Source: a virus
IMG/VR virus record: IMGVR_UViG_3300032268_000973
Coordinates: 96,001-160,000 of that record
Direction: 5' to 3' (one strand)
Length of the DNA: 64,000 nucleotides
Positions 1 to 64,000 of the stretch are shown here, piece by piece. Each line of letters begins with the position of its first letter. Positions within the stretch are counted from its first letter, which is position 1. The notes below the pieces were generated by a model that did not search any database, was not told the DNA's origin, and worked only from the letters and a program-made list of their open reading frames with translations. Both the position numbers and the translations under genes were made by a program.

Positions 1-1073
1 ATTTCACTGAATACCCTATTCAGTCTTCTTTGAGGATCAAAGATATCATCAAATGAATAATTTATCAAATCGTCATAAAGTTCAAACCCCAATTCTTTGA
101 GTTTCAAATGAGAATGATAATCGCCAACAATTATAAATGGATGACAATTAGCTATTGGTTTGAAAGTTTTTTCTGTCAGGGTCAAGCTCTCATAGTCAAA
201 AGATGTTTCGGTAACTATGGAAAATAAAGTTGTTGAGTAGTGGTCGGAGGTAGTGAATTTAGTATCTGTAAATTTAGTATGTTCTTCTGATTGATCCTCA
301 ATATCCCAATCCAATACTTTGACTGGTAGATTATTAAAATCATCAGTGTAATGAGATAGGTCACATATTTCAGTGTATTCTGAATTAAACCATATATTTT
401 TCCTATCCGATTCAGTCAAAGTTGGTTTTACCAACAAAGAATAAAGTGTATCATTGATAAGTTTTGTTTTCAACAACCACAGTATAAAATATATTCTAAC
501 TTCTCTAGTAACGTTTTTATTGTAAGATAAAAAAAACTTTTCTTTATCTGTTGTAATATATTTTTCAGTTGTTGACAATTCAACCTTATAATTGTGAACA
601 AAAAAATCGTTATCCTTTATTTGATTATAATTTCGAGACAAATCAAAAAGTAGGAATGGTTCTGATATTATAGTTAATTCATCTTCGAATCCCCTTTTAT
701 AAAAATTAGGGGTAATGACTATAACTTGATATTTTTTAAGTCTAAATTCTTTTTTTAGCTCGACTATTACACTATAAAAATCGTTCATGTATAGCCCTTC
801 GTATATATTCGAAAAGACTACTTTGATATTTGGTTTGTTTGATATTTTTTTGAAAACGTTTCTGAAATATTCGATATTATTGTTGATATACGCACCTCCT
901 TGAGGAATATTGTTAGACGAGAATAACCATACGATTTCGTCATCATCAGTTAATTCATATATTCTATTCCTTAATCCATAAATTTCATCTAATTCGGCAA
1001 TCTTACACCAGCCTTTAGGACCATTTGGTATTTGTACTCCTTCGATTGGGGCATTTTCGTAAAAGAATTTCAT
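1..1073 (-). CDS. Partial ORF (runs off left edge), GT10-like/glycan-modifying protein; paralogue of 1070-2320
   Basis: Not in ORF track (no stop in window). ATG at 1073-1071 overlaps the upstream TGA; reads MKFFYENAPIEG...ETSFDYESLTLTEKTFKPIANCHPFIIVG, the same ET/ES..SEK.FKP motif as the neighbour. Confidence 0.6.
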   Translation of the reverse strand, partial: MKFFYENAPIEGVQIPNGPKGWCKIAELDEIYGLRNRIYELTDDDEIVWLFSSNNIPQGGAYINNNIEYFRNVFKKISNKPNIKVVFSNIYEGLYMNDFYSVIVELKKEFRLKKYQVIVITPNFYKRGFEDELTIISEPFLLFDLSRNYNQIKDNDFFVHNYKVELSTTEKYITTDKEKFFLSYNKNVTREVRIYFILWLLKTKLINDTLYSLLVKPTLTESDRKNIWFNSEYTEICDLSHYTDDFNNLPVKVLDWDIEDQSEEHTKFTDTKFTTSDHYSTTLFSIVTETSFDYESLTLTEKTFKPIANCHPFIIVGDYHSHLKLKELGFELYDDLINYSFDDIFDPQRRLNRVFSE

Positions 1074-2320
1074 ATGAGGACTTTTTGTTTACATAAAGAT
1101 AAGAAAAAATTGTCTACTTGTCTTTTGTTCTTATAATCTCTGATGTAATTGTGATTGTGAATCAACTTATCTACATTTTTTTTGTAAAAATTTTTTATTT
1201 CTTCTTTTTTCTCTGACAGTCGTTTTATTTCTTTAACGACCAATTGAAGTCTCTTCATTGTGTTTTTTTCAAAATCATAAGAATGATCTATCAATTCATC
1301 GAAAAGAAACAAATCATGTTCTTTCCTGAAATACTCTACGTGTTTGTGTGACGCAACAAAAATAGGTAATTGAAAATAATAAAATGGTTTAAATGATTTC
1401 TCACTTATATGAATATTTTCTACACCAAAATGAGACTCAGTTATAATGTTAATGTAACTTTGTTGATGACTTTCCGATGAAATATGATTATTTGCGTTAT
1501 AATTTCTGTGGTCATCAAACCAAGTTACTTCTTGTTCATAAAATGATAATTTTCTATTTTTTATTATTTTATCACAAGAACTTATGAATTCGGTTGTGTC
1601 CAATATTTCATCATATTCAAAATTTTCTGATCCCATATTGTAATCATTATTGATACCATAAGTGAATGACCAATCGATAATTTCTGTATTATCTAATAAT
1701 CCTTCCATATCCAACAATGTTAACAGAGCAATTCTGTGGGGTTTAGGTCTACGGTTATGACATAAAAAAGTAAATTTTTTTTCAAAATTGATATCATTGT
1801 AGTCAAATTTGACATTGATATACTTACTCACTAATTCTAGTAAGTAATTAGTTTTGAAAACATTTAAATTTGACGGATATTTGCTTTTAGCTTCATAAAT
1901 TTGTGATGAATTATTCACCAAATAAAAAAGGGATTCTTCAAGATTTTTCCTTCGGATAGTCATAACTAACTTGTTGTAATGATCTTGGATGTCTTTGAAA
2001 CTTTCATGCTCATTGAAAAAAATTACCTTAAGATTTTTGAATCTTATCAAATTTTCTACTTCTTCAGATATTTCCCAATTTTTTCCGTCATATAAGTTCT
2101 CATAAGTGCAATTATGATTTATGAAATAATAAAAAAATTCCTCTGTGGTTACCTCAGAAGGTTTACACATTCTTAACTTTATTTCGGGGGGAGTAAGATT
2201 TAAAAGTGTGGTAGGCATAATCATATACTCTCCCTCCAACCTTCGGTTAAGTTGAATTAAATTCGGGAGTGGTTTCTCATCATCCCATTCGTCGAATACT
2301 AAATTTAAAATATGACCCAT
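1070..2320 (-). CDS. GT10-like/glycan-modifying protein
   Basis: Motif SYINIITESHF...ISEKSFKPF...LPIFVA...IDHSYD resembles the GT10-type C-terminal nucleotide-sugar-binding region. Start moved to the ATG at 2320 (MGHILN). Confidence 0.5.
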   Translation of the reverse strand: MGHILNLVFDEWDDEKPLPNLIQLNRRLEGEYMIMPTTLLNLTPPEIKLRMCKPSEVTTEEFFYYFINHNCTYENLYDGKNWEISEEVENLIRFKNLKVIFFNEHESFKDIQDHYNKLVMTIRRKNLEESLFYLVNNSSQIYEAKSKYPSNLNVFKTNYLLELVSKYINVKFDYNDINFEKKFTFLCHNRRPKPHRIALLTLLDMEGLLDNTEIIDWSFTYGINNDYNMGSENFEYDEILDTTEFISSCDKIIKNRKLSFYEQEVTWFDDHRNYNANNHISSESHQQSYINIITESHFGVENIHISEKSFKPFYYFQLPIFVASHKHVEYFRKEHDLFLFDELIDHSYDFEKNTMKRLQLVVKEIKRLSEKKEEIKNFYKKNVDKLIHNHNYIRDYKNKRQVDNFFLSLCKQKVLI

Positions 2321-2934
2321 TTTCCAGTTCCGTAGTGAGGCCAAACTTTTGAATATTCGTAATAAACTACGTCATCAGGAATATTGGATTTAACACCCCA
2401 AGTCTCAATAGTTGGGGTGTTAGTTGATACTCCATTGTCTTCAACAACAAATGTGATTGGCAAATCAAAGTTTTTGGAATACTTGTAATTTTCCATAAAT
2501 CCACCAGTTTCGAATGACATATCTCCGACAAAACACCAAACCCGACCATCAATATTATCTTTTTTCAATGCCATTGCAACTCCGACAGCAATTGGAATAG
2601 TTCCACCGACTATTGCAGAGGAATAAAAGTTTTCGTTTTTATTCACTAAAGTTATCGATCTTCCTTCAAGAATTTCCGATTCTAACCATTCTTCAGAAAT
2701 TCCCTTCAATAATGCATGATAGTGGGATCTCCAAGTTGAAAATACCCAATCATTTTTTTTGATCCGTTTGAAAATTTCAATCAAGGGGTCTTCATTTCCA
2801 CCACTTAGGTGAATTGGACCTCTAATTTTACCTCCCTCCCAAGAATCGGCAATTTTTCTTTCGAAACCGATTAAGTCCTCTTTCGTAAAGTTATGGTCAT
2901 TGACTATTGGAAATTTTTCTAAATTTTTTATCAT
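2305..2934 (-). CDS. TPP-dependent dehydrogenase E1 alpha-like subunit (short form)
   Basis: GPIHLSGGNE, STWRSHYHAL, SAIVGG, and TPP motif GDMSFETG...VVEDN. Confidence 0.85.
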   Translation of the reverse strand: MIKNLEKFPIVNDHNFTKEDLIGFERKIADSWEGGKIRGPIHLSGGNEDPLIEIFKRIKKNDWVFSTWRSHYHALLKGISEEWLESEILEGRSITLVNKNENFYSSAIVGGTIPIAVGVAMALKKDNIDGRVWCFVGDMSFETGGFMENYKYSKNFDLPITFVVEDNGVSTNTPTIETWGVKSNIPDDVVYYEYSKVWPHYGTGKWVIF

Positions 2935-3476
2935 CTGTCTCTTTTTTGTAAAATTGGTTTATCAGTTGGCCATTCCATTTGATACTCGGGATCGTTCCAT
3001 TTTACAACTCCTTGTTCATCAGCATCGACGTATCCATCCTTGTAAAACAAATTGTAATGGAACATACAATCTGTTAATGCGAAATGACCGTTCGCAAATC
3101 CTGGTGGAACCAATACTTGGTTTCTAAGACTCTCAGTAATTATGAAACTTTCCCAATCCCCAAAGGTAGGAGAATCTTGTCTCATATCCAAAACTACTAA
3201 GTATATGTCCCCCACTGCGGCTTGAACTAATTTCCAAGTTTTATTATCCCAGTGTAATCCTCTCAAAACTCCTTTATAGGATCTCGAGAATCTTCCATGA
3301 ATCGAAAGTTCATTTTTATCATAATGAATATGATTCATTACAGGATGTTCCTCGGTATGAAAAGTTGTCCATATTTCTCCTCTGTATTCTCTGAAGACAG
3401 AAGGTTGAAAAACTGGTACTTCATACCCAAATTTTTTTGATGGGGTGACGATAAACTCGTCCCATTTGTTATTCAT
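2931..3476 (-). CDS. rmlC: dTDP-4-dehydrorhamnose 3,5-epimerase (RmlC-like cupin)
   Basis: FREYRGE, SRSYKGVLRGLH, KLVQ...GDIYLVVLDMRQDSPTFG, VPPGFANGH, WNDP. Confidence 0.9.
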   Translation of the reverse strand: MNNKWDEFIVTPSKKFGYEVPVFQPSVFREYRGEIWTTFHTEEHPVMNHIHYDKNELSIHGRFSRSYKGVLRGLHWDNKTWKLVQAAVGDIYLVVLDMRQDSPTFGDWESFIITESLRNQVLVPPGFANGHFALTDCMFHYNLFYKDGYVDADEQGVVKWNDPEYQMEWPTDKPILQKRDR

Positions 3477-3488
3477 ATAAAGTATTAC

Positions 3489-4460
3489 TTATGTGTTGTT
3501 AGCGTATCCTAAAGGAAATCCGTTTCGAAACTCAGAAATCATTTTTGGTAAAAGCATTTGATATGTTTTTATAAGTTCCCCAATCCCTTCGTTGAGAGAA
3601 TACTCGGGGGACCATCCAGCACTTTCAATTTTTTTATTCGAAACAATGTAGTCTCTCTTATCGGGATCCTCGTAATAATCGGAATAAGAAATTGAGAAAT
3701 CTGGAATGTGTTGTTTGATTATCTGTAATAACTCTTGTTTATTGAGATTAGCATCACTCAAACCAACATTATAAATGTTTTTTTTCATCTTTTCATAGTT
3801 CTCCAATGAGAATAAAAAAACGTTGGCAACATCTTGAATGTGTATAAAATTTCGTTTGAAATGCTTCTCAAAAACAACGATATACTTATCAGTCATTGCC
3901 TTGTAAACAAATTCGTTGACCAATAAATCCGTTCTCATCCTTGGGGAAGATCCGAATACAGTTGCTAGTCTGAAACAAATTGCATCTGTATTTTCCATCA
4001 ACAAATTTTCAGCGGCACACTTAGATTCACCATAAACAGAAATAGGGTTCAAAGGGGAATCTTCGGTGCATTCTGAACTATCCGATCCAATACCGTATCC
4101 ACTATTAGTGTTAGGGAAAAGAATTTTTTTACCTTTATTTTTTGTGAATTCAACAATATTGACAATCTGTTTATAATTTATGTCCCAAGCTGAAATAGGA
4201 TCAGAAGAACAAGCAGGAAATCCCACTAATGCGGCTAATGGAATGATTACCTCATTCTCGTCGCATAATTTTTCTAATAGCTTAACATTTCTAACATCTC
4301 CGTAAACAAAGTTGAAATTTTTATTTGTGACTTGTGGAAGAAGTGAAATTTGATTAAAAATTAACTTATCCAGTACAGTTACTTTATGGCCTTTAGATAA
4401 TAACCTTTCAGTTAGAACCGATCCAAGATAACCTGCACCCCCTGTTATTAGTATTTTCAT
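3489..4460 (-). CDS. NAD-dependent epimerase/dehydratase (extended SDR)
   Basis: ILITGGAGYLGS, YGESK (YxxxK), FRLATVFG, RNFIHIQDVA. Confidence 0.92.
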   Translation of the reverse strand: MKILITGGAGYLGSVLTERLLSKGHKVTVLDKLIFNQISLLPQVTNKNFNFVYGDVRNVKLLEKLCDENEVIIPLAALVGFPACSSDPISAWDINYKQIVNIVEFTKNKGKKILFPNTNSGYGIGSDSSECTEDSPLNPISVYGESKCAAENLLMENTDAICFRLATVFGSSPRMRTDLLVNEFVYKAMTDKYIVVFEKHFKRNFIHIQDVANVFLFSLENYEKMKKNIYNVGLSDANLNKQELLQIIKQHIPDFSISYSDYYEDPDKRDYIVSNKKIESAGWSPEYSLNEGIGELIKTYQMLLPKMISEFRNGFPLGYANNT

Positions 4461-4540
4461 TCTGAAATAATGATTAAATTATCCCGAAAGTCAATTTTTT
4501 TTTCTGAAAAATTGATTATTCTTATAATAGAAGTTTAGAG

Positions 4541-6208
4541 ATGAATATACTTGGAATATCTGCATTTTATCACGATTCATCCGCGTGTCTTTTTAAGGAC
4601 GGGGAATTGGTATTTGCTTGCGAAGAAGAGAAATTTACAGGAATCAAACACGACAGTTCTTTCCCTAGTCAAACTATAAATTACATCTTGGATCATTATG
4701 GGATCAGTTATGATGACATCGATGTTGTGTGTTATTATGAGGACTTAGACTTGAAATTCAAAAGGATCATAGCAAACTTCAAACGAAATTTTTTTAAATC
4801 TCCGAAATATTGTTTTAGATCAATATTCAAATTTTTGGAGACTAAGAAAAAGTTGAAAAAATTCTTAGAACCTTTTAAAGGGAGAATATTTTTTTCTGAA
4901 CATCATTCATCTCACCAGTATTATTCTTTCTTTTCTTCTGAATTCGAGAAGGCAATTTGTTTATCTATTGATGGTGTTGGCGAAATTGATACCTTAACCT
5001 TTGGAGTTGCAAATGGTGAAAATATTTCATACCACAGTTTAGGACAATATCCTCATTCTTTAGGATTATACTATTCGTGTATGACATCGTTCTTGGGATT
5101 TAAACCAAATGAAGGAGAATATAAATTGATGGGTCTAGCTCCATACGGTGATCCTACTTTGTATATAGAAAAAATACGGGAATTGATATCGTTTAAAAAT
5201 GGGGAATTAATTTGTAACATGAATTTATTTTCTTGGGATCAATCGGATAAGTTAATGTTTGGGGAAAAACTTATGGAACACTTATCTATGACACCAAGAA
5301 TGACGGAAGAAGCTATAACACAAGATCACAAAAATTTGGCAGCCTCGGTTCAACTTAGATATGAAGAAGTTTTGTTTGATGTAATTGAACACCTTGAAGT
5401 ATTAGGGTGTCAAAATCTTTGTTTAGGTGGTGGATCTGCATATAACGGAACTGCAAATGGTAAAATAACTTCTAACTCTCTTATCGATAAAATTTGGATT
5501 CCACCTGCACCTTCAGATGCAGGTTCCTGTATAGGGGCTGTTTTGAATTATTTGGTGAATAATAAGATAGTAACAAACAGATTATATAAGAGTCCTTTTC
5601 TTGGACCTAAATACGAATCAGAAATTTTTGTAAAAGGATTAAAGAATTATGAAGTAGAAGAAATTGAGTCCTCACAAAAATTATTCGAAATAGTTGCGAA
5701 AGAAATTTATGAAGGGAAAATTATCGGGTGGTATCGAGACAGAATCGAGTTTGGAGCACGAGCTTTAGGAAACCGATCTATATTAGCGGACCCAACGAGG
5801 TCTGATATGAAATCAAGGATAAACAAAGTAATAAAGAAGAGAGAGGGGTTCAGGCCATTTGCTCCAATGGTTATACAAGAAAAGCAAAAGAAATATTTTG
5901 ATGTAATTGATGATGTACCCTATATGAACCAAATTGTGAAAGTTAAGAAAAAATACTCAAAAAAATTAAGTGCGGTAGTCCATGTTGATGGAACCTCTCG
6001 GATTCAAACTGTGTATAAAGATAATTCAGTTTACAATTTACTCACTGAATTCGAAAAACTTAGTGGAGTACCAGTACTACTCAATACATCATTTAATGTA
6101 AAAGATAAAACTATGGTTTTAACCCCCCAAGACGCTATTGATACATTCGAAGACACGGAATTGGATTTATTAATAATTGATAATTATATTATAAAGAAAC
6201 GTTTATGA
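4541..6208 (+). CDS. Carbamoyltransferase (NodU/CmcH family)
   Basis: ILGISAFYHDSSA, EEEKF..IKHD, EHH.SH, EGEYKLMGLAPYG, EFGARALGNRSILADP, REGFRPFAP, HVDGTSRIQTV, LLNTSFN. Confidence 0.95.
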   Translation: MNILGISAFYHDSSACLFKDGELVFACEEEKFTGIKHDSSFPSQTINYILDHYGISYDDIDVVCYYEDLDLKFKRIIANFKRNFFKSPKYCFRSIFKFLETKKKLKKFLEPFKGRIFFSEHHSSHQYYSFFSSEFEKAICLSIDGVGEIDTLTFGVANGENISYHSLGQYPHSLGLYYSCMTSFLGFKPNEGEYKLMGLAPYGDPTLYIEKIRELISFKNGELICNMNLFSWDQSDKLMFGEKLMEHLSMTPRMTEEAITQDHKNLAASVQLRYEEVLFDVIEHLEVLGCQNLCLGGGSAYNGTANGKITSNSLIDKIWIPPAPSDAGSCIGAVLNYLVNNKIVTNRLYKSPFLGPKYESEIFVKGLKNYEVEEIESSQKLFEIVAKEIYEGKIIGWYRDRIEFGARALGNRSILADPTRSDMKSRINKVIKKREGFRPFAPMVIQEKQKKYFDVIDDVPYMNQIVKVKKKYSKKLSAVVHVDGTSRIQTVYKDNSVYNLLTEFEKLSGVPVLLNTSFNVKDKTMVLTPQDAIDTFEDTELDLLIIDNYIIKKRL

Positions 6209-6321
6209 AAAAGTTAATTTTATGGATCAAAAGTAAAATTTCTGATTACAAAAGAAAAAAAAGATTTAAGAAAAAAATCGAAGAATTGAGGAAAAGAGAC
6301 CCATTTATCTACAATCATTAA
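6205..6321 (+). CDS. Small basic protein, 38 aa (MKKLILWIKSK...KRDPFIYNH)
   Basis: ATGA overlap with the carbamoyltransferase stop; fills the gap to the next gene; below the ORF-track cutoff. Confidence 0.6.
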   Translation: MKKLILWIKSKISDYKRKKRFKKKIEELRKRDPFIYNH

Positions 6322-6326
6322 TTTTT

Positions 6327-6821
6327 ATGAGTCAAGTTTTTTTCACAGATAACGAATGTGATGAGATAATTTCATTATCAACCAAATTAAAAACCCATCA
6401 TTCGAGTGAATGGTGGATGGGGGACAAAACGAGTTATTTTGCTTGGCACATAGAAAAAAATGAGGAAACAAAATGGATATTCGATAGACTTACATTATTT
6501 TTATCTAAAAATACCAATTTCAAACTATTAAAAGATATTGATATGATTCATTTACAAAATGTAAAACAGGGTCATGGGTTCGAACCACATATTGATAAAC
6601 ATAGTGAGTATAACATTGGAGTTTGTTTGAATATCGATTATGAGGGGGGAGAACTGATATGTCATGATTATAAATTATATATCCCCAAAATAAAAGGGCT
6701 TATCTATTCCTTTTATGGAACTCAGTTACATGAAGTAAAGAAAGTTTTATCAGGAGAACGGTGGTCGTTGATCGCATTTCTCGACAATACTATTATTGAA
6801 AGAAAAAAAGGTCTTATTTGA
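6327..6821 (+). CDS. 2OG-Fe(II) oxygenase (P4H-like)
   Basis: HID (HxD), LNIDYEGGEL, HEV, RWSL. Confidence 0.85.
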   Translation: MSQVFFTDNECDEIISLSTKLKTHHSSEWWMGDKTSYFAWHIEKNEETKWIFDRLTLFLSKNTNFKLLKDIDMIHLQNVKQGHGFEPHIDKHSEYNIGVCLNIDYEGGELICHDYKLYIPKIKGLIYSFYGTQLHEVKKVLSGERWSLIAFLDNTIIERKKGLI

Positions 6822-6869
6822 CCATAACAATTATCAAATATCAAACAACGGGGATTAAATCTTTCCAGA

Positions 6870-6876
6870 TATTTAT
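6870..6876 (+). promoter_or_regulatory. Putative phage late promoter TATTTAT (Hint gene)
   Basis: Same motif at 22188, 32214, 46124, 50069, 56100 and 62530 (+) and at 22109, 62240 and 62491 (-), each shortly upstream of a start codon. Confidence 0.55.
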
Positions 6877-6889
6877 CTAAAAAAACATA

Positions 6890-9625
6890 ATGAAAGGAAC
6901 ATTATTTTCAGCCGATTTTGTAAAAGATTCTAATGGTAATTTAAGATTATTAGAGTTGAACACCGACACTGGATTCATAGACCAAGAGTTGGTGAATTTC
7001 AACTTCGATGAATTCTTAACAGTTTTATCATCAAATAATCTCACTACTTTAGATATTATTTACAAACCATACTTACATATTGATTTTGTGAATAAACTCA
7101 TTGAGGAGGTTAATACCAATCTCCCATCAGTAACAACGGTCAATCTACACGATGAGAATATCAACTCTATCTATCCAACATCCGTAATGGATAATGGAGA
7201 TAACTTTATACTAAGAATTGCCTACGATGAGTCTGCAATTTTTGATAGTACTTATTGTAAAAATAGACTAAATGTCTATAATCTTTTCACCGAAAATTCA
7301 ATTACTGATAATTGTGTTGCCTATTATCATTCCTCCGCTTTAGGAACATTCAACACTCTGGACAAAGAAATAAATGATAGTAATATTCCAGATGTTACAA
7401 TGAAAGACATTAACGAGTCTTTTAATCCGATTGATTTTTTCAAACTTGGTGGAAGTGGAACCCCCGAAGAGAAATGGGATAATTTTATTGCAGCAAATAG
7501 CAGTGATGATAAGTTGATAGAACAATATCATTTTCATTCGAGCGTTCCCGATTCTGATGGACACATGACTTCTATCAGGTATTTTGGTTTAGTATACGGA
7601 CCGAATTTGGATGTTATTACTCTACACACTTATAAAATTAGTGCTATATTCGAGTTGCCATCTACTATAGATTTTGATCCTGACACAAATAAGATTCAAG
7701 ATCAACATTACTATGAGTATACAACAAACTTTGTAAAAAGTGATTCTGGTGGAATTTTATCCAAACATGAAGTTCTAATGGACGATGATTCTTGGATAGA
7801 AATATCTCAGATACAAGTGGGTGAAACTATCAAGTCTTATTATGTTAGTGGATCTCCACAAAGCGAATCAGATTTAAACTCTCTGACATGGAATTATGAC
7901 GGAGGTCAATTTCCTATTGGATCATACATAACAACTTCTGATGTAATTTTCAAGGATGTTCAAACTATGAAGTATGGAGCTATGATGGAGATGGTTGTGG
8001 ATAGTGATTCGTTATTTTCGGGAATAAATAAAAAATATTTAGTTTTTGATAGTTTAACAAACAAAAGTAGTTTCAAGTTTATTTCAGAAATAAATGCAGT
8101 TACCGATTCACTTTACGACTTGGATGGAAACTTGATACAAGTTGATGAACTAAATTTTTATGTATCAACAGATAAAAATTTGACTTTTGTTGAAATAGAT
8201 GTTGAAGATACTGACACATATATAATAAATGGATCCACGGCTTTCCACAGTCTTGTATCTCACAACTCTCCTTGTTTTGTTGCAGGAACAAAGGTTATGA
8301 TGGAAGATGGGTCAACAAAAAATATTGAAGATGTTGTCGTTGGAGATATCGTCATGTCTTTTGATTTCAAAAATGACGAGGTAAGGGCTAGCAAGGTCAA
8401 TAATATTTTTTCAAAGAAGGTTAGTAAAATAGTAACCTACGAGTTTGATAATGGAGGTATTTTGAAGGCAACTTTAGATCACCCATTATTTGTGAATGGA
8501 AAAGGATGGTCCTCCTATGATAATGAGCTTTCAAATAGTTTATATAATATTGGAGAGGAGGTTCATAAAATAGAGGAAGGAGATTCGGTAAAATTATTGA
8601 ACAAAGATGTTAATTTGATTAAAATGACAATTTCTGATGAGGAAATAAAAGTCTTTAATTTATCAGACGTTGAGGTAAATCATAATTATTTCGCAAATGA
8701 TGTCTTAGTCCACAATAGAGCTTGTTTTGTTGAGGGGACTCTTATCGAGATGGGAGACGGATCTCAAAAACCAATCGAACAAATTGAAGTCGGTGACATC
8801 GTTGTATCATGGAATGTATTGGATAACACAAAGGAAAATCAAAAAGTTACTAATTTAATAAAACCAATTCATGATGATTTGGTTAAGTATACTTTTGATA
8901 ATGGTACGGAAATCGTTTGTACATTTGATCACCCATTCTTTGTTAATGGATTTAATTTATCTTCATACTCTCCATTACTCACGAATGAAAGATACAGCTT
9001 CAATGAAAAAGTGAGTGAAATAGAATTAGGGGATAGCGTTAATTTGATAAATGGAGAAAATAGTAGAATTGTTTCGATTGAAGAATTAGAAACCAAACCA
9101 ACCCAAACTTATATTTTTGAAGTCGAAAATAATCATAATTTCTACGCTAATGGTATTTTAACACATAATAAGGCATGTTTTGTAAATGGAACTAAAGTTT
9201 TGATGGGAGATGGTACCGAAAAAGGAATCGAAGAAATCGTGATTGGAGACACAGTAATTTCTTATAATGAAGATCTACATGTGTTGGAGGAAAAAAAGGT
9301 TGTTGACGTTAATTCACCAATTCATGATGATTTGGTCGAGTATGTTTTTTCTGATGGGAAAACTATAATTTCAACTTACGACCACCCATATTATATTGAA
9401 GGGTTAAAATTAGCATCATACAAACCTAGTTGGACAAACGAACGATACCAATTACCTGATGTTACCGAAATAAAAGTTGGGGATAAATTATATACCTCTA
9501 ATGGTAAAACTGTAGAAATATTATCAATAAGAGAACTTGAAAGAATAAACACTCAGACTCATATCATATCTGTCGATGGAAATCGGAATTTTTATGCAAA
9601 TGGGATTTTAGTACATAACAAATAA
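6890..9625 (+). CDS. ATP-grasp-like N-terminal region plus four tandem Hint (intein-like) domains
   Basis: N-terminal SADFVKD..G.LRLLELNTDTG; three units of CFVxGT...TxDHP...NxFyANxxLxHN, and one degenerate unit ending LVSHN. Confidence 0.85.
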   Translation: MKGTLFSADFVKDSNGNLRLLELNTDTGFIDQELVNFNFDEFLTVLSSNNLTTLDIIYKPYLHIDFVNKLIEEVNTNLPSVTTVNLHDENINSIYPTSVMDNGDNFILRIAYDESAIFDSTYCKNRLNVYNLFTENSITDNCVAYYHSSALGTFNTLDKEINDSNIPDVTMKDINESFNPIDFFKLGGSGTPEEKWDNFIAANSSDDKLIEQYHFHSSVPDSDGHMTSIRYFGLVYGPNLDVITLHTYKISAIFELPSTIDFDPDTNKIQDQHYYEYTTNFVKSDSGGILSKHEVLMDDDSWIEISQIQVGETIKSYYVSGSPQSESDLNSLTWNYDGGQFPIGSYITTSDVIFKDVQTMKYGAMMEMVVDSDSLFSGINKKYLVFDSLTNKSSFKFISEINAVTDSLYDLDGNLIQVDELNFYVSTDKNLTFVEIDVEDTDTYIINGSTAFHSLVSHNSPCFVAGTKVMMEDGSTKNIEDVVVGDIVMSFDFKNDEVRASKVNNIFSKKVSKIVTYEFDNGGILKATLDHPLFVNGKGWSSYDNELSNSLYNIGEEVHKIEEGDSVKLLNKDVNLIKMTISDEEIKVFNLSDVEVNHNYFANDVLVHNRACFVEGTLIEMGDGSQKPIEQIEVGDIVVSWNVLDNTKENQKVTNLIKPIHDDLVKYTFDNGTEIVCTFDHPFFVNGFNLSSYSPLLTNERYSFNEKVSEIELGDSVNLINGENSRIVSIEELETKPTQTYIFEVENNHNFYANGILTHNKACFVNGTKVLMGDGTEKGIEEIVIGDTVISYNEDLHVLEEKKVVDVNSPIHDDLVEYVFSDGKTIISTYDHPYYIEGLKLASYKPSWTNERYQLPDVTEIKVGDKLYTSNGKTVEILSIRELERINTQTHIISVDGNRNFYANGILVHNK
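7751..8266 (+). other. Hint domain 0 (degenerate: Gly at position 1, no TxxH, intact HN followed by Ser)
   Basis: GILSKHEVLMDDDSWIEISQIQVGE aligns column-for-column with CFVAGTKVMMEDGSTKNIEDVVVGD; ends VEIDVEDTDTYIING...LVSHN. Confidence 0.65.
8273..8716 (+). other. Hint domain 1 (148 aa, no endonuclease)
   Basis: CFVAGT...ATLDHPLF...NHNYFANDVLVHN; +1 residue Arg. Confidence 0.9.
8723..9169 (+). other. Hint domain 2 (149 aa)
   Basis: CFVEGT...CTFDHPFF...NHNFYANGILTHN; +1 residue Lys. Confidence 0.9.
9176..9619 (+). other. Hint domain 3 (148 aa)
   Basis: CFVNGT...STYDHPYY...NRNFYANGILVHN; +1 Lys, then stop. Confidence 0.9.
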
Positions 9626-9633
9626 TATAAAAA

Positions 9634-9786
9634 ATGGACGTTTCAAAACACCCTCAACTTTACAAAAAAAAACCGCTCAGCGAAGTAAAAAATAGAACAA
9701 CATCTCAGTTATCTACAACCGAAAAACAACGAATCGATAGTGTGATTGGTAAATTTTTTGAGTTGTTCGTGAACAAACATCTGTAA
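9634..9786 (+). CDS. Small hypothetical protein, 50 aa (MDVSKHPQLY...FVNKHL)
   Basis: Fills the gap between the Hint and SET genes; TAATG stop/start overlap with the SET gene. Confidence 0.55.
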   Translation: MDVSKHPQLYKKKPLSEVKNRTTSQLSTTEKQRIDSVIGKFFELFVNKHL

Positions 9787-10223
9787 TGGATCCATACGAT
9801 TACATAAAAGATTGTGTTTTTGTAAAACTTAAGCCAAGTAAAATTTCAGGAATAGGAGTCTTTGCAATCAAAGATATTCCTAAGGATACAATCTTGTTTC
9901 AAACTTGGGAGGGTGAGACTGGATTTTACCCAATTAGTCAAAACCAATTGAACGAATTGGATGATGAAGTACGTCGACATATTCAAGATTTATTCATATA
10001 TTCTTCAGATTTCCCAAAAGATACTAACATTTATGTAAAATTAACAAATGGTTGTCATTGGGTTTATACTAATCCGTACCTATTCATTAACAGTGGATAT
10101 TATGAAAATAAATCAAACGTTGATAAAGATGGTATGAACTCTTTGAGATTTATAAAAAAAGGGGAAGAGTTACTTAGTAACTACCCAAGATATGAAAAAA
10201 TGATTAAGAAAATTTTAATATAA
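9786..10223 (+). CDS. SET-domain protein (divergent)
   Basis: LKPSKISGIGVFAIKDIPK, FINS...N, IKKGEELLSNY. Confidence 0.8.
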   Translation: MDPYDYIKDCVFVKLKPSKISGIGVFAIKDIPKDTILFQTWEGETGFYPISQNQLNELDDEVRRHIQDLFIYSSDFPKDTNIYVKLTNGCHWVYTNPYLFINSGYYENKSNVDKDGMNSLRFIKKGEELLSNYPRYEKMIKKILI

Positions 10224-10811
10224 ATGGAAATAATTAAACTTTCAAACCAAGAAATTGTTTACAAAAGTCGATACAGTGGAGTTTATAATAAAAATGATTT
10301 TTTATTAAGGTTTGAACAGAATAAAAAAATTTCAACTATTCCTGAAGACAATTCTATATGGATAGAATTTGAATGTGATGAATTCAACTCAATTGATTCT
10401 TTTATCATGAATTTGATTGAAAAAGAAATTGCGAAAGAAAGTTTCAACTATTACGCTAAACATAGTTGGGTTTATACTCAAAAAAAAGGGTTTGATATGA
10501 CTTACATGCATCAACATTTGATACTACATTCAAGCACCAACCGATCACTCATCAAGTCTGATTATACATTTACGTTTTATGTTCAACAACCTAAAAATTT
10601 GATTGGTGATGAAGGGAAAATAATATTTCAAACAAAAGATGGTGTATTACATAAATTTTTACCAGAAGAAATGGATATTTTTATATTTCCTGCTAATATG
10701 CTTCATACCGCAGTACCAACGCCACTTCATGATGAATTTAGGGTGGTTTATGCTGGAAACTTTGCGTATAATTTTTTTGATAAAAAAACTAACAATTTGA
10801 ATCTAATTTGA
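10224..10811 (+). CDS. 2OG-Fe(II) oxygenase-like cupin
   Basis: MHQH, FTFYV..P, GKIIF, IFIFPANMLH, RVVYAGN. Confidence 0.7.
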   Translation: MEIIKLSNQEIVYKSRYSGVYNKNDFLLRFEQNKKISTIPEDNSIWIEFECDEFNSIDSFIMNLIEKEIAKESFNYYAKHSWVYTQKKGFDMTYMHQHLILHSSTNRSLIKSDYTFTFYVQQPKNLIGDEGKIIFQTKDGVLHKFLPEEMDIFIFPANMLHTAVPTPLHDEFRVVYAGNFAYNFFDKKTNNLNLI

Positions 10812-10891
10812 ATTAAAAATGATTATACTTCATCGGGGTAGATGATATTTTTAATATTTCATTTTGGAAAAATAAATTCAATTAAAGTTAT

Positions 10892-11341
10892 ATGATAAAA
10901 TACATAAATTCATTTTTGGATGATTGGGAAGTAAATTACTTTATCGACTTATTAACTAACTCTGAAATATCGTATCATGAAGATGATGTTTATAAGTTTT
11001 ATTTTTTGAATTTAATCAATTTAGAACTAAAGACAAAAAAATTCGAAAGCTTTGTCTTCAACAAATTTCGGATACAGATGACAAATGAAACTATTGATCA
11101 AATTGAGGCTTCTCATGGGCATTCAAATCCGTGGTCATTTGTAATTTTTTTAAATGAAAACTTCTTGGGAGGAGAAATTGTTTTTGGCAATAGACTATTT
11201 CTTCCAAAGAAAGGTGATATGATTTATTTTTCGGGAAATGAGAAACACTCCGTAAAAAATTGTGTTGGAAATAGATATACCTTAGTTGGGTTTATGTCAA
11301 ATAATCCTCTGAATATAGAAGATAGTAAATCAATTATTTAA
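10892..11341 (+). CDS. 2OG-Fe(II) oxygenase (P4H-like)
   Basis: SHGH, IFLNENFLGGEIVF, PKKGDMIYF, HSV, RYTL. Confidence 0.75.
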   Translation: MIKYINSFLDDWEVNYFIDLLTNSEISYHEDDVYKFYFLNLINLELKTKKFESFVFNKFRIQMTNETIDQIEASHGHSNPWSFVIFLNENFLGGEIVFGNRLFLPKKGDMIYFSGNEKHSVKNCVGNRYTLVGFMSNNPLNIEDSKSII

Positions 11342-12391
11342 ATGATCGATAAATCAAAATATTTGTGCACTACACCATTTTATTTCACTGAAGTGCAAGA
11401 CACAAAACAATTTCTGTGTTGTCCATCTTGGTTAAAAGAAAACATTGATGATGGAAATGGAATTGTATCTAGTTTCAACTCAGAAAGGGCAAAAGAAATA
11501 AGGGAAAGTATAATTGATGGAAGTTATAGATATTGCGAGGAGAATGAGTGTCCGTATCTATCAAGGTTGAAAAGTAATCGATTGCCTACAAGGTTTATAC
11601 CAAACACCCAAAAAAATGTTGAAATATTGAGACAGAACAAACATCCAAAAACTGTAAATTTTACATTTGATAGGAGTTGTAATTTTGTTTGTCCATCTTG
11701 TCGTCTCGAACTTATCAATTACAAAGGGAATCAAAGAGTTTCGGTTGAAAAAAAATTAGAAGAAATAAATGACGAGATTTCTGAATTTGTTGAACGTTTA
11801 GTAGTCACAGGAAGTGCAGATCCATTTTTCTCAAACTCATTTAGAAAGTTTTTGATCAATCTTGATACTAAAAAATTCAAAAACTTGAAAGGTATACATT
11901 TACATACCAATGCGTCTCTATGGACACCAGAAATGTGGGAAAAGATGAAAAATATTCATGTATACGTAGAAAGTTGTGAAATATCTATAGATGCATCAAC
12001 TAAAGAGACATATGAACAAAAAACAAGAATCGGAGGTAACTGGGATATTTTACATGAAAATTTGAAATTTATAACAAAAATACCAGATATAAAGTTTTAT
12101 ATCTTCTCTTTTGTTGTACAAGATACAAATTATAAAGAAATGTATGATTTCTATAAAATGATAGAGAGTTATATGAAAGAAAGGAATGATGATGCAAAAT
12201 GGGAAGTAAGAACTAATGTGATTGTAAATTGGGGAACATATTCTGAAGAACAATTTAAAGTTAAAGATGTTTCCAATCCCGCTCATCCCGATTATAATTT
12301 ATTTATAGGTGAATTATATAAGATTAAAGATTTTCCAAATATCGTACATAACTTCCATCATTTATATGAGACCAAATCTCCCTTGATATGA
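11342..12391 (+). CDS. Radical SAM protein with N-terminal SPASM/twitch-like Cys cluster
   Basis: CNFVCPSC (CxxxCxxC), GSADPF, TNAS, ISIDA; N-terminal CTTPF...CC...C...CP. Confidence 0.9.
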   Translation: MIDKSKYLCTTPFYFTEVQDTKQFLCCPSWLKENIDDGNGIVSSFNSERAKEIRESIIDGSYRYCEENECPYLSRLKSNRLPTRFIPNTQKNVEILRQNKHPKTVNFTFDRSCNFVCPSCRLELINYKGNQRVSVEKKLEEINDEISEFVERLVVTGSADPFFSNSFRKFLINLDTKKFKNLKGIHLHTNASLWTPEMWEKMKNIHVYVESCEISIDASTKETYEQKTRIGGNWDILHENLKFITKIPDIKFYIFSFVVQDTNYKEMYDFYKMIESYMKERNDDAKWEVRTNVIVNWGTYSEEQFKVKDVSNPAHPDYNLFIGELYKIKDFPNIVHNFHHLYETKSPLI

Positions 12392-13218
12392 AAAAGAAAA
12401 TTTTGATAACTATGGGGTGTTCCTTGACCGAAGGTCTTGGTTGTTACGATTTGAATAAAATTAGACCCGAAGAAATTGTGGAATCAAATAAGAGGAAATA
12501 TCCTCTTTTGAATGATGAGGAATACTTGTATCAGAGAAATCTATTTCATAATAATGGATGGCCAATTATTTTGGCGAAAAAATTAGGGTTTGATAAACTA
12601 ATAAATTTAGGTCTTGCGGCATCTTCACAATCAGGGAATGTCAAACAATTTGTAGAAAAATATTTAGATAAAAACTTTTTTGATTGTGAAGTTTTCATAA
12701 TTTGGATGATTTCTATACCAGAAAGATTTTCATTCTATAATAACCACAAAGTACAGACCTACTTACCAACTACGGAAAAAGGAAATAGGGTTGATTTAGA
12801 AAAATCGTGGTTAAAAGAAATCAAAGATATCCCTTACGATTCAAGCTATGAAACTATTTTTTATATAAGGATAATGGAACAAATTTGCCAAAACAAAAAC
12901 TATTCACTTCTAATCACGTCATGGGTACACAACCTAATGGTTAAACTAAATAAAATTTATCAATCGGAGAACTACATAAACCCAATAAATTTTCAACCTT
13001 GGGAAATCACTAACATAAAAAAATTCACGTTGGATCATTATTCTAAAATGGGATGTGGGCATCCCAATGAGGAAGGGTACAAGTTAATTGCTGAAAATTT
13101 GTATGATGTAATCGTTAAGAATCATAGAGAATTTTTACAAGGACCATATCAAGAAAATATTGAGATGGTTTACGATGGAGATGTTTTAGATTGGAAAAAA
13201 AAACAAACAATAATTTGA
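12388..13218 (+). CDS. SGNH/GDSL hydrolase-like protein
   Basis: GCSLTEG (block I), INLG...S..GN, GHPNEEGY (block V). Confidence 0.75.
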   Translation: MKKKILITMGCSLTEGLGCYDLNKIRPEEIVESNKRKYPLLNDEEYLYQRNLFHNNGWPIILAKKLGFDKLINLGLAASSQSGNVKQFVEKYLDKNFFDCEVFIIWMISIPERFSFYNNHKVQTYLPTTEKGNRVDLEKSWLKEIKDIPYDSSYETIFYIRIMEQICQNKNYSLLITSWVHNLMVKLNKIYQSENYINPINFQPWEITNIKKFTLDHYSKMGCGHPNEEGYKLIAENLYDVIVKNHREFLQGPYQENIEMVYDGDVLDWKKKQTII

Positions 13219-13224
13219 TAAACT

Positions 13225-14049
13225 ATGAAAAAAAAATTATTGATAACTTTAGGTTGTTCTTTTACTGAAGGAGTGGGATGTTATGATCCTGATACAATAC
13301 CTATTGACATGGTTGATAGAATGAAACATGAAAAAATAGAAGAGGTCTATATTTCGAATAAATCGAGATTTCATAACTATTCTTGGCCATCTCAGTTACA
13401 AAAAAAACTTAAATACGATAAATTGATAAATCTAGGATTAGGGGGGTCATCAACATCGGGTAATCTGAAAGTATGGTTCGAAAAATATTATGACAAAAAT
13501 TTTTCGGATGACTATGATGTTTTGATAATTTGGATGTTACCTGAGCCAACTAGATTTTCCTTTTATCGAGAGCGTAAAATAATGAACATCAACCCATCAA
13601 TGGCTAAGAATGTTTATAACATCTACAGTTATGACCTTGGGATTGAATATATCAATTTTTTGGAAAATTTAGATTTAGATCCAATCTTAGAACAAATTTT
13701 CTATTTAAAAATTTTTGAAGATCACCTAAAAAACCAAAAATATAATTTCCTTTATGTTCCTTTGAATCATACTCAAAATTGGTATTTTGATAAGCTTTAT
13801 AAAGCTGATAGTATGATAAATTTGAAAGAGAGTGTTCTCCCTAATTTTGTTATAAATCCTGATATGAAATCTTTAATTTGTAATCATCCAAACGAAAAAG
13901 GATATGAACAAGTTTCGGAAAAAATATTTGAATGGATTAAAAAATACAAACAAAATTTGATATCTGAAAATAATCCAACAGTATATGAATCAGTTTGGGA
14001 TGGATATCCAATTTTAGATCATTTAGAGGGGTATAGAACACTGATATAA
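13225..14049 (+). CDS. SGNH/GDSL hydrolase-like protein (tandem paralogue)
   Basis: GCSFTEG, INLGLGGSS, HPNEKGY; colinear with the preceding gene. Confidence 0.75.
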   Translation: MKKKLLITLGCSFTEGVGCYDPDTIPIDMVDRMKHEKIEEVYISNKSRFHNYSWPSQLQKKLKYDKLINLGLGGSSTSGNLKVWFEKYYDKNFSDDYDVLIIWMLPEPTRFSFYRERKIMNINPSMAKNVYNIYSYDLGIEYINFLENLDLDPILEQIFYLKIFEDHLKNQKYNFLYVPLNHTQNWYFDKLYKADSMINLKESVLPNFVINPDMKSLICNHPNEKGYEQVSEKIFEWIKKYKQNLISENNPTVYESVWDGYPILDHLEGYRTLI

Positions 14050-14544
14050 TCAGATTTTTTTTTCTTCAAACCCTAATTTACTCCAAAAATTTATTGCTCG
14101 AGTATTGAAAAATTCAGTATAAAGTGAAATTTTAACAAAACCTGAATTAAATCTATCCAACATAGTATGTTCTATGAACCATTTGGATTCTCCAGTTTCA
14201 CGTTCTTTGGACACAAATGCATTATACAGATACCCTTCTGAATACCAAACGTGTCCTATAACCGAATTGAATTTAAGCAATACAAAAAGGGTATTATTAT
14301 TAAGAAATCTTTTCTGAGCGATATCTAAATCCCACATTTTATCCCAGTAAATTTCGGAATTGAACTTATCTATAGAATTTTTTATTTGTTCGGAGAAGGA
14401 TTCAAAATTTTGTTTTTCTATTTTTAAAATTTTTAAGTTTGAAGATTCTATTTTCGTAAAATCGAACTCAAATTCTTTTTCAAATTCATACCAAATTATT
14501 CCATCCATAGGTATATTATGTGACTGATCAATTCCTATTATCAA
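14050..14544 (-). CDS. GNAT-family acetyltransferase
   Basis: IGHVW, NAFVSKERETGES, NTRAINFWSKLGF. Confidence 0.75.
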   Translation of the reverse strand: MIIGIDQSHNIPMDGIIWYEFEKEFEFDFTKIESSNLKILKIEKQNFESFSEQIKNSIDKFNSEIYWDKMWDLDIAQKRFLNNNTLFVLLKFNSVIGHVWYSEGYLYNAFVSKERETGESKWFIEHTMLDRFNSGFVKISLYTEFFNTRAINFWSKLGFEEKKI

Positions 14545-15202
14545 TATAAATCATAATTTCATTATAGTATGGAATAAAATTATCATTCCAAATTTGACTA
14601 GTAATATCAATTCCATCGAATGAGATAATTTTAAAATTAGGGAAAACTCGTAAATATAAATCCCTGAAAACAGTGAATTTGGATTTCATCCAAGGTTCAC
14701 CTAAATGCCATTCTCCAACTATTTTTCTCACATTATTTTTTATCCAAAACAAATTTTCAACAGTGAATATGTCGTATTCACCTGTTTCACAATCAGTTTT
14801 TAAAAAATCAATTTTTTGTATATTATAATCTTCAATAACTTTTTGGAAAGTTGTTGAATACAAAACATCATTGTTTGAATTTTCGAATACAAATTTAAAA
14901 TCAAATTTACCTATTTTATCAGATATCCCTTTGTTTATGTGTGTAACGTTTCCATGTCTTGTATTCATTGCAAGTGTTTTGAATTCTTCAAAACTTGGTT
15001 CGAAACAAAACACGTGTTTTGGGTTACGATCTAAAATCGAAAATGTAAATGGACCCAAACTAGCCCCGATATCAAAAACGATATCACCTTCCTCGACTTC
15101 GAAAAATCTTTCGTAGATTTTATCTTGAAAAATTTCTTTAGTCACAGTTTCTTGGAATCCATTATAACACTTAGGTTCCCATATAAAATTTTCTAAATTC
15201 AT
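14528..15202 (-). CDS. FkbM-family methyltransferase
   Basis: VFDIGASLG, CFEP, IDFLKTDCETGE. Start moved to the ATG at 15202 (ATGA overlap). Confidence 0.9.
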   Translation of the reverse strand: MNLENFIWEPKCYNGFQETVTKEIFQDKIYERFFEVEEGDIVFDIGASLGPFTFSILDRNPKHVFCFEPSFEEFKTLAMNTRHGNVTHINKGISDKIGKFDFKFVFENSNNDVLYSTTFQKVIEDYNIQKIDFLKTDCETGEYDIFTVENLFWIKNNVRKIVGEWHLGEPWMKSKFTVFRDLYLRVFPNFKIISFDGIDITSQIWNDNFIPYYNEIMIYIDNRN

Positions 15203-18200
15203 ACAAGTAAATTTTGAATTTGATTTATTACCATTTTTGATGTGATTGAAGTGTGACATTCGAATTGTCTTGAAGTCCCTTTGTGGAGGGGACACCAATT
15301 CCAATCACCTCTATCAAACTTGAAGTCGGCATTGTTCCAACAACTGTTACATACGTTAGGATTTGTAATTCTTGTGCAATTTGAAGTAAACTCATGGTCT
15401 TTTTCCGTAAAGTTACTAATCATGACTACGTGTTTTCCTAAAGCCCAAGATAACCAAGACAACCCGCTAGAAAGACCTATAAAGAAGTCACTATGATAAA
15501 TAACATTCATTGTATTTTCTATAGATGTGTCAGTAATTTTTTCACAATTATCGAATGCATTATCTTCCTTAGATACATTGATGACTTTATATCCAATGGA
15601 AGTTAGGTGATTTATCAATTCTTGCCATCCTTCTCTTGTCCAAAATTTACAACCAGCGGTAGAGTTGGTTGCAATTGTAATATATTTTGTATCATACGGG
15701 TTATCTTTTGGGACGAATGAAATTCTTGGCCTAATTTCTTCAAATGGTAACCCCAATATATTTGTCGCAGCTTTCTGTAATGGAATTGTGTTTGGTAAAG
15801 TTGGTTCTTTATTAAGGTCATAAAACCAACCGAGATTATATTGCCCAAATATACCGTGAACTATACTTCCAGGTTCCACAAATTCTAAATTTGGATAAAC
15901 ATCCTTGAATAACTTGTTCCAATAAGTACAAACTGTAACATCACATTGATGAACCTCTTTGAATTTTTCAACATATGGTAACCAAGCAATGTTGTCCCCC
16001 AAAGATTTACTATCGAAATTTATAAAAACACGAAGACCTGTATAGTCCAAAGTTTTATCGTATATCAAATCTCCATTCTCAAATATTTTTGTTCTCCAAC
16101 GGGTAAAATATTCCCTATTCAATTTTATCCAATGATTTGATTTAATGACATTGTGATAATGACAATAATTTTCTTCGTCGAACAACATGATGCTAAAATC
16201 GCTATCACTTTCTCCTTTGATTTCTAAGAAAGGTTGGTTAATAAAATATTGGGTTATTGAAATATTTGGATCAATCATATTATTTTTTTTGATTTCATTA
16301 GACATTATTTTTTTATAAAAAATATAATGAGTATCTGCAAATTTCTCTAAAGAACCTTTAGTCTCATTATATTTTCTTTCTGAACTTATTAGATCTCGTA
16401 ATATTTGAACATTTCTTTCCAAATCTTCTTCGAGATTTACAATGAATGGATCAAACATTTCCATGTATTGTGGTAAATTACGGCAAATAATTTTTAATCC
16501 ATAAGAAGCCGCTTCTCTCACAACTAATGGATTACATTCCCAAGTTGAATTGAAAATAAAAACATCTGAAGCTTTCATAAATGTTTCAATGTCTCCTCTT
16601 TCTCCCCAAATATGAACATTGGAAGGTAAATTCAACATTAATGGTTTCCAATATTCCTCAAAGTTTGGGGCTTGATTACCCACGAAATGGAATTCAACTC
16701 CCTCAGATTGAAAATATCTTGCGATATCGATAGCTTCCTTTTGATTTTTTCCTTGTGACCATAGCCCAACACTCAATACATGAATTTTTGTTGGGTCAAA
16801 GTCCAATTCCATTTGCGCGTTTGTCTGATCTTCTTTATTTCTGAATTTATTTTCAATCGGAAATTCCATTACCTCAGTTGGAGAAGACACATTTTTGAAT
16901 GTTTGTTGTTCATGGAATGGAGTACAAAAAGAGTATCCGTCGGGGTCATATTTCTTCATCAATTCTGGTTTAAACCAAATGTTGTGACAAGTTTCCACCA
17001 TTCTCCAAGTTCTATTATTATCATATAAAGCTTTCATTACAGTTCCTGAAACTTTATTGAATGAGTCAAAACCTTCTATCATTTCATCCACATGTACAAT
17101 ATCGATATTATTTCGTTTGATGATGTCGATTATCTTCAGTGAATCCGTGTCATTATTATTACCTAATGAATTCAGGGTCCAAAATCTATTTTCGGGAATA
17201 ATATTTTTGATAATATCTCGTTGAACGGTATATGTTGATGAATACAGGCAATATTCAACAACGTAGATTTCAATCTCAGGATAATTTTTTTGTAATGATT
17301 GAATTCTTTTCAATAGGTATGCTGGCATTCCTCCAGTCGATAAATGTGGGGCCAAATAAAGTATTCGGAGTTTTTTGGAAAACTTGTCTGAAAAAAACTC
17401 ATTATTTTTGTCGTTCCAAGGTGAGTTAATAAGCAAATTTTCAGAGATTGAAGTATCTCCAACTTCAAAATTTAATTCTGATAGTGTGGTATAATAAACA
17501 TCAGATGTAAGATTAGTTGCACTATAAAAATCTCTATTTACCGAAGCAAAATAATCCATAAATTTAAATTCCCCTCCGATTAAATTTTTACCTAAATTTA
17601 CATAATGGTTTGGCACACCATAAGCATCTGATACAATTAAACCGTGTAAACTTGAAGATAGAATCAATTCACATTCCAATAATTGATCTATAAATTCATA
17701 GATACCAGCGGTAATATTCACAATTTTTACCCCCAAATCTTCTAACTGGTTGATTGTCTTTAAACATAAATCCGATTGAAAATCTGAATAGTGGGGTATA
17801 ACACCATACTTATATCGTTTTTCAATATTCGGATTATACTTTTTCGGGAAAAGTAATGCGGGATCACCAAACACATTTGGAACATCCCATCCATTTTTCA
17901 ACAAACAATTTCTTGTTAGAGGGCCTCGAACTGCATAAACTTTTTGCGGTATATCACCTATGCTGTAAGGATCCAAACATCCTGGCCCCCAAACATAATC
18001 ATTGGGTTTGGAAAATAGGAGATTACTTCCGACAGATAAAATTTTACCATTTTTTTCAATCATTTGTCCCTCAGTGTCAAAATGAAAAACATCCGTATCT
18101 TCTAACGATTTCTGTGAAAAGTGAGTTAAAATATGTTTCGATACTATATCTCCCCAATTATTTTCAGGTTTTATATATTCGTATTTTCTTATATAGAAAT

Positions 18201-20943
18201 ATTTTTGGATATCGTGCATCATCATCTCCATTATTTCGGGATCTTTTTCTCCGTGAAAAAACAGGACTTGTTCTTTGATTGATGGAGCTCTTAACCAATC
18301 TCCCAAAAAGTTTAAAACATCTGGACCTTTATATTCCACTTGTGTAAACATCTTCTTAACAGTTTCCAAAGTTCCGTTGACGTATAGGTATGGAAGACCA
18401 ATGTCTATTTTGTATTTCCAAAGTAAAACATTCAAGATGGTTTCTTCATCATAAGGGGCATAATGGCTTATGTCTTTTTCAATTTTTGGGTGTTTACACA
18501 TCCAATACCATTCATCTAAGAAGTCCAAAGTATTTTGACCTGCCACAAAGTAACCCGTTTGTCTGTATAGTTTTCTGACCGATTGGTCGACACTAAAAAG
18601 TTCACAAGCATTGTGTTCTAATGTATCACATAATTCCCCTCCTAATGGTCCTCCTTTACCTCTTCCATTGTATGTAAGATATTCATATACACCTTCAACA
18701 AAATATGGGAAAGGTGATTTACGGTCGTAGTAAAAGAAGATTGTGTCAACTAATGGTGTTGCAACTGAATCACTATCCACATAACAAACGTTGTGGGCAT
18801 ATTTTTGAAGAGCGTCTTTAATTATGAGAGGTCTTTGAATTAAAATCTTATATATTGTTGGATTTTTTCTATCAATATAAAAATTACCTTCAACGGATAG
18901 GTATGAATTTTCATCTGGTTGGTCAATATCACAATCCCATCGTATGACTGTTACGTCATCCACATTTATTTTTTTGTTGGAGTTAATCAAATAAACTATG
19001 ATTGGAATTCCACTATATCTTCTGATTGATTTGACACACATTGTGACAACATCCAAATAATTTTCAGTACAATATAGAACAAACGCTTTGTCTGATTTGG
19101 ACTGATACTTATCTGTGAAGTAATACCCGTATTCGTCATTCGAATAGATCATATTCAACTTTGGATATCTTGATGACATTACCTTAGGGGTCAAATCATA
19201 TTGATGATGGGTTTCATACTTATTTCCAAAGCATTCACTTTGTTTCATCAAATAATGAACCCCAACCAAGCAAGTTTTAAATTTGAAGTGTATTCGATCA
19301 ATCAAATCAACTGATTGAACTTCTGTCAAGTGATCCAATACATCCCCTAAAATTAAAAAATCGTATTCACTGAAGTCAAAGTCACATATGTCTCCAATGA
19401 ATACGTTGTCATATTTTTCTCGTAAATTAAATTCACTAACATAGGGTTCCCAAATTTCTATGCAATCCATTTGATAACCAAATTGCCTTAATAAGTCAGA
19501 ATATGTTCCTTTTCCTGGCCCAACATCTAAAATTTTACTGTCTAAAGGAATATTTGCGATTATAAAATCCCTTACTTCTTCTTTATAAAATTTATTATTT
19601 TCGGAGCAATATTGAACAAGTTCTTTGAAATGTTTTGGAGATTCTTTTGAATTAGGATTCATAATTATGAATTCGTCTTTAGAAACGTTAGTTCCATACA
19701 AATAACCGTGATAAGTAATAGCACCGTTGTATATCAAATTTATTTCATTTTCAATTTGAAATTCTCTAACTGGAGAATCAACTCTGTAAAATCTATAATC
19801 ATCTATTAACGATAGGATTGCTTTGCTGTAAGCGACAGGACCCGTCAAATGAAGGACAGCTTTTTTTCCTTTTTTTCCATCATAATTTCTTATGTTTTCT
19901 TTGACAAGTTCAATAGTTTGTTTTAAAAAAGGGTGATTTGGAACACTTATAATGTGCCAGTTTTGAAATTCCCCCAACTGGTATTCTAATAATTCATTCC
20001 AATCTTTTCCAATCCAATGAGAGAGTAAGTATTCATCTGTTGGGAGAATTGTTTCACTCAAAGGTCTACTCGTTGAAGATTTGATATCTAGATAGACACC
20101 TCCGATTTTATAAATCAAAAGGTATCTGAAAAAATCAGCTCTACATGATCCATAATTGGGATTTATACTTAGATATAACGAAAGTGTTTCATCATCATAA
20201 TGTTCTTTGATAAAATTGTAACAATCTTCGTCATCATAAAATCTATATTCGAAATCAGGATTCATTTTTTTTAAATTTTCTACCGTATTCTCGATTTCTT
20301 TTGGTAGTTCTTTCGTCCTGAATGTTTGATGAATTATTTTAGGTATTTTTATTTTTGTGAGAACAACATCGGTTTCATTGTAACTTATTTGATAATTTTT
20401 GAATCTTTGAAGTAATTTATTTATTTCTTCGATGTTGGATACATTTGGGTGTTTTTCGAATTTGATTTTGTCAGCAAATAATATTGGTAATTTTTCACAC
20501 ATATCTAAATAGTCATTCAGAATTACGTGATCATATCCTTCAGTATCAATTTTTAAGTATCCAATAGACCCTACTTCTTCACTTTGAACTAGAGTCTTCC
20601 AAGAAACGGTGGGTACTTTATCAATTTTTACAATTGAATTGTATAGTTCCTCACCTAATTCTTTAATAGCAAAAGGATGAGGGTGATTTACGCTATTACT
20701 TCCTCTTATCCACCATTTTAAATCGTGTTCTTTAATTTTTTCATCAGGTATGTAATAAATGTCTATGTCACCGTCCACATCTGATACCGCTAGTTGAATT
20801 TTTTTGACGTTTTTTTTATTTGGTAATCTGTCTAAATAATATTTTATCGGTTCTATACTAAGACCAACCATATTATCGTCCGACGATTCAATTAAAGTGT
20901 CAAAATCGGATGTCCCGATTTCTATAAAATCGTAATGTTTCAT
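15199..20943 (-). CDS. 1914-aa multidomain transferase: FkbM MTase + GT32 + SAM MTase + GT-A + polysaccharide pyruvyltransferase + GT4 + BAHT (AAH/TibC-type) heptosyltransferase
   Basis: FIEIGTSDF...LKIDTEG; IPKIIHQT...GGVYLDIK; ILDVGPGKG; CYVDSDS; NWGDI...VRGPLT...SSSLHGLI; YLAPHLSTGG...ECNPLVVREA; SLGDNIAW...CNSCW...WCP...QFEC. Confidence 0.85.
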   Translation of the reverse strand: MKHYDFIEIGTSDFDTLIESSDDNMVGLSIEPIKYYLDRLPNKKNVKKIQLAVSDVDGDIDIYYIPDEKIKEHDLKWWIRGSNSVNHPHPFAIKELGEELYNSIVKIDKVPTVSWKTLVQSEEVGSIGYLKIDTEGYDHVILNDYLDMCEKLPILFADKIKFEKHPNVSNIEEINKLLQRFKNYQISYNETDVVLTKIKIPKIIHQTFRTKELPKEIENTVENLKKMNPDFEYRFYDDEDCYNFIKEHYDDETLSLYLSINPNYGSCRADFFRYLLIYKIGGVYLDIKSSTSRPLSETILPTDEYLLSHWIGKDWNELLEYQLGEFQNWHIISVPNHPFLKQTIELVKENIRNYDGKKGKKAVLHLTGPVAYSKAILSLIDDYRFYRVDSPVREFQIENEINLIYNGAITYHGYLYGTNVSKDEFIIMNPNSKESPKHFKELVQYCSENNKFYKEEVRDFIIANIPLDSKILDVGPGKGTYSDLLRQFGYQMDCIEIWEPYVSEFNLREKYDNVFIGDICDFDFSEYDFLILGDVLDHLTEVQSVDLIDRIHFKFKTCLVGVHYLMKQSECFGNKYETHHQYDLTPKVMSSRYPKLNMIYSNDEYGYYFTDKYQSKSDKAFVLYCTENYLDVVTMCVKSIRRYSGIPIIVYLINSNKKINVDDVTVIRWDCDIDQPDENSYLSVEGNFYIDRKNPTIYKILIQRPLIIKDALQKYAHNVCYVDSDSVATPLVDTIFFYYDRKSPFPYFVEGVYEYLTYNGRGKGGPLGGELCDTLEHNACELFSVDQSVRKLYRQTGYFVAGQNTLDFLDEWYWMCKHPKIEKDISHYAPYDEETILNVLLWKYKIDIGLPYLYVNGTLETVKKMFTQVEYKGPDVLNFLGDWLRAPSIKEQVLFFHGEKDPEIMEMMMHDIQKYFYIRKYEYIKPENNWGDIVSKHILTHFSQKSLEDTDVFHFDTEGQMIEKNGKILSVGSNLLFSKPNDYVWGPGCLDPYSIGDIPQKVYAVRGPLTRNCLLKNGWDVPNVFGDPALLFPKKYNPNIEKRYKYGVIPHYSDFQSDLCLKTINQLEDLGVKIVNITAGIYEFIDQLLECELILSSSLHGLIVSDAYGVPNHYVNLGKNLIGGEFKFMDYFASVNRDFYSATNLTSDVYYTTLSELNFEVGDTSISENLLINSPWNDKNNEFFSDKFSKKLRILYLAPHLSTGGMPAYLLKRIQSLQKNYPEIEIYVVEYCLYSSTYTVQRDIIKNIIPENRFWTLNSLGNNNDTDSLKIIDIIKRNNIDIVHVDEMIEGFDSFNKVSGTVMKALYDNNRTWRMVETCHNIWFKPELMKKYDPDGYSFCTPFHEQQTFKNVSSPTEVMEFPIENKFRNKEDQTNAQMELDFDPTKIHVLSVGLWSQGKNQKEAIDIARYFQSEGVEFHFVGNQAPNFEEYWKPLMLNLPSNVHIWGERGDIETFMKASDVFIFNSTWECNPLVVREAASYGLKIICRNLPQYMEMFDPFIVNLEEDLERNVQILRDLISSERKYNETKGSLEKFADTHYIFYKKIMSNEIKKNNMIDPNISITQYFINQPFLEIKGESDSDFSIMLFDEENYCHYHNVIKSNHWIKLNREYFTRWRTKIFENGDLIYDKTLDYTGLRVFINFDSKSLGDNIAWLPYVEKFKEVHQCDVTVCTYWNKLFKDVYPNLEFVEPGSIVHGIFGQYNLGWFYDLNKEPTLPNTIPLQKAATNILGLPFEEIRPRISFVPKDNPYDTKYITIATNSTAGCKFWTREGWQELINHLTSIGYKVINVSKEDNAFDNCEKITDTSIENTMNVIYHSDFFIGLSSGLSWLSWALGKHVVMISNFTEKDHEFTSNCTRITNPNVCNSCWNNADFKFDRGDWNWCPLHKGTSRQFECHTSITSKMVINQIQNLLV

Positions 20944-21881
20944 TTTAAAATTTCTAAAATTTTGTTAAAAACTTGTAACACGTTTGGATGACAAACAAAT
21001 TCTGATTTGTTTTCCAAACATCCAATCAACGGGGGTACTCCCCGAATAGAATCCCATTCCCTTACACCATATCTCATATCAGATGCACAAGCAATTTTAC
21101 AAGCACCATCAACATAATGATATTTGTAATCTTGTGATCCATTTCTATAAGGTGCTCTTAATTTGTGATTTATTGAACCACCGAGTTGAATGATGTTTGC
21201 GTCCGTTGTTCCTGCTAAATGTAGAAACCCTGAGTCCATTGTAACAACAGCCAAACTTTTTTGCATCAACCACCAAGTTTGAGAAATTGAGGTGAGGTTC
21301 ATTAAATTCAATCCATCTCGAATTGGGAAATCAAAAATTGGTTTTTGAACTTTGTGAAATCCATCTTCTTGAGAATTTTTACCGACCGAAATAACCGAAA
21401 TACCTGAATCGTTCAACATAGTTGTAAGTAATACCCACTTTTCTGCTGACCAAGTTCTTGATGGCCAAGATTGAACGGGATGTATTACCACAAACTTTTC
21501 AGGTAAATTAGGAATTGGTTTCCATTCATCAGGAAAATAATCCATTTGACATTCCTCGGGTAAAAGTTGAAATCCAAGGCCTGCGGCATGAAATTGCCTG
21601 ATATCCATCACGTTATGCCTCAAACCAAGACCATACCTATTTTCCAAGTTGGGTGCAAAACTTACTAGTAATTCATAGTTGTCTTGTAATTCCTCCCTAT
21701 TAGAATTATCTGTATTGTAAATTCGATTTACATACTTGTTGTTTTTGAATAAATGAGGGAAATCAGTTAGGACTGAGATTCTTTTTCCGTATACGTAAAA
21801 AAGTTTTCGTAAAGATGGAGTAGAACAAATTGTGTCTCCGAGTCCTTTACATAAGTGTAAATCTAATAATGGTTCTTTCAT
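20940..21881 (-). CDS. GT9-family (heptosyltransferase-like) glycosyltransferase with C-terminal Cys cluster
   Basis: GLGDTICSTP, VVIHP...SRTWS..KW, VTMDSGFLHLAG; C-terminal CKIAC...C...C. Confidence 0.85.
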   Translation of the reverse strand: MKEPLLDLHLCKGLGDTICSTPSLRKLFYVYGKRISVLTDFPHLFKNNKYVNRIYNTDNSNREELQDNYELLVSFAPNLENRYGLGLRHNVMDIRQFHAAGLGFQLLPEECQMDYFPDEWKPIPNLPEKFVVIHPVQSWPSRTWSAEKWVLLTTMLNDSGISVISVGKNSQEDGFHKVQKPIFDFPIRDGLNLMNLTSISQTWWLMQKSLAVVTMDSGFLHLAGTTDANIIQLGGSINHKLRAPYRNGSQDYKYHYVDGACKIACASDMRYGVREWDSIRGVPPLIGCLENKSEFVCHPNVLQVFNKILEILK

Positions 21882-21934
21882 ATTAAAAAAATATATGAAA
21901 GACTGAGGTCAAAATCTATAAACTAATGGTGTGT

Positions 21935-22102
21935 TTATCTAGTTTTTTTCTCAGAATTGTATAATTTGAGAAGTTTGAGAGAATCTTTATAACGTTTTTC
22001 CAATCTGTCAAGTTCTTCTACAGTTACACAAGTGTCACATGCGGCCTCATATTGGTCCTGAGCTTCCTTGATAATATTTTGTATTGTCTTCAAGAGTTTC
22101 AT
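21935..22102 (-). CDS. Small protein, 55 aa (MKLLKTIQNIIKEAQ...CDTC...)
   Basis: Clean ORF in the intergenic gap, preceded by a TATTTAT motif. Confidence 0.6.
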   Translation of the reverse strand: MKLLKTIQNIIKEAQDQYEAACDTCVTVEELDRLEKRYKDSLKLLKLYNSEKKTR

Positions 22103-22213
22103 ACATCAATAAATATTATCCAAGGTCTACTTTATTTGTTTTTTTAGAAAACTATATTTTGGGATGAGTAAAAACCTTTAGACTGGTTATTTATATTATA
22201 CAAAAAAATTTTT

Positions 22214-25200
22214 ATGGCGTGTACGTGTTTCTATTATGATGTTATTATCGACCAAATAGATTTGGATGACGCAACGGGTAATACCGATCCAGGTAAGTTT
22301 GATGGTACCGTATATGTTGACTATATTGATTGTAGTGGTAACTCACAACAAGATTTATACACACTTTCAGGTACATTCTTAAATGACCTTTGTATAGACA
22401 CAACTGGTTCTCCAGCACCTAACATTTATTATTATAAAAATAATACCCAAATTGTTGGACCATCTTCGTCAGTAAGTCAAACTTTAATTGAATGTTGTGG
22501 TGGAGGTGTAACCCCAACTCCAAATCCAACTCCGTCACAAACACCTACAAATCAAACTCCAACTAATACCGAAACACCAACTCCAACACCAACTCCAACT
22601 GAAACATCAACCCCCACCGAAACACCAACACAAACGGTAACTCCATCAACTACACCTCCACCAGATGGTTGTGTTTGTTATCAATATACAAATGATGGAG
22701 ATCCTGGTGGAATAAATTCAATAACTTATTTAGATTGTAATCACGTTTCACAATCTATAAACAATGTTCCATTTCCTGGTGGGACTGGATATTTCTGTGC
22801 AATTTTAGGGAGTGTTACTGCTTCATCAGGACTTACAATTATCCAAGTTGATGAAAGCTTTTGTGGTGGATGTATTGAAGGACTAACTCCGACTCCTACA
22901 CCAACAAATACTTCAACCCCTACTGAAACACCAACACAGACCTCAACTCAAACTGAAACTCCAACCGCTACGGTTGGATTGACTCCTACTGCCACTGAAA
23001 CTTCAACTCCGACTCCAACAGAGACACCTACAAATACTCCGAGCGAAACACCTACCAGTACACCGACTGAGACACCAACTCAGACGGCGACTAATACTGC
23101 AACGACAACTCCAACACAAACACCTACTCAAACTCCAACACAAACACCAACTAACACATCTACACCTACAGAAACACCTACTCAAACTCCAACTCAAACA
23201 CCAAGTCAAACTTCAACCCAAACACCGACTAATACGTCTACACCGACAGGGACACCAACTCAAACTTCAACCCAAACCCCAACTCAAACATCGACTCAAA
23301 CTCCAACAAATACTTCAACCCCAACTCAAACATCGACTCAAACTCCAACAAATACTTCAACGTCGACTCAAACTCCAACACCAACACAAACTCCAGGTTA
23401 TACTGTCCAATTCCAAGATTGTACAAACAGTTTAAATATATTCAGATTTTTTGACATCCCGATGACACTAACTCCAGGGTTGGTGTATTATATAAGTGGA
23501 GGAGTTGAATTTGAAGGATGTGCAACGGTTGTTGCTACAACTGGTGCAGGCGCTTTATATGATGGAGGTGGATACAGTTTTACTCAGACCGCGTCTGGAT
23601 GCGCTGACGCAGTTTGTCCTACAGAATCTAATGTTGCTGCTTTATTATATAAATGTTCTAATGGATCGGTATTTTATGCTAACGTAAAAGAAGATACTGC
23701 ATTCTTTGGAGCAACTTATCTATATAACGGAGAATGTTACAGTTTTGTTGAATTCTCAGGTCCAGGTGGACCTGATTTGAATGATCCTGATTTTGATGAT
23801 TGTTCATTTTGTGTTCCGACTCCAACACCTACTAACACACCACAACCTACTCCAACTCAAACACCAACCGTATCACCTTCACCTTCCGCATGTGCATTTA
23901 CTGATTTTTGTTTCTATACAACTTTACCTTCTTTTTCAGGGTATAATGGAAATTATGAAGTAGCAGGAACTTACAACTCAAGGTTATATTATTCTGGAGA
24001 TGGTTTGACCTCTGCTGTTATTTACCACACTGGTAATTATTGGTGTTTGAGTACATCATTGGGAGGTTCTTGTTTGTTGAGAGGGTCTTACCCTTGTAAA
24101 TCTCAGTGTCCTGATATTTCAGCCAATGATTTCAGTGGAGGGGTTTGTCCGACACCAACTCCAACCGCAATAGATTGTTCGACGTTCGACTTCGACGCAT
24201 ATTTCGATTGTGCTTACGTTCCTCCTGTAACTCCAACTCCAAGTATAGCTTGTGATGACGTAAACTTCACAATATCATCGTTTGGAGTAACTCCAACCCC
24301 TTCACCAACTGGTAACTTTTGTAGTGGAGTTGGTATTAGTTTCAGTTTGAGCGGATATAACCCTTCAACTCCAACGGTGACTTTAACTCCATCAGTGACT
24401 CTCACTAAAACCGTTTCAATCGAAGGAGTAGTGACCTATGGAATTATGGATCAAACTTTCAGTTGTGTTTCAGTAAAAGTCCTCACGGATTGTGGATCAG
24501 GAGAAGAATTCTATACTGCAGATTCTCTGTCTTTCAATGGAACCCCTGTGGTTATTGGAATGACAATGTTTGTTCAAGTTAATGGTGTAGATCGATGTGT
24601 AGTTTACACTCGAGACGATAAGAATTTATCTTCAAATAGTAATTTGGGGGCTATCACTCAGATATATGCTTCTTGTGAATATTGTAGCACTATCCCAACT
24701 CCAACACCAACTACGACATCAACACCAACCAATACTCCAACATCAACTGCAGGAATTACTCCAAGTGTAACCGCAACACAAACTGCGACACCATCTCAGA
24801 CTGCAACCGTTGGAACAACACCTCCACCAACTCCTACACAAACAAGTTCGCCAACGGCTACAAATACTCCAACACCATCTATTACAATGTCGCCATCAGC
24901 AACACCAAACTTCTTGTATGTGTATCAATCTTGTAACAGAATTGGTGGGGGTGCAGGAAGCTTTACTCAAGTAATTCAAACACAACCAGTTGGTTTTACT
25001 ATTGCGGTCAATGAAGTGTTCAAAGATACTAACGGAAATTGTTGGTATTATGTTGGGCAATTTAATACATCTTACATTGCTCCTCCAAAAGTTACTCCAA
25101 TCAACTTTGGAGGGAATTATTTTACAGGTGTTCCGAGTCAGACCTACACTGATTGTGTCACTTGTGCAACAGCTAACATCGGAACATTTGGAAATAGCGG

Positions 25201-25417
25201 AGTTAGTAATGTGAGTGTTGCCGACGCTTGTTCCGACGCAATAATTAACCCTAAGACATTATATTCTAACTGTACAGAGATAAATGTGGGATGTATATTA
25301 TATGACAACTCTAATTTGACAACAGTGGTTAGTGAAATATATGTATTCCACCAAGGTGCAAACTGGGATCTTAATGGATCAGGTGTTGTAACTGGATTAT
25401 CATCAACACAATGTTAA
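22214..25417 (+). CDS. Cys-rich, Thr/Pro-linker putative virion fibre/decoration protein
   Basis: Small Cys-paired domains separated by (TPT[Q/N/E])n tracts; no signal peptide; located upstream of a baseplate-like gene. Confidence 0.6.
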   Translation: MACTCFYYDVIIDQIDLDDATGNTDPGKFDGTVYVDYIDCSGNSQQDLYTLSGTFLNDLCIDTTGSPAPNIYYYKNNTQIVGPSSSVSQTLIECCGGGVTPTPNPTPSQTPTNQTPTNTETPTPTPTPTETSTPTETPTQTVTPSTTPPPDGCVCYQYTNDGDPGGINSITYLDCNHVSQSINNVPFPGGTGYFCAILGSVTASSGLTIIQVDESFCGGCIEGLTPTPTPTNTSTPTETPTQTSTQTETPTATVGLTPTATETSTPTPTETPTNTPSETPTSTPTETPTQTATNTATTTPTQTPTQTPTQTPTNTSTPTETPTQTPTQTPSQTSTQTPTNTSTPTGTPTQTSTQTPTQTSTQTPTNTSTPTQTSTQTPTNTSTSTQTPTPTQTPGYTVQFQDCTNSLNIFRFFDIPMTLTPGLVYYISGGVEFEGCATVVATTGAGALYDGGGYSFTQTASGCADAVCPTESNVAALLYKCSNGSVFYANVKEDTAFFGATYLYNGECYSFVEFSGPGGPDLNDPDFDDCSFCVPTPTPTNTPQPTPTQTPTVSPSPSACAFTDFCFYTTLPSFSGYNGNYEVAGTYNSRLYYSGDGLTSAVIYHTGNYWCLSTSLGGSCLLRGSYPCKSQCPDISANDFSGGVCPTPTPTAIDCSTFDFDAYFDCAYVPPVTPTPSIACDDVNFTISSFGVTPTPSPTGNFCSGVGISFSLSGYNPSTPTVTLTPSVTLTKTVSIEGVVTYGIMDQTFSCVSVKVLTDCGSGEEFYTADSLSFNGTPVVIGMTMFVQVNGVDRCVVYTRDDKNLSSNSNLGAITQIYASCEYCSTIPTPTPTTTSTPTNTPTSTAGITPSVTATQTATPSQTATVGTTPPPTPTQTSSPTATNTPTPSITMSPSATPNFLYVYQSCNRIGGGAGSFTQVIQTQPVGFTIAVNEVFKDTNGNCWYYVGQFNTSYIAPPKVTPINFGGNYFTGVPSQTYTDCVTCATANIGTFGNSGVSNVSVADACSDAIINPKTLYSNCTEINVGCILYDNSNLTTVVSEIYVFHQGANWDLNGSGVVTGLSSTQC
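22880..23395 (+). repeat. Long Thr/Pro low-complexity tract (TPTQ/TPTN/TSTP units)
   Basis: About 170 codons of AC(N)/CCA-rich imperfect repeats; shorter tracts occur near 22510, 23820, 24690, 26790, 29210, 30000 and 30340. Confidence 0.9.
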
Positions 25418-25429
25418 ACAAAATTTGAA

Positions 25430-28400
25430 ATGGAAGTTCAATGTACGATAAATAATATAACAGGACAGACCCCCTACGACATATATGTTTGTCAAACGGA
25501 TGGTAGTGGTTGTTTTTATATTTCAACTATAAATAACTCATCTTTCCCTTATGTGTTTAACATACCAGCACCATACAACACTTCACCAAATTATATGATC
25601 AAGGCAATTGACGCCAATAACTGTATTATATCAGGAAGTAGCGCTGTTCAATTCTTTCCAACTCCTACACCAACCCCTTGGGACTTCTGTTACGAACTTG
25701 ATGGAGGATTCAACAATCAAGCGGAGGCTGCGGTTGAAGATTCGAGTGGAAGAATTATTTTTGGTGGTATTTTTACAACTTATAGTGGGCAATCATTCAA
25801 TCGAATTGTTCGTGTCAATAGTAATGGCAGTATTGATAACACGTTCACTATTGGAACTGGATTCGATAATGACGTTTATGCAGTTGAATTACAACCTGAT
25901 GGAAAAATTCTTGTTGGAGGTATATTCTCATCTTATAGTGGAGTTTCTGCGAATAAAATCATACGACTTAATTCTGACGGAACTGTGGATAATACATTTT
26001 CTAGTGGTTCTGGTTTTAATTTTTCAGTATGGTCTTTTGCAGTACAACCTGACGGGAAAATAGTTGTGGGTGGAGGATTTACTACTTACAGTGGGCAATC
26101 GGCTAATTCGATTATCAGATTAAACAGTGATGGCTCGATTGATAACTCATTTAGTATTGGTTCAGGATTGAATAACATTGCATACGATATTATTGAACAA
26201 ACGGACGGTAAAAAGTTAGTTCTTGGTTCATTTACGTCTTACAGTGGACAAACACATAATAGAATTCTTAGATTGAATAACGACGGGACCGTTGACAATA
26301 CCCTGAACGTTGGGACTGGATTCAATAGTGAGGTGTATTCATGTGTATTGGAAGATGATGGAAAAATGGTAATTGTAGGACTTTTCGACCAATTTAGTGG
26401 ACAAACTTACCGTCAAATTGTAAAATTGAATGCTGATGGATCGATTGATAATACATTTAATGTTGGAACTGGATTCCAAAGGTCTGTTGGATTATGTTTT
26501 GCTTTGAGTGTCTTCAAGTATGACACAAAATATTTTATTACAGGTGATTTTGATTTTTATAATGGAAATAGTGCAAATGGACTGATACAGCTCAATAGTG
26601 ATGGAAGTAAGGATACCTCATTCAATTACGGAACAGGATTATTATTTAGTGGTACTTCTTTCAATACAGGATTACTTCTCTCAAGCGGAGTTCACATAGT
26701 CTATGGCCAATTTACTCAATATAATGGATATGAAGTGAATGATGTGGCTTATTTGAATCCATTTGGTACTTTATTGAATTGTCCTCAATTGACACCAACA
26801 CCTACTGCAACGCCAACATTGACCCCAACAAATACACCAACAACTACAAGAACCCCAACAAATACACCAACAACCACTTCAACTCCAACAAATACACCAA
26901 CAACCACTTCAACTCCAACAACTACACCAACAACTACAACAACTCCAACTAATACTTCAACAATTAATATTACACCTACTGCGACGCCAACAAATACAAC
27001 AACAACTACAACAACTCCAACGCCATCCCCTACGTATGGTGGACTCACACCATTTGTTTCAGTTTGGAATACTTCGAATACTAGTGTAGGGTCGAGTGCT
27101 TCAAATCAGATTGCATTACCGCTTCAATCAAGCGGAGCTTATAATTTTGTTGTAAATTGGGGTGATAGTAACACCAACACAATCACGTCTTGGAACCAAC
27201 CTGAAGTGACTCATACTTACGCAAGTCCTGGCCAATATACAATTACAATTAGTGGAACTTGCGAAGACTTCGGATTTGGAGGAGGAGGTGATAGGAATAA
27301 ACTTCTGACTATTATATCTTTCGGGAATGTGGTTTTAGGTGATATTACAACACAATTCTCCAACTGTTTTAATTTAACTTTGACTGGAGTCACTGATACT
27401 CCTGATTTATCATCTATGACTACATTAGCGCAAATGTTCTATGGATGTAGTGGGTTGACTACAATTAACAATATAAATTTGTGGGATGTAAGTAACATAA
27501 CTAACATGCTGAGCATGTTTCAAGGGGCAACTAATTTTAACGATGATATAAGTTCTTGGGATGTTTCAAACGTGACTAATACGTCTTACATGTTCTCAGC
27601 GGCACAAGATTTCAATCAGGATATTGGTAGTTGGGATGTTTCTAATGTTACAAATATGGGTGGTATGTTCCAATTTGCAAGTAGTTTCAATCAAGATTTG
27701 AACACTTGGAACGTATCAAGTGCTACAACTTTTTCCTATATGTTCCAAGGAGCAACAGCATTTGATAGCAACATTAGTTCTTGGAATGTTTCGAACGCCA
27801 CAACTATGGTTCAAATGTTCGATCAAGCAACTTCATTCAACCAAAGTATAAGTGGATGGAATGTATCTAACGTCACAACCATGATTGGTATGTTTGGTTC
27901 TGCATCATCATTCAACCAAAATATTGATTCTTGGAATGTTTCTAACGTTACGAACATGGCGTCTATGTTCACTAATGCGGATAGTTTCAATCAGAGTTTG
28001 AATAGTTGGAATGTTTCTAATGTTACGAACATGGCGGGAATGTTTAGTTTGGCTAATGTATTCAATGGAGACATAACATCTTGGAATGTTTCAGGGGTGA
28101 CCAATATGGGCCAAATGTTTCTATCTGCAGTTAGTTTTAACCGAAATATTGGTAGTTGGAACGTTTCAAATGTAACAAATATGGGTCAAATGTTTGCTTC
28201 AGCGTCAATCTTCAATCAGGATATTAGTTCTTGGGATGTTTCGAGTGTAACAGATATGGGATCGATGTTTAATAGCGCTTTAGCATTTAACCAAAATATT
28301 GATACATGGGATGTTTCGAGTGTAACAGATATGTTCTTCATGTTTTCTAATGCAAATAGTTTTAATCAAAATCTTAATAGTTGGAACGTTTCAAATGTAA

Positions 28401-28987
28401 CTACAATGGAGTTAATGTTCTATGGTGCGGACAATTTTAATGGAAATGTCAGTAATTGGAATGTATCAGGAGTAACAAGCATGGCAGGAATGTTTTGGGA
28501 CGCGACTACATTTAATCAAAATATTGGTGGTTGGGATGTTTCAAATGTCACCGATATGAGTAGAATGTTCCGAAGTGCGGCGGCATTCAATCAAAACATC
28601 AGTGGATGGGATGTATCTAGTGTCACTAACATGCTAGAAATGTTCTATTTAGCCGCAAACTTCAATCAAAACATTGGTGGATGGGATGTTTCGAGTGTAA
28701 CAGATATGGAGGGAATGTTCAATAGTGCAAGTATTTTCGATCAAAATATCGGAAGCTGGGATATTTCTAATGTGACTAATTTTGTAGATTTCATGAACAA
28801 TAAAACATTTACGAATTATAGTTCAACTAACCTTAATGCTATTTATAATGGATGGAGTTTGTTGACCCTACAACCTAATATAGTGATTGATTTCAATACA
28901 ATAAAATACACTGCGGCTGGACAATCAGGAAGAAACATTTTGACAGGAGCCCCAAACAATTGGTCAATTACTGACGGAGGTATATAA
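25430..28987 (+). CDS. Putative adhesin/receptor-binding protein: N-module + delta-60 beta-propeller + PT linker + PKD-like + DUF285/BspA-like repeats
   Basis: Seven QPDGKI(L/V)VGG...RLNSDG..DNTF-type repeats; VNWGD...HTY PKD-like motif; 18 W(N/D)VS.VT.M..MF repeats. Confidence 0.8.
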   Translation: MEVQCTINNITGQTPYDIYVCQTDGSGCFYISTINNSSFPYVFNIPAPYNTSPNYMIKAIDANNCIISGSSAVQFFPTPTPTPWDFCYELDGGFNNQAEAAVEDSSGRIIFGGIFTTYSGQSFNRIVRVNSNGSIDNTFTIGTGFDNDVYAVELQPDGKILVGGIFSSYSGVSANKIIRLNSDGTVDNTFSSGSGFNFSVWSFAVQPDGKIVVGGGFTTYSGQSANSIIRLNSDGSIDNSFSIGSGLNNIAYDIIEQTDGKKLVLGSFTSYSGQTHNRILRLNNDGTVDNTLNVGTGFNSEVYSCVLEDDGKMVIVGLFDQFSGQTYRQIVKLNADGSIDNTFNVGTGFQRSVGLCFALSVFKYDTKYFITGDFDFYNGNSANGLIQLNSDGSKDTSFNYGTGLLFSGTSFNTGLLLSSGVHIVYGQFTQYNGYEVNDVAYLNPFGTLLNCPQLTPTPTATPTLTPTNTPTTTRTPTNTPTTTSTPTNTPTTTSTPTTTPTTTTTPTNTSTINITPTATPTNTTTTTTTPTPSPTYGGLTPFVSVWNTSNTSVGSSASNQIALPLQSSGAYNFVVNWGDSNTNTITSWNQPEVTHTYASPGQYTITISGTCEDFGFGGGGDRNKLLTIISFGNVVLGDITTQFSNCFNLTLTGVTDTPDLSSMTTLAQMFYGCSGLTTINNINLWDVSNITNMLSMFQGATNFNDDISSWDVSNVTNTSYMFSAAQDFNQDIGSWDVSNVTNMGGMFQFASSFNQDLNTWNVSSATTFSYMFQGATAFDSNISSWNVSNATTMVQMFDQATSFNQSISGWNVSNVTTMIGMFGSASSFNQNIDSWNVSNVTNMASMFTNADSFNQSLNSWNVSNVTNMAGMFSLANVFNGDITSWNVSGVTNMGQMFLSAVSFNRNIGSWNVSNVTNMGQMFASASIFNQDISSWDVSSVTDMGSMFNSALAFNQNIDTWDVSSVTDMFFMFSNANSFNQNLNSWNVSNVTTMELMFYGADNFNGNVSNWNVSGVTSMAGMFWDATTFNQNIGGWDVSNVTDMSRMFRSAAAFNQNISGWDVSSVTNMLEMFYLAANFNQNIGGWDVSSVTDMEGMFNSASIFDQNIGSWDISNVTNFVDFMNNKTFTNYSSTNLNAIYNGWSLLTLQPNIVIDFNTIKYTAAGQSGRNILTGAPNNWSITDGGI
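25697..26780 (+). repeat. Delta-60-type repeats (7 units)
   Basis: About 51-aa units GTGFN..V.....Q.DGK....G.F..Y.G......RLN.DG..D.TF. Confidence 0.8.
27482..28831 (+). repeat. 18 x 25-aa DUF285 repeats (75-nt period)
   Basis: First Trp codon at 27482, eighteenth at 28757, a difference of exactly 17 x 75 nt. Confidence 0.9.
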
Positions 28988-28998
28988 ATAAAAAAATT

Positions 28999-29646
28999 AT
29001 GAGTCGACAAGTAACAATAACTTCAGTAACCGCAAACACCCCAGTTGATGTATATTACTGTAATGCATTTAGTGCGAGTTGTGTGTCTGTTGGAACGGTT
29101 TCAACTTTTCCTTTCACCTTTACGGTTCCCTCACCTAATGATGAGACAAACATCGTTATCAAAATTGAGGACAACAATGGTTGTATTGATGGAGAAGTAA
29201 TTTATATAACACCGACACCAACATCTACAGTTACTCCGACAGTAACTAAGACTCCCACAAACACCCCTACAATAACTAAGACTCCTACAAATACTCCAAC
29301 ACTTTCACCTACAAATACTCTAAGTCCAACTACAACCCCAACGTTCACTCCTACACCATCTACTACACCAAACTTTGGATTACATTTGGTTGGTCAAAAC
29401 ACATTTCCTACTTCTGCAAATACTTGTAGTGATACTTTTACATCGGTAAATTATTATACGTATATAAGTCAGGCAAATACTGTTCCTGTAGTCGGCGCAG
29501 TGATTTATCAGACAGCTTTCGGAGGATCTTTATATAATCCATACAATGGTAATAATAGATTCACCAAGTTTACTTTCGGAGGTAATAATTACGCGGTTCA
29601 GGTGGATACTAGTGGGATGATAACAAGTTTTGTTGCGTGTCCATAA
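28999..29646 (+). CDS. Small PT-linker virion-associated protein
   Basis: N-module homologous to 25430, TPT tract, short C-domain. Confidence 0.55.
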   Translation: MSRQVTITSVTANTPVDVYYCNAFSASCVSVGTVSTFPFTFTVPSPNDETNIVIKIEDNNGCIDGEVIYITPTPTSTVTPTVTKTPTNTPTITKTPTNTPTLSPTNTLSPTTTPTFTPTPSTTPNFGLHLVGQNTFPTSANTCSDTFTSVNYYTYISQANTVPVVGAVIYQTAFGGSLYNPYNGNNRFTKFTFGGNNYAVQVDTSGMITSFVACP

Positions 29647-29709
29647 ACTTCACAAATGTATACAAAATATTGTGAGTTCTTATAATTATAAGATATAATA
29701 AATTATTAG

Positions 29710-32199
29710 ATGTGTACTTGTTTTTACATTGAAGTCCCATTTGAATTGTCCACCAGTGGAGGGCAACAATTGTATGTTGTGTATACAGATTGTAACGGAG
29801 TTACTCAAAATACAAATACCGCGACTCTCCCAACAATAAATATTTCAGGAGGATTTGCATTCTATGTTTGTTCATTTTTATCTAATGCTCCGACTTTCAA
29901 ATATGGCTTTTTCGGTGATATCGAAGTAATTGGTGGTATTACAGTTACAGACACTGGAAACAGTTGTATTGATGATTCGAGTTGTTATCCCTCAGTCACA
30001 CCAAGTCAAACTGCAACACCAACCAACACTCCAACAAATACACCAACCCAAACCGCGACTGTAACTCCAACAAGCACACCGAGACCTACTCCAACAATTA
30101 CCTCGTCTCCAACGGTAACACCAACTCAGACAAGAACTCCGAATGCAACTCCGTCTCCCACACCAATTTTGTGTGGACAAGCTTTCACTTCGGTAAACCC
30201 TGGTAGCACTTATTTCTATACCGATTGTTGCGGAAATTTCCAACAAGGGACAGAGAGTGGTTTATCCATAACAATGGATTATACCAAGCCATCGAATGGG
30301 GTTGTGAAGTTGAACGTGACGGCTTCGGTCAGTTGTCCAACACCAACACCAACCAAGACTCCAACTCAAACACCAACTGTAACAACCACACCTACAGTAA
30401 CACCAACCAATACAACCACACCTACCTTAACGAGAACACCAAGTCCGACTCCAACTAATAGCCAAGTTTTTTCCTTAAGAAACAATTGTGAAACTTTCAC
30501 TCTATTTGATATGGGAGTTTCCTGTTTACCAATAGTATATCCTAACTCATCGAGTTCTTTGGATGGAATATTATCATTAAGAATTACAGGAGGAACAAGT
30601 CCATATTCAATTTATTGGGCAGGTGGACAAAGGACACAAACATTGGTTGGAATACCACAAGGTAACTATGAAGTCACCGTTGTTGATTATTATGGTGACT
30701 ATACCGCATCTACAATTTGTAGTCTATTCCCTCCAACACAAACAATCACACCTTCACCAACAGCAACTCCTACAGTTACACCATCTGGTGTTTGTCCTCA
30801 GTTGTGTCTAATAGCTATAAGTGATTCTACATCATACGGACCACTTCAATTCAATTGCAACGGAATGAGAAATGGAAGAACTACTTGGAGAACGTCAAAT
30901 GGTCAGTATAACATCGTATGGAATCCTGCATCTGTAAGATGGGAGGTCACAGGATCGGATCCAACTGTATTGTTTAATCCAGTTGGAGGTGGAATATTTG
31001 CTAGCACGTCTACATCAATGGTTCCACTTTCAGCGTGGGGTATCATTGGTGGAGTGAATACATATAAGTTAACGATGACTCAAGGAACTTGTCCTCCTGT
31101 TATCCCTGTACAAGTAAGTTTGACAGTTGATAATAGTTCTTGTAATACTGTATCTAGTTGTGATGGATCTATTACGGTTAACGCCACATACGGATATCCA
31201 CCATATCTGTTCTCGATAAACAATGGATCGACTTACCAATCAACCAATACTTTTGAAGATCTATGTTCAGGTTCTTACAATGTTCTTGTGGTAGATTCGG
31301 CTGGTAATTCTCAAATAGTTGGAACAACAGTTGGATTTGATTTCCAACCTACAACTTATCAATTGTCATTGAGTGCTAACACCTCAGCGGCACAAACTAC
31401 AAGTTTGAGTAACTACAACTCGAGCACAACTTATTATCAAGTGGTAAGTAATCCACCTTTGCCTGTTGGACTGACTATTGGATTCAATCTTACACTTTCA
31501 TCAATTAAAACTTTCAATGGCCCTGGTACAGGAACTATAACTGACACATTCTCTATCACACAGAATGGCTTAACTAAGACACCTGTGTCTTCTCAAGTAT
31601 CTACACAAACTGGTGGAAGACCAAATTGTAGCCCTGAAACTTATTCAGCAGTAACTGAGGCTGATACATACAGTTTACAGATTGGAAATGGATCACCAGT
31701 GTTGATTACAAACACGTCGGTATTGAGTATTACAAATGGAGCGGCAGGTGCCCAAAGTAACTGTTTGACAAATCTTACACAACAAATATTTGCACAGATT
31801 ACTCAAGCATCTGTTAACGGATGTGCTTGTTGCACTGTGGTTGCGGATGCCACATCCAATACAATCAACAATAATAGTGTGACATATAACGCGACTGGTA
31901 ACGCACCGTCCAAACCTCTTAATGGAACTGCTAATGTTCTTTGTGGGTTTAATGACATCAATACTGTGTTGATCAACAATATTGTTGGTGGTTCAGGTCA
32001 ATATGATATGACGGATACCTATTATGAAACTTGTGCTGATGCATTGAATGGATCGTTTAGTTCGATTGTAGGAACGTCAAAAGATTATCTATATATTCCA
32101 AGTGGAACCGTATACTTCGGACTTAGAGATTCTAATAACCCATCTAACAAGACTTGTATAACTGTGGTAGTAAATTGCGACTTCGGAGCTATAGCATAA
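29710..32199 (+). CDS. Cys-rich PT-linker protein with SprB-like repeats
   Basis: DGILSLRITGGTSPYSIYW...GNYEVTVVD and DGSITVNATYGYPPYLFSINNG...GSYNVLVVDS units. Confidence 0.6.
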   Translation: MCTCFYIEVPFELSTSGGQQLYVVYTDCNGVTQNTNTATLPTINISGGFAFYVCSFLSNAPTFKYGFFGDIEVIGGITVTDTGNSCIDDSSCYPSVTPSQTATPTNTPTNTPTQTATVTPTSTPRPTPTITSSPTVTPTQTRTPNATPSPTPILCGQAFTSVNPGSTYFYTDCCGNFQQGTESGLSITMDYTKPSNGVVKLNVTASVSCPTPTPTKTPTQTPTVTTTPTVTPTNTTTPTLTRTPSPTPTNSQVFSLRNNCETFTLFDMGVSCLPIVYPNSSSSLDGILSLRITGGTSPYSIYWAGGQRTQTLVGIPQGNYEVTVVDYYGDYTASTICSLFPPTQTITPSPTATPTVTPSGVCPQLCLIAISDSTSYGPLQFNCNGMRNGRTTWRTSNGQYNIVWNPASVRWEVTGSDPTVLFNPVGGGIFASTSTSMVPLSAWGIIGGVNTYKLTMTQGTCPPVIPVQVSLTVDNSSCNTVSSCDGSITVNATYGYPPYLFSINNGSTYQSTNTFEDLCSGSYNVLVVDSAGNSQIVGTTVGFDFQPTTYQLSLSANTSAAQTTSLSNYNSSTTYYQVVSNPPLPVGLTIGFNLTLSSIKTFNGPGTGTITDTFSITQNGLTKTPVSSQVSTQTGGRPNCSPETYSAVTEADTYSLQIGNGSPVLITNTSVLSITNGAAGAQSNCLTNLTQQIFAQITQASVNGCACCTVVADATSNTINNNSVTYNATGNAPSKPLNGTANVLCGFNDINTVLINNIVGGSGQYDMTDTYYETCADALNGSFSSIVGTSKDYLYIPSGTVYFGLRDSNNPSNKTCITVVVNCDFGAIA

Positions 32200-32225
32200 A
32201 AAAACAGAATAACTATTTATAGACA

Positions 32226-34412
32226 ATGGCATATATTATTAAAAATACCGCGGGATTGATTAACACCAGATTGACTGATGTTGGTAGGAGAAATTTGTCC
32301 CAAGGTAATTTCAGTATTTCTTATTTTCAAATAGGAGATAGTGAAGTCAGTTACACTGCAGTCCCAAATTACAATCAAACAAATAATAATATTTTGATGC
32401 CAGCATTCAATGCTCAGAATGATACAGGGTCGCCACAGTCTAACAAACAAAATATAAAATATCCATATTACGTTCAAGGAACAACAGGCAATACATATGG
32501 TATTCCGTTTATGGATTCTAATTTCCAACAAGTTTATAACTCTGCTGGTGTAAAAGGTTTCTTCACCACAGGGACTACTGAGATTCAAACAAATTCGGCT
32601 TATACGATTACATCAAACTTTTGGGTTGATATGTCAACCGTTTCTGGACAAACTATATTGGATATCGAATTTGATCCAAACGTTTGTGATTTAACAACAA
32701 CAGGCACTCCATCGATAAATGATTTTGTTACAATAGTTTATGATGGTAATGGTGGTTGTGGGGACTTTGTAACAAATCAAATCTTAACCTATAAAATTCA
32801 AAATATGAGTCCTGTGACAGGCACAACAGGATCTACATTTACTTTGACATTGGATAGAGCTCTACCAAATTACGACTTTTTACCAGTTCAAACAAACTTC
32901 GCTAGACTATATGTTTATCCATCTGGAATGACTGAACTTTATGATTTTGTTACACCTGCACCATATTGGCAAACTGACACGTTGAATTTTGAGTCACCTT
33001 GTGATGTGAGCAACAGAGAGAATACTCCCATTTGGAACATGAATATCCCTTGGACTGAGAGTCCCGCAGGTTTGTTTAGTAACCAATACGAAGACTATAC
33101 AAAATTTGGATCAGTATCTTATATCGGAACAAAGGAGTATTTGGGGTACAACGAACCATCAGGTCAGACCGATACAAGCCAAGTTTTCTACTATAACTCT
33201 TTTGATGAAAAAATTATAGTTAGACCACAAGATCAGAAAGCAATTGCAATCATCCACTACACAAATCAAGATATTGATCACGTGTATGGTGAGAAGTTCT
33301 CAACACAACCGTTCGACCCACAGAATCCAACAGATGATATTGGTTTGGCTAGACACCTCAAATTGTCGATCCCAACTTTGATGTGGCACAAATCAACTGG
33401 ATCGACAATCGGTCAGACATTCTTTATCGATCCTCCAGGATATGATTTGTGTAAACCATATTATATCAAGTCAACTAAGAATATTGATATGAATGATCCT
33501 GGTATTAGATATTTCCACTTATGGGACACTAACGCTGACTCCAATGGAAACCTTAATAGAATAGGTAAAGTATTCCCTGATCAAGAAATTATTGTTATAG
33601 ATGATGAAGAAGTTATTGCAGCATTGTCCTACAAGTCTAATAGAAATTTCACGTTGCCAGCACCTAAGGTTAATCTATTGACTCCGAATATTTGTGATAC
33701 GGGGAATAGTTCAACTGGACTTATGACCGATCCAACCCAAAGATTGTGGGTTAGTTATTTGTTCGAATCTCAGACTGGTGTTACAAGTTCTTTACATTGT
33801 AACTATTATTCTCAAGTTGTTGCAAATGATACTGTGACAGCAAACACTCAGAACGTTGCTGTAAGATTCGCAGGAGAATTTAATTTCTTAGGAACAAATC
33901 AGTTCACAGGATATACCGCCACATCAATGAAGATAATCTGTCAGCTCGTTACGGGAGACACAAGACCATCACCGACGGCTTGGAGAGAGATAGATGTGAC
34001 ATCCGCAATGACTTTGTCAAATGGTTATATCACTCAAAATTCATTGACAGGAACTACATTCCAAATCACAGCAGATGACTACAACAATGCATCAATTTAC
34101 CAACTACAAAATTATTTGGATATTCCATTGAACGGACAAACAAATGTATTGAACTTTGGAGACGAGTATTATTTTTATGGAAACTTTGAAACAGACATTT
34201 CTGCAACGATTTATGAGATGAAGTATCTCGTCAATTTAAACAGAAATCAGTTTACAGATACATCCAATCCGACTTGGACAAAAGGATCAAAATCATATAT
34301 TACTGAAATTGGTCTTTACGACTCCAACAAAGATCTTATAGTTATATCTAAGCTACAATCACCAGAGTTACGTCAAGGAATTCAACAGTTCGTAGTAAAA
34401 TTAGATTTTTAA
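32226..34412 (+). CDS. Putative baseplate/tail-fibre attachment protein
   Basis: N-terminal LTDVGRRNL...FQIGDSE and C-terminal YITEIGLYD..KDLIVISKL..P resemble tail-collar/baseplate motifs. Confidence 0.55.
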   Translation: MAYIIKNTAGLINTRLTDVGRRNLSQGNFSISYFQIGDSEVSYTAVPNYNQTNNNILMPAFNAQNDTGSPQSNKQNIKYPYYVQGTTGNTYGIPFMDSNFQQVYNSAGVKGFFTTGTTEIQTNSAYTITSNFWVDMSTVSGQTILDIEFDPNVCDLTTTGTPSINDFVTIVYDGNGGCGDFVTNQILTYKIQNMSPVTGTTGSTFTLTLDRALPNYDFLPVQTNFARLYVYPSGMTELYDFVTPAPYWQTDTLNFESPCDVSNRENTPIWNMNIPWTESPAGLFSNQYEDYTKFGSVSYIGTKEYLGYNEPSGQTDTSQVFYYNSFDEKIIVRPQDQKAIAIIHYTNQDIDHVYGEKFSTQPFDPQNPTDDIGLARHLKLSIPTLMWHKSTGSTIGQTFFIDPPGYDLCKPYYIKSTKNIDMNDPGIRYFHLWDTNADSNGNLNRIGKVFPDQEIIVIDDEEVIAALSYKSNRNFTLPAPKVNLLTPNICDTGNSSTGLMTDPTQRLWVSYLFESQTGVTSSLHCNYYSQVVANDTVTANTQNVAVRFAGEFNFLGTNQFTGYTATSMKIICQLVTGDTRPSPTAWREIDVTSAMTLSNGYITQNSLTGTTFQITADDYNNASIYQLQNYLDIPLNGQTNVLNFGDEYYFYGNFETDISATIYEMKYLVNLNRNQFTDTSNPTWTKGSKSYITEIGLYDSNKDLIVISKLQSPELRQGIQQFVVKLDF

Positions 34413-34415
34413 TTT

Positions 34416-35018
34416 ATGGGAAAAAATATCAGAAAGGATTCACCTAAAGTTCTTGGGCTTGATGTGTCGACTAAAACAATAGGATGGTCATTATTCGACA
34501 TTGAAACTGGTAACTTATTGGAATTGACACACATTTCACCAGTTCCTAAACCTAAAGTCGAAAACAAAATCGAAGAACTTTTACTTAAGGGACACATCTT
34601 TAAGAAAAAGCTTGAGTCTTATGTTGATATGGGGATTCAATACGTGGTCATTGAAGAGCCATTATTGAACTCGAACAACGTTTACACTGTCGGGACCTTG
34701 TTAAGGTTCAATACGTTAATTTGTAAAGAAGTCTATGACGTTCTCGGAGTAGTTCCTGATTTCATTTCAACGTATAATTCAAGAAAATTTGCTTTTCCAC
34801 ACTTGGTCCAAGAAAATGACAAAGGTAAATTTGTATTGTTTGGAGGATTACCAAAGGATATTGATAAAAAACAAATTATTTTAGAGTTAGTCGCCAAGAG
34901 AGAACCTCAAATCACGTGGCAATATACTAAGAACAACACATTAAAAAAAGAAAACTTCGATCAAACTGACGCTTATTGTGCGGCTTTGGGTTACATGAAG
35001 ATGAAAGAAATTTGGTAA
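34416..35018 (+). CDS. ruvC: RuvC-like Holliday junction resolvase
   Basis: VLGLDVSTKTIG, VVIEEP, DQTDA acidic catalytic pattern. Confidence 0.8.
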   Translation: MGKNIRKDSPKVLGLDVSTKTIGWSLFDIETGNLLELTHISPVPKPKVENKIEELLLKGHIFKKKLESYVDMGIQYVVIEEPLLNSNNVYTVGTLLRFNTLICKEVYDVLGVVPDFISTYNSRKFAFPHLVQENDKGKFVLFGGLPKDIDKKQIILELVAKREPQITWQYTKNNTLKKENFDQTDAYCAALGYMKMKEIW

Positions 35019-35041
35019 ACAAATTTTTTTTCGTATCTTAG
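35011..35041 (+). promoter_or_regulatory. Bacteroidota-type promoter (variant)
   Basis: TTTG-N19-TATCTTAG. Confidence 0.55.
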
Positions 35042-35045
35042 CCTC

Positions 35046-35408
35046 ATGGCACTACAGACATCACAATCCAAGTTAAGAAGGACCTTACTTAAGAAACATT
35101 GTAAGGTAAAAATCGACGAAAGATACATTCGTGGAGAAGTTTCCATTATTGGATACCGTAAATACTCTTGCAGAGAAGAAATCGACATCGAATTTCGAGG
35201 TGAAATTAGTGCCAGAGTTGGGTATATATCACCTGATAAATGGTATAGTTTGGAGGAAATGGAAAAAGTCAAAAACCAAATTTCCAAGGTAAAACTTACT
35301 AGATTTCTCAAAAGAAGGTTGTTTTATCCCGTGAGCAATAAGTTGGCGTATTTCAGTATCAATCTACATGTTTCCACAGATATCAAGAAAGTCAAATGGG
35401 TTGGTTGA
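35046..35408 (+). CDS. Hypothetical basic protein
   Basis: ORF with an upstream Bacteroidota-type promoter. Confidence 0.6.
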   Translation: MALQTSQSKLRRTLLKKHCKVKIDERYIRGEVSIIGYRKYSCREEIDIEFRGEISARVGYISPDKWYSLEEMEKVKNQISKVKLTRFLKRRLFYPVSNKLAYFSINLHVSTDIKKVKWVG

Positions 35409-35551
35409 TAATCTATTCAATTTGTTTATTTACGACAATTTTATTTTTTGTGACTTTTCACCTGTTTGAAGAATATTTGAAAGAAGATCATCCAATTATG
35501 ATTTGGTGGAGAAAACATATCGTTGGTCGTCAGGATGATATTCTCAAATAA
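35396..35551 (+). CDS. Small membrane protein, 51 aa (MGWLIIYSICLF...WWRKHIVG...)
   Basis: Fills the gap before the primase; N-terminal hydrophobic helix. Confidence 0.55.
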   Translation: MGWLIIYSICLFTTILFFVTFHLFEEYLKEDHPIMIWWRKHIVGRQDDILK

Positions 35552-35568
35552 TTTATTATATTTGTTTG

Positions 35569-36483
35569 ATGAGCGATGAAGTTGAAGTTTTAGTAGAATT
35601 ACTCACAGAGTTTCTTGGTGACTTTCACCAACACTACGAATCAAAAGGTCAAATATCATTTGACTGTCCTGTCTGTGCTCAAGAAAAAGGATTGGACGGT
35701 GGTGATGGTAAAGGTAACTTGGAAATCAACTACGGTAAACACGTTTATAAGTGTTGGTCTTGTGGTGAGACTCACGGAACTCACGGACCATTGGGTAAAC
35801 TATTTGACCAGTATGCGACCAAAGGACAAAAGAAAGTTTACAACTTAATCAAACCTGAGGAACTCAAGCAAGAGGATATCAAACGACCCAAACTCAGATT
35901 GCCCGAAGGTTACACAACCTTCCAAGATTCCAACCCAAGATTCATTCCACACATGGAGGCATACAGATACCTCCAATCAAGAGGTATTACTGATGAAATG
36001 ATTGAGAGGTTCAAGATAGGATATACCGTAAGTGGTGACTTTGCTTATAGAATTATTGTACCATCCTTCAACAAGGAAGGAGTGTTAAATTATTTTACTG
36101 CCAGATCTTGGGTCCCCAAGAAAATGAAGTATAAGAACCCTTCAGTTCCCAAAGATGAGATAATCTTCAATGAGAGTTTAATTGATTGGGATAAGGACGT
36201 ATATTTGTGTGAAGGACCATTTGACTCCTTATTCTTATCCAACTCTATTGTGATGTTAGGAAAAAAAATGAGTAAATTGCTTTTCGAAACTTTGTATTCG
36301 AAGGCGAATGCTAACATAATTATTTGTTGTGACGGAGATGCTTTCGAAGATGGATTAAGAGTTTACCAAGAATTGAATGGGGGTAGATTATACAATAAAA
36401 TTAAAATAGTGAAATTACCCATTGATAAGGATGTCTGCGACCTCAGAGGTCAGATTGATGAGTATTATTATGAAATGAGATAA
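35569..36483 (+). CDS. dnaG: DNA primase (Zn finger + TOPRIM)
   Basis: CPVC...CWSC, RIIVP, YFTARS, CEGPFDS, CDGDA. Start at the ATG at 35569. Confidence 0.9.
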   Translation: MSDEVEVLVELLTEFLGDFHQHYESKGQISFDCPVCAQEKGLDGGDGKGNLEINYGKHVYKCWSCGETHGTHGPLGKLFDQYATKGQKKVYNLIKPEELKQEDIKRPKLRLPEGYTTFQDSNPRFIPHMEAYRYLQSRGITDEMIERFKIGYTVSGDFAYRIIVPSFNKEGVLNYFTARSWVPKKMKYKNPSVPKDEIIFNESLIDWDKDVYLCEGPFDSLFLSNSIVMLGKKMSKLLFETLYSKANANIIICCDGDAFEDGLRVYQELNGGRLYNKIKIVKLPIDKDVCDLRGQIDEYYYEMR

Positions 36484-37325
36484 TGACAGATTTAAAGGAG
36501 ATATCTAAAGAGATTCGAAGTATAATTTTTGATAGACAAAATCAATTAGGGTTAACTTTCGAAGAAGAACAACACTTGTATACAATGAATGGAAAGTCAG
36601 ATTGGCCCTCCGTTTCAAAAGTATTAAAAAAATTCTATCGAGAGTTCCCAACTCAAGAAGCCGCATACAATAAAGCTGGTGGTGACCCATATAAGCAACA
36701 AGCCTTGATTGAAGAATGGGAAGCCGCTGGCAGGTATTCAACCAACTTGGGAAGTAGAGTTCACTACGAGCTCGAAAAGTTTCTTATTGAACAAAATGGT
36801 TCGTATAAAGAAATCAGAAAGCCAATTTTCGAATGTGACCTTACTCAACTAATGAAGAGTGACAATATGATTATGGGAGGCAAAAGGTATTTGGAACTTA
36901 TGGAAAGCCGAAACTTAGTTCTTTTGGATACTGAAATGGTTTTGGGTGACCCGACCTTAGGATATGTTGGACAACCAGATAAAGTTTGGTTGACGTATAA
37001 TAAAAAGGGGGATGACTTCGGGTTGTTGATTACAGATTGGAAAACAAATAAGAAAAAGAATTTCCAAGAGACAAGTTATACCGATAGAATGTATGAACCA
37101 TTTAAAAAATATCCTAACACTGCACTTGGCCACTATTACCTTCAACTACCATTGTATGGTAAGTTATTATTAAAAATGTTGGAAGGAACAAAGTATGAAA
37201 ATATCAAACTTTATGGGTGTATCATATCTCATTTACAGGAAGATACTTTTTTTTCTGAATACAGAGTTCCACAAGATGTGATCGATCTCATCTTAGAAAT
37301 GGATATCCGAGAATATCTGAAATGA
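36483..37325 (+). CDS. PD-(D/E)xK exonuclease (RecB/Cas4-like)
   Basis: PSVSKVL, GSRVH, GQPDKV, ITDWKT, YLQLPLY. Confidence 0.85.
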   Translation: MTDLKEISKEIRSIIFDRQNQLGLTFEEEQHLYTMNGKSDWPSVSKVLKKFYREFPTQEAAYNKAGGDPYKQQALIEEWEAAGRYSTNLGSRVHYELEKFLIEQNGSYKEIRKPIFECDLTQLMKSDNMIMGGKRYLELMESRNLVLLDTEMVLGDPTLGYVGQPDKVWLTYNKKGDDFGLLITDWKTNKKKNFQETSYTDRMYEPFKKYPNTALGHYYLQLPLYGKLLLKMLEGTKYENIKLYGCIISHLQEDTFFSEYRVPQDVIDLILEMDIREYLK

Positions 37326-37328
37326 GAT

Positions 37329-37359
37329 TTTGAATTCACCCAAAAAATTCTTACCTTTG
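37329..37359 (+). promoter_or_regulatory. Bacteroidota-type promoter
   Basis: TTTG-N19-TACCTTTG. Confidence 0.75.
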
Positions 37360-37382
37360 ATTCATATCTAAAATGAAAAAAT

Positions 37383-38258
37383 ATGTCAAAGGTAGACGAT
37401 TTACGGCAGAAGTATCAAATAGTTGCTAAATCTACGTTCAATAAGTTTGTCGAAGGAGATAAAACACCAACCAAGAAGTATTTGGAGTATATGCTAAAGG
37501 CATGGACTGAGCGTCAAGATTATACTCATAAAAGAACAATTGGAGGTATTATCGAAAACGTTCTTCTATTCGATGCGTTAATCCCATATATTGAAAACAA
37601 AGACATTTATTCAAAGGAATATTCGGACTATCGAAATTTAGAACATACCGTAATCAAAGCCCAAGAAACTAAAGAAGAAAAATCTTTTGTTAGGAAAGAT
37701 CATATTAAAGTTCTAATCGAAAACGAACGATTCCTCTTACTAATTCCAATAACACATCAAGGTTCTGTGAAGTATGGGGCTAACACCAAATGGTGCACGA
37801 CAACAAGAGGGAACGACAACCTATTCAACAAATATTCCAAGGAGGGAATATTAGCGTATTTGGTCGATAAAGAAGGGAATAAACATGAAGACTTCAAGAA
37901 AATCGCATTCAGTATGAATTTTGCTAATTCGGGATTGAATGAAAATTTCACCATCTATGATGTGAAAGATAGATATACTGGTGAAACTATGATGGTTGAA
38001 AAGGGTTGGAACTTTGAAGACTTATTTCATGTTTTTTCCGCACTCAGATACGTATTTTACAAGACGAAAGAATATAAAAAGAATAAAGATTTTGTTGATT
38101 CTTTTGTGAAAACAGTAAGTTCATTGGACATTGATAAGTTCGAAAAATGTTTTAATAAACTTGATGAAACATCAAGTGATGAGTATATTAAAGAAACTAA
38201 AACTAAAATTGAAACATTCGTTTCAGCAATAAAAAAATCTAAATATGGAAATAAATAA
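37383..38258 (+). CDS. WCT-motif (PcfJ-like) protein
   Basis: KYLEYM, KDI, P.THQGSVKYGANTKWCTT, FNKY..EG.LAYLVD. Confidence 0.55.
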   Translation: MSKVDDLRQKYQIVAKSTFNKFVEGDKTPTKKYLEYMLKAWTERQDYTHKRTIGGIIENVLLFDALIPYIENKDIYSKEYSDYRNLEHTVIKAQETKEEKSFVRKDHIKVLIENERFLLLIPITHQGSVKYGANTKWCTTTRGNDNLFNKYSKEGILAYLVDKEGNKHEDFKKIAFSMNFANSGLNENFTIYDVKDRYTGETMMVEKGWNFEDLFHVFSALRYVFYKTKEYKKNKDFVDSFVKTVSSLDIDKFEKCFNKLDETSSDEYIKETKTKIETFVSAIKKSKYGNK

Positions 38259-38481
38259 ACCAAAACTCAACTTACGGGAGGTCCCAACGGTTAAATGTGA
38301 TAATTGTGGTGGAATATACTTCAGAGAGGTAACTTATCTTAAACTTGTTCCAAAACTTTTGGTAGGCGCCGCTGAAGATACAACCGTTCCATTCCCAATT
38401 TACAAATGTGATTCTTGTGGACACGTCAACAAGGGTTTCAATCCTTTTGAGGATAAAGATAAAGTTTCATTGGAAGCGTAA
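38245..38481 (+). CDS. Small Zn-ribbon protein
   Basis: CDNC...CDSC. Confidence 0.7.
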   Translation: MEINKPKLNLREVPTVKCDNCGGIYFREVTYLKLVPKLLVGAAEDTTVPFPIYKCDSCGHVNKGFNPFEDKDKVSLEA

Positions 38482-38486
38482 AGTTA

Positions 38487-39266
38487 ATGATTAAGAGACT
38501 AATACATTTTTCTGACTTACACATCAGGCTTTTCAAGGACCACGATTTATATCGATCGGTCCTTGAATTTGCTTTAAAGGAGTGGCAAACACTTCAACCC
38601 GATCGAATTGTTTTCACTGGTGACTTGGTGCATTCCAAAAATCAAATGACACCAGAGTTAATTGAATTTGTGGCTTGGATTCTCTCTGAGTGTTCTAAAA
38701 TTGCAAAGACAATAGTTATTATAGGGAACCACGACTTTCTTGAAAACAACAATACGAGATTGGATGCTCTTACTCCAATCATTGATTCATTGAATAATGA
38801 AAACATTGTTTATCTCAAGAATCGAGGAGTCTATGAGGATGAGAACATTAATTGGTGTGTATATTCTTTGATGGAACATAACATTCAACCTGATATTCAG
38901 AAGTCGAAGAATAAGAATATTGGTTTATTTCATGGACCTGTCACTGGTCTTTACACCGATATTGGATATAAGTTCGAGGATGGGTTTGATGTGTCCAAGT
39001 TCAAGGGATGCGACTTAGTTTTGTGTGGTGACATTCACAAGAGACAAGTGTTTGATATTCCTGGAGGAAATAAAGCATATATGGTTGGATCAACAATTCA
39101 ACAAAACTTTGGCGAGAAAGTAACCAAACACGGATATGGAGTTTATGATATTGAGAAAGATCAATATGACTTTGTCGATCTTCCAAATCCAAAACCTTTC
39201 TTATCATTTTACATAAACTCAATCGACAACTTAGTTGACGGAACCGAGAAACTTGTGAATTACTAA
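38487..39266 (+). CDS. sbcD: Mre11/SbcD-like nuclease (phosphoesterase core only)
   Basis: SDLH, GDLVH, GNHD, FHG, GDIH. Confidence 0.9.
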   Translation: MIKRLIHFSDLHIRLFKDHDLYRSVLEFALKEWQTLQPDRIVFTGDLVHSKNQMTPELIEFVAWILSECSKIAKTIVIIGNHDFLENNNTRLDALTPIIDSLNNENIVYLKNRGVYEDENINWCVYSLMEHNIQPDIQKSKNKNIGLFHGPVTGLYTDIGYKFEDGFDVSKFKGCDLVLCGDIHKRQVFDIPGGNKAYMVGSTIQQNFGEKVTKHGYGVYDIEKDQYDFVDLPNPKPFLSFYINSIDNLVDGTEKLVNY

Positions 39267-39881
39267 ATGGAATACAAACTCAATCTTTCTTCTACTCAGA
39301 ACACTGATCTCGTATCTTATTGTAATCTTAATGACTTAAGGATTAGTGAGGTGATTAAGAAATCATACCTCGAAGGATTTAATATTGAGAGGTATGGTTT
39401 GTTAAATACGGGGGGAACTCGCGAAAAACAGGTGGAAAAGGAGGTTATTGTTGAAAAACGGGTGGAGATTCCTGTGGAGGTTATTAAGGAAGTGGTGAGG
39501 ATTGAATACGTTGAAGTTGAAAAACCAATTGAAGTAATCAAAGAGGTTATTGTTGATAGAATTGTAGAAAAGGTTGTTGAGGTTATCAAAGAAGTCCCTG
39601 TAATACAACAACTCGAAACAAAGGAACCTGAGGTTAAAGAGATTATTCGAGAGGTTGAAGTTATTAAAGAGGTAGTTATTGAAAAGGAAGGTGACAGTAG
39701 TTTGAAATCAAAGTTGGACGCGCTTCAACTAACAGTTCAAAAACTCAAACAAGATAACATCGAGAAAGATAAAAAAATTAAAGAGTACGAACAAACCATT
39801 CAAGATATCCAAAAATTTCAAGAAGAAAAGAAGGCGATGTTCCTGAGAGGTTCAAACTTAGATGATAAATTATATAAATAA
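39267..39881 (+). CDS. Protein with V/E/K/I repeats and C-terminal coiled coil
   Basis: EKEVIVEK..EIPVEVIKEV...VEKPIEVIKEV tract. Confidence 0.7.
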   Translation: MEYKLNLSSTQNTDLVSYCNLNDLRISEVIKKSYLEGFNIERYGLLNTGGTREKQVEKEVIVEKRVEIPVEVIKEVVRIEYVEVEKPIEVIKEVIVDRIVEKVVEVIKEVPVIQQLETKEPEVKEIIREVEVIKEVVIEKEGDSSLKSKLDALQLTVQKLKQDNIEKDKKIKEYEQTIQDIQKFQEEKKAMFLRGSNLDDKLYK

Positions 39882-39886
39882 AAATT

Positions 39887-40237
39887 ATGGTACAAATATT
39901 AATATGGATGATAATGGCTTATGGTATGAGCAACATCCTCGTTTATGGTAGTATTTTCAATAGACCAAGAAATGCAATAAACAGATGGGCGGCAGATGTT
40001 GACTCAATTCTCCAAGATTTTTGGATATTCTTATCCGATATGTTAAGATGTATGATGTGTACATCAACTTGGGTTGGATTCTTTATAGGAATTTTTGTAT
40101 ATTCTCCTTGGAATATAATCATTGGGGAATCATTATGGTACTCTTGGTTTTTTGATGGTATGTTTGCTTCAGGAGCCGTATGGGCAATAAATGCAATCGT
40201 AGAATGGTTTGAAGTAAACCGTCCAAAATCAGAATAA
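39887..40237 (+). CDS. Membrane protein (DUF1360-like)
   Basis: Three hydrophobic segments; C..C.STWVG motif. Confidence 0.55.
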   Translation: MVQILIWMIMAYGMSNILVYGSIFNRPRNAINRWAADVDSILQDFWIFLSDMLRCMMCTSTWVGFFIGIFVYSPWNIIIGESLWYSWFFDGMFASGAVWAINAIVEWFEVNRPKSE

Positions 40238-40254
40238 ATTAAACAACAATACAA

Positions 40255-40443
40255 ATGGGAAAATCAAAAGTAAGAGGTGGTGCTAAGACTCACAGAAAAA
40301 GAGTTGCAAACAGAAACCAAAATATTAAGACACAGCAATCTGCAATTCAGAAACTTTTCAATGAAACAATGAAACTTCAAATGGAAGAGTTTAAGAAAAA
40401 ACAAGAATCTGAACAAAACGGAACTTCTGAACCACAACAATAA
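40255..40443 (+). CDS. Small basic hypothetical protein
   Basis: In-operon ORF. Confidence 0.6.
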   Translation: MGKSKVRGGAKTHRKRVANRNQNIKTQQSAIQKLFNETMKLQMEEFKKKQESEQNGTSEPQQ

Positions 40444-40445
40444 AA

Positions 40446-42827
40446 ATGAAATGGGATTTGTTTAATCCATATCCAACTTACAACTATTCAAATATGCCAA
40501 CTAATTTAGATGTATCTACATTAGAAAATCCTTACATTCAGGTAATTTGGGAAGACACACCCGAAAACTTTACTCAAGAAAGAATTAAGTCTGTGAAGCA
40601 GTACTTTATGAAAAAGTATTCTTCAACAAACATTAATGTAATCACCAAAGTGAAGACATCGGATGAAGACTCCATGCAGACTATTGATGTTTCAGTGAAC
40701 ATCATGGATAAGAATTATCAGACAGAGTTAGTAAAAACTTATTTGGAGTCCAAAGGTCAAGAACAATACATCGACCAACTAATGAACATCGACCTTGCGG
40801 TTGAAAACAGAATGTTGGCAAACGAAGTTGAGGTCACTCCATTCAAAAGATGGTATATCAAAAAAATTGAGTTCGATAACTTCTTATCTTATGGACAGAA
40901 TCAAGTAATTGATTTTGATAAATGTAATGGAATTACTGTAGTTGAATCGGATCCACCAAACTTTGGAGGGAAGACGGTATTAACCGTTGACCTTCTATTA
41001 TTTTTGTTCTTCAACACAACAACCAAAACTCAAAAGGCTGAAGAAATCTTTAACAGATTTACTGATGTAAATAAAGTTAGTGTCAAAGGTGATATTACAA
41101 TCGATGGTGAAGATTATGTGATTGTTCGTCAAATTGAAAGAAAGAAGTCCAAGGCTGGTGAATGGAACATTAAAACCGAGCTTGAGTTCTTCAAGAAACT
41201 TGCGGATGGTCAACTCCAAAACTTTACAGGTGAACAAAGACGTGAGACAGAAAACTTCATGAAGAAATCCATTGGAAGTATGGAAGACTTTTTGATGACC
41301 ATTGTTACAACAGCGTCCAATCTGGAAGACTTATTGGAAGCAAAACCAACTGCTCGTGGGCAGGTTCTGAGTAGATTTCTTGGATTGGAATTCCTAAAGA
41401 AAAAGGAGGAAACTGGTAAAGAAATTTATTCTGAGTTTTCCAAAGGAATGATTTCTAATGTGTATAACACAGAGTCTCTTAAACAGGATAATGAGTCCTT
41501 TGGAGAGGAGATTGTTAAAATGAAGGATGAGATTATCGAGATGTCCAAAAACATCTCAGATGTCGACAAAAGACTTCAGAGGGGACAAGATTATAAAGAT
41601 AATTTGTTAAAATCTAAATTCACTGATTTGGATAATGAACTCATTACCTTGAATCCATTGTTATTACAATCTTCAATAAGCAACTTAGAGGATTCGAAAC
41701 AAAAGACCGAACAGGACATCAAGAATATTAAGATAGTTGAGCCCAAAGAATTTTATCATGAGGACAAACATGATAACGTAAAAGAGGTTATCAAATCAAG
41801 ATTCGCTGAACTTGTTACTTGTGAGAATAAAGTTGAGGAAATTCAAGACCTTATCGAAAAGTATGGAGACGGAATTCAATGTGACCACTGTGGTATCAAA
41901 TTGATGGAAGCTAAATTGACCAACGAGAAAATTAAACAACTCGATTCATTCAAAAGACTTGTTCAGGATTTCAAAGAAGAAATTGATGGGTACGAAAAGA
42001 AAGAACAATCTTTTACACAACTCAAGAAAGACTTCGATGAATATGAGAGAAACAAACTCATAAAAGAAAAATATGAGTTATCTTTGGAATCCACTCAACT
42101 CAAATTGGAACAAGCCAAAGATAAACTCAAAAGATATGAGGAAGTCCAAGACAAAATCAAGAAGAACAATGAGATTGATGCTCAGTTGTTAAAGGCAGGA
42201 TTACGTATTGATGAATTGATTAACGAGAAAAGAGGGTATGAAAAGGTTCAAAATACGAACTCAACACGTATCGAAACTATTGAATCAAGAATTGAGAAAA
42301 ATAATGACCTTATCTCAAAAATTGCCGAAGAGTTTGAACGTGAGAAGATTTATAAAATCTACGTTGAAATCTATGGTAAGAATGGAATCACCAAAATGAT
42401 TATGAAGACCATGATGCCATTGATTAACTCTGAACTTCAGAGATTACTTCAGGACTCAGCGTACTTCAGTTTGGAAATCCGTATCAATGACAAGAATGAG
42501 GTTGAGTTCATTATGATAGATAACTCCACTGGTGTTGAAAAACTAATGGTATCAGGATCAGGTTATGAAAGAACGATTGCTGCGATGGCATTGAGAGCGG
42601 TGTTATCAAAGGTTTGTTCACTTCCAAAACCAAACATAATTGTGTGGGACGAAGTGTTCGGAAAAATATCTAATGATAATCTTGAAATGGTTGGAGAATT
42701 TTTTACCAAGATGAGAGATTACTTCGAGAAGATATTTGTAATAACTCACAATCCACTTGTAAATAACTGGTCTAACAATGTGGTCAGAATAAGTAAGGTT
42801 GACAATATTTCAAAAGTCTCACAATAG
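40446..42827 (+). CDS. sbcC: Rad50/SbcC ATPase with ~130-aa N-terminal extension
   Basis: IEFDNFLSYG, Walker A NFGGKT, Zn hook CDHC, signature SGSGYE, Walker B VWDEVFG, ITH. Confidence 0.92.
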   Translation: MKWDLFNPYPTYNYSNMPTNLDVSTLENPYIQVIWEDTPENFTQERIKSVKQYFMKKYSSTNINVITKVKTSDEDSMQTIDVSVNIMDKNYQTELVKTYLESKGQEQYIDQLMNIDLAVENRMLANEVEVTPFKRWYIKKIEFDNFLSYGQNQVIDFDKCNGITVVESDPPNFGGKTVLTVDLLLFLFFNTTTKTQKAEEIFNRFTDVNKVSVKGDITIDGEDYVIVRQIERKKSKAGEWNIKTELEFFKKLADGQLQNFTGEQRRETENFMKKSIGSMEDFLMTIVTTASNLEDLLEAKPTARGQVLSRFLGLEFLKKKEETGKEIYSEFSKGMISNVYNTESLKQDNESFGEEIVKMKDEIIEMSKNISDVDKRLQRGQDYKDNLLKSKFTDLDNELITLNPLLLQSSISNLEDSKQKTEQDIKNIKIVEPKEFYHEDKHDNVKEVIKSRFAELVTCENKVEEIQDLIEKYGDGIQCDHCGIKLMEAKLTNEKIKQLDSFKRLVQDFKEEIDGYEKKEQSFTQLKKDFDEYERNKLIKEKYELSLESTQLKLEQAKDKLKRYEEVQDKIKKNNEIDAQLLKAGLRIDELINEKRGYEKVQNTNSTRIETIESRIEKNNDLISKIAEEFEREKIYKIYVEIYGKNGITKMIMKTMMPLINSELQRLLQDSAYFSLEIRINDKNEVEFIMIDNSTGVEKLMVSGSGYERTIAAMALRAVLSKVCSLPKPNIIVWDEVFGKISNDNLEMVGEFFTKMRDYFEKIFVITHNPLVNNWSNNVVRISKVDNISKVSQ

Positions 42828-42841
42828 TGGGACTTTTTTTG
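42812..42841 (+). terminator. Intrinsic terminator over the sbcC stop
   Basis: AAAAGTCTCAC-AATA-GTGGGACTTTT stem plus T tract. Confidence 0.8.
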
Positions 42842-42868
42842 TTATGTCATTTAATTTTAATATCTTTA
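42838..42868 (+). promoter_or_regulatory. Bacteroidota-type promoter (variant) for the R-M-like insert
   Basis: TTTG-N19-TATCTTTA. Confidence 0.55.
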
Positions 42869-42881
42869 TAAAAAAAAAGAC

Positions 42882-43445
42882 ATGGAAGAAATTAAACTAA
42901 GAGATGCAATATTTTCCTTACATACTAGGAAATTTGGAGCTGTAGTAGAAAAGTTAGTAGAAAGAATTCTTGAAGAATTTGGATTTATTGTAGAAAAATC
43001 CAATGACTTATCGTACGACCGAAAAATAAATAATGAAGAAGATGAAATTAAAGGTTCTAGAGTTCTAGGTAAGTCAGTTTTAAATTTAGAAAATGATAAT
43101 ATCGTTGAATCTTTATTAGAGCATGAAACTAATCGATTTGTTAATACGGTAGATAACTCTAATGTGGAATGGGATTGTAATGTCCAACAGATAAAAACAA
43201 AATTATTCAATACTCTTTGGTATGTTTTATTTTTTGGGGATTGCGTTGCAATTTTTAAAATAGGTGCAGATGAAATTATTACTGATAAAAATATTTCATA
43301 TTCTAATAAACAACACAGAGGAAATGAGGGAGAGGGGCAGTTTCACGTTACAAATAAAAATATTAAATATCATTTAGATAATTATTTGGTGAAAAAAATT
43401 ACCTATACTGAGGTATATAATAAACTAAATAAAATAAAGAAATGA
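42882..43445 (+). CDS. Candidate type II restriction endonuclease
   Basis: D..(X7)..EIK PD-(D/E)xK-like pattern (YDRK...DEIKGS); overlaps the methyltransferase start. Confidence 0.45.
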   Translation: MEEIKLRDAIFSLHTRKFGAVVEKLVERILEEFGFIVEKSNDLSYDRKINNEEDEIKGSRVLGKSVLNLENDNIVESLLEHETNRFVNTVDNSNVEWDCNVQQIKTKLFNTLWYVLFFGDCVAIFKIGADEIITDKNISYSNKQHRGNEGEGQFHVTNKNIKYHLDNYLVKKITYTEVYNKLNKIKK

Positions 43446-44149
43446 GAGAAAAAGTAATATTAGGTGATTGTTTTGAAAATTTATCTAAAATTGAAGATAA
43501 TTCTATTGATTTAATCGCTATAGACCCACCATATGAAATTTCATACGAAAATTTAGAATGGGATAAGAAAAGTTTAAATTGGAATATATTAAGAGATGAA
43601 TTTTATCGAATACTTAAACCAACAGGTAATTTAGTGATATTCCAAGGATGGTCGAATGTTTCTGAAACCAAAAAAACTTTAGAAGAAACTTTCAAATTGA
43701 AGAATTGGATTATTTGGGATAGAATTAAGGGTAGGGGGGCAAATACAAACATGGTTTCAACTAGAGAAGATATCCTATGGTTTGTTAAAAGTGATAAATA
43801 TACTTATAACAAAATTTATAGTACAATTAAAAAGAAAACAGGAGGATTAGGAGCTAAAAACGGTCAAGAATGTAGGGCCTTATCGAATGTGTGGACAGAC
43901 ATTAGCCCAATAGTCCCATGGGCTAAAGAACGAGTTAGTCACCCAACTCAAAAGCCAATTCAATTGATGGAAAGAATTATTACAATTTTTTCAAATGAAA
44001 ATGATTTAGTTTTAGATTGTTTTGCGGGTTCGGGATCTACTGGAGCCGCGGCAAAAAACTTAAATAGAGATTTTATTATGATAGAAAAAGATGATGAATA
44101 TCATAAAATAATACTCAAAAGATTGAATCCTGAAACTGAGAAAGAATAA
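43442..44149 (+). CDS. DNA amino-methyltransferase (N4/N6, beta class)
   Basis: DPPY precedes HPTQKP and LDCFAGSGST (motif IV before motif I). Confidence 0.92.
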   Translation: MREKVILGDCFENLSKIEDNSIDLIAIDPPYEISYENLEWDKKSLNWNILRDEFYRILKPTGNLVIFQGWSNVSETKKTLEETFKLKNWIIWDRIKGRGANTNMVSTREDILWFVKSDKYTYNKIYSTIKKKTGGLGAKNGQECRALSNVWTDISPIVPWAKERVSHPTQKPIQLMERIITIFSNENDLVLDCFAGSGSTGAAAKNLNRDFIMIEKDDEYHKIILKRLNPETEKE

Positions 44150-44184
44150 GATAAAACCTCCCAACCCCATAAAAAAACTTTCTT

Positions 44185-44215
44185 TTTGTTTATACTAAAT
44201 TTATTCATACTTTTG
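44185..44215 (+). promoter_or_regulatory. Bacteroidota-type promoter
   Basis: TTTG-N19-TACTTTTG. Confidence 0.75.
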
Positions 44216-44219
44216 TGGT

Positions 44220-44720
44220 ATGCAAACATTCCTACCTTACTCAGACATTACTGAATCAATGAGAGTCCTTGACAACAAGAGACTTGGTAAACAACGAGTT
44301 GAAACCTATCAAATTATCAGTGCAATCACTGGCAGATTAAAGTTGGATGGTACCCCCTACAAAGGGTGGATTAACCATCCATGTTCTGTTATGTGGAGGA
44401 ACCACGTCCCACTTTTGAAGATGTACTTGAACGCAAGTATTGATGAGTGGGTTAGACGTGGGTTTAAGAATACCATGGATAGGGAAGATATTGATGAGTC
44501 GGTTACTTACCCTGAGTGGTGGGGGAACAAAAAGTTCCATGACTCACACAAATCGAATTTGTTGAAGAAAGATTTTGATTTCTATTCACAGTATAGATGG
44601 CAGGTCGATCCAACCAATCCGTATGTTTGGAAGGACAAAGATGGTAAGTGGTACGAGCAACATTCGGGAGCAAAAGGAAGAGTTTATTTTGAGAGTAATA
44701 GAAAATTAGTATCTTTGTAA
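44220..44720 (+). CDS. Pyrimidine-dimer glycosylase-like protein (MSMEG_6728/DenV-like)
   Basis: MQTFLPY, LDNKRLGKQRVE, GWINHP..VMW, SHKSNLL.KD. Confidence 0.8.
   Translation: MQTFLPYSDITESMRVLDNKRLGKQRVETYQIISAITGRLKLDGTPYKGWINHPCSVMWRNHVPLLKMYLNASIDEWVRRGFKNTMDREDIDESVTYPEWWGNKKFHDSHKSNLLKKDFDFYSQYRWQVDPTNPYVWKDKDGKWYEQHSGAKGRVYFESNRKLVSL
44688..44717 (+). promoter_or_regulatory. Bacteroidota-type promoter
   Basis: TTTG-N18-TATCTTTG. Confidence 0.65.
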
Positions 44721-44736
44721 AAATTAAACGTAAAAT

Positions 44737-45309
44737 ATGAAAAACTACTTAGCCACAGTTATTGGTAATTTCATTACAGACGAAAGTTGTAATGATATGG
44801 TAATGTCAGTCGCACCATTGGTGGATTCACGAAACATGAAATATCAATTCGGAGGAGGAATTATACTGATGCACTTCGCAACAGATGTCCCCAAAGACGA
44901 AATCTTTGAATATATTACTGGACTCATCCATGTTGATAGTGAAATATTAATTTTGACAGAAGTATCTGACAAGGTGTCAGTTCACGTCCCTTACGAAAAA
45001 TCTGGTCATTTATTTGATTTAGATAATCCTGGACTAAATAATAACTATTCAATCGACATGAAAGGTGTTATCGAGAATACTGATTTGTATAACGACTTAG
45101 ATGAGGACGATATCGATATCAGTTTTTCAAACGAAATAAAATTTTCAAAAGATTTTGAGGCTCAATTTAGGTCAAAGGTTTCACAATGGATGGGCACTTT
45201 GCCATCCAAAACAACTTTGGATACTATCCTAGATAAGATTAATGTTTTAGGAATGGACTCACTTACCAAACACGAATTAACTCTACTTCAAAACTACGGT
45301 AATAACTAA
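44737..45309 (+). CDS. Hypothetical protein
   Basis: ORF with promoter; C-terminal LDTILDKI...G..SLT.HE..LL. Confidence 0.6.
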   Translation: MKNYLATVIGNFITDESCNDMVMSVAPLVDSRNMKYQFGGGIILMHFATDVPKDEIFEYITGLIHVDSEILILTEVSDKVSVHVPYEKSGHLFDLDNPGLNNNYSIDMKGVIENTDLYNDLDEDDIDISFSNEIKFSKDFEAQFRSKVSQWMGTLPSKTTLDTILDKINVLGMDSLTKHELTLLQNYGNN

Positions 45310-45310
45310 T

Positions 45311-46108
45311 ATGAAAGAAAAATCAGGAATTCCTATCAATCAAGAAGAAATCAGTCATTATCTAAAGGATATTCGTAAACTCAAAGTGATGACTCCCGAA
45401 AGGGAAAGGGAACTTGCTGACAGAATGTTATCAGGTTTCATTACTGAGGAGGAGAAAAAAGAAATTCAAAAGGAGTTGTTGGAGGGAAACCTTCGATTTG
45501 TGATTACTGTATCCAAACAATATCAAAATCAAGGATTAGATCTTTGTGATCTAATTGCTGAGGGTAATTTGGGTCTTATGAAAGCGATTGAAAACTTCGA
45601 TTGGAGTAAAAGACTAAGATTCATTTCATATGCGGTTTGGTGGGTGAGACAATCTATCTTGCAATCCTTGAATGAAAATGCTCGAACCATCCGACTACCA
45701 GTTAATGTTGTTCAAGAACTTCAGAGAGCGAAAAAAGAATTGGATAAGGCGGGTATTGAACTTCCCGAGAAGTTGGTGAATTTGCCTTATACCATCAATT
45801 TAGATAATCCTTTGAATGAAGAAGGTGATACCCTACTTGATATTTTGGTAAATCCAAACGCTGACGCGGCTGATAAAAATATGTCCACCGAAAATATTTT
45901 AAAAGAAAAACTTTTGGGTATGTTGGATGTTTTAGATGAGAGAGAAAAGATCATTATCCAAGACTATTTTGGGTTATCTGGTTCAGTTAGGACCCTTGAA
46001 GACATTGGAAGTGACTTCGATTTGACCAAAGAAAGGGTTAGACAGATCAAAGAAAAGGCTCTTAGAAAGTTACGGAACGAGACCAGTATTTTGTTCGATT
46101 ACTTGTAA
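45311..46108 (+). CDS. rpoD: RNA polymerase sigma-70 factor (Bacteroidota RpoD-like)
   Basis: NLRFVITVSKQYQNQG, DLIAEGNLGL, FISYAVWWVRQSI, TLEDIG...LTKERVRQIKEKALRKL. Confidence 0.93.
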   Translation: MKEKSGIPINQEEISHYLKDIRKLKVMTPERERELADRMLSGFITEEEKKEIQKELLEGNLRFVITVSKQYQNQGLDLCDLIAEGNLGLMKAIENFDWSKRLRFISYAVWWVRQSILQSLNENARTIRLPVNVVQELQRAKKELDKAGIELPEKLVNLPYTINLDNPLNEEGDTLLDILVNPNADAADKNMSTENILKEKLLGMLDVLDEREKIIIQDYFGLSGSVRTLEDIGSDFDLTKERVRQIKEKALRKLRNETSILFDYL

Positions 46109-46115
46109 ATCAAAA

Positions 46116-46144
46116 AAAAGGTGTATTTATTTAATACACCTTTT
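46116..46144. terminator. Bidirectional intrinsic terminator containing TATTTAT
   Basis: Perfect 12-bp stem AAAAGGTGTATT-TATTT-AATACACCTTTT. Confidence 0.8.
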
Positions 46145-46176
46145 ATATTTTAAGGATAAACGTAAAACATTTTAAA

Positions 46177-46461
46177 ATGAAAAAATTTATTGAAAACAAT
46201 TTTGTTATCATTGTATTGGTGATCTCTTTATTGGGATTTTTCAAATCATGTGGAGACTCAAGAGAACTGACCAAGATGAGACAGGAGATAACTGCAATCA
46301 AAGATTCTACATACACAAAACAAGAATTGGAGGTTGAATTAAGAATATCAGGACTTGAAGCTGAAAAAAGAATGATTCAAGCAACTGATCGAAAACTTTT
46401 GGATCTTAGAAGACAAACTGAGATTGAAGATGAAATTAAAAAATTAAGAACACAAAAATAA
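46177..46461 (+). CDS. Membrane-anchored coiled-coil protein
   Basis: N-terminal TM ending in KSCG (lipobox-like), then coiled coil. Confidence 0.55.
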   Translation: MKKFIENNFVIIVLVISLLGFFKSCGDSRELTKMRQEITAIKDSTYTKQELEVELRISGLEAEKRMIQATDRKLLDLRRQTEIEDEIKKLRTQK

Positions 46462-47192
46462 TGAATTGGATTCAAAAAAATTTCAGGGCCATAATCTATA
46501 TTGCATTTTTGGTTCCGATATTAACGGTTGCGTTTGTTTCGATTTCTCACGTGGCATCTTGGTATGGGTTATCTAACCCATTTAGTTGGGCTATCTATTT
46601 GTCCGTAGGTATTGAAATTGCTGCATTATCGGCTTTGGCTGCAATATCTGCTCAGATGGGAGCCAAAGTATATTTTCCCTTTGGAATAGTTACACTTATT
46701 CAATTTATTGGGAATATTTTCTTCGCATATCAATACATTGATGTTAACTCAGAATCATTCAAAGATTGGGTGGACTTAGTTGATCCGTTTGTAACTTACT
46801 TAGGAGTTGAATCAGGTGATCTTGTTGGCCATAAAAGATTCCTTTCGTTATTTGCTGGTGGAATGCTTCCAATCATTTCCCTTTCATTTTTACACATGTT
46901 AGTTAAATTTGAGGAGGAGGATAAGAAAAAAACTCCACAGCAAGTTCTTCCACAAATTGATTTGGATGAGTTGAGTAGGGAAGCTGGTAAGATGGAAACA
47001 AGTCCTGACAAGGAAAAGTATACTCCAACACCTGAAGAACTATTTAAGTTGGAAGAAGAATTAAGAAAATTAAACGAGCAGAAGTTTGGATCTTTGGTGA
47101 CCGAACTTGACGGTAAAACCGACAAGTTGGAAGAAGAATCAAAATCTGATTCTGAAATTAAAAGACTTAGTTACATAAGGAGTCATGGTTAA
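46461..47192 (+). CDS. Multi-pass membrane protein
   Basis: Four hydrophobic segments, charged C-tail. Confidence 0.6.
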   Translation: MNWIQKNFRAIIYIAFLVPILTVAFVSISHVASWYGLSNPFSWAIYLSVGIEIAALSALAAISAQMGAKVYFPFGIVTLIQFIGNIFFAYQYIDVNSESFKDWVDLVDPFVTYLGVESGDLVGHKRFLSLFAGGMLPIISLSFLHMLVKFEEEDKKKTPQQVLPQIDLDELSREAGKMETSPDKEKYTPTPEELFKLEEELRKLNEQKFGSLVTELDGKTDKLEEESKSDSEIKRLSYIRSHG

Positions 47193-47790
47193 CATTGAAG
47201 ACTACGGAAATTTCAAACCAACAGGAAAACAAAAAAACAAAAAACAAATAATCTTATGTCACACTTCGAGGGAGGTTGAGGAATACTTGACCTCCCTTAG
47301 TGTTAGATATAATTCGAAATATGATAAAATACCCAATTTTGTTATAAATCGGGATGGGAAGATACTCAGGTTGTTATCAGAGGATTCCTATTCCAATTTT
47401 TTTCATGAGACAGAGGTCAATAAGAGATCAATTTTTATCTGTTTGGAAAATTTGGGATGGTTGGAAAAGAAACCACTGACCAATCATTATATTAACTGGA
47501 AAGGAAGTATTTATAATCAACAGGTTTACGAGAAGAAGTGGAGAGACTTTTATTTTTGGCAACCTTATACAGTTTCACAGTTGGAATCAACCGCAGAACT
47601 ATGTAAGCACTTAACTGAAAGTCTCAAAATTGAAAAAACGTGTGTGGGGCATAACACAAAGATAGACGGTATTGAAAGCTTCATAGGAATATCATCGAGA
47701 AGTAATTACGACACCTCTTTCACGGATTTGAACCCATCGTTTAACTTCGAAACCTTTATTAAATTTTTAGGAAATGAACAATTTGCATAA
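47185..47790 (+). CDS. Amidase_2-like (N-acetylmuramoyl-L-alanine amidase fold) protein, divergent active site
   Basis: IILCHT, NFVINRDGKI, SIFICLENLG, YT..QLES...L, TDLNP. Confidence 0.65.
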   Translation: MVNIEDYGNFKPTGKQKNKKQIILCHTSREVEEYLTSLSVRYNSKYDKIPNFVINRDGKILRLLSEDSYSNFFHETEVNKRSIFICLENLGWLEKKPLTNHYINWKGSIYNQQVYEKKWRDFYFWQPYTVSQLESTAELCKHLTESLKIEKTCVGHNTKIDGIESFIGISSRSNYDTSFTDLNPSFNFETFIKFLGNEQFA

Positions 47791-48346
47791 CGAAAGATAC
47801 GACGAGATCAAATCTTTATTAAAGAAATCAAAGTTACTCTTCGAACAAGAGGGACAGATAAACGTTGCTAAGGACTTAGAAAGTCGTTTGAAGCAGGACG
47901 TTGAGTATGATACCGCCGAAACTGATATTGAAGATGGAGAAACTCCTTCACCTAAGGATAAGACACAAAAGTATAGAATATCAGGTGGTATACTAGCCCT
48001 TCACGGTAAAGATAGAAGTGAATTAGATATTACAACCGACGAGAAAATTGCATTCCAAGAAACTATGGATGAGTTCGTTGAGGAGGTTTCTGACTTGGCC
48101 GATTTCAATACCCTTAATGTTTATAAAAACAGTGTGGAGTGGTCAGGAAAACTTATTGACGAAGATTTGGAATTTATTTTCACGATTGGTGAAGAAAGTG
48201 GAATCTATATCAATGGACAGATGATCAAGGTCGATGACGAATTTCTAACTATGATCAACAAACTTCAACAATATTATCAAAAGTTCAAATCCAAGTGGGG
48301 CAAAGTATTGGCAAGTCGAAAGAAGACAAAAGAATCACCAGTTTAA
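47774..48346 (+). CDS. Hypothetical protein
   Basis: In-operon ORF. Confidence 0.6.
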   Translation: MNNLHNERYDEIKSLLKKSKLLFEQEGQINVAKDLESRLKQDVEYDTAETDIEDGETPSPKDKTQKYRISGGILALHGKDRSELDITTDEKIAFQETMDEFVEEVSDLADFNTLNVYKNSVEWSGKLIDEDLEFIFTIGEESGIYINGQMIKVDDEFLTMINKLQQYYQKFKSKWGKVLASRKKTKESPV

Positions 48347-48347
48347 T

Positions 48348-48698
48348 ATGAAAGAGAAATTTACACTTAATAAGCAAAACATTCTTTTAGTGATCATCAT
48401 TATTTTGGTGTTGTGGAATTGGTTTAATACCTCCACAGTCAAAACTGATGTTAAGGCTTATAAAGAGAAGATTGAAAATATACAAGTGGAAATCGATTCG
48501 GCTCAAATAGTAAATAAAGAGATGAGTGAAAAGGTATTGGTTATCAAGGAAAACATAACCAACATCACCAACGAGATTCACGAAATTGATAATAACATCG
48601 AAACTGTAAAAGAACAAACTGATGAAAAAGTTAATAATGTTGTGTTTATTGGTAATGTTGAGCTTGAAAGGCTTTTCACAGACCGATATTCAAACTGA
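48348..48698 (+). CDS. N-terminal TM + coiled coil (spanin-like?)
   Basis: ILLVIIIILVLW then heptads; overlaps the next ORF by 77 nt. Confidence 0.4.
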   Translation: MKEKFTLNKQNILLVIIIILVLWNWFNTSTVKTDVKAYKEKIENIQVEIDSAQIVNKEMSEKVLVIKENITNITNEIHEIDNNIETVKEQTDEKVNNVVFIGNVELERLFTDRYSN

Positions 48699-49047
48699 TA
48701 AAGTCGATACAACCAAAGTAGTTCTAAGTGTCAGAGTAGCAAGACTGGTCTATCAGGATTTGCTTAGATATGATGGATTGAAAGAAGAAACAAGTTTGTT
48801 GAAATTGAAGTTACAGAAAACTGAAGAAAGAGAGTTTCAGAAAGATAATGTTATCAGTATTCTAACAACAAAAGATGAAAATAATCAGTTTATCATTTCA
48901 AAAAAAGATGAACAAATAAAATTATATCAGGATTTATCTGACAAACTAAACAAAGAGTTGAAAGCACAACGAACCAAAACTTTCTTATGGAAAGTTGGGA
49001 CTTTTGTAGGTGGAATTTCAGCTTCATTTTTATTACTTAATAACTAA
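48622..49047 (+). CDS. Signal-peptide coiled-coil protein with C-terminal TM (spanin-like?)
   Basis: MKKLIMLCLLVMLSLKGFS|QTD (Gln+1), C-terminal FLWKVGTFVGGISASFLLL. Confidence 0.4.
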   Translation: MKKLIMLCLLVMLSLKGFSQTDIQTDKVDTTKVVLSVRVARLVYQDLLRYDGLKEETSLLKLKLQKTEEREFQKDNVISILTTKDENNQFIISKKDEQIKLYQDLSDKLNKELKAQRTKTFLWKVGTFVGGISASFLLLNN

Positions 49048-49292
49048 TGGCACTTACAAGTTCTGAGGTCAAAGAAATTGAAGTTATGATTCGTAAAGAA
49101 ATAAAATCTTTTATGAACAATAATACTATCAAACAATATGAAGACCAGTTGATGGATAAAATTCAAAAAGAAATTCAAAGGGGTAAGTTAGAAGGGGAAG
49201 TCAAAGAGATAACCCTAAAAATGTTCCGAGAGTTCTATCAATTTATGTGGGTCAATAGAAGTTATTGGGAACCAAGACTCAAGAATGCTTAA
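49047..49292 (+). CDS. Hypothetical protein
   Basis: TAATG overlap. Confidence 0.6.
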   Translation: MALTSSEVKEIEVMIRKEIKSFMNNNTIKQYEDQLMDKIQKEIQRGKLEGEVKEITLKMFREFYQFMWVNRSYWEPRLKNA

Positions 49293-49303
49293 AGTTACGT
49301 AAG

Positions 49304-50065
49304 ATGAAAAGTTCAAAAGACTCATTTAAAAATAATTTAGACAAGGCTTTTTCCCAAATATCCTTGAATACTTCAACATTAGGAGACCACATGAAATACA
49401 AACAAGGATTCAAAGAAGAAAAACTTGAAGATAGTTCCAACCAAAATGATAAAGAAATGGTTGATGGTATAATTGAAATTATTAAGCAAATCAAAGATAC
49501 GTCTAATAGAAAAGAGGTTGCACATAATATGATTAAAAAATTGAAGAGGGAAAAAGTTGATTTTGACCACGTAGATTTTTTGAAGAAATGTGCTTTCAAA
49601 CAAATTAAGAAATCAGAACCCAAAGAAGCAACAGGTTCAGGGTCATCAGGATCATATGTTGGTCCAGTTTTCGGTGGAGATGATGAATTTTGGGAACGAA
49701 GTAGAAGTGAGAACCCTAAATTAGATGAGAGTGAAGTTGAAAAGGTTGAAGCTAAAGAGGCAACAACTACAGGTTCTTCAGGAGGATATGAAACACCAGC
49801 TATGTGGGCAAAATCGACTAAGAAGAAAGATTGGGGACCAAGTAGAAAAACTCAATATAAGGGCGGATCATTTGTTAAGATAAAAAAGAAATGCACCACA
49901 TTCCCATATTGTAATCAGGGGGACATCTCAAATCTGAAACTCAGTAAGAATGAATCTGTAAGTGATGCAATTGACAACGTATCAAAAAAATACAATATAG
50001 ATAAATCGGTCATCATAACTATTTTGGAGAGAGAATATAAAAAAAATAGTAAAAGATCTAACTAA
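49304..50065 (+). CDS. Putative head-associated protein with duplicated KEAT..GSSG.Y..P motif
   Basis: KEATGSGSSGSYVGP and KEATTTGSSGGYETP; start uncertain (track gives 49265). Confidence 0.45.
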   Translation: MKSSKDSFKNNLDKAFSQISLNTSTLGDHMKYKQGFKEEKLEDSSNQNDKEMVDGIIEIIKQIKDTSNRKEVAHNMIKKLKREKVDFDHVDFLKKCAFKQIKKSEPKEATGSGSSGSYVGPVFGGDDEFWERSRSENPKLDESEVEKVEAKEATTTGSSGGYETPAMWAKSTKKKDWGPSRKTQYKGGSFVKIKKKCTTFPYCNQGDISNLKLSKNESVSDAIDNVSKKYNIDKSVIITILEREYKKNSKRSN

Positions 50066-50090
50066 AGATATTTATAATAAAATCAAAAAA

Positions 50091-51569
50091 ATGAGTAATT
50101 TCAAAAACAATATAGACAAACTAGTTTCTCGAATCTTGAACGAGGAAATTGAAAACAAAGTTAAACAAATTTCCGAAGAAATGCATGAGGGAGATTGGAC
50201 TGAAATTGAGATGGGTGAAGAGTTACACGGAGGTCAAAAGAAATTGGACGTTGCTAAGCCAAAAGGTAAAATAACTGCGGCAGATTTCGAAGAACTTAGA
50301 AATAAGAAAGAAGTTGATGAGTTTTACTTCGATTCTGAAGAAGATGAAGAAGAAGATGATTACTTCGATTTTGATGGGGATGATTCTGAAGATGAAGAAA
50401 TGGAAATGGGTAGAGATAAATTTCATGTAACTCGTAGACCAAAAATGATGGGTTCATTTGATGATGAACACGGATTTTATGACGAAGACGAAAGACAATA
50501 TACTGGAGATTTTGACTTTGACTTTGATGAAGAAGAGTTTGATGATTTCGATTCGTTTGATGCAAAGTATGGGGGAAAACAAAGATTATTTGCGCCAGGT
50601 GAAGAAGGTAAAAAATTCTTCGACATGTATAAAGAAAAGTTTGGTAAACCATTTAAAGTTAGAACCCCAAGAGATATGGAAGAGGCTGAAACCGAAGAAG
50701 GTAACAAATTCACAAAGGCTTTAGATGACGCAAGAGAGGATGGGGACGATACTTTCGATGTTGATGGAAAAACATATAATGTACGGAAAGAAAGTAGAAA
50801 GTCATCTTTGAGACTTACTGAGGACGAACTAATTGACATGATCGAAAAGATTGTGTTGGAACAAAAAGTTAAAGATACTGCAGAAAGTGTTAATATATCT
50901 AAAAAAAGTCCCGTGGGTCTAAAGAAGACTGAGGATGTTCTTGGTAAGAATAAGAAAGAAAATGATGACTATGCTAAAGAAGTTGTTAAGAAAATGAAGG
51001 ATTACATGAAGGATATGTTCTCAGGTAGTAACGGATATGATGAAAATCCTGATGACTTTCCTCAAAGCAATTATGATATGGAGAAAGATCATAAAGAGAT
51101 GAAGTATCATCCATCAGACGCTGTTGAAGAATATATAGACGCATTTGCATATCCTGGTATGACCAATTTAGTTTATGACGAAATTAAACCTGATGATGAT
51201 ATGATTGCAAATCAAATCAAAGGGGCTTCCAAAAATGGGAATGCGGTTACTGATAAAGAAGGGAATGCTTTAGGTAATGTATCAAAGAGAAGTGAAAAGG
51301 TTGGTGATAGATTCAAAAATAATTTTGATAACAATTTATATGGAGCTGAACAAATGGAAGTTTCTTATAATAGACAACCTCAACCTGTTGACGTTGCTGG
51401 TAGTAAAAAACAAGCTGGTTCATTAAAAAGTATTAGAAGCACTTCAAAAGAGAAAGCTGGAAAAATCATGAGTCAATTAGAATCAACTGAAGCGAAACAA
51501 TCAAGAATAATTTCTGAGGAAATGGTAAAGATGAAAAATCTTATCGGATACAACAGAAAAACTCAATAA
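50091..51569 (+). CDS. Highly acidic putative internal head/scaffold-like protein
   Basis: D/E/F tracts; LHGGQKKLD...DFEELR and EEGNKFTKAL...F.VDGKTY motifs; TATTTAT upstream. Confidence 0.45.
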   Translation: MSNFKNNIDKLVSRILNEEIENKVKQISEEMHEGDWTEIEMGEELHGGQKKLDVAKPKGKITAADFEELRNKKEVDEFYFDSEEDEEEDDYFDFDGDDSEDEEMEMGRDKFHVTRRPKMMGSFDDEHGFYDEDERQYTGDFDFDFDEEEFDDFDSFDAKYGGKQRLFAPGEEGKKFFDMYKEKFGKPFKVRTPRDMEEAETEEGNKFTKALDDAREDGDDTFDVDGKTYNVRKESRKSSLRLTEDELIDMIEKIVLEQKVKDTAESVNISKKSPVGLKKTEDVLGKNKKENDDYAKEVVKKMKDYMKDMFSGSNGYDENPDDFPQSNYDMEKDHKEMKYHPSDAVEEYIDAFAYPGMTNLVYDEIKPDDDMIANQIKGASKNGNAVTDKEGNALGNVSKRSEKVGDRFKNNFDNNLYGAEQMEVSYNRQPQPVDVAGSKKQAGSLKSIRSTSKEKAGKIMSQLESTEAKQSRIISEEMVKMKNLIGYNRKTQ

Positions 51570-51597
51570 AAATTCACATTTATATCACTTTTATTAT

Positions 51598-51633
51598 ATT
51601 CTCCATAGAAAACCTCTATGGAGAATTTTTTTA
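51598..51633 (+). terminator. Hairpin plus U tract overlapping the start codon of 51618
   Basis: ATTCTCCATAGA-AAACC-TCTATGGAGAAT perfect 12-bp stem, followed by a T run. Confidence 0.7.
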
Positions 51634-52085
51634 ATTGGATTGCCAAACCTTTACCCAATGATGAAGTGATCATTTGGTTCAATGTTCATAACATGCTATA
51701 TGAACGCATAGAACTGTATGGGGATATATTCAAAACTTTACATCATATAATAAGAGACACTTATATGGGGGATGATTTTGATGCTCCAACTGAAACAAAA
51801 ATTTCAATCTCCAAAAAAGATCAAGAACTTCACTTCGATTGGTGTTGGAAAAAAATGATTTCTGATTTTAAAAAAGAGAATGTGATAATAACTGAGGTAG
51901 GAGAACATAAGGATTATCTTGAGTCATTTTATGTTGACACTTTTTACAATCAATCTGAAGCTCGAGTAAAAAATTCCATACCCAAATTTGTCAACGAAAT
52001 TTTTGATGTGTTCAAACCATTTAGTAAGTCAGACTTAGATATGATTACTGAGTTATATAAATTATTGGAAAAAAACGTCAAGTAA
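51618..52085 (+). CDS. Hypothetical protein
   Basis: ORF track. Confidence 0.6.
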   Translation: MENFFNWIAKPLPNDEVIIWFNVHNMLYERIELYGDIFKTLHHIIRDTYMGDDFDAPTETKISISKKDQELHFDWCWKKMISDFKKENVIITEVGEHKDYLESFYVDTFYNQSEARVKNSIPKFVNEIFDVFKPFSKSDLDMITELYKLLEKNVK

Positions 52086-52161
52086 TATCGGTCTATCTAT
52101 TGACACAGGGGATTAAAAAAGTTATTTTAATGTAATAAGATAAACATCAAACAATTTAGAA

Positions 52162-52344
52162 ATGGAAACATTGGAAAAAATTAAAGAATTGACAGAAGCA
52201 TTGTCAGTCGATGCTGGAAAATTCTATAAAGGTAATAAAAGTGCTGGAACTAGAGCAAGAAAATCTGCTCAAGAATTAAAATCATTACTTCAAAAATTTA
52301 GAACTGAAGTTTTAGAACACTCTAAAACCGAAAAAAATGCATAG
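52162..52344 (+). CDS. Histone H1-like Hc1-family nucleoid protein
   Basis: KGNKSAGTRARKSAQELK matches the Hc1 hallmark GNKAAGTRARK. Confidence 0.8.
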   Translation: METLEKIKELTEALSVDAGKFYKGNKSAGTRARKSAQELKSLLQKFRTEVLEHSKTEKNA

Positions 52345-52525
52345 TATTCAATCAATCTACCTATTCATATTTATTTTTACTTCATTAGTGGTATTAAGAA
52401 ATATCGGAAAGGTATTGGTTGCCCTGTTACAAAAAAACCCAAAACCGTTGGTTTATAGTAACAGGGAGTTAACCTTCTTAGGGTTATCAATAAGTTATAT
52501 TCTCACCTATTTAGTTTTATTATGA
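52337..52525 (+). CDS. Small two-TM membrane protein
   Basis: Two hydrophobic helices. Confidence 0.55.
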   Translation: MHSIQSIYLFIFIFTSLVVLRNIGKVLVALLQKNPKPLVYSNRELTFLGLSISYILTYLVLL

Positions 52526-53007
52526 GTTTTTATAAAGAATTACTTCCTTTTGTTGAATACATTCAATCAATAAGGAAATTAAAAAATTATTTGAGTTTTG
52601 ATATGGTATTTCCTAACAAGTGGTCAATTCCAAAATCTATAGTCGATGATGGACAAATTGTGGCATTTCAATCGGAAGAATCAAACCTAAAAGGTATTTC
52701 ATTCGTGTCTGTTATTGCAGAATCAGAAATTTCTAAAACAATGACTCGCATTGCCAAAATTATTAGACTCAACAAAGAAAAAGAATTGAAAGAACAACTT
52801 TTTAAACAAACAATTGAACAATTAAAAACAACTTTTGAAAAAACTGATTTGGATAAATTGAAAAATCTTAATTTTTATTTTGAAGAAGATGATAATACAC
52901 CTGAATTAGATGTTGAATTGAATGATGACGATATAGACGAAAAGGATTATGAGCAATACGAACAAGAAGGAATCGATTCTGAATTGGCTGGAGAGCGAGA
53001 AGAATAA
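52522..53007 (+). CDS. Hypothetical protein
   Basis: In-operon ORF with acidic tail. Confidence 0.6.
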   Translation: MSFYKELLPFVEYIQSIRKLKNYLSFDMVFPNKWSIPKSIVDDGQIVAFQSEESNLKGISFVSVIAESEISKTMTRIAKIIRLNKEKELKEQLFKQTIEQLKTTFEKTDLDKLKNLNFYFEEDDNTPELDVELNDDDIDEKDYEQYEQEGIDSELAGEREE

Positions 53008-53143
53008 GGACAGAATCGAAATCGAAAGAACAAAAGAAAAATACATCAAAGAATTAAAAAATTTAACTAAGGAGGATTTGTTTCCACCACAAAAAAAGTT
53101 GACATTATGGCAGAAAATAAAAATACTACTCTCGGGGAATTAG
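52949..53143 (+). CDS. Hypothetical protein
   Basis: Chain of overlapping ORFs. Confidence 0.5.
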   Translation: MSNTNKKESILNWLESEKNKDRIEIERTKEKYIKELKNLTKEDLFPPQKKLTLWQKIKILLSGN

Positions 53144-53337
53144 AAAAGTTGGCATTGATCGCGGAATCTTGTCAAACAATTTTCAGTGGTAAGGCAACAA
53201 TCGTTTTCGAACTACCAAAAGGGGAATATACTAGTGTTATCAATCACTTCAGAGAAATTGATCGACAACACAAACAATTCTCCATCGATATCTCAGGGAC
53301 TGAGTTTCATTTTATTTTAACTGAGGTTGAGAAGTAA
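53107..53337 (+). CDS. Hypothetical protein
   Basis: Chain of overlapping ORFs. Confidence 0.55.
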   Translation: MAENKNTTLGELEKLALIAESCQTIFSGKATIVFELPKGEYTSVINHFREIDRQHKQFSIDISGTEFHFILTEVEK

Positions 53338-53956
53338 ATTTCCTATACAATATTTTTTTATCAAATCCAGATTGTTCTAAAAGGTTATATAGATATTTTC
53401 GTTGTGGGGTTGATGAATCTTTTACGAAAAGACAATCCGATCTTTTAGTTTTGAAAAAATATGAAGAAAGTTGATCTATAAATCTTTCCGATTCGGATTC
53501 AGACTTTAATGTAAATAAATTTATTTTTTCATTTTCCTGAACAACTATTTTATTATTCAGGGATGAGATCATTTTCATTCCATCTCCTTTGAGATATTTT
53601 TTTATGAATGAATTAACTTTAATTTTTTTGTTATCCTTAATGTCGTATATGAGTTCCTCTTTTTTGTATGGTTTGATTTGGAATAATGTCATTCCATCTT
53701 CGTCTAACTTTACTTTAATATTTCTACCAAATTCATCCGTCATATAAACTGGTATGAGTTGTTTCGCACTCATTTCAACCAATCCGATTTCAAACTTTGA
53801 TTCCTTTCCAGACTCAAGTTTAACTTCAAAAATTATTTGATTTGATTGATCTAATAATTTTTCATAAAATTCTTTAGCACGTTTGAACGTAATAAACTTC
53901 TTTAGTATTTTTTTCTTTTTTTTATTCTTAAATAATACTACAATGTAGTTCTCCAT
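53312..53956 (-). CDS. Hypothetical protein (MENYIVVLF...)
   Basis: Start moved to the ATG at 53956 to avoid overlap with dnaJ. Confidence 0.6.
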   Translation of the reverse strand: MENYIVVLFKNKKKKKILKKFITFKRAKEFYEKLLDQSNQIIFEVKLESGKESKFEIGLVEMSAKQLIPVYMTDEFGRNIKVKLDEDGMTLFQIKPYKKEELIYDIKDNKKIKVNSFIKKYLKGDGMKMISSLNNKIVVQENEKINLFTLKSESESERFIDQLSSYFFKTKRSDCLFVKDSSTPQRKYLYNLLEQSGFDKKILYRKFTSQPQLK

Positions 53957-53958
53957 AT

Positions 53959-54891
53959 ATGAAAGATTACTATAAAATATTGGAAGTTGAAGAGAAAGCT
54001 TCTGCGGATGAAATAAAAAAGTCTTACAGACGGCTTGCGGCACAATACCATCCTGATAAAAATCCACAAGGAGAAGAAAAGTTTAAGGAAATTGCTGAAG
54101 CCTATGAAACCTTGAGTAATCCCGAAAAGAAAGAAAAATACGACAATAGAGGTAGTAATCCTTTCCAAGGCACCGCTTATGAAGATATGTTCAATCAAAT
54201 GTTCGGTTCAGGGAGAGCCCAGCCACAACAACAACAACGAAGAAAATCTGCGCCAGATAAAGTAGTAAAGTTACAACTCTCACCTATAGAATCGTATAGA
54301 GGACAAGAAAAGGTTATTCAATATATTAGAGATCAACACTGTGGTGTGTGTAATGGTTCTGGCGGAGATCAACAAGTATGTGGAACTTGTAGTGGACAAG
54401 GGTTTACAATCAAAAATTTCGGAACAGGTTTCTTGACGCAACAGATGAGAACTGCATGCCCAACTTGTGCTGGCCGCGGATATACTTTAGTTCACAAGTG
54501 TTTCAATTGTGACGGAAGGGGAACAAAATCATCAACCAATGAACTTACTATCATGATTCCTAAAGGAGTTGATAGTGGACAGTATTTAAAAATCGAAAGA
54601 TCTGGTGATTTCAAGAACGGTGAATATGGTGATCTAATTCTACAGGTTGAAGTAGTCCCTAAAGATGGGTATGAAAAAATGAATAATGATTTAATCTTTA
54701 ATCTTTTTCTAAATTTAGAGGAGTTGAAACAAGAAAAATATTTGATTTCTCATCCTGATGGAGATATTAGAATTGACTCTCCAAAAATTTTCGATACCTC
54801 GAAACCGTTAAGAATTAGAGGTAAGGGGTATGCTAGTGGAGATATGTATATAAAATTGAATGTTAGATTCGAAAAAGAATCAGTAAAATAA
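53959..54891 (+). CDS. dnaJ: DnaJ chaperone (type A)
   Basis: J domain with HPD; four CxxCxGxG repeats; C-terminal domains. Confidence 0.95.
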   Translation: MKDYYKILEVEEKASADEIKKSYRRLAAQYHPDKNPQGEEKFKEIAEAYETLSNPEKKEKYDNRGSNPFQGTAYEDMFNQMFGSGRAQPQQQQRRKSAPDKVVKLQLSPIESYRGQEKVIQYIRDQHCGVCNGSGGDQQVCGTCSGQGFTIKNFGTGFLTQQMRTACPTCAGRGYTLVHKCFNCDGRGTKSSTNELTIMIPKGVDSGQYLKIERSGDFKNGEYGDLILQVEVVPKDGYEKMNNDLIFNLFLNLEELKQEKYLISHPDGDIRIDSPKIFDTSKPLRIRGKGYASGDMYIKLNVRFEKESVK

Positions 54892-55020
54892 CGAAACCAA
54901 CATTTCAAATAATTTATAGGTTCCATATATGGATGTTCCTAAGATATATGTGCCACCTACCAATGAAATATATTGAATATTACTGGTTGGTTTTTCATTA
55001 CATTTTTTACATTCCGACAT
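54880..55020 (-). CDS. Small membrane protein, 46 aa (MSECKKC...)
   Basis: Fills the gap; CxxC then a TM segment. Confidence 0.5.
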   Translation of the reverse strand: MSECKKCNEKPTSNIQYISLVGGTYILGTSIYGTYKLFEMLVSLFY

Positions 55021-55030
55021 AATTATAAGT

Positions 55031-55204
55031 ATGTTAAGTGAACAAATTAGAAGAATTCTTTATATGTACCTTGATGAGAAGGAACAAGGGAAATATAAAA
55101 AACCTCGTAAGTATAGTAAATCTTATTGTAATTCTACTCCGTGTGACGAAATGGGGTTCACTCAAAAAGCATCTTGTCGTCCATACAAAAATTGTTATAA
55201 GTAA
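55031..55204 (+). CDS. Small Cys-containing protein, 57 aa (...YCNSTPCDEMGFTQKASCRPYKNCYK)
   Basis: More plausible than the track ORF 55038-55262; four Cys. Confidence 0.6.
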   Translation: MLSEQIRRILYMYLDEKEQGKYKKPRKYSKSYCNSTPCDEMGFTQKASCRPYKNCYK

Positions 55205-55235
55205 TTGCCTTTCTCCATTTTTTTTATTACCTTTG
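55204..55235 (+). promoter_or_regulatory. Bacteroidota-type promoter upstream of dam
   Basis: ATTG-N20-TACCTTTG. Confidence 0.65.
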
Positions 55236-55239
55236 GTCT

Positions 55240-56079
55240 ATGATTTCATATATAGGAGGTAAGTCGAAAATAGGTAAGTGGATTGTTCCATTTTATCCAA
55301 CAGACATCGAGACATACGTAGAACCATTTTCAGGTATGTTCTGGTGTTTTTTTAATATGGATTTGAGTAGATACCCAAATCTCAAGAAAGTCGTTTACAA
55401 TGACTTTAATCCACTTAATTTTAACCTGTTTCAATGTGTTCAGAACCCATCTGAACTTCAAAGACACATGGATCAAATTCCCGTTCAACAAGTTGGTGTT
55501 AGTAATACTCCTGATGAGTTTAGAAATATGTTTATTGAATTTCAGAAGGAATTGTTCGGTGATATTTTTTTGTTAGGGGAACCTGATTATGAGTCCGCAG
55601 CTAAATACGTTTATGTCCTTTCTCAAGTTTTTAGTGGAAGTAAACCTGAGACATCGAACTTCATCGATTTGAAGGGTAAATATAGATCCAAGTATTTGGC
55701 ATTCCGTGACAAATTGAGTAAACCTAAATGGGTAGAACATTTCTTGAAAATTACTAATGTTGAGAATCTTGATTTCCAACAAGTGATTGAGAAGTATGAT
55801 TCTCCTTCAACATACATTTATCTTGATCCACCTTATTGGAAAACTGAAAACTATTATAATAATCATGATTTTGATCGAGAAGATCACGAAAGATTATCAG
55901 AAGTTTTAAATGAAGTCAAAGGTAAATTTTCACTGTCATATTATGATTTTGAATTATTGAAAAATTGGTATCCAACCGATAAGTTTCGGTGGGAGAAAAA
56001 AGAATTTGCAAAAGCTGCAGCGGCAAAAAAAGGGGTAAAACAGAATATGGCGCAGGAGCTTCTGATTTTGAATTACTAA
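55240..56079 (+). CDS. dam: Dam-like DNA adenine methyltransferase (D12/alpha class)
   Basis: YIGGKS, YVEPFSG, VYNDFN, IYLDPPY. Confidence 0.9.
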   Translation: MISYIGGKSKIGKWIVPFYPTDIETYVEPFSGMFWCFFNMDLSRYPNLKKVVYNDFNPLNFNLFQCVQNPSELQRHMDQIPVQQVGVSNTPDEFRNMFIEFQKELFGDIFLLGEPDYESAAKYVYVLSQVFSGSKPETSNFIDLKGKYRSKYLAFRDKLSKPKWVEHFLKITNVENLDFQQVIEKYDSPSTYIYLDPPYWKTENYYNNHDFDREDHERLSEVLNEVKGKFSLSYYDFELLKNWYPTDKFRWEKKEFAKAAAAKKGVKQNMAQELLILNY

Positions 56080-56124
56080 TTATTTTACAAAGATCCATAT
56101 ATTTATTATTAAAATATAAAATAG

Positions 56125-57441
56125 ATGAAATTCACATCGTTATTGAAGTCGTTAATTATTGAACAGTCAAGGTTCGAAGTATTGTTGAATACCCTTACAA
56201 AGGCTGGTGAGGATAAGGAAGGTAATAAAACTAAACCTAAACTTACTAAAAAAGAATTTTTTGAGTTAGTCAAAGCGGATCCAACAACGAGATTGAATGA
56301 CGTTAATTTGGAGACTGCTAAACCAGATGAGTTAGCAAAAGTTAAGGCGGGAAGTTATGTCGCTTGGTTGATCAAGAATTATTTGAATCCAACCACAGAA
56401 ACCGCTCCTGGTGATTACAATTATGAGAGAGAAGCTGTTGAGATGAAGAGAAGATTTATCGAAGACCTTTATTATGTCACAGAGGATCTTAAGAAGTTTG
56501 AAAAACATAAAGGTAAGCTTCCTGTAGAAAAAAGGGATATCAATAAGTTAAACAAGGAGCAACTTTACGATGCGGTTAAGGACTTCGATATTACTGTTTC
56601 GGATTTGAAAGATGTAAGAAGATCAATTCCAATTCACCCTGGAGCAAAACTTGCATTTGAGGGACCAACTTGGAGAGTTATTGAAATTGATGACAAGGGG
56701 TCTCAAGGTAAAACCGCGGCATGTTTCTACGGTGGTCACGGAACAGAAACCACATGGTGTACTTCGAGAAAAGATCAATATCATTTTGATAGTTATATAA
56801 AACAAGGTCCTTTGTATGTTATATATAAACCTTCCGATGAAAACGTAGCTCCTGAGACAGGATTACCAGTAGAAAGATATCAAATCCACTTCCCATCGAA
56901 CCAATTCACAAACAAACAAAACCAACAACAAGATCTAATCAAATACTTGACTGGTCCTATGGCTGAATTGAAAGACTTTTTCAAGCCTGAATTTGCTAAA
57001 GGATTGACTATTGGTAATGGTGAGAAATTGGTCATTGATGATTTTCAAAGAGGTGCAACGGGTAAATTTATCGCCTTATACGGGTTGGATGAACTAATTG
57101 ATAGTTTACCATCCACCCTCAAAGAATTCCAAATTCAAAATAGAGATCAAAGAGATGGTTTTATAATTGCAATACCACCATCTATTTCTAGATTCAAAAA
57201 TTTGGAGGCGATTATGTTAGAAAATTGTATCGACAGTATTCCTGATACAATTTGTCAGTTGAAAGAGTTACAGTTTATATCATTGGTCAAAAATCCTAAG
57301 TTGACTTCAATTCCCGAATGTATTGCGAACATGCAATCACTTTTATTCCTCAATCTTAAAGATAGTAAGAATGTTCAAGTCCCTGAAGCTATCAAAGAAA
57401 AAGGTAAGGAGTGGGAAGATGGAATGTGGGATCTTTCTTAA
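56125..57441 (+). CDS. WCT-motif protein with C-terminal leucine-rich repeats
   Basis: AACFYGG...TWCTS; C-terminal IPPSISRFKNLEAIML.N..IDSIPDTICQLKELQFISL.KNPKLTSIPECIANMQSL. Confidence 0.65.
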   Translation: MKFTSLLKSLIIEQSRFEVLLNTLTKAGEDKEGNKTKPKLTKKEFFELVKADPTTRLNDVNLETAKPDELAKVKAGSYVAWLIKNYLNPTTETAPGDYNYEREAVEMKRRFIEDLYYVTEDLKKFEKHKGKLPVEKRDINKLNKEQLYDAVKDFDITVSDLKDVRRSIPIHPGAKLAFEGPTWRVIEIDDKGSQGKTAACFYGGHGTETTWCTSRKDQYHFDSYIKQGPLYVIYKPSDENVAPETGLPVERYQIHFPSNQFTNKQNQQQDLIKYLTGPMAELKDFFKPEFAKGLTIGNGEKLVIDDFQRGATGKFIALYGLDELIDSLPSTLKEFQIQNRDQRDGFIIAIPPSISRFKNLEAIMLENCIDSIPDTICQLKELQFISLVKNPKLTSIPECIANMQSLLFLNLKDSKNVQVPEAIKEKGKEWEDGMWDLS

Positions 57442-57463
57442 TTTCAATTAAAAAACGTTTATT

Positions 57464-57748
57464 ATGAGTGTTGATGTTGAAATATACATGAATAACGTAA
57501 TTAAATTCTTTAGGGATAATCCTAACGATCTTTTGAACCTTGTTCCTAAAAATAAGGAAGAAGAATTTTACCACAAAGTTCGTGAAGTTGCAATGAAGAA
57601 TTTGGAAAACGGTGATGAGGTTGGGTTGACCCAAGTTCAGATAATTGATATTTGTGTTGAAATAAATAATCCTTCGATCAAAAAATTTGATATTGATCAT
57701 GCTCATCTTTTTATGAGAACAAAAATTGGATTATTCTGTTTGAATTGA
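57464..57748 (+). CDS. Hypothetical protein
   Basis: ORF track. Confidence 0.6.
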   Translation: MSVDVEIYMNNVIKFFRDNPNDLLNLVPKNKEEEFYHKVREVAMKNLENGDEVGLTQVQIIDICVEINNPSIKKFDIDHAHLFMRTKIGLFCLN

Positions 57749-57757
57749 TTTGAAATT

Positions 57758-57783
57758 GGGGATTTATAATCCCCTTTTTTTTT
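57758..57783 (+). terminator. Intrinsic terminator
   Basis: GGGGAT-TTATA-ATCCCC plus T9. Confidence 0.75.
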
Positions 57784-57797
57784 ATTATTTTTTATCT

Positions 57798-59510
57798 ATG
57801 AAAAAAGAAATTTTCAAATTGAATTACGAGTTATATAATGTCGTTGTGCATCACGACCATAATCCGATCTCTTCGTCGCCTTTAAAGATAACAAAGATGA
57901 CAGATAATGATCATGAAGTGGGCGATCTTGAGGAGTTTCTTTTTTTATATAATGAAGTTTCTGTTTCTCAGAAAAAAAAATCGAGATATGTAGACTCTCA
58001 TATTTTTATAGAAAAATTTTCTTCGGAGTTACAACAAGAGTATATTGAACATTATGGAAATCCATTAGCTAAAGTCAGTAAAAAATATTCGATGATTTTG
58101 GTGGAAAAAAATTTAGATAAAGTATCTATCAAATTATTTTATGGTCTTAGAAGTAGGAGAGTTGGTAAACATTGGTTTAAGACCTCAAAAAACATGGAGT
58201 TTATAACCGTGAATACTAAAACTGGAGATTTTTATAGAGGATCTTTGTTAAATTATCAAAGTAAAAAAAATTGTAAAAAGAAAATATGTAAAAACTTTTT
58301 TGTTGATGAACCAATCAACAGTTTCATGATTACAATTCGAAATTGTGTATGGTCTTATGTTTTAGATCACTCCTCAATTACTAGAGAAGCTATGTCTAAG
58401 TTTTTACAAGAAATAGACGGTAGAGGTGATTTCGATGAGCTGAGTTTTGAACAAAGAATGTTCAAATTTTATTTAGATAAAAAAGGTGTAAAATATCCGA
58501 ACAACTTTTACATATATTCAAAAAAATTTTTTGGACCACAATTCAGAAAAGAACTCAAAAAAAATGACAATAGATTAGTCGATACAATAATGAGCTTGAA
58601 TAATTTATCTGGTAAAACAATCAAGAAAGCCTTACATACATGTAATAATTTGAACATTGATTTATATTATAAGACAAAAAAATTATTTGGAGAGGATTGG
58701 ATAAATCAAGATGAAAATTTTGTTTTGAAAACATTAAATTCAGAGATAGTGATAGGTAGTAGAGCAATTCCTGCGGAGTTCTTAGATCTAATATCCAAAG
58801 AGGAACTCAGGAGGGTTTTTAAAGTTTTCAAAAAAGTTTTTTTCGAAAACCGAATGAATTCTTATACATTTTTGGACCATATAACATTTTATACAGAACT
58901 GAAAATGTATGGGGAGAACGAAGTCAAATGGATGTCGGATGACTCGGAATCTATGAATTTTATGAATGAGCATCGAGATTGGTCAGATAAAATTTCATAC
59001 TACAAAAATGGATTTTATAATAGAATATACCCAGAATATACCTATGAGGAATTGGAAAAACCTATTGGAGATTACTATCCTGTAGTTCTCAATAATTCTT
59101 CGAACTATAACAATGAAAGTTCGACTCAGTCTAATTGTGTGAAAACATACATTGGTAAAGCTCCGAGTATGATTATTTCATTACGGAAAGGTTCACAATT
59201 TTCTGATGAGAGAGCAACTATAGAATATATTATATTTGAAAAAGAGGATAAGAGACAAGTTCAACGAGTTCAAAGTTTAGGTAGATTCAATAGTAAATTA
59301 TCTGATGATTGGATTTCTAAGCTATTGAAATTAGATCTCAGGATGTTATATTATGTGAACGACAAACGTTTCGAAAGTGTTAAGATAACCAAGGACTGTC
59401 CTAATGGAACAATACTTGAATCCGATTCCTATTTCAACGAAGAGGGAACTTTAAAATGGACATACAAGTCTATTGAAGGAGTTCCAAGTGCAATATTTCA
59501 ATGGATATGA
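57798..59510 (+). CDS. PcfJ-like domain protein
   Basis: C-terminal PVVL...YNNES..QSNCVKTY...IISLR...RATIEY...VQ..GRFN. Start at the ATG at 57798, downstream of the terminator. Confidence 0.65.
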   Translation: MKKEIFKLNYELYNVVVHHDHNPISSSPLKITKMTDNDHEVGDLEEFLFLYNEVSVSQKKKSRYVDSHIFIEKFSSELQQEYIEHYGNPLAKVSKKYSMILVEKNLDKVSIKLFYGLRSRRVGKHWFKTSKNMEFITVNTKTGDFYRGSLLNYQSKKNCKKKICKNFFVDEPINSFMITIRNCVWSYVLDHSSITREAMSKFLQEIDGRGDFDELSFEQRMFKFYLDKKGVKYPNNFYIYSKKFFGPQFRKELKKNDNRLVDTIMSLNNLSGKTIKKALHTCNNLNIDLYYKTKKLFGEDWINQDENFVLKTLNSEIVIGSRAIPAEFLDLISKEELRRVFKVFKKVFFENRMNSYTFLDHITFYTELKMYGENEVKWMSDDSESMNFMNEHRDWSDKISYYKNGFYNRIYPEYTYEELEKPIGDYYPVVLNNSSNYNNESSTQSNCVKTYIGKAPSMIISLRKGSQFSDERATIEYIIFEKEDKRQVQRVQSLGRFNSKLSDDWISKLLKLDLRMLYYVNDKRFESVKITKDCPNGTILESDSYFNEEGTLKWTYKSIEGVPSAIFQWI

Positions 59511-59845
59511 TTAACAAACCAAAAATTATAAAAAATAACGAAAAATCTTTAGGGACTTTATCAAGTGTTCAATTAGATTTCCCTGATGATTCTATTTATA
59601 AATTCATCGATAATAGAAAATTCGAGGTTGTATGGAGTAAGGGATTTGCAACCATTTCGAACGGAAAAATTACCTTCAGTAAAAAAATTTATAAATCAAA
59701 ACAAGGGTTTTATTTATATTTATTGATGAACAATTCTGAAACAAATTTTGTAATATACTACAAGCAAGATCAACACAGTGAACTAACAATATTTTTGCAA
59801 CAATTATTAAAACAATATAACAATGACAAAGCAACTAACAAGTGA
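59501..59845 (+). CDS. Hypothetical protein
   Basis: ORF track. Confidence 0.55.
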   Translation: MDMINKPKIIKNNEKSLGTLSSVQLDFPDDSIYKFIDNRKFEVVWSKGFATISNGKITFSKKIYKSKQGFYLYLLMNNSETNFVIYYKQDQHSELTIFLQQLLKQYNNDKATNK

Positions 59846-60146
59846 AGAATTAAAACAGAAAATTCAAGATAAGGAAAATTTTGTATTGGACTTATTTGCA
59901 ACCTGGTGTGGACCGTGTAAGATAATGCTCGGGAATCTTGAAAAGGTTAATGACTCTTTGATGAAAGATTCTAATGGGTCTCCCAATTTTAAAGTCTATA
60001 AGTTTGATATTGAAGAAGATATGGACTTGATGAAAGAGTGGAATGTTAGAGGTGTCCCAACCATAAAAATATTTAAGGGCGGAGAAGAAGTTTTCTCGAA
60101 ACCTGGTGTCATGTCGCCAGATCAGGTCCTTAGGTTATTAAACTAA
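59823..60146 (+). CDS. trxA: Thioredoxin
   Basis: DLFATWCGPCK, VRGVPT. Confidence 0.92.
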   Translation: MTKQLTSEELKQKIQDKENFVLDLFATWCGPCKIMLGNLEKVNDSLMKDSNGSPNFKVYKFDIEEDMDLMKEWNVRGVPTIKIFKGGEEVFSKPGVMSPDQVLRLLN

Positions 60147-60149
60147 GTT

Positions 60150-60449
60150 ATGAAAGATCTGAATGTAATTGTTTATACAATGAAGGGTTGTCCTTTCTGT
60201 GTTGACTTCAAAAAAATGTTGAAGAAGGAGGGGATTGAATTTTTCGACAGAGATATTGATGAGTATAAGGATGAATATGATCTATTCAGTAAAATTGCTG
60301 AAAATGATTTAATTCCCGCACTTTTGATTATTGAAGGAAATGAAGGGAATTATGAATCATTTGTATACGCACCTGATAGAAATTACAATGAATTAACAGA
60401 AGCAGTGCAGATCATAAAAGAACACAGAAAAAATGTTGGGATACTTTAG
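60150..60449 (+). CDS. Glutaredoxin-like protein
   Basis: VYTMKGCPFC, LIPA. Confidence 0.85.
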   Translation: MKDLNVIVYTMKGCPFCVDFKKMLKKEGIEFFDRDIDEYKDEYDLFSKIAENDLIPALLIIEGNEGNYESFVYAPDRNYNELTEAVQIIKEHRKNVGIL

Positions 60450-61189
60450 AATATAATCAATTCTTTATTTCTTTCTTTAATAAAAGAATATTCTTCAAGT
60501 GGATTTGTGAGTTCAATACTCCAATCCACTTTTTTCATTTCTGATGTAATCCAAGAAAGATCAAAATCAAACACATCCAATATAGCTGACTCTAAAACTT
60601 TATCGTTTTCTAATGTATCTACATTGAATACACATATATTAAAATCATCATCCTCGTTCTTTTCCAAAGATAGTTCGAAGAATAGAGTTGTTTGTCGTAT
60701 CGATGGTATACTGTAAAATATATGTTTTCCGTATAGATAAAGAGATCTACCTTGATTCAAAGAGTAACCATGTGGGAATTCGGAAGTTATAATCATTTCA
60801 TCATCGGAAAACTCGATGGGTTGTCCGTTGAAACTGAATGAAGTATTTTCTGAAATATATTTTTTGATTTGGTCCTTATGATAAGAACAGTTTTGTGATT
60901 TGTGTAAAAGAAAACTGATATTCTTTACTTTAGGAAGTTTGCTATCATATTCAATCAAATCAATTGTGTGTGAGATTGGAGTATCTGGATTGTATTTTTC
61001 ATTAAATTCTTTAACGACAGAACTCATATCCAAAATTTCCTTGTGTGTGGTTTTTCCTTTAACTATAATAAAATTCTTACAATCAGCAATTTTGAATATA
61101 GACTCTTCCGTAAATGGAATTTTTTTGACCAAAAAGTCTGCAAATAAATTTATGGTATAAATTCGGCTGTTGGTCTTTTTTAGTATCAT
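60446..61189 (-). CDS. Degenerate MetK (SAM synthetase)-like protein
   Basis: NLFADFL..., FIIVKGKTT...LD...VV, GRSLYLYGKHI, ILDVFDFD resemble MetK segments; catalytic motifs absent. Confidence 0.4.
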   Translation of the reverse strand: MILKKTNSRIYTINLFADFLVKKIPFTEESIFKIADCKNFIIVKGKTTHKEILDMSSVVKEFNEKYNPDTPISHTIDLIEYDSKLPKVKNISFLLHKSQNCSYHKDQIKKYISENTSFSFNGQPIEFSDDEMIITSEFPHGYSLNQGRSLYLYGKHIFYSIPSIRQTTLFFELSLEKNEDDDFNICVFNVDTLENDKVLESAILDVFDFDLSWITSEMKKVDWSIELTNPLEEYSFIKERNKELIIF

Positions 61190-61245
61190 TACTATTTGGA
61201 TTCATTGAATTATACGAAATCCAACAAACAAAAAAAATAGAGTTA

Positions 61246-62235
61246 TTAAATATAATCAGTAAAAAGTTCGTTCACCAACGTATCTACTTTGGAAGAATCG
61301 GGATAATCATCGGGATAAACGCTTAGACAATCCTGAGAATCTTGAACTAAAGAAATATAAGAACCAAAATATTCTAATGAACCTCGACTCAAGCTATTTT
61401 TTCCTTGATCTAAATAATCCATAATGATATCATTAAAGTTGGATGCCACAGGGATTCGAAACCTTTCAGTCATAGTATTTTTTTTGAAAGAATGGGGCCT
61501 TGAATAAAACTCTCCATACCCATCAAAATATTCTTGCAACTCGTTCATCACCGCACTGTACATTTGATCCTCGTAGGCTGTTGTGTAAGCTTGTGAATGG
61601 AGAGAATTGAGATTTCCATTCAACTCATCCAAGTAATTTTCTAAGAGGTAATTTATAGTATCTTCATCATCTATGATATCACTAATTATGGAGGAATCAA
61701 TTTTTACGAGATCTGCAGAACCTTGCTCTTTAGATAATTCTCTTAAAAGTTCGGTTTTTGGTTCCACCTCAACGTTCTTCAAAGAATCAACAATATGTTG
61801 TTCTAAAATTTTCATATTCTTTGGATTCAATTCAGATATGACATCTCTGTATATGTCGTTCGTCGAATAATCAAACCAATATTCCGAATCTCCTCTTAAT
61901 AAATTCGCAACTTGTGCTATTGAAAGTGTATTTCTACCTCTAGTACAGAATAACTCGGATAATTCAGATCTATCGGAGATATCTAAATAAATTTTTCCGT
62001 CTTCGTCCATCACAAGATCTGAAAGTATGTCGACTACAAACTTATTGAATTGTTTGAAGTCTTCATCGTGTAACCACATTAAATAATGATTTTGATATTC
62101 GGGATTGTAGATATCAACTTTTGAGATAAGACCTCGTTTATTCAAAAAATTGAAAAAAGTTTTATAACCACCAAAATACGATGTTATGTCATATTCATTA
62201 TTGTTGAAATTATCTATAATCTTTTCTAAATCCAT
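61246..62235 (-). CDS. Acidic hypothetical protein
   Basis: ORF track; start probably the ATG at 62235, just after TATTTAT. Confidence 0.65.
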   Translation of the reverse strand: MDLEKIIDNFNNNEYDITSYFGGYKTFFNFLNKRGLISKVDIYNPEYQNHYLMWLHDEDFKQFNKFVVDILSDLVMDEDGKIYLDISDRSELSELFCTRGRNTLSIAQVANLLRGDSEYWFDYSTNDIYRDVISELNPKNMKILEQHIVDSLKNVEVEPKTELLRELSKEQGSADLVKIDSSIISDIIDDEDTINYLLENYLDELNGNLNSLHSQAYTTAYEDQMYSAVMNELQEYFDGYGEFYSRPHSFKKNTMTERFRIPVASNFNDIIMDYLDQGKNSLSRGSLEYFGSYISLVQDSQDCLSVYPDDYPDSSKVDTLVNELFTDYI

Positions 62236-62247
62236 AATCATAAATAC

Positions 62248-62276
62248 AAAAAGGGGACAAAAAAATTGCCCCCTTT
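62248..62276 (-). terminator. Intrinsic terminator (minus strand)
   Basis: AAAGGGGGCAA-TTT-TTGTCCCCTTTTT on the minus strand, one G-U pair. Confidence 0.65.
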
Positions 62277-62299
62277 CATATATCCCATTCCTAAAGTTT

Positions 62300-62461
62300 T
62301 TACCTTGAAGTTTTATTTACATTATAATACTTCTCAACGGTTTTTTTAATCGCCGCTTTAATGCTTTCGCTTTGTGACTCCTTTACAACTTGAGCGGGTT
62401 GTTGTTGCTGTTGTTGAGGTTGAGGCTGAGATTGAGGTTTGTTTTTACATCCACAAGACAT
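62300..62461 (-). CDS. Small protein, 53 aa (MSCGCKNKPQSQPQPQQQQQQ...)
   Basis: Clean ORF between a TATTTAT motif and a terminator. Confidence 0.65.
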   Translation of the reverse strand: MSCGCKNKPQSQPQPQQQQQQPAQVVKESQSESIKAAIKKTVEKYYNVNKTSR

Positions 62462-62490
62462 ATTGAAATAATTTTGGTATGTTTATAATC

Positions 62491-62536
62491 ATAAATACTT
62501 GATGATAATCAATTATAATCGATGAAAGATATTTAT
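62491..62536. promoter_or_regulatory. Back-to-back TATTTAT motifs driving divergent genes
   Basis: ATAAATA at 62491-62497 and TATTTAT at 62530-62536. Confidence 0.55.
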
Positions 62537-62550
62537 TAAATAAAATACAG

Positions 62551-64000
62551 ATGAATTTTTTAGATTTAATTAAAGAAGGAAGGGTTGAAGATTTCAAATC
62601 CAAATATGGAAACAAGTTTTCCGACAACCAAATCAATAAGATTATTAAATCTATTCTTCCCAAATACCTTATGTGGGTTGGAAAAACCATCGATCCAATA
62701 GACTTTGAGAGAAGATTTCAATCTTTGTTTTCAACATTGTTGAAGTTCGAAAAAATAGGATCAAATTTGCCAAAGACTGATATCAACGCATACAAAAGTT
62801 TTGATGAATTACTTTCGGCTATTGAAACCTTTCAAAATAGAGAAAAAAGAGATTTTAAACAAGTTCAAGGGGGTAATTTGGTTTATGATGATGGAAAAAT
62901 ATTCGTTGTAAATCCATTGGATCACACATCTTCTTGTTATTATGGGAGGGGGACCAAGTGGTGTACTGCAAGTTCCACTGATACTGCATTCAGGAATTAT
63001 AATAATGAGGGAAAACTTTTTTATATTATTGATAGAACTAAACCAACAGACGATCCACTTTATAAAGTTGCCTACTTGAGAAAATTTGATGGAAACAAAA
63101 TATTTTATAATGCTGTTGACGACCGTATTGATGACGGGTGGATTTTCGGAACCAATCAATTCAAATCATTGTCTGAAAAAGTTGAACAATACTTGGAAAA
63201 TCAGTTTGGAGAACAACTCGAAATATGGAAAAGCTTCGAATTAGCTGAAAAGGAAAGACAGAGACAAAACAGGATGGAGAGAGAACGAATATTGTTACAA
63301 AAACGTAACGCAGCTGAAGAAAGACGTTTAAATGGAGAATGGGATTTGTCTAATCCAAATATAGATGAAGAGGGATTGAAAGCAAACGCCCTTTTGAATT
63401 TTCTTATCGAGGTTGGAGAGGCGCAAGATGATGATCCTGATGCTGGTGACTACATGGATGTCTATAATATTATTCCTGCTGGAGTTTATTATGATACTTC
63501 TGAATTTGAAATAATTGACAATGATTTGGAGTCCAATAGATATGCTGTTGGGACGGATGATGAGATGGACTCGAGTTCTGTATCATATTTGGAAGATATT
63601 ATTAATGACGAAGGAGTTGGTGCATATAACAGAAATTTTTTGTATGATTTTATTGATAAGGAAGCGGTTATAGAGTATGCTCTTGAATACTATCAAAACG
63701 ATATAAGAGATAATGCTGAGGATTATTTTGATGAGTCATTGAGAATGTTGTCTTCGAGACAACAAGAACGAGTTGATTTATTTCGTAATAAAATAGAACA
63801 GAATGAAAAACTAATCAACTTGTTCAAGGAGAAGGGTAATACCGAATGGTTTTCTAAGAAAATAACTGAATTAGAAGAGATAAATGAAGAATATCTCGAA
63901 GAAATAGGATACATTGAAAGTGATCCCGATGGAGACTTCCCTGAGGAAATTATAAATGAAAAAATTGAGGATAATGTAAATTGGGTCAAACAAAATATAA
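62551..64000 (+). CDS. Partial WCT-motif protein (runs off right edge)
   Basis: Open to the window end; MNFLDLIKEG...KYLMW...TDINAYKS...SSCYYGRGTKWCTA...; acidic C-region. Confidence 0.75.
   Translation, partial: MNFLDLIKEGRVEDFKSKYGNKFSDNQINKIIKSILPKYLMWVGKTIDPIDFERRFQSLFSTLLKFEKIGSNLPKTDINAYKSFDELLSAIETFQNREKRDFKQVQGGNLVYDDGKIFVVNPLDHTSSCYYGRGTKWCTASSTDTAFRNYNNEGKLFYIIDRTKPTDDPLYKVAYLRKFDGNKIFYNAVDDRIDDGWIFGTNQFKSLSEKVEQYLENQFGEQLEIWKSFELAEKERQRQNRMERERILLQKRNAAEERRLNGEWDLSNPNIDEEGLKANALLNFLIEVGEAQDDDPDAGDYMDVYNIIPAGVYYDTSEFEIIDNDLESNRYAVGTDDEMDSSSVSYLEDIINDEGVGAYNRNFLYDFIDKEAVIEYALEYYQNDIRDNAEDYFDESLRMLSSRQQERVDLFRNKIEQNEKLINLFKEKGNTEWFSKKITELEEINEEYLEEIGYIESDPDGDFPEEIINEKIEDNVNWVKQNI

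Follow-up and report, generated by a model that had tools for sequence, protein, structure and literature searches.

The analysed window is a stretch of 64,000 nt covering positions 96,001 to 160,000 of the IMG/VR record IMGVR_UViG_3300032268_000973, a 183 kb virus contig of 61% completeness (CheckV) for which the label phage is reasonable. At 6890..9625 (+) it contains one uninterrupted open reading frame of 911 aa, in which an N-terminal ATP-grasp-like domain is followed by a degenerate Hint domain (unit 0) and three canonical Hint domains (units 1 to 3), and a second ORF of 50 aa, here called the partner, is located immediately downstream. Full-length relatives of the fusion protein were 46–98% identical to it and started at M1 in every case; for this reason, and because the ORF in front encodes a 2OG-Fe(II) oxygenase, the idea that an N-terminal part of the ATP-grasp domain is encoded upstream was rejected. 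The family comprises at least 864 metagenome proteins, and 80 IMG/VR loci were examined, with at least one contig from a marine sample and others from environmental metagenomes (IMG/VR). Among 50,697 deposited phage genomes, a collection that may lack near relatives, DNA and protein searches returned no relatives of the whole protein; the matches were confined to ordinary inteins of helicase and terminase genes (ca. 31% identity). A search of the record for the T4 capsid protein Gp23 was negative, but carries no information because the control genomes gave no hit either.

The canonical units are unit 1 (C462–N609, 148 aa, 8273..8716 (+)), unit 2 (C612–N760, 149 aa, 8723..9169 (+)) and unit 3 (C763–N910, 148 aa, 9176..9619 (+)). 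Unit 1 is preceded by the linker Ser460-Pro461 (8267..8272 (+)), the units are separated by Arg610-Ala611 (8717..8722 (+)) and Lys761-Ala762 (9170..9175 (+)), and unit 3 is followed by Lys911 and the stop codon (9620..9625 (+)). In each unit the block A Cys1, the block B TxxH and the block G His-Asn were readable in the sequence, and every unit was too short to contain a homing endonuclease. The junctions SHN-SP-C462, VHN-RA-C612, THN-KA-C763 and VHN-K-stop, the three unit lengths and motifs, the absence of an endonuclease and the +1 residues R610, K761 and K911 all agreed with the initial annotation of this DNA.

In Pfam searches with the whole protein, Intein_splicing (86 bits, cut-off 35.8, E 2.8e-24), Hint (69 bits, cut-off 29.7, E 4.4e-19) and PT-HINT PF07591 (55.9 bits, cut-off 27.7, E 7.1e-15) each returned three stretches, and the array also passed the NCBIfam intein N- and C-terminal models. 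Searched alone, each canonical unit passed the cut-off of at least one Hint-clan model: Intein_splicing (40 bits) and AXH (55 bits) for unit 1, Intein_splicing (47 bits) for unit 2, and PT-HINT (33.2 bits) and AXH (34 bits) for unit 3, with units 1 and 2 below the cut-off of PT-HINT PF07591. The profile searches that the initial annotation had proposed as a check thus bore out three of the four Hint domains it had counted, whereas the first of the four is without Cys1, TxxH or a Pfam match and was reached only by profile-profile comparison and fold. [quoted passage not shown]

Pairwise identity among units 1–3 was 35–51%, and in the DNA of the array only short motif repeats recurred, at a spacing of 450/453 nt, so the duplication is old. 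A recent tandem duplication was rejected on the same grounds, and since the units are positional orthologues.

Unit 0 (residues 288–459, 7751..8266 (+)) had no match in Pfam or PHROG up to an E-value of 10. The place of Cys1 is taken by an invariant Gly288, the TxxH with the block B His is absent, and at the C-terminal end N459 was invariant and H458 near-invariant (92 and 64 sequences). Profile-profile comparison of the family with the canonical units (hhalign) gave a probability of 87% and an E-value of 4e-6 over 124 columns. The AlphaFold (AF2) model of the unit had a pLDDT of 89, and in Foldseek its top match was Tetrahymena BIL2 (6Y75, E 2.9e-8, TM 0.69/0.80), together with the Clostridium thermocellum BIL domain 2LWY (E 9.2e-8, TM 0.69/0.86) and with inteins and Hedgehog (1AT0, E 3e-5). 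As modelled, unit 0 is a Hint fold, and it looks like an older Hint domain that decayed and was then exapted.

The N-terminal domain (residues 1–286, 6890..7747 (+)) had no match in Pfam, NCBIfam, PHROG or PDB sequences, also when searched with the family profile. Its AF2 model (pLDDT 78) found YgiC/YjfC, (homo)glutathione synthetases and GspS as top Foldseek matches with E-values from 2e-5 to 1e-3; the TM values of these matches were only 0.32–0.42, with a Foldseek probability of 1.0 at E 2e-5. In VIA, the comparison with 3kaj gave a Z-score of 7.8 and an rmsd of 5.0 over 207 residues, which is in the middling range of the tool, where a score can reflect a common arrangement. Model residue 1 paired with about residue 147 of the 3kaj chain, on which the reading as a circular permutation is based. 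Judged from these models, residues 1–286 look like a circularly permuted ATP-grasp amide ligase of the glutathione-synthetase/GspS type, an assignment that was consistent across the two independent structure searches. Language-model neighbours of the domain included ATP-grasp families (0.86–0.88), which is taken as a lead only. The residues E22-L-N24, at the end of strand 18–24, were invariant in the relatives and may correspond to the Mg/ATP-binding E-x-N motif that follows a beta-hairpin in ATP-grasp enzymes. Enzymes of the glutathione synthetase/GspS type activate the C-terminal carboxylate of a peptide and join it to an amine.

No other feature of the locus was as constant as the partner ORF (9634..9786 (+), 50 aa). 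Homologues of 44–53 aa were found directly downstream, 0–100 nt past the gene, in all 80 IMG/VR loci, and next to the gene in each of seven loci that were looked up individually. They share a conserved Tyr-Lys near the N-terminus and the C-terminal pattern ...F.ELF..KH[L/S]; these KHL/KHS ends resemble the ...L(I/T)KHL termini found in some relatives of the fusion protein with a Vint-like last unit, a stretch too short to interpret.

When the partner was modelled together with the ligase domain and unit 0, using a custom-made partner alignment of 7 rows, the ipSAE was 0.92, a score that 58 of 80 solved complexes and 2 of 110 mismatched pairs attained, and the best of three controls gave 0.02. 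At least 90% of the contacts agreed among three runs, with a partner pLDDT of at least 88. The partner is therefore predicted to bind both the ligase domain and unit 0, in the latter through residues 363–376, 399–403 and 420–431.

Among the relatives, Cys1, T67, H70, H147 and N148 were each 100% conserved in 283 distinct canonical units, which indicates that the autoprocessing chemistry is under selection. The same conservation is hard to explain without catalysis, and makes it highly improbable that the Hint domains act non-catalytically, as AXH-like modules for structure or binding, in a chain that stays whole. Such a role would agree with AXH being the best single Pfam score of the whole protein (E 5.4e-34), and the predicted complex suggests, through unit 0, that the Hint fold can serve binding. 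The residue at +1 was Lys or Arg in ca. 96% of the 322 full units of the relatives, Thr in two, and Cys or Ser in none. In first units it was Arg in 133 of 156, in the last units of two- and three-unit proteins it was Lys without exception (134/134), and in single-unit proteins Lys in 27 and Arg in 5. A single Lys and the stop codon followed the last unit in 113 of 139 cases, and Pro stood at -1 in 135 of the 156 first units.

With slightly more belief than doubt, we read the gene as encoding a BIL-type, self-removing Hint tail on a ligase/partner module. Its constant core would consist of an ATP-grasp-like carboxylate-amine ligase (1–286) and an exapted, N-terminally dead Hint domain (288–459), which would jointly hold the 50-aa partner encoded immediately downstream, and the three canonical units would act as BIL-type autoprocessing domains. 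In each, Cys1 and the TxxH histidine would convert the preceding peptide bond into a thioester, and the terminal Asn, aided by the preceding His, would cut the bond behind the unit via succinimide formation. Because Arg or Lys stands at +1 and neither Cys nor Ser ever does, the main outcome is expected to be cleavage and not classical splicing; the ca. 450-aa Hint tail would detach itself from the ligase core and split into single units, with the 2-residue spacers as linkers. Pro at -1 slows N-terminal cleavage, as known from intein expression work, so with Pro461 in front of the first unit it may rather be Asn459 of unit 0 that releases the core. The data show the domains with their catalytic residues and conservation, the variation in copy number and the pairing of the two genes. 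From these we infer actual cleavage, a core that is the working enzyme, a partner acting as substrate or carrier for it, and a tail with a part in maturation or regulation as opposed to pure baggage. Simple self-removal does not explain why +1 is almost always basic, or why the last unit is mostly followed by a single Lys.

These two features bear on a rather improbable alternative, in which each unit splices with no need of a +1 nucleophile, through BIL-type aminolysis or attack of a Lys side chain, and the array erases itself to leave ...HN-SPRAKAK on the core. It would account for the retention of His-Asn and of a +1 Lys or Arg even in the last unit, in front of one Lys only. Wild-type BIL domains lacking the +1 nucleophile reportedly give some spliced product. 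The Hint-less orthologues stop a few residues past unit 0, and their short, basic or Pro-rich tails (HN-K, HN-AKEEV, HN-KPKQPKK, HN-PAPPPKL) resemble the concatenated linkers, but the tails that concatenation would produce vary in sequence and length. A single mutation turns BIL domains into efficient splicers (PMC7664689), and BIL2, the closest solved relative, which is flanked on both sides by ubiquitin-like domains in a polyubiquitin locus, ligates independently of ATP with the epsilon-amine of a lysine as nucleophile (PMC8616854). However, BIL domains have no +1 nucleophile and yield mostly cleaved products (PMC7664689, PMC7765530), Arg, the prevalent +1 residue of first units, is a poor nucleophile, and in the ca. 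one quarter of relatives whose final unit is Vint-like (PF14623) this last unit is without His-Asn and could not splice in such a manner.

The family core of ligase and unit 0 was constant and was followed by 0, 1, 2 or 3 intact units, members without canonical Hint domains being complete genes inside contigs. On the core tree ca. 51 changes of copy number were counted among 204 sequences, with the Hint-less lineages scattered, and third units had been gained independently at least twice. First and last units, to which units 1 and 3 belong, formed separate deep clades that could be traced to ca. 35% core identity, and a clade of 23 middle units, unit 2 included, nested with the last units. In distant three-unit relatives the core was 42–45% and the units 49–58% identical. 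The linkers in the relatives ranged from 0 to 12 aa with only the first residue conserved, so that the linker Arg610-Ala611 is variable past +1, although [SA]-P was common before unit 1, and in no relative was there a domain between units. The dipeptides consequently look like linkers and not products, and candidate products such as cyclodipeptides or activated RA/KA were rejected for the same reason.

Seen across the family, the dipeptide-spaced layout reported in the initial annotation is not the designed feature, as linker length varies freely and unit number runs from 0 to 3; these are the copies and spacers that it had proposed to count in homologues. Its view that the units are not canonical parasitic inteins was supported: the 322 units of the relatives are all without Cys or Ser at +1, the units sit in a variable C-terminal tail and not at a conserved site, first and last units are old positional orthologues, and the rate at which the units evolve does not exceed that of the enzyme core.

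An unlikely explanation is that the canonical units are dispensable passengers, that is, endonuclease-less mini-intein or BIL elements which settled and duplicated in a tolerant C-terminal tail, have no function of their own, and stay catalytically intact only since an uncut tail would harm the ligase. The frequent change of copy number on the core tree fits passengers too, as do the scattered Hint-less lineages, the repeated gains of third units, the unconstrained linkers, and a unit 0 that resembles an earlier Hint domain put to new use. Against it, one stop codon after unit 0 would remove the units at no obvious cost, and yet 95% of the sampled members retain at least one canonical unit, none of the 322 was decayed, and the first- and last-unit clades have persisted over the depth given above. 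Moreover, the units lack an endonuclease and show no other obvious way to spread, and the 183-kb record holds no inteins beyond the array.

The Vint-like final units of the relatives leave the N-terminal thioester as the one reaction that would be open to every unit of the family. The self-removing tail would use this thioester for cleavage. It might also be used productively, as in Hedgehog or the ciliate BUBL, to transfer the core or a partner loaded there by the ligase to an amine, for example on a lysine in the partner, a host protein or a virion protein, in an ATP-independent conjugation. The complete conservation of Cys1 and TxxH and the thioester-only type of the Vint/Hog-like terminal units are consistent with transfer, as is the invariant Tyr-Lys of the partner, which was modelled against residues 424–426 of unit 0. 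Hint-less members, however, keep the partner including its Tyr-Lys, so the role of the partner needs no thioester; there is no ubiquitin-like fold in front of the units, and the idea is purely inferential. We consider it improbable to a marked degree.

A wider version, to which we give just as little credence, is a phage protein- or peptide-tagging system, a viral counterpart of the ubiquitin-dispensing platform of the ciliate BUBL. Here the ligase would act on a partner clamped by the dead Hint domain, and the intact Hint domains would pass the partner or the enzyme to protein amines by thioester chemistry or through an exposed N-terminal Lys or Arg, the number of units setting the shots per chain.

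The locus combines a Hint chain that is long conserved and widespread in metagenomic virus contigs with a fused ligase and a preceding, exapted dead Hint domain that, as modelled, seems to hold a partner protein. It offers a natural test bed for neighbouring Hint active sites without exteins and with a basic +1 residue, a potential source of compact self-cleaving modules, and access to a ligase/small-protein pair, as yet uncharacterised, that hundreds of environmental virus contigs contain. If the thioesters do serve transfer, they would represent a new viral conjugation chemistry.

Of the known systems, glutathione synthetase, GspS, trypanothione synthetase and YgiC/YjfC are the best fold matches of residues 1–286, and the permuted eukaryotic glutathione synthetase shares an E-x-N near the start of the aligned region. 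The phage domain differs from these enzymes in its length of only ca. 285 aa, in the absence of sequence-level similarity, and in its fused Hint domains and paired 50-aa protein. In LysX/LysW and in graspetide ligases with precursors of ca. 50 aa, an ATP-grasp enzyme stands beside a small protein that it binds. These systems resemble the phage locus in the ligase gene adjoining a protein of ca. 50 aa, which is a lead only; the phage ligase is of the GS/GspS structural type and theirs is of the RimK type.

Known Hint domains occur as single inteins, as C-terminal processors of the Hedgehog type, and as BIL domains separated by cargo. The phage units have the fold and catalytic motifs of class 1 mini-inteins (gp41-1, 6QAZ; the helicase inteins of Vibrio phages, ca. 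31% identity). In place of the conserved insertion site, +1 Cys, Ser or Thr and C-extein of that class, they lie past the last core domain, with basic +1 residues, with 0–12 variable residues and a Lys as the only exteins, and in variable copy number. In Hedgehog/Hog and Vint proteins a C-terminal autoprocessing Hint domain frees the N-terminal protein via a Cys1 thioester; the Vint-ended relatives are similar to these, whereas the three phage units keep the terminal His-Asn and are without a sterol-recognition region.

The closest likeness is to BIL domains, of which several reportedly occur in the ciliate BUBL locus. A-type BIL domains have Hint motifs and a C-terminal His-Asn, no +1 nucleophile or endonuclease, and a location in variable regions of non-conserved proteins (PMC7765530, PMC7664689). 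The phage units have these A-type BIL/PT-HINT features and share with 2LWY the mini Hint fold, Cys1, TxxH and terminal His-Asn, the absence of +1 Cys/Ser and of a homing endonuclease, the location in variable parts of non-essential proteins, and an expected N- and C-terminal autocleavage. They differ in abutting head to tail with linkers of 0–12 residues at the extreme C-terminus, in a +1 residue that is nearly always Lys or Arg, and in a host protein that is a phage ATP-grasp-like ligase and not a secreted or toxin protein.

The literature search returned no paper on head-to-tail abutting Hint domains or on a Hint array on an ATP-grasp ligase, and a natural head-to-tail chain of Hint domains that appear fully competent from their sequences is, as far as we could find, undescribed. 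In this respect the novelty claimed in the initial annotation stands, but multi-BIL chains and BIL domains without a +1 nucleophile were already known (PMC8616854, PMC7664689). Among solved structures, BIL2 of Tetrahymena thermophila BUBL1 (6TMM/6Y75) is both nearest in sequence to the canonical units and the top fold match of unit 0. In the ciliate BUBL each BIL domain is separated from the next by the ubiquitin-like cargo that it dispenses, whereas in the phage array the units follow one another without cargo, separated by one or two residues only.

The ligase-Hint gene (6890–9625, + strand) is a single open reading frame of 911 residues, and the whole protein matched the Pfam models Intein_splicing (E 2.8e-24), Hint (E 4.4e-19), PT-HINT (E 7.1e-15) and AXH (E 5.4e-34), as well as the intein N- and C-terminal models of NCBIfam. 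Three Hint-clan stretches were assigned by Pfam within residues 462–910, and each of the corresponding canonical units (C462–N609, C612–N760, C763–N910), when taken singly, passed at least one Pfam model. Their lengths of 148, 149 and 148 aa were those reported in the initial annotation, and the junctions read there, i.e. ...SHN-SP-C462, ...VHN-RA-C612, ...THN-KA-C763 and ...VHN-K-stop, were recovered letter for letter. Pairwise identity among the three units was 35–51%. DNA repeats across them comprised the Cys1 and TxxH motifs only, with a spacing of 450/453 nt, and therefore the repeats are old, excluding both a recent tandem duplication and an assembly artefact. No other Hint or intein was found in the source record, a 183-kb IMG/VR virus contig (CheckV 61% complete).

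Four Hint domains had been proposed, of which profile searches with Pfam yielded three; residues 288–459 (unit 0) had no match to Pfam and PHROG models, even at E 10. At the level of fold, however, the count of four stood. The profile of unit 0 relatives aligned with the canonical-unit profile (87% probability, E 4e-6, 124 columns), and an AlphaFold model of unit 0 with 92 relatives as input (pLDDT 89) matched Tetrahymena BIL2 (6Y75; E 2.9e-8, TM 0.69/0.80), a bacterial intein-like (BIL) domain, as well as the Clostridium thermocellum BIL (2LWY), Hedgehog and numerous inteins. Unit 0 is thus a Hint fold. The position of Cys1 is occupied by an invariant Gly288 and the TxxH histidine is absent, while at the end of the unit, in sets of 92 and 64 diverse sequences, His458 is near-invariant and Asn459 fully conserved. 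Unit 0 would be active at most at its C-terminal end.

For the N-domain (residues 1–286), no sequence-level relative was identified in Pfam, NCBIfam, PHROGs or PDB, also with the family profile as query. Two independent structure searches of its AlphaFold model (pLDDT 78), Foldseek and VIA-align, returned the same top list. Foldseek matches were E. coli YgiC/YjfC, plant, yeast and human (homo)glutathione synthetases, and glutathionylspermidine and trypanothione synthetases (E 2e-5 to 1e-3, TM 0.32–0.42), and VIA-align aligned the model to 3kaj with Z 7.8 and rmsd 5.0 over 207 residues, pairing chain residue ~147 with model residue 1. Eukaryotic glutathione synthetase is a circularly permuted ATP-grasp enzyme. 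In the N-domain, the invariant E22-x-N24 lies just after a beta-hairpin at the extreme start of the protein, which is the place expected for the Mg/ATP motif in an ATP-grasp permuted in this manner. The N-domain is therefore a probable ATP-grasp ligase, with a putative circular permutation of the eukaryotic glutathione synthetase type.

A 50-aa partner ORF (9634–9786, + strand) begins 8 nt past the stop codon of the ligase-Hint gene. Its homologue was immediately downstream in 7/7 inspected loci, regardless of Hint number, and 0–100 nt past the ligase-Hint gene in 80/80 IMG/VR loci. The partner retains Tyr-Lys near its N-terminus and ends in ...F..YFKAKH[S/L]. Complex prediction of residues 1–461 with the partner, using our own partner alignment of 7 rows, scored 0.92 (highest of three controls: 0.02), a mark attained in calibration of the tool by 58/80 solved complexes and by 2/110 mismatched pairs. 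Contact agreement among three runs was at least 90% and partner pLDDT at least 88. Predicted contacts were in the ligase domain (8–33, 117–141, 221–254) and in unit 0 (363–376, 399–403, 420–431), which supports putative binding of the partner to both.

Other neighbours were only partly conserved within 4 kb in the 80 loci. Directly after the partner, a 145-aa SET-domain protein is encoded (9786–10223, + strand; PF00856, E 1.2e-5), with homologues in 29/80 loci; since the partner has an invariant Lys, an adjoining lysine methyltransferase may be relevant. Two small 2OG-Fe(II) oxygenase genes (PF13640; 6327–6821 and 10892–11341, + strand) flank the ligase-Hint gene, the upstream one with relatives in 51/80 loci. 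Co-oriented genes for a radical SAM protein (11342–12391, +; 22/80 loci) and a carbamoyltransferase (4541–6208, +; 20/80 loci) are syntenic in the 326-kb contig of a 60%-identical relative (L004). Further along, a 1914-aa ORF (15199–20943, − strand), with a GT9 heptosyltransferase-like gene behind it (20940–21881), looks like a large glycan-modifying protein; glycosyltransferase domains occupy the same place in relatives (L004). Several repeated hits to function-unknown PHROGs, among them phrog_17273 (E 4e-136) and, in seven stretches, phrog_3649, mark the 1185-aa protein at 25430–28987 (+ strand) as a probable fibre or other structural protein rich in repeats. An SbcC/gp46-like recombination nuclease subunit of 793 aa (40446–42827, +; phrog_77, E 3.5e-42) had its nearest deposited relatives, with only 22–24% identity, in uncultured megaphages and Microcystis phage Mel-JY01, and the phage lineage is therefore poorly represented among cultured phages.

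The word-indexed search gave at least 864 relatives of the ligase-Hint protein (46–98% identity), and an exhaustive HMMER search that had only the N-domain as query gave 246 cluster representatives, in which the domain, when its start was included, began at residue 1. In the 213 members whose domains were parsed, the N-domain and unit 0 were invariably paired, and 0, 1, 2 or 3 canonical units followed: none in 16 members, one in 32, one plus a diverged terminal unit in 48, two in 81, three in 26, and other partial combinations in 10. The diverged terminal Hint (last ~140 aa; e.g. the relatives P0081, P0122 and P0147), present in about one quarter of the family, is Vint-like (PF14623), lacks His-Asn, and ends in ...SGLGDN plus 15–20 residues. 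Several of these tails finish in ...L(I/T)KHL, resembling the C-terminal ...KHL/KHS of the partner. In one relative (P0233, 647 aa), HN-K of the single Hint unit is followed not by a stop but by a 52-aa Cys-rich extension, possibly a released peptide. Both Hint-less members checked were complete, contig-internal genes. A constant core of ligase-like domain and dead Hint, accompanied by the partner gene, is shown to carry catalytically complete Hints in a variable tail.

In the unit tree, first units were apart from last and middle units, one clade consisting of first units in 111/117 leaves, which makes the two-unit state an old one and the units orthologous by position. Middle units of three-unit proteins formed a single clade of 23, and a second, unrelated origin of a third unit was found in another lineage. 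About 51 changes of unit number were placed on the core tree (204 sequences), with Hint-less lineages scattered. Such frequent gain and loss would suit dispensable passengers, but the units have been long retained though one stop codon would delete them, no decayed canonical units were found, and they are without any means of spread. Distant three-unit relatives were 42–45% identical in the core and 49–58% in the units, which evolve no faster than the enzyme.

Cys1 was present in 322/322 and His-Asn in 321/322 full units, and C1, T67, H70, H147 and N148 were each 100% conserved in 283 distinct units, making non-catalytic modules very unlikely. The +1 residue was K or R in ~96% of the 322 units and never Cys or Ser; as Arg stands in for Lys, this points to charge rather than nucleophilicity. 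The dipeptide spacers of the initial annotation proved variable in homologues (0–12 residues), with only the first linker residue constrained; a +1 nucleophile is absent, and the linkers are otherwise unconstrained. Splicing without a nucleophile, leaving a product tail ...HNSPRAKAK, would agree with His-Asn-Lys at the extreme end (a single Lys and stop after the last unit in 113/139) and with the short tails of Hint-less members (HN-K, HN-AKEEV, HN-AKSY, HN-KPKQPKK, HN-PAPPPKL), which resemble concatenated linkers, but +1 Arg and the Vint-type last units speak against it. A productive use of the thioesters for transfer, of the BUBL or Hedgehog kind, is attractive, but the partner is unchanged in Hint-less members. 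We instead propose that each canonical unit would form a Cys1 thioester and be cut behind its Asn, so that the Hint tail would remove itself and fall apart, after which the core would work with the partner. In inteins, N-cleavage is impaired by a Pro at −1; as Pro precedes Cys1 in 135/156 first units, the cut that frees the core may come from the invariant Asn459 of unit 0.

The closest solved relative of the canonical units is BIL2 (E 2.8e-16), for which ATP-free ligation via a lysine amine has been described (PMC8616854). BIL domains, which have no nucleophile at +1, yield chiefly products of N- and C-terminal cleavage (PMC7664689), and A-type BILs reside in non-conserved proteins, within variable regions (PMC7765530). 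In the roughly 8.4 million papers and preprints searched, no description of head-to-tail abutting Hint domains or of an ATP-grasp/Hint fusion was found, and a comparative survey of jumbo phages makes no mention of this Hint architecture. The components have known counterparts (a GS/GspS-like ligase fold, BIL-type Hints), and what is new is their architecture, together with an exapted dead Hint and a partner that is obligatory.
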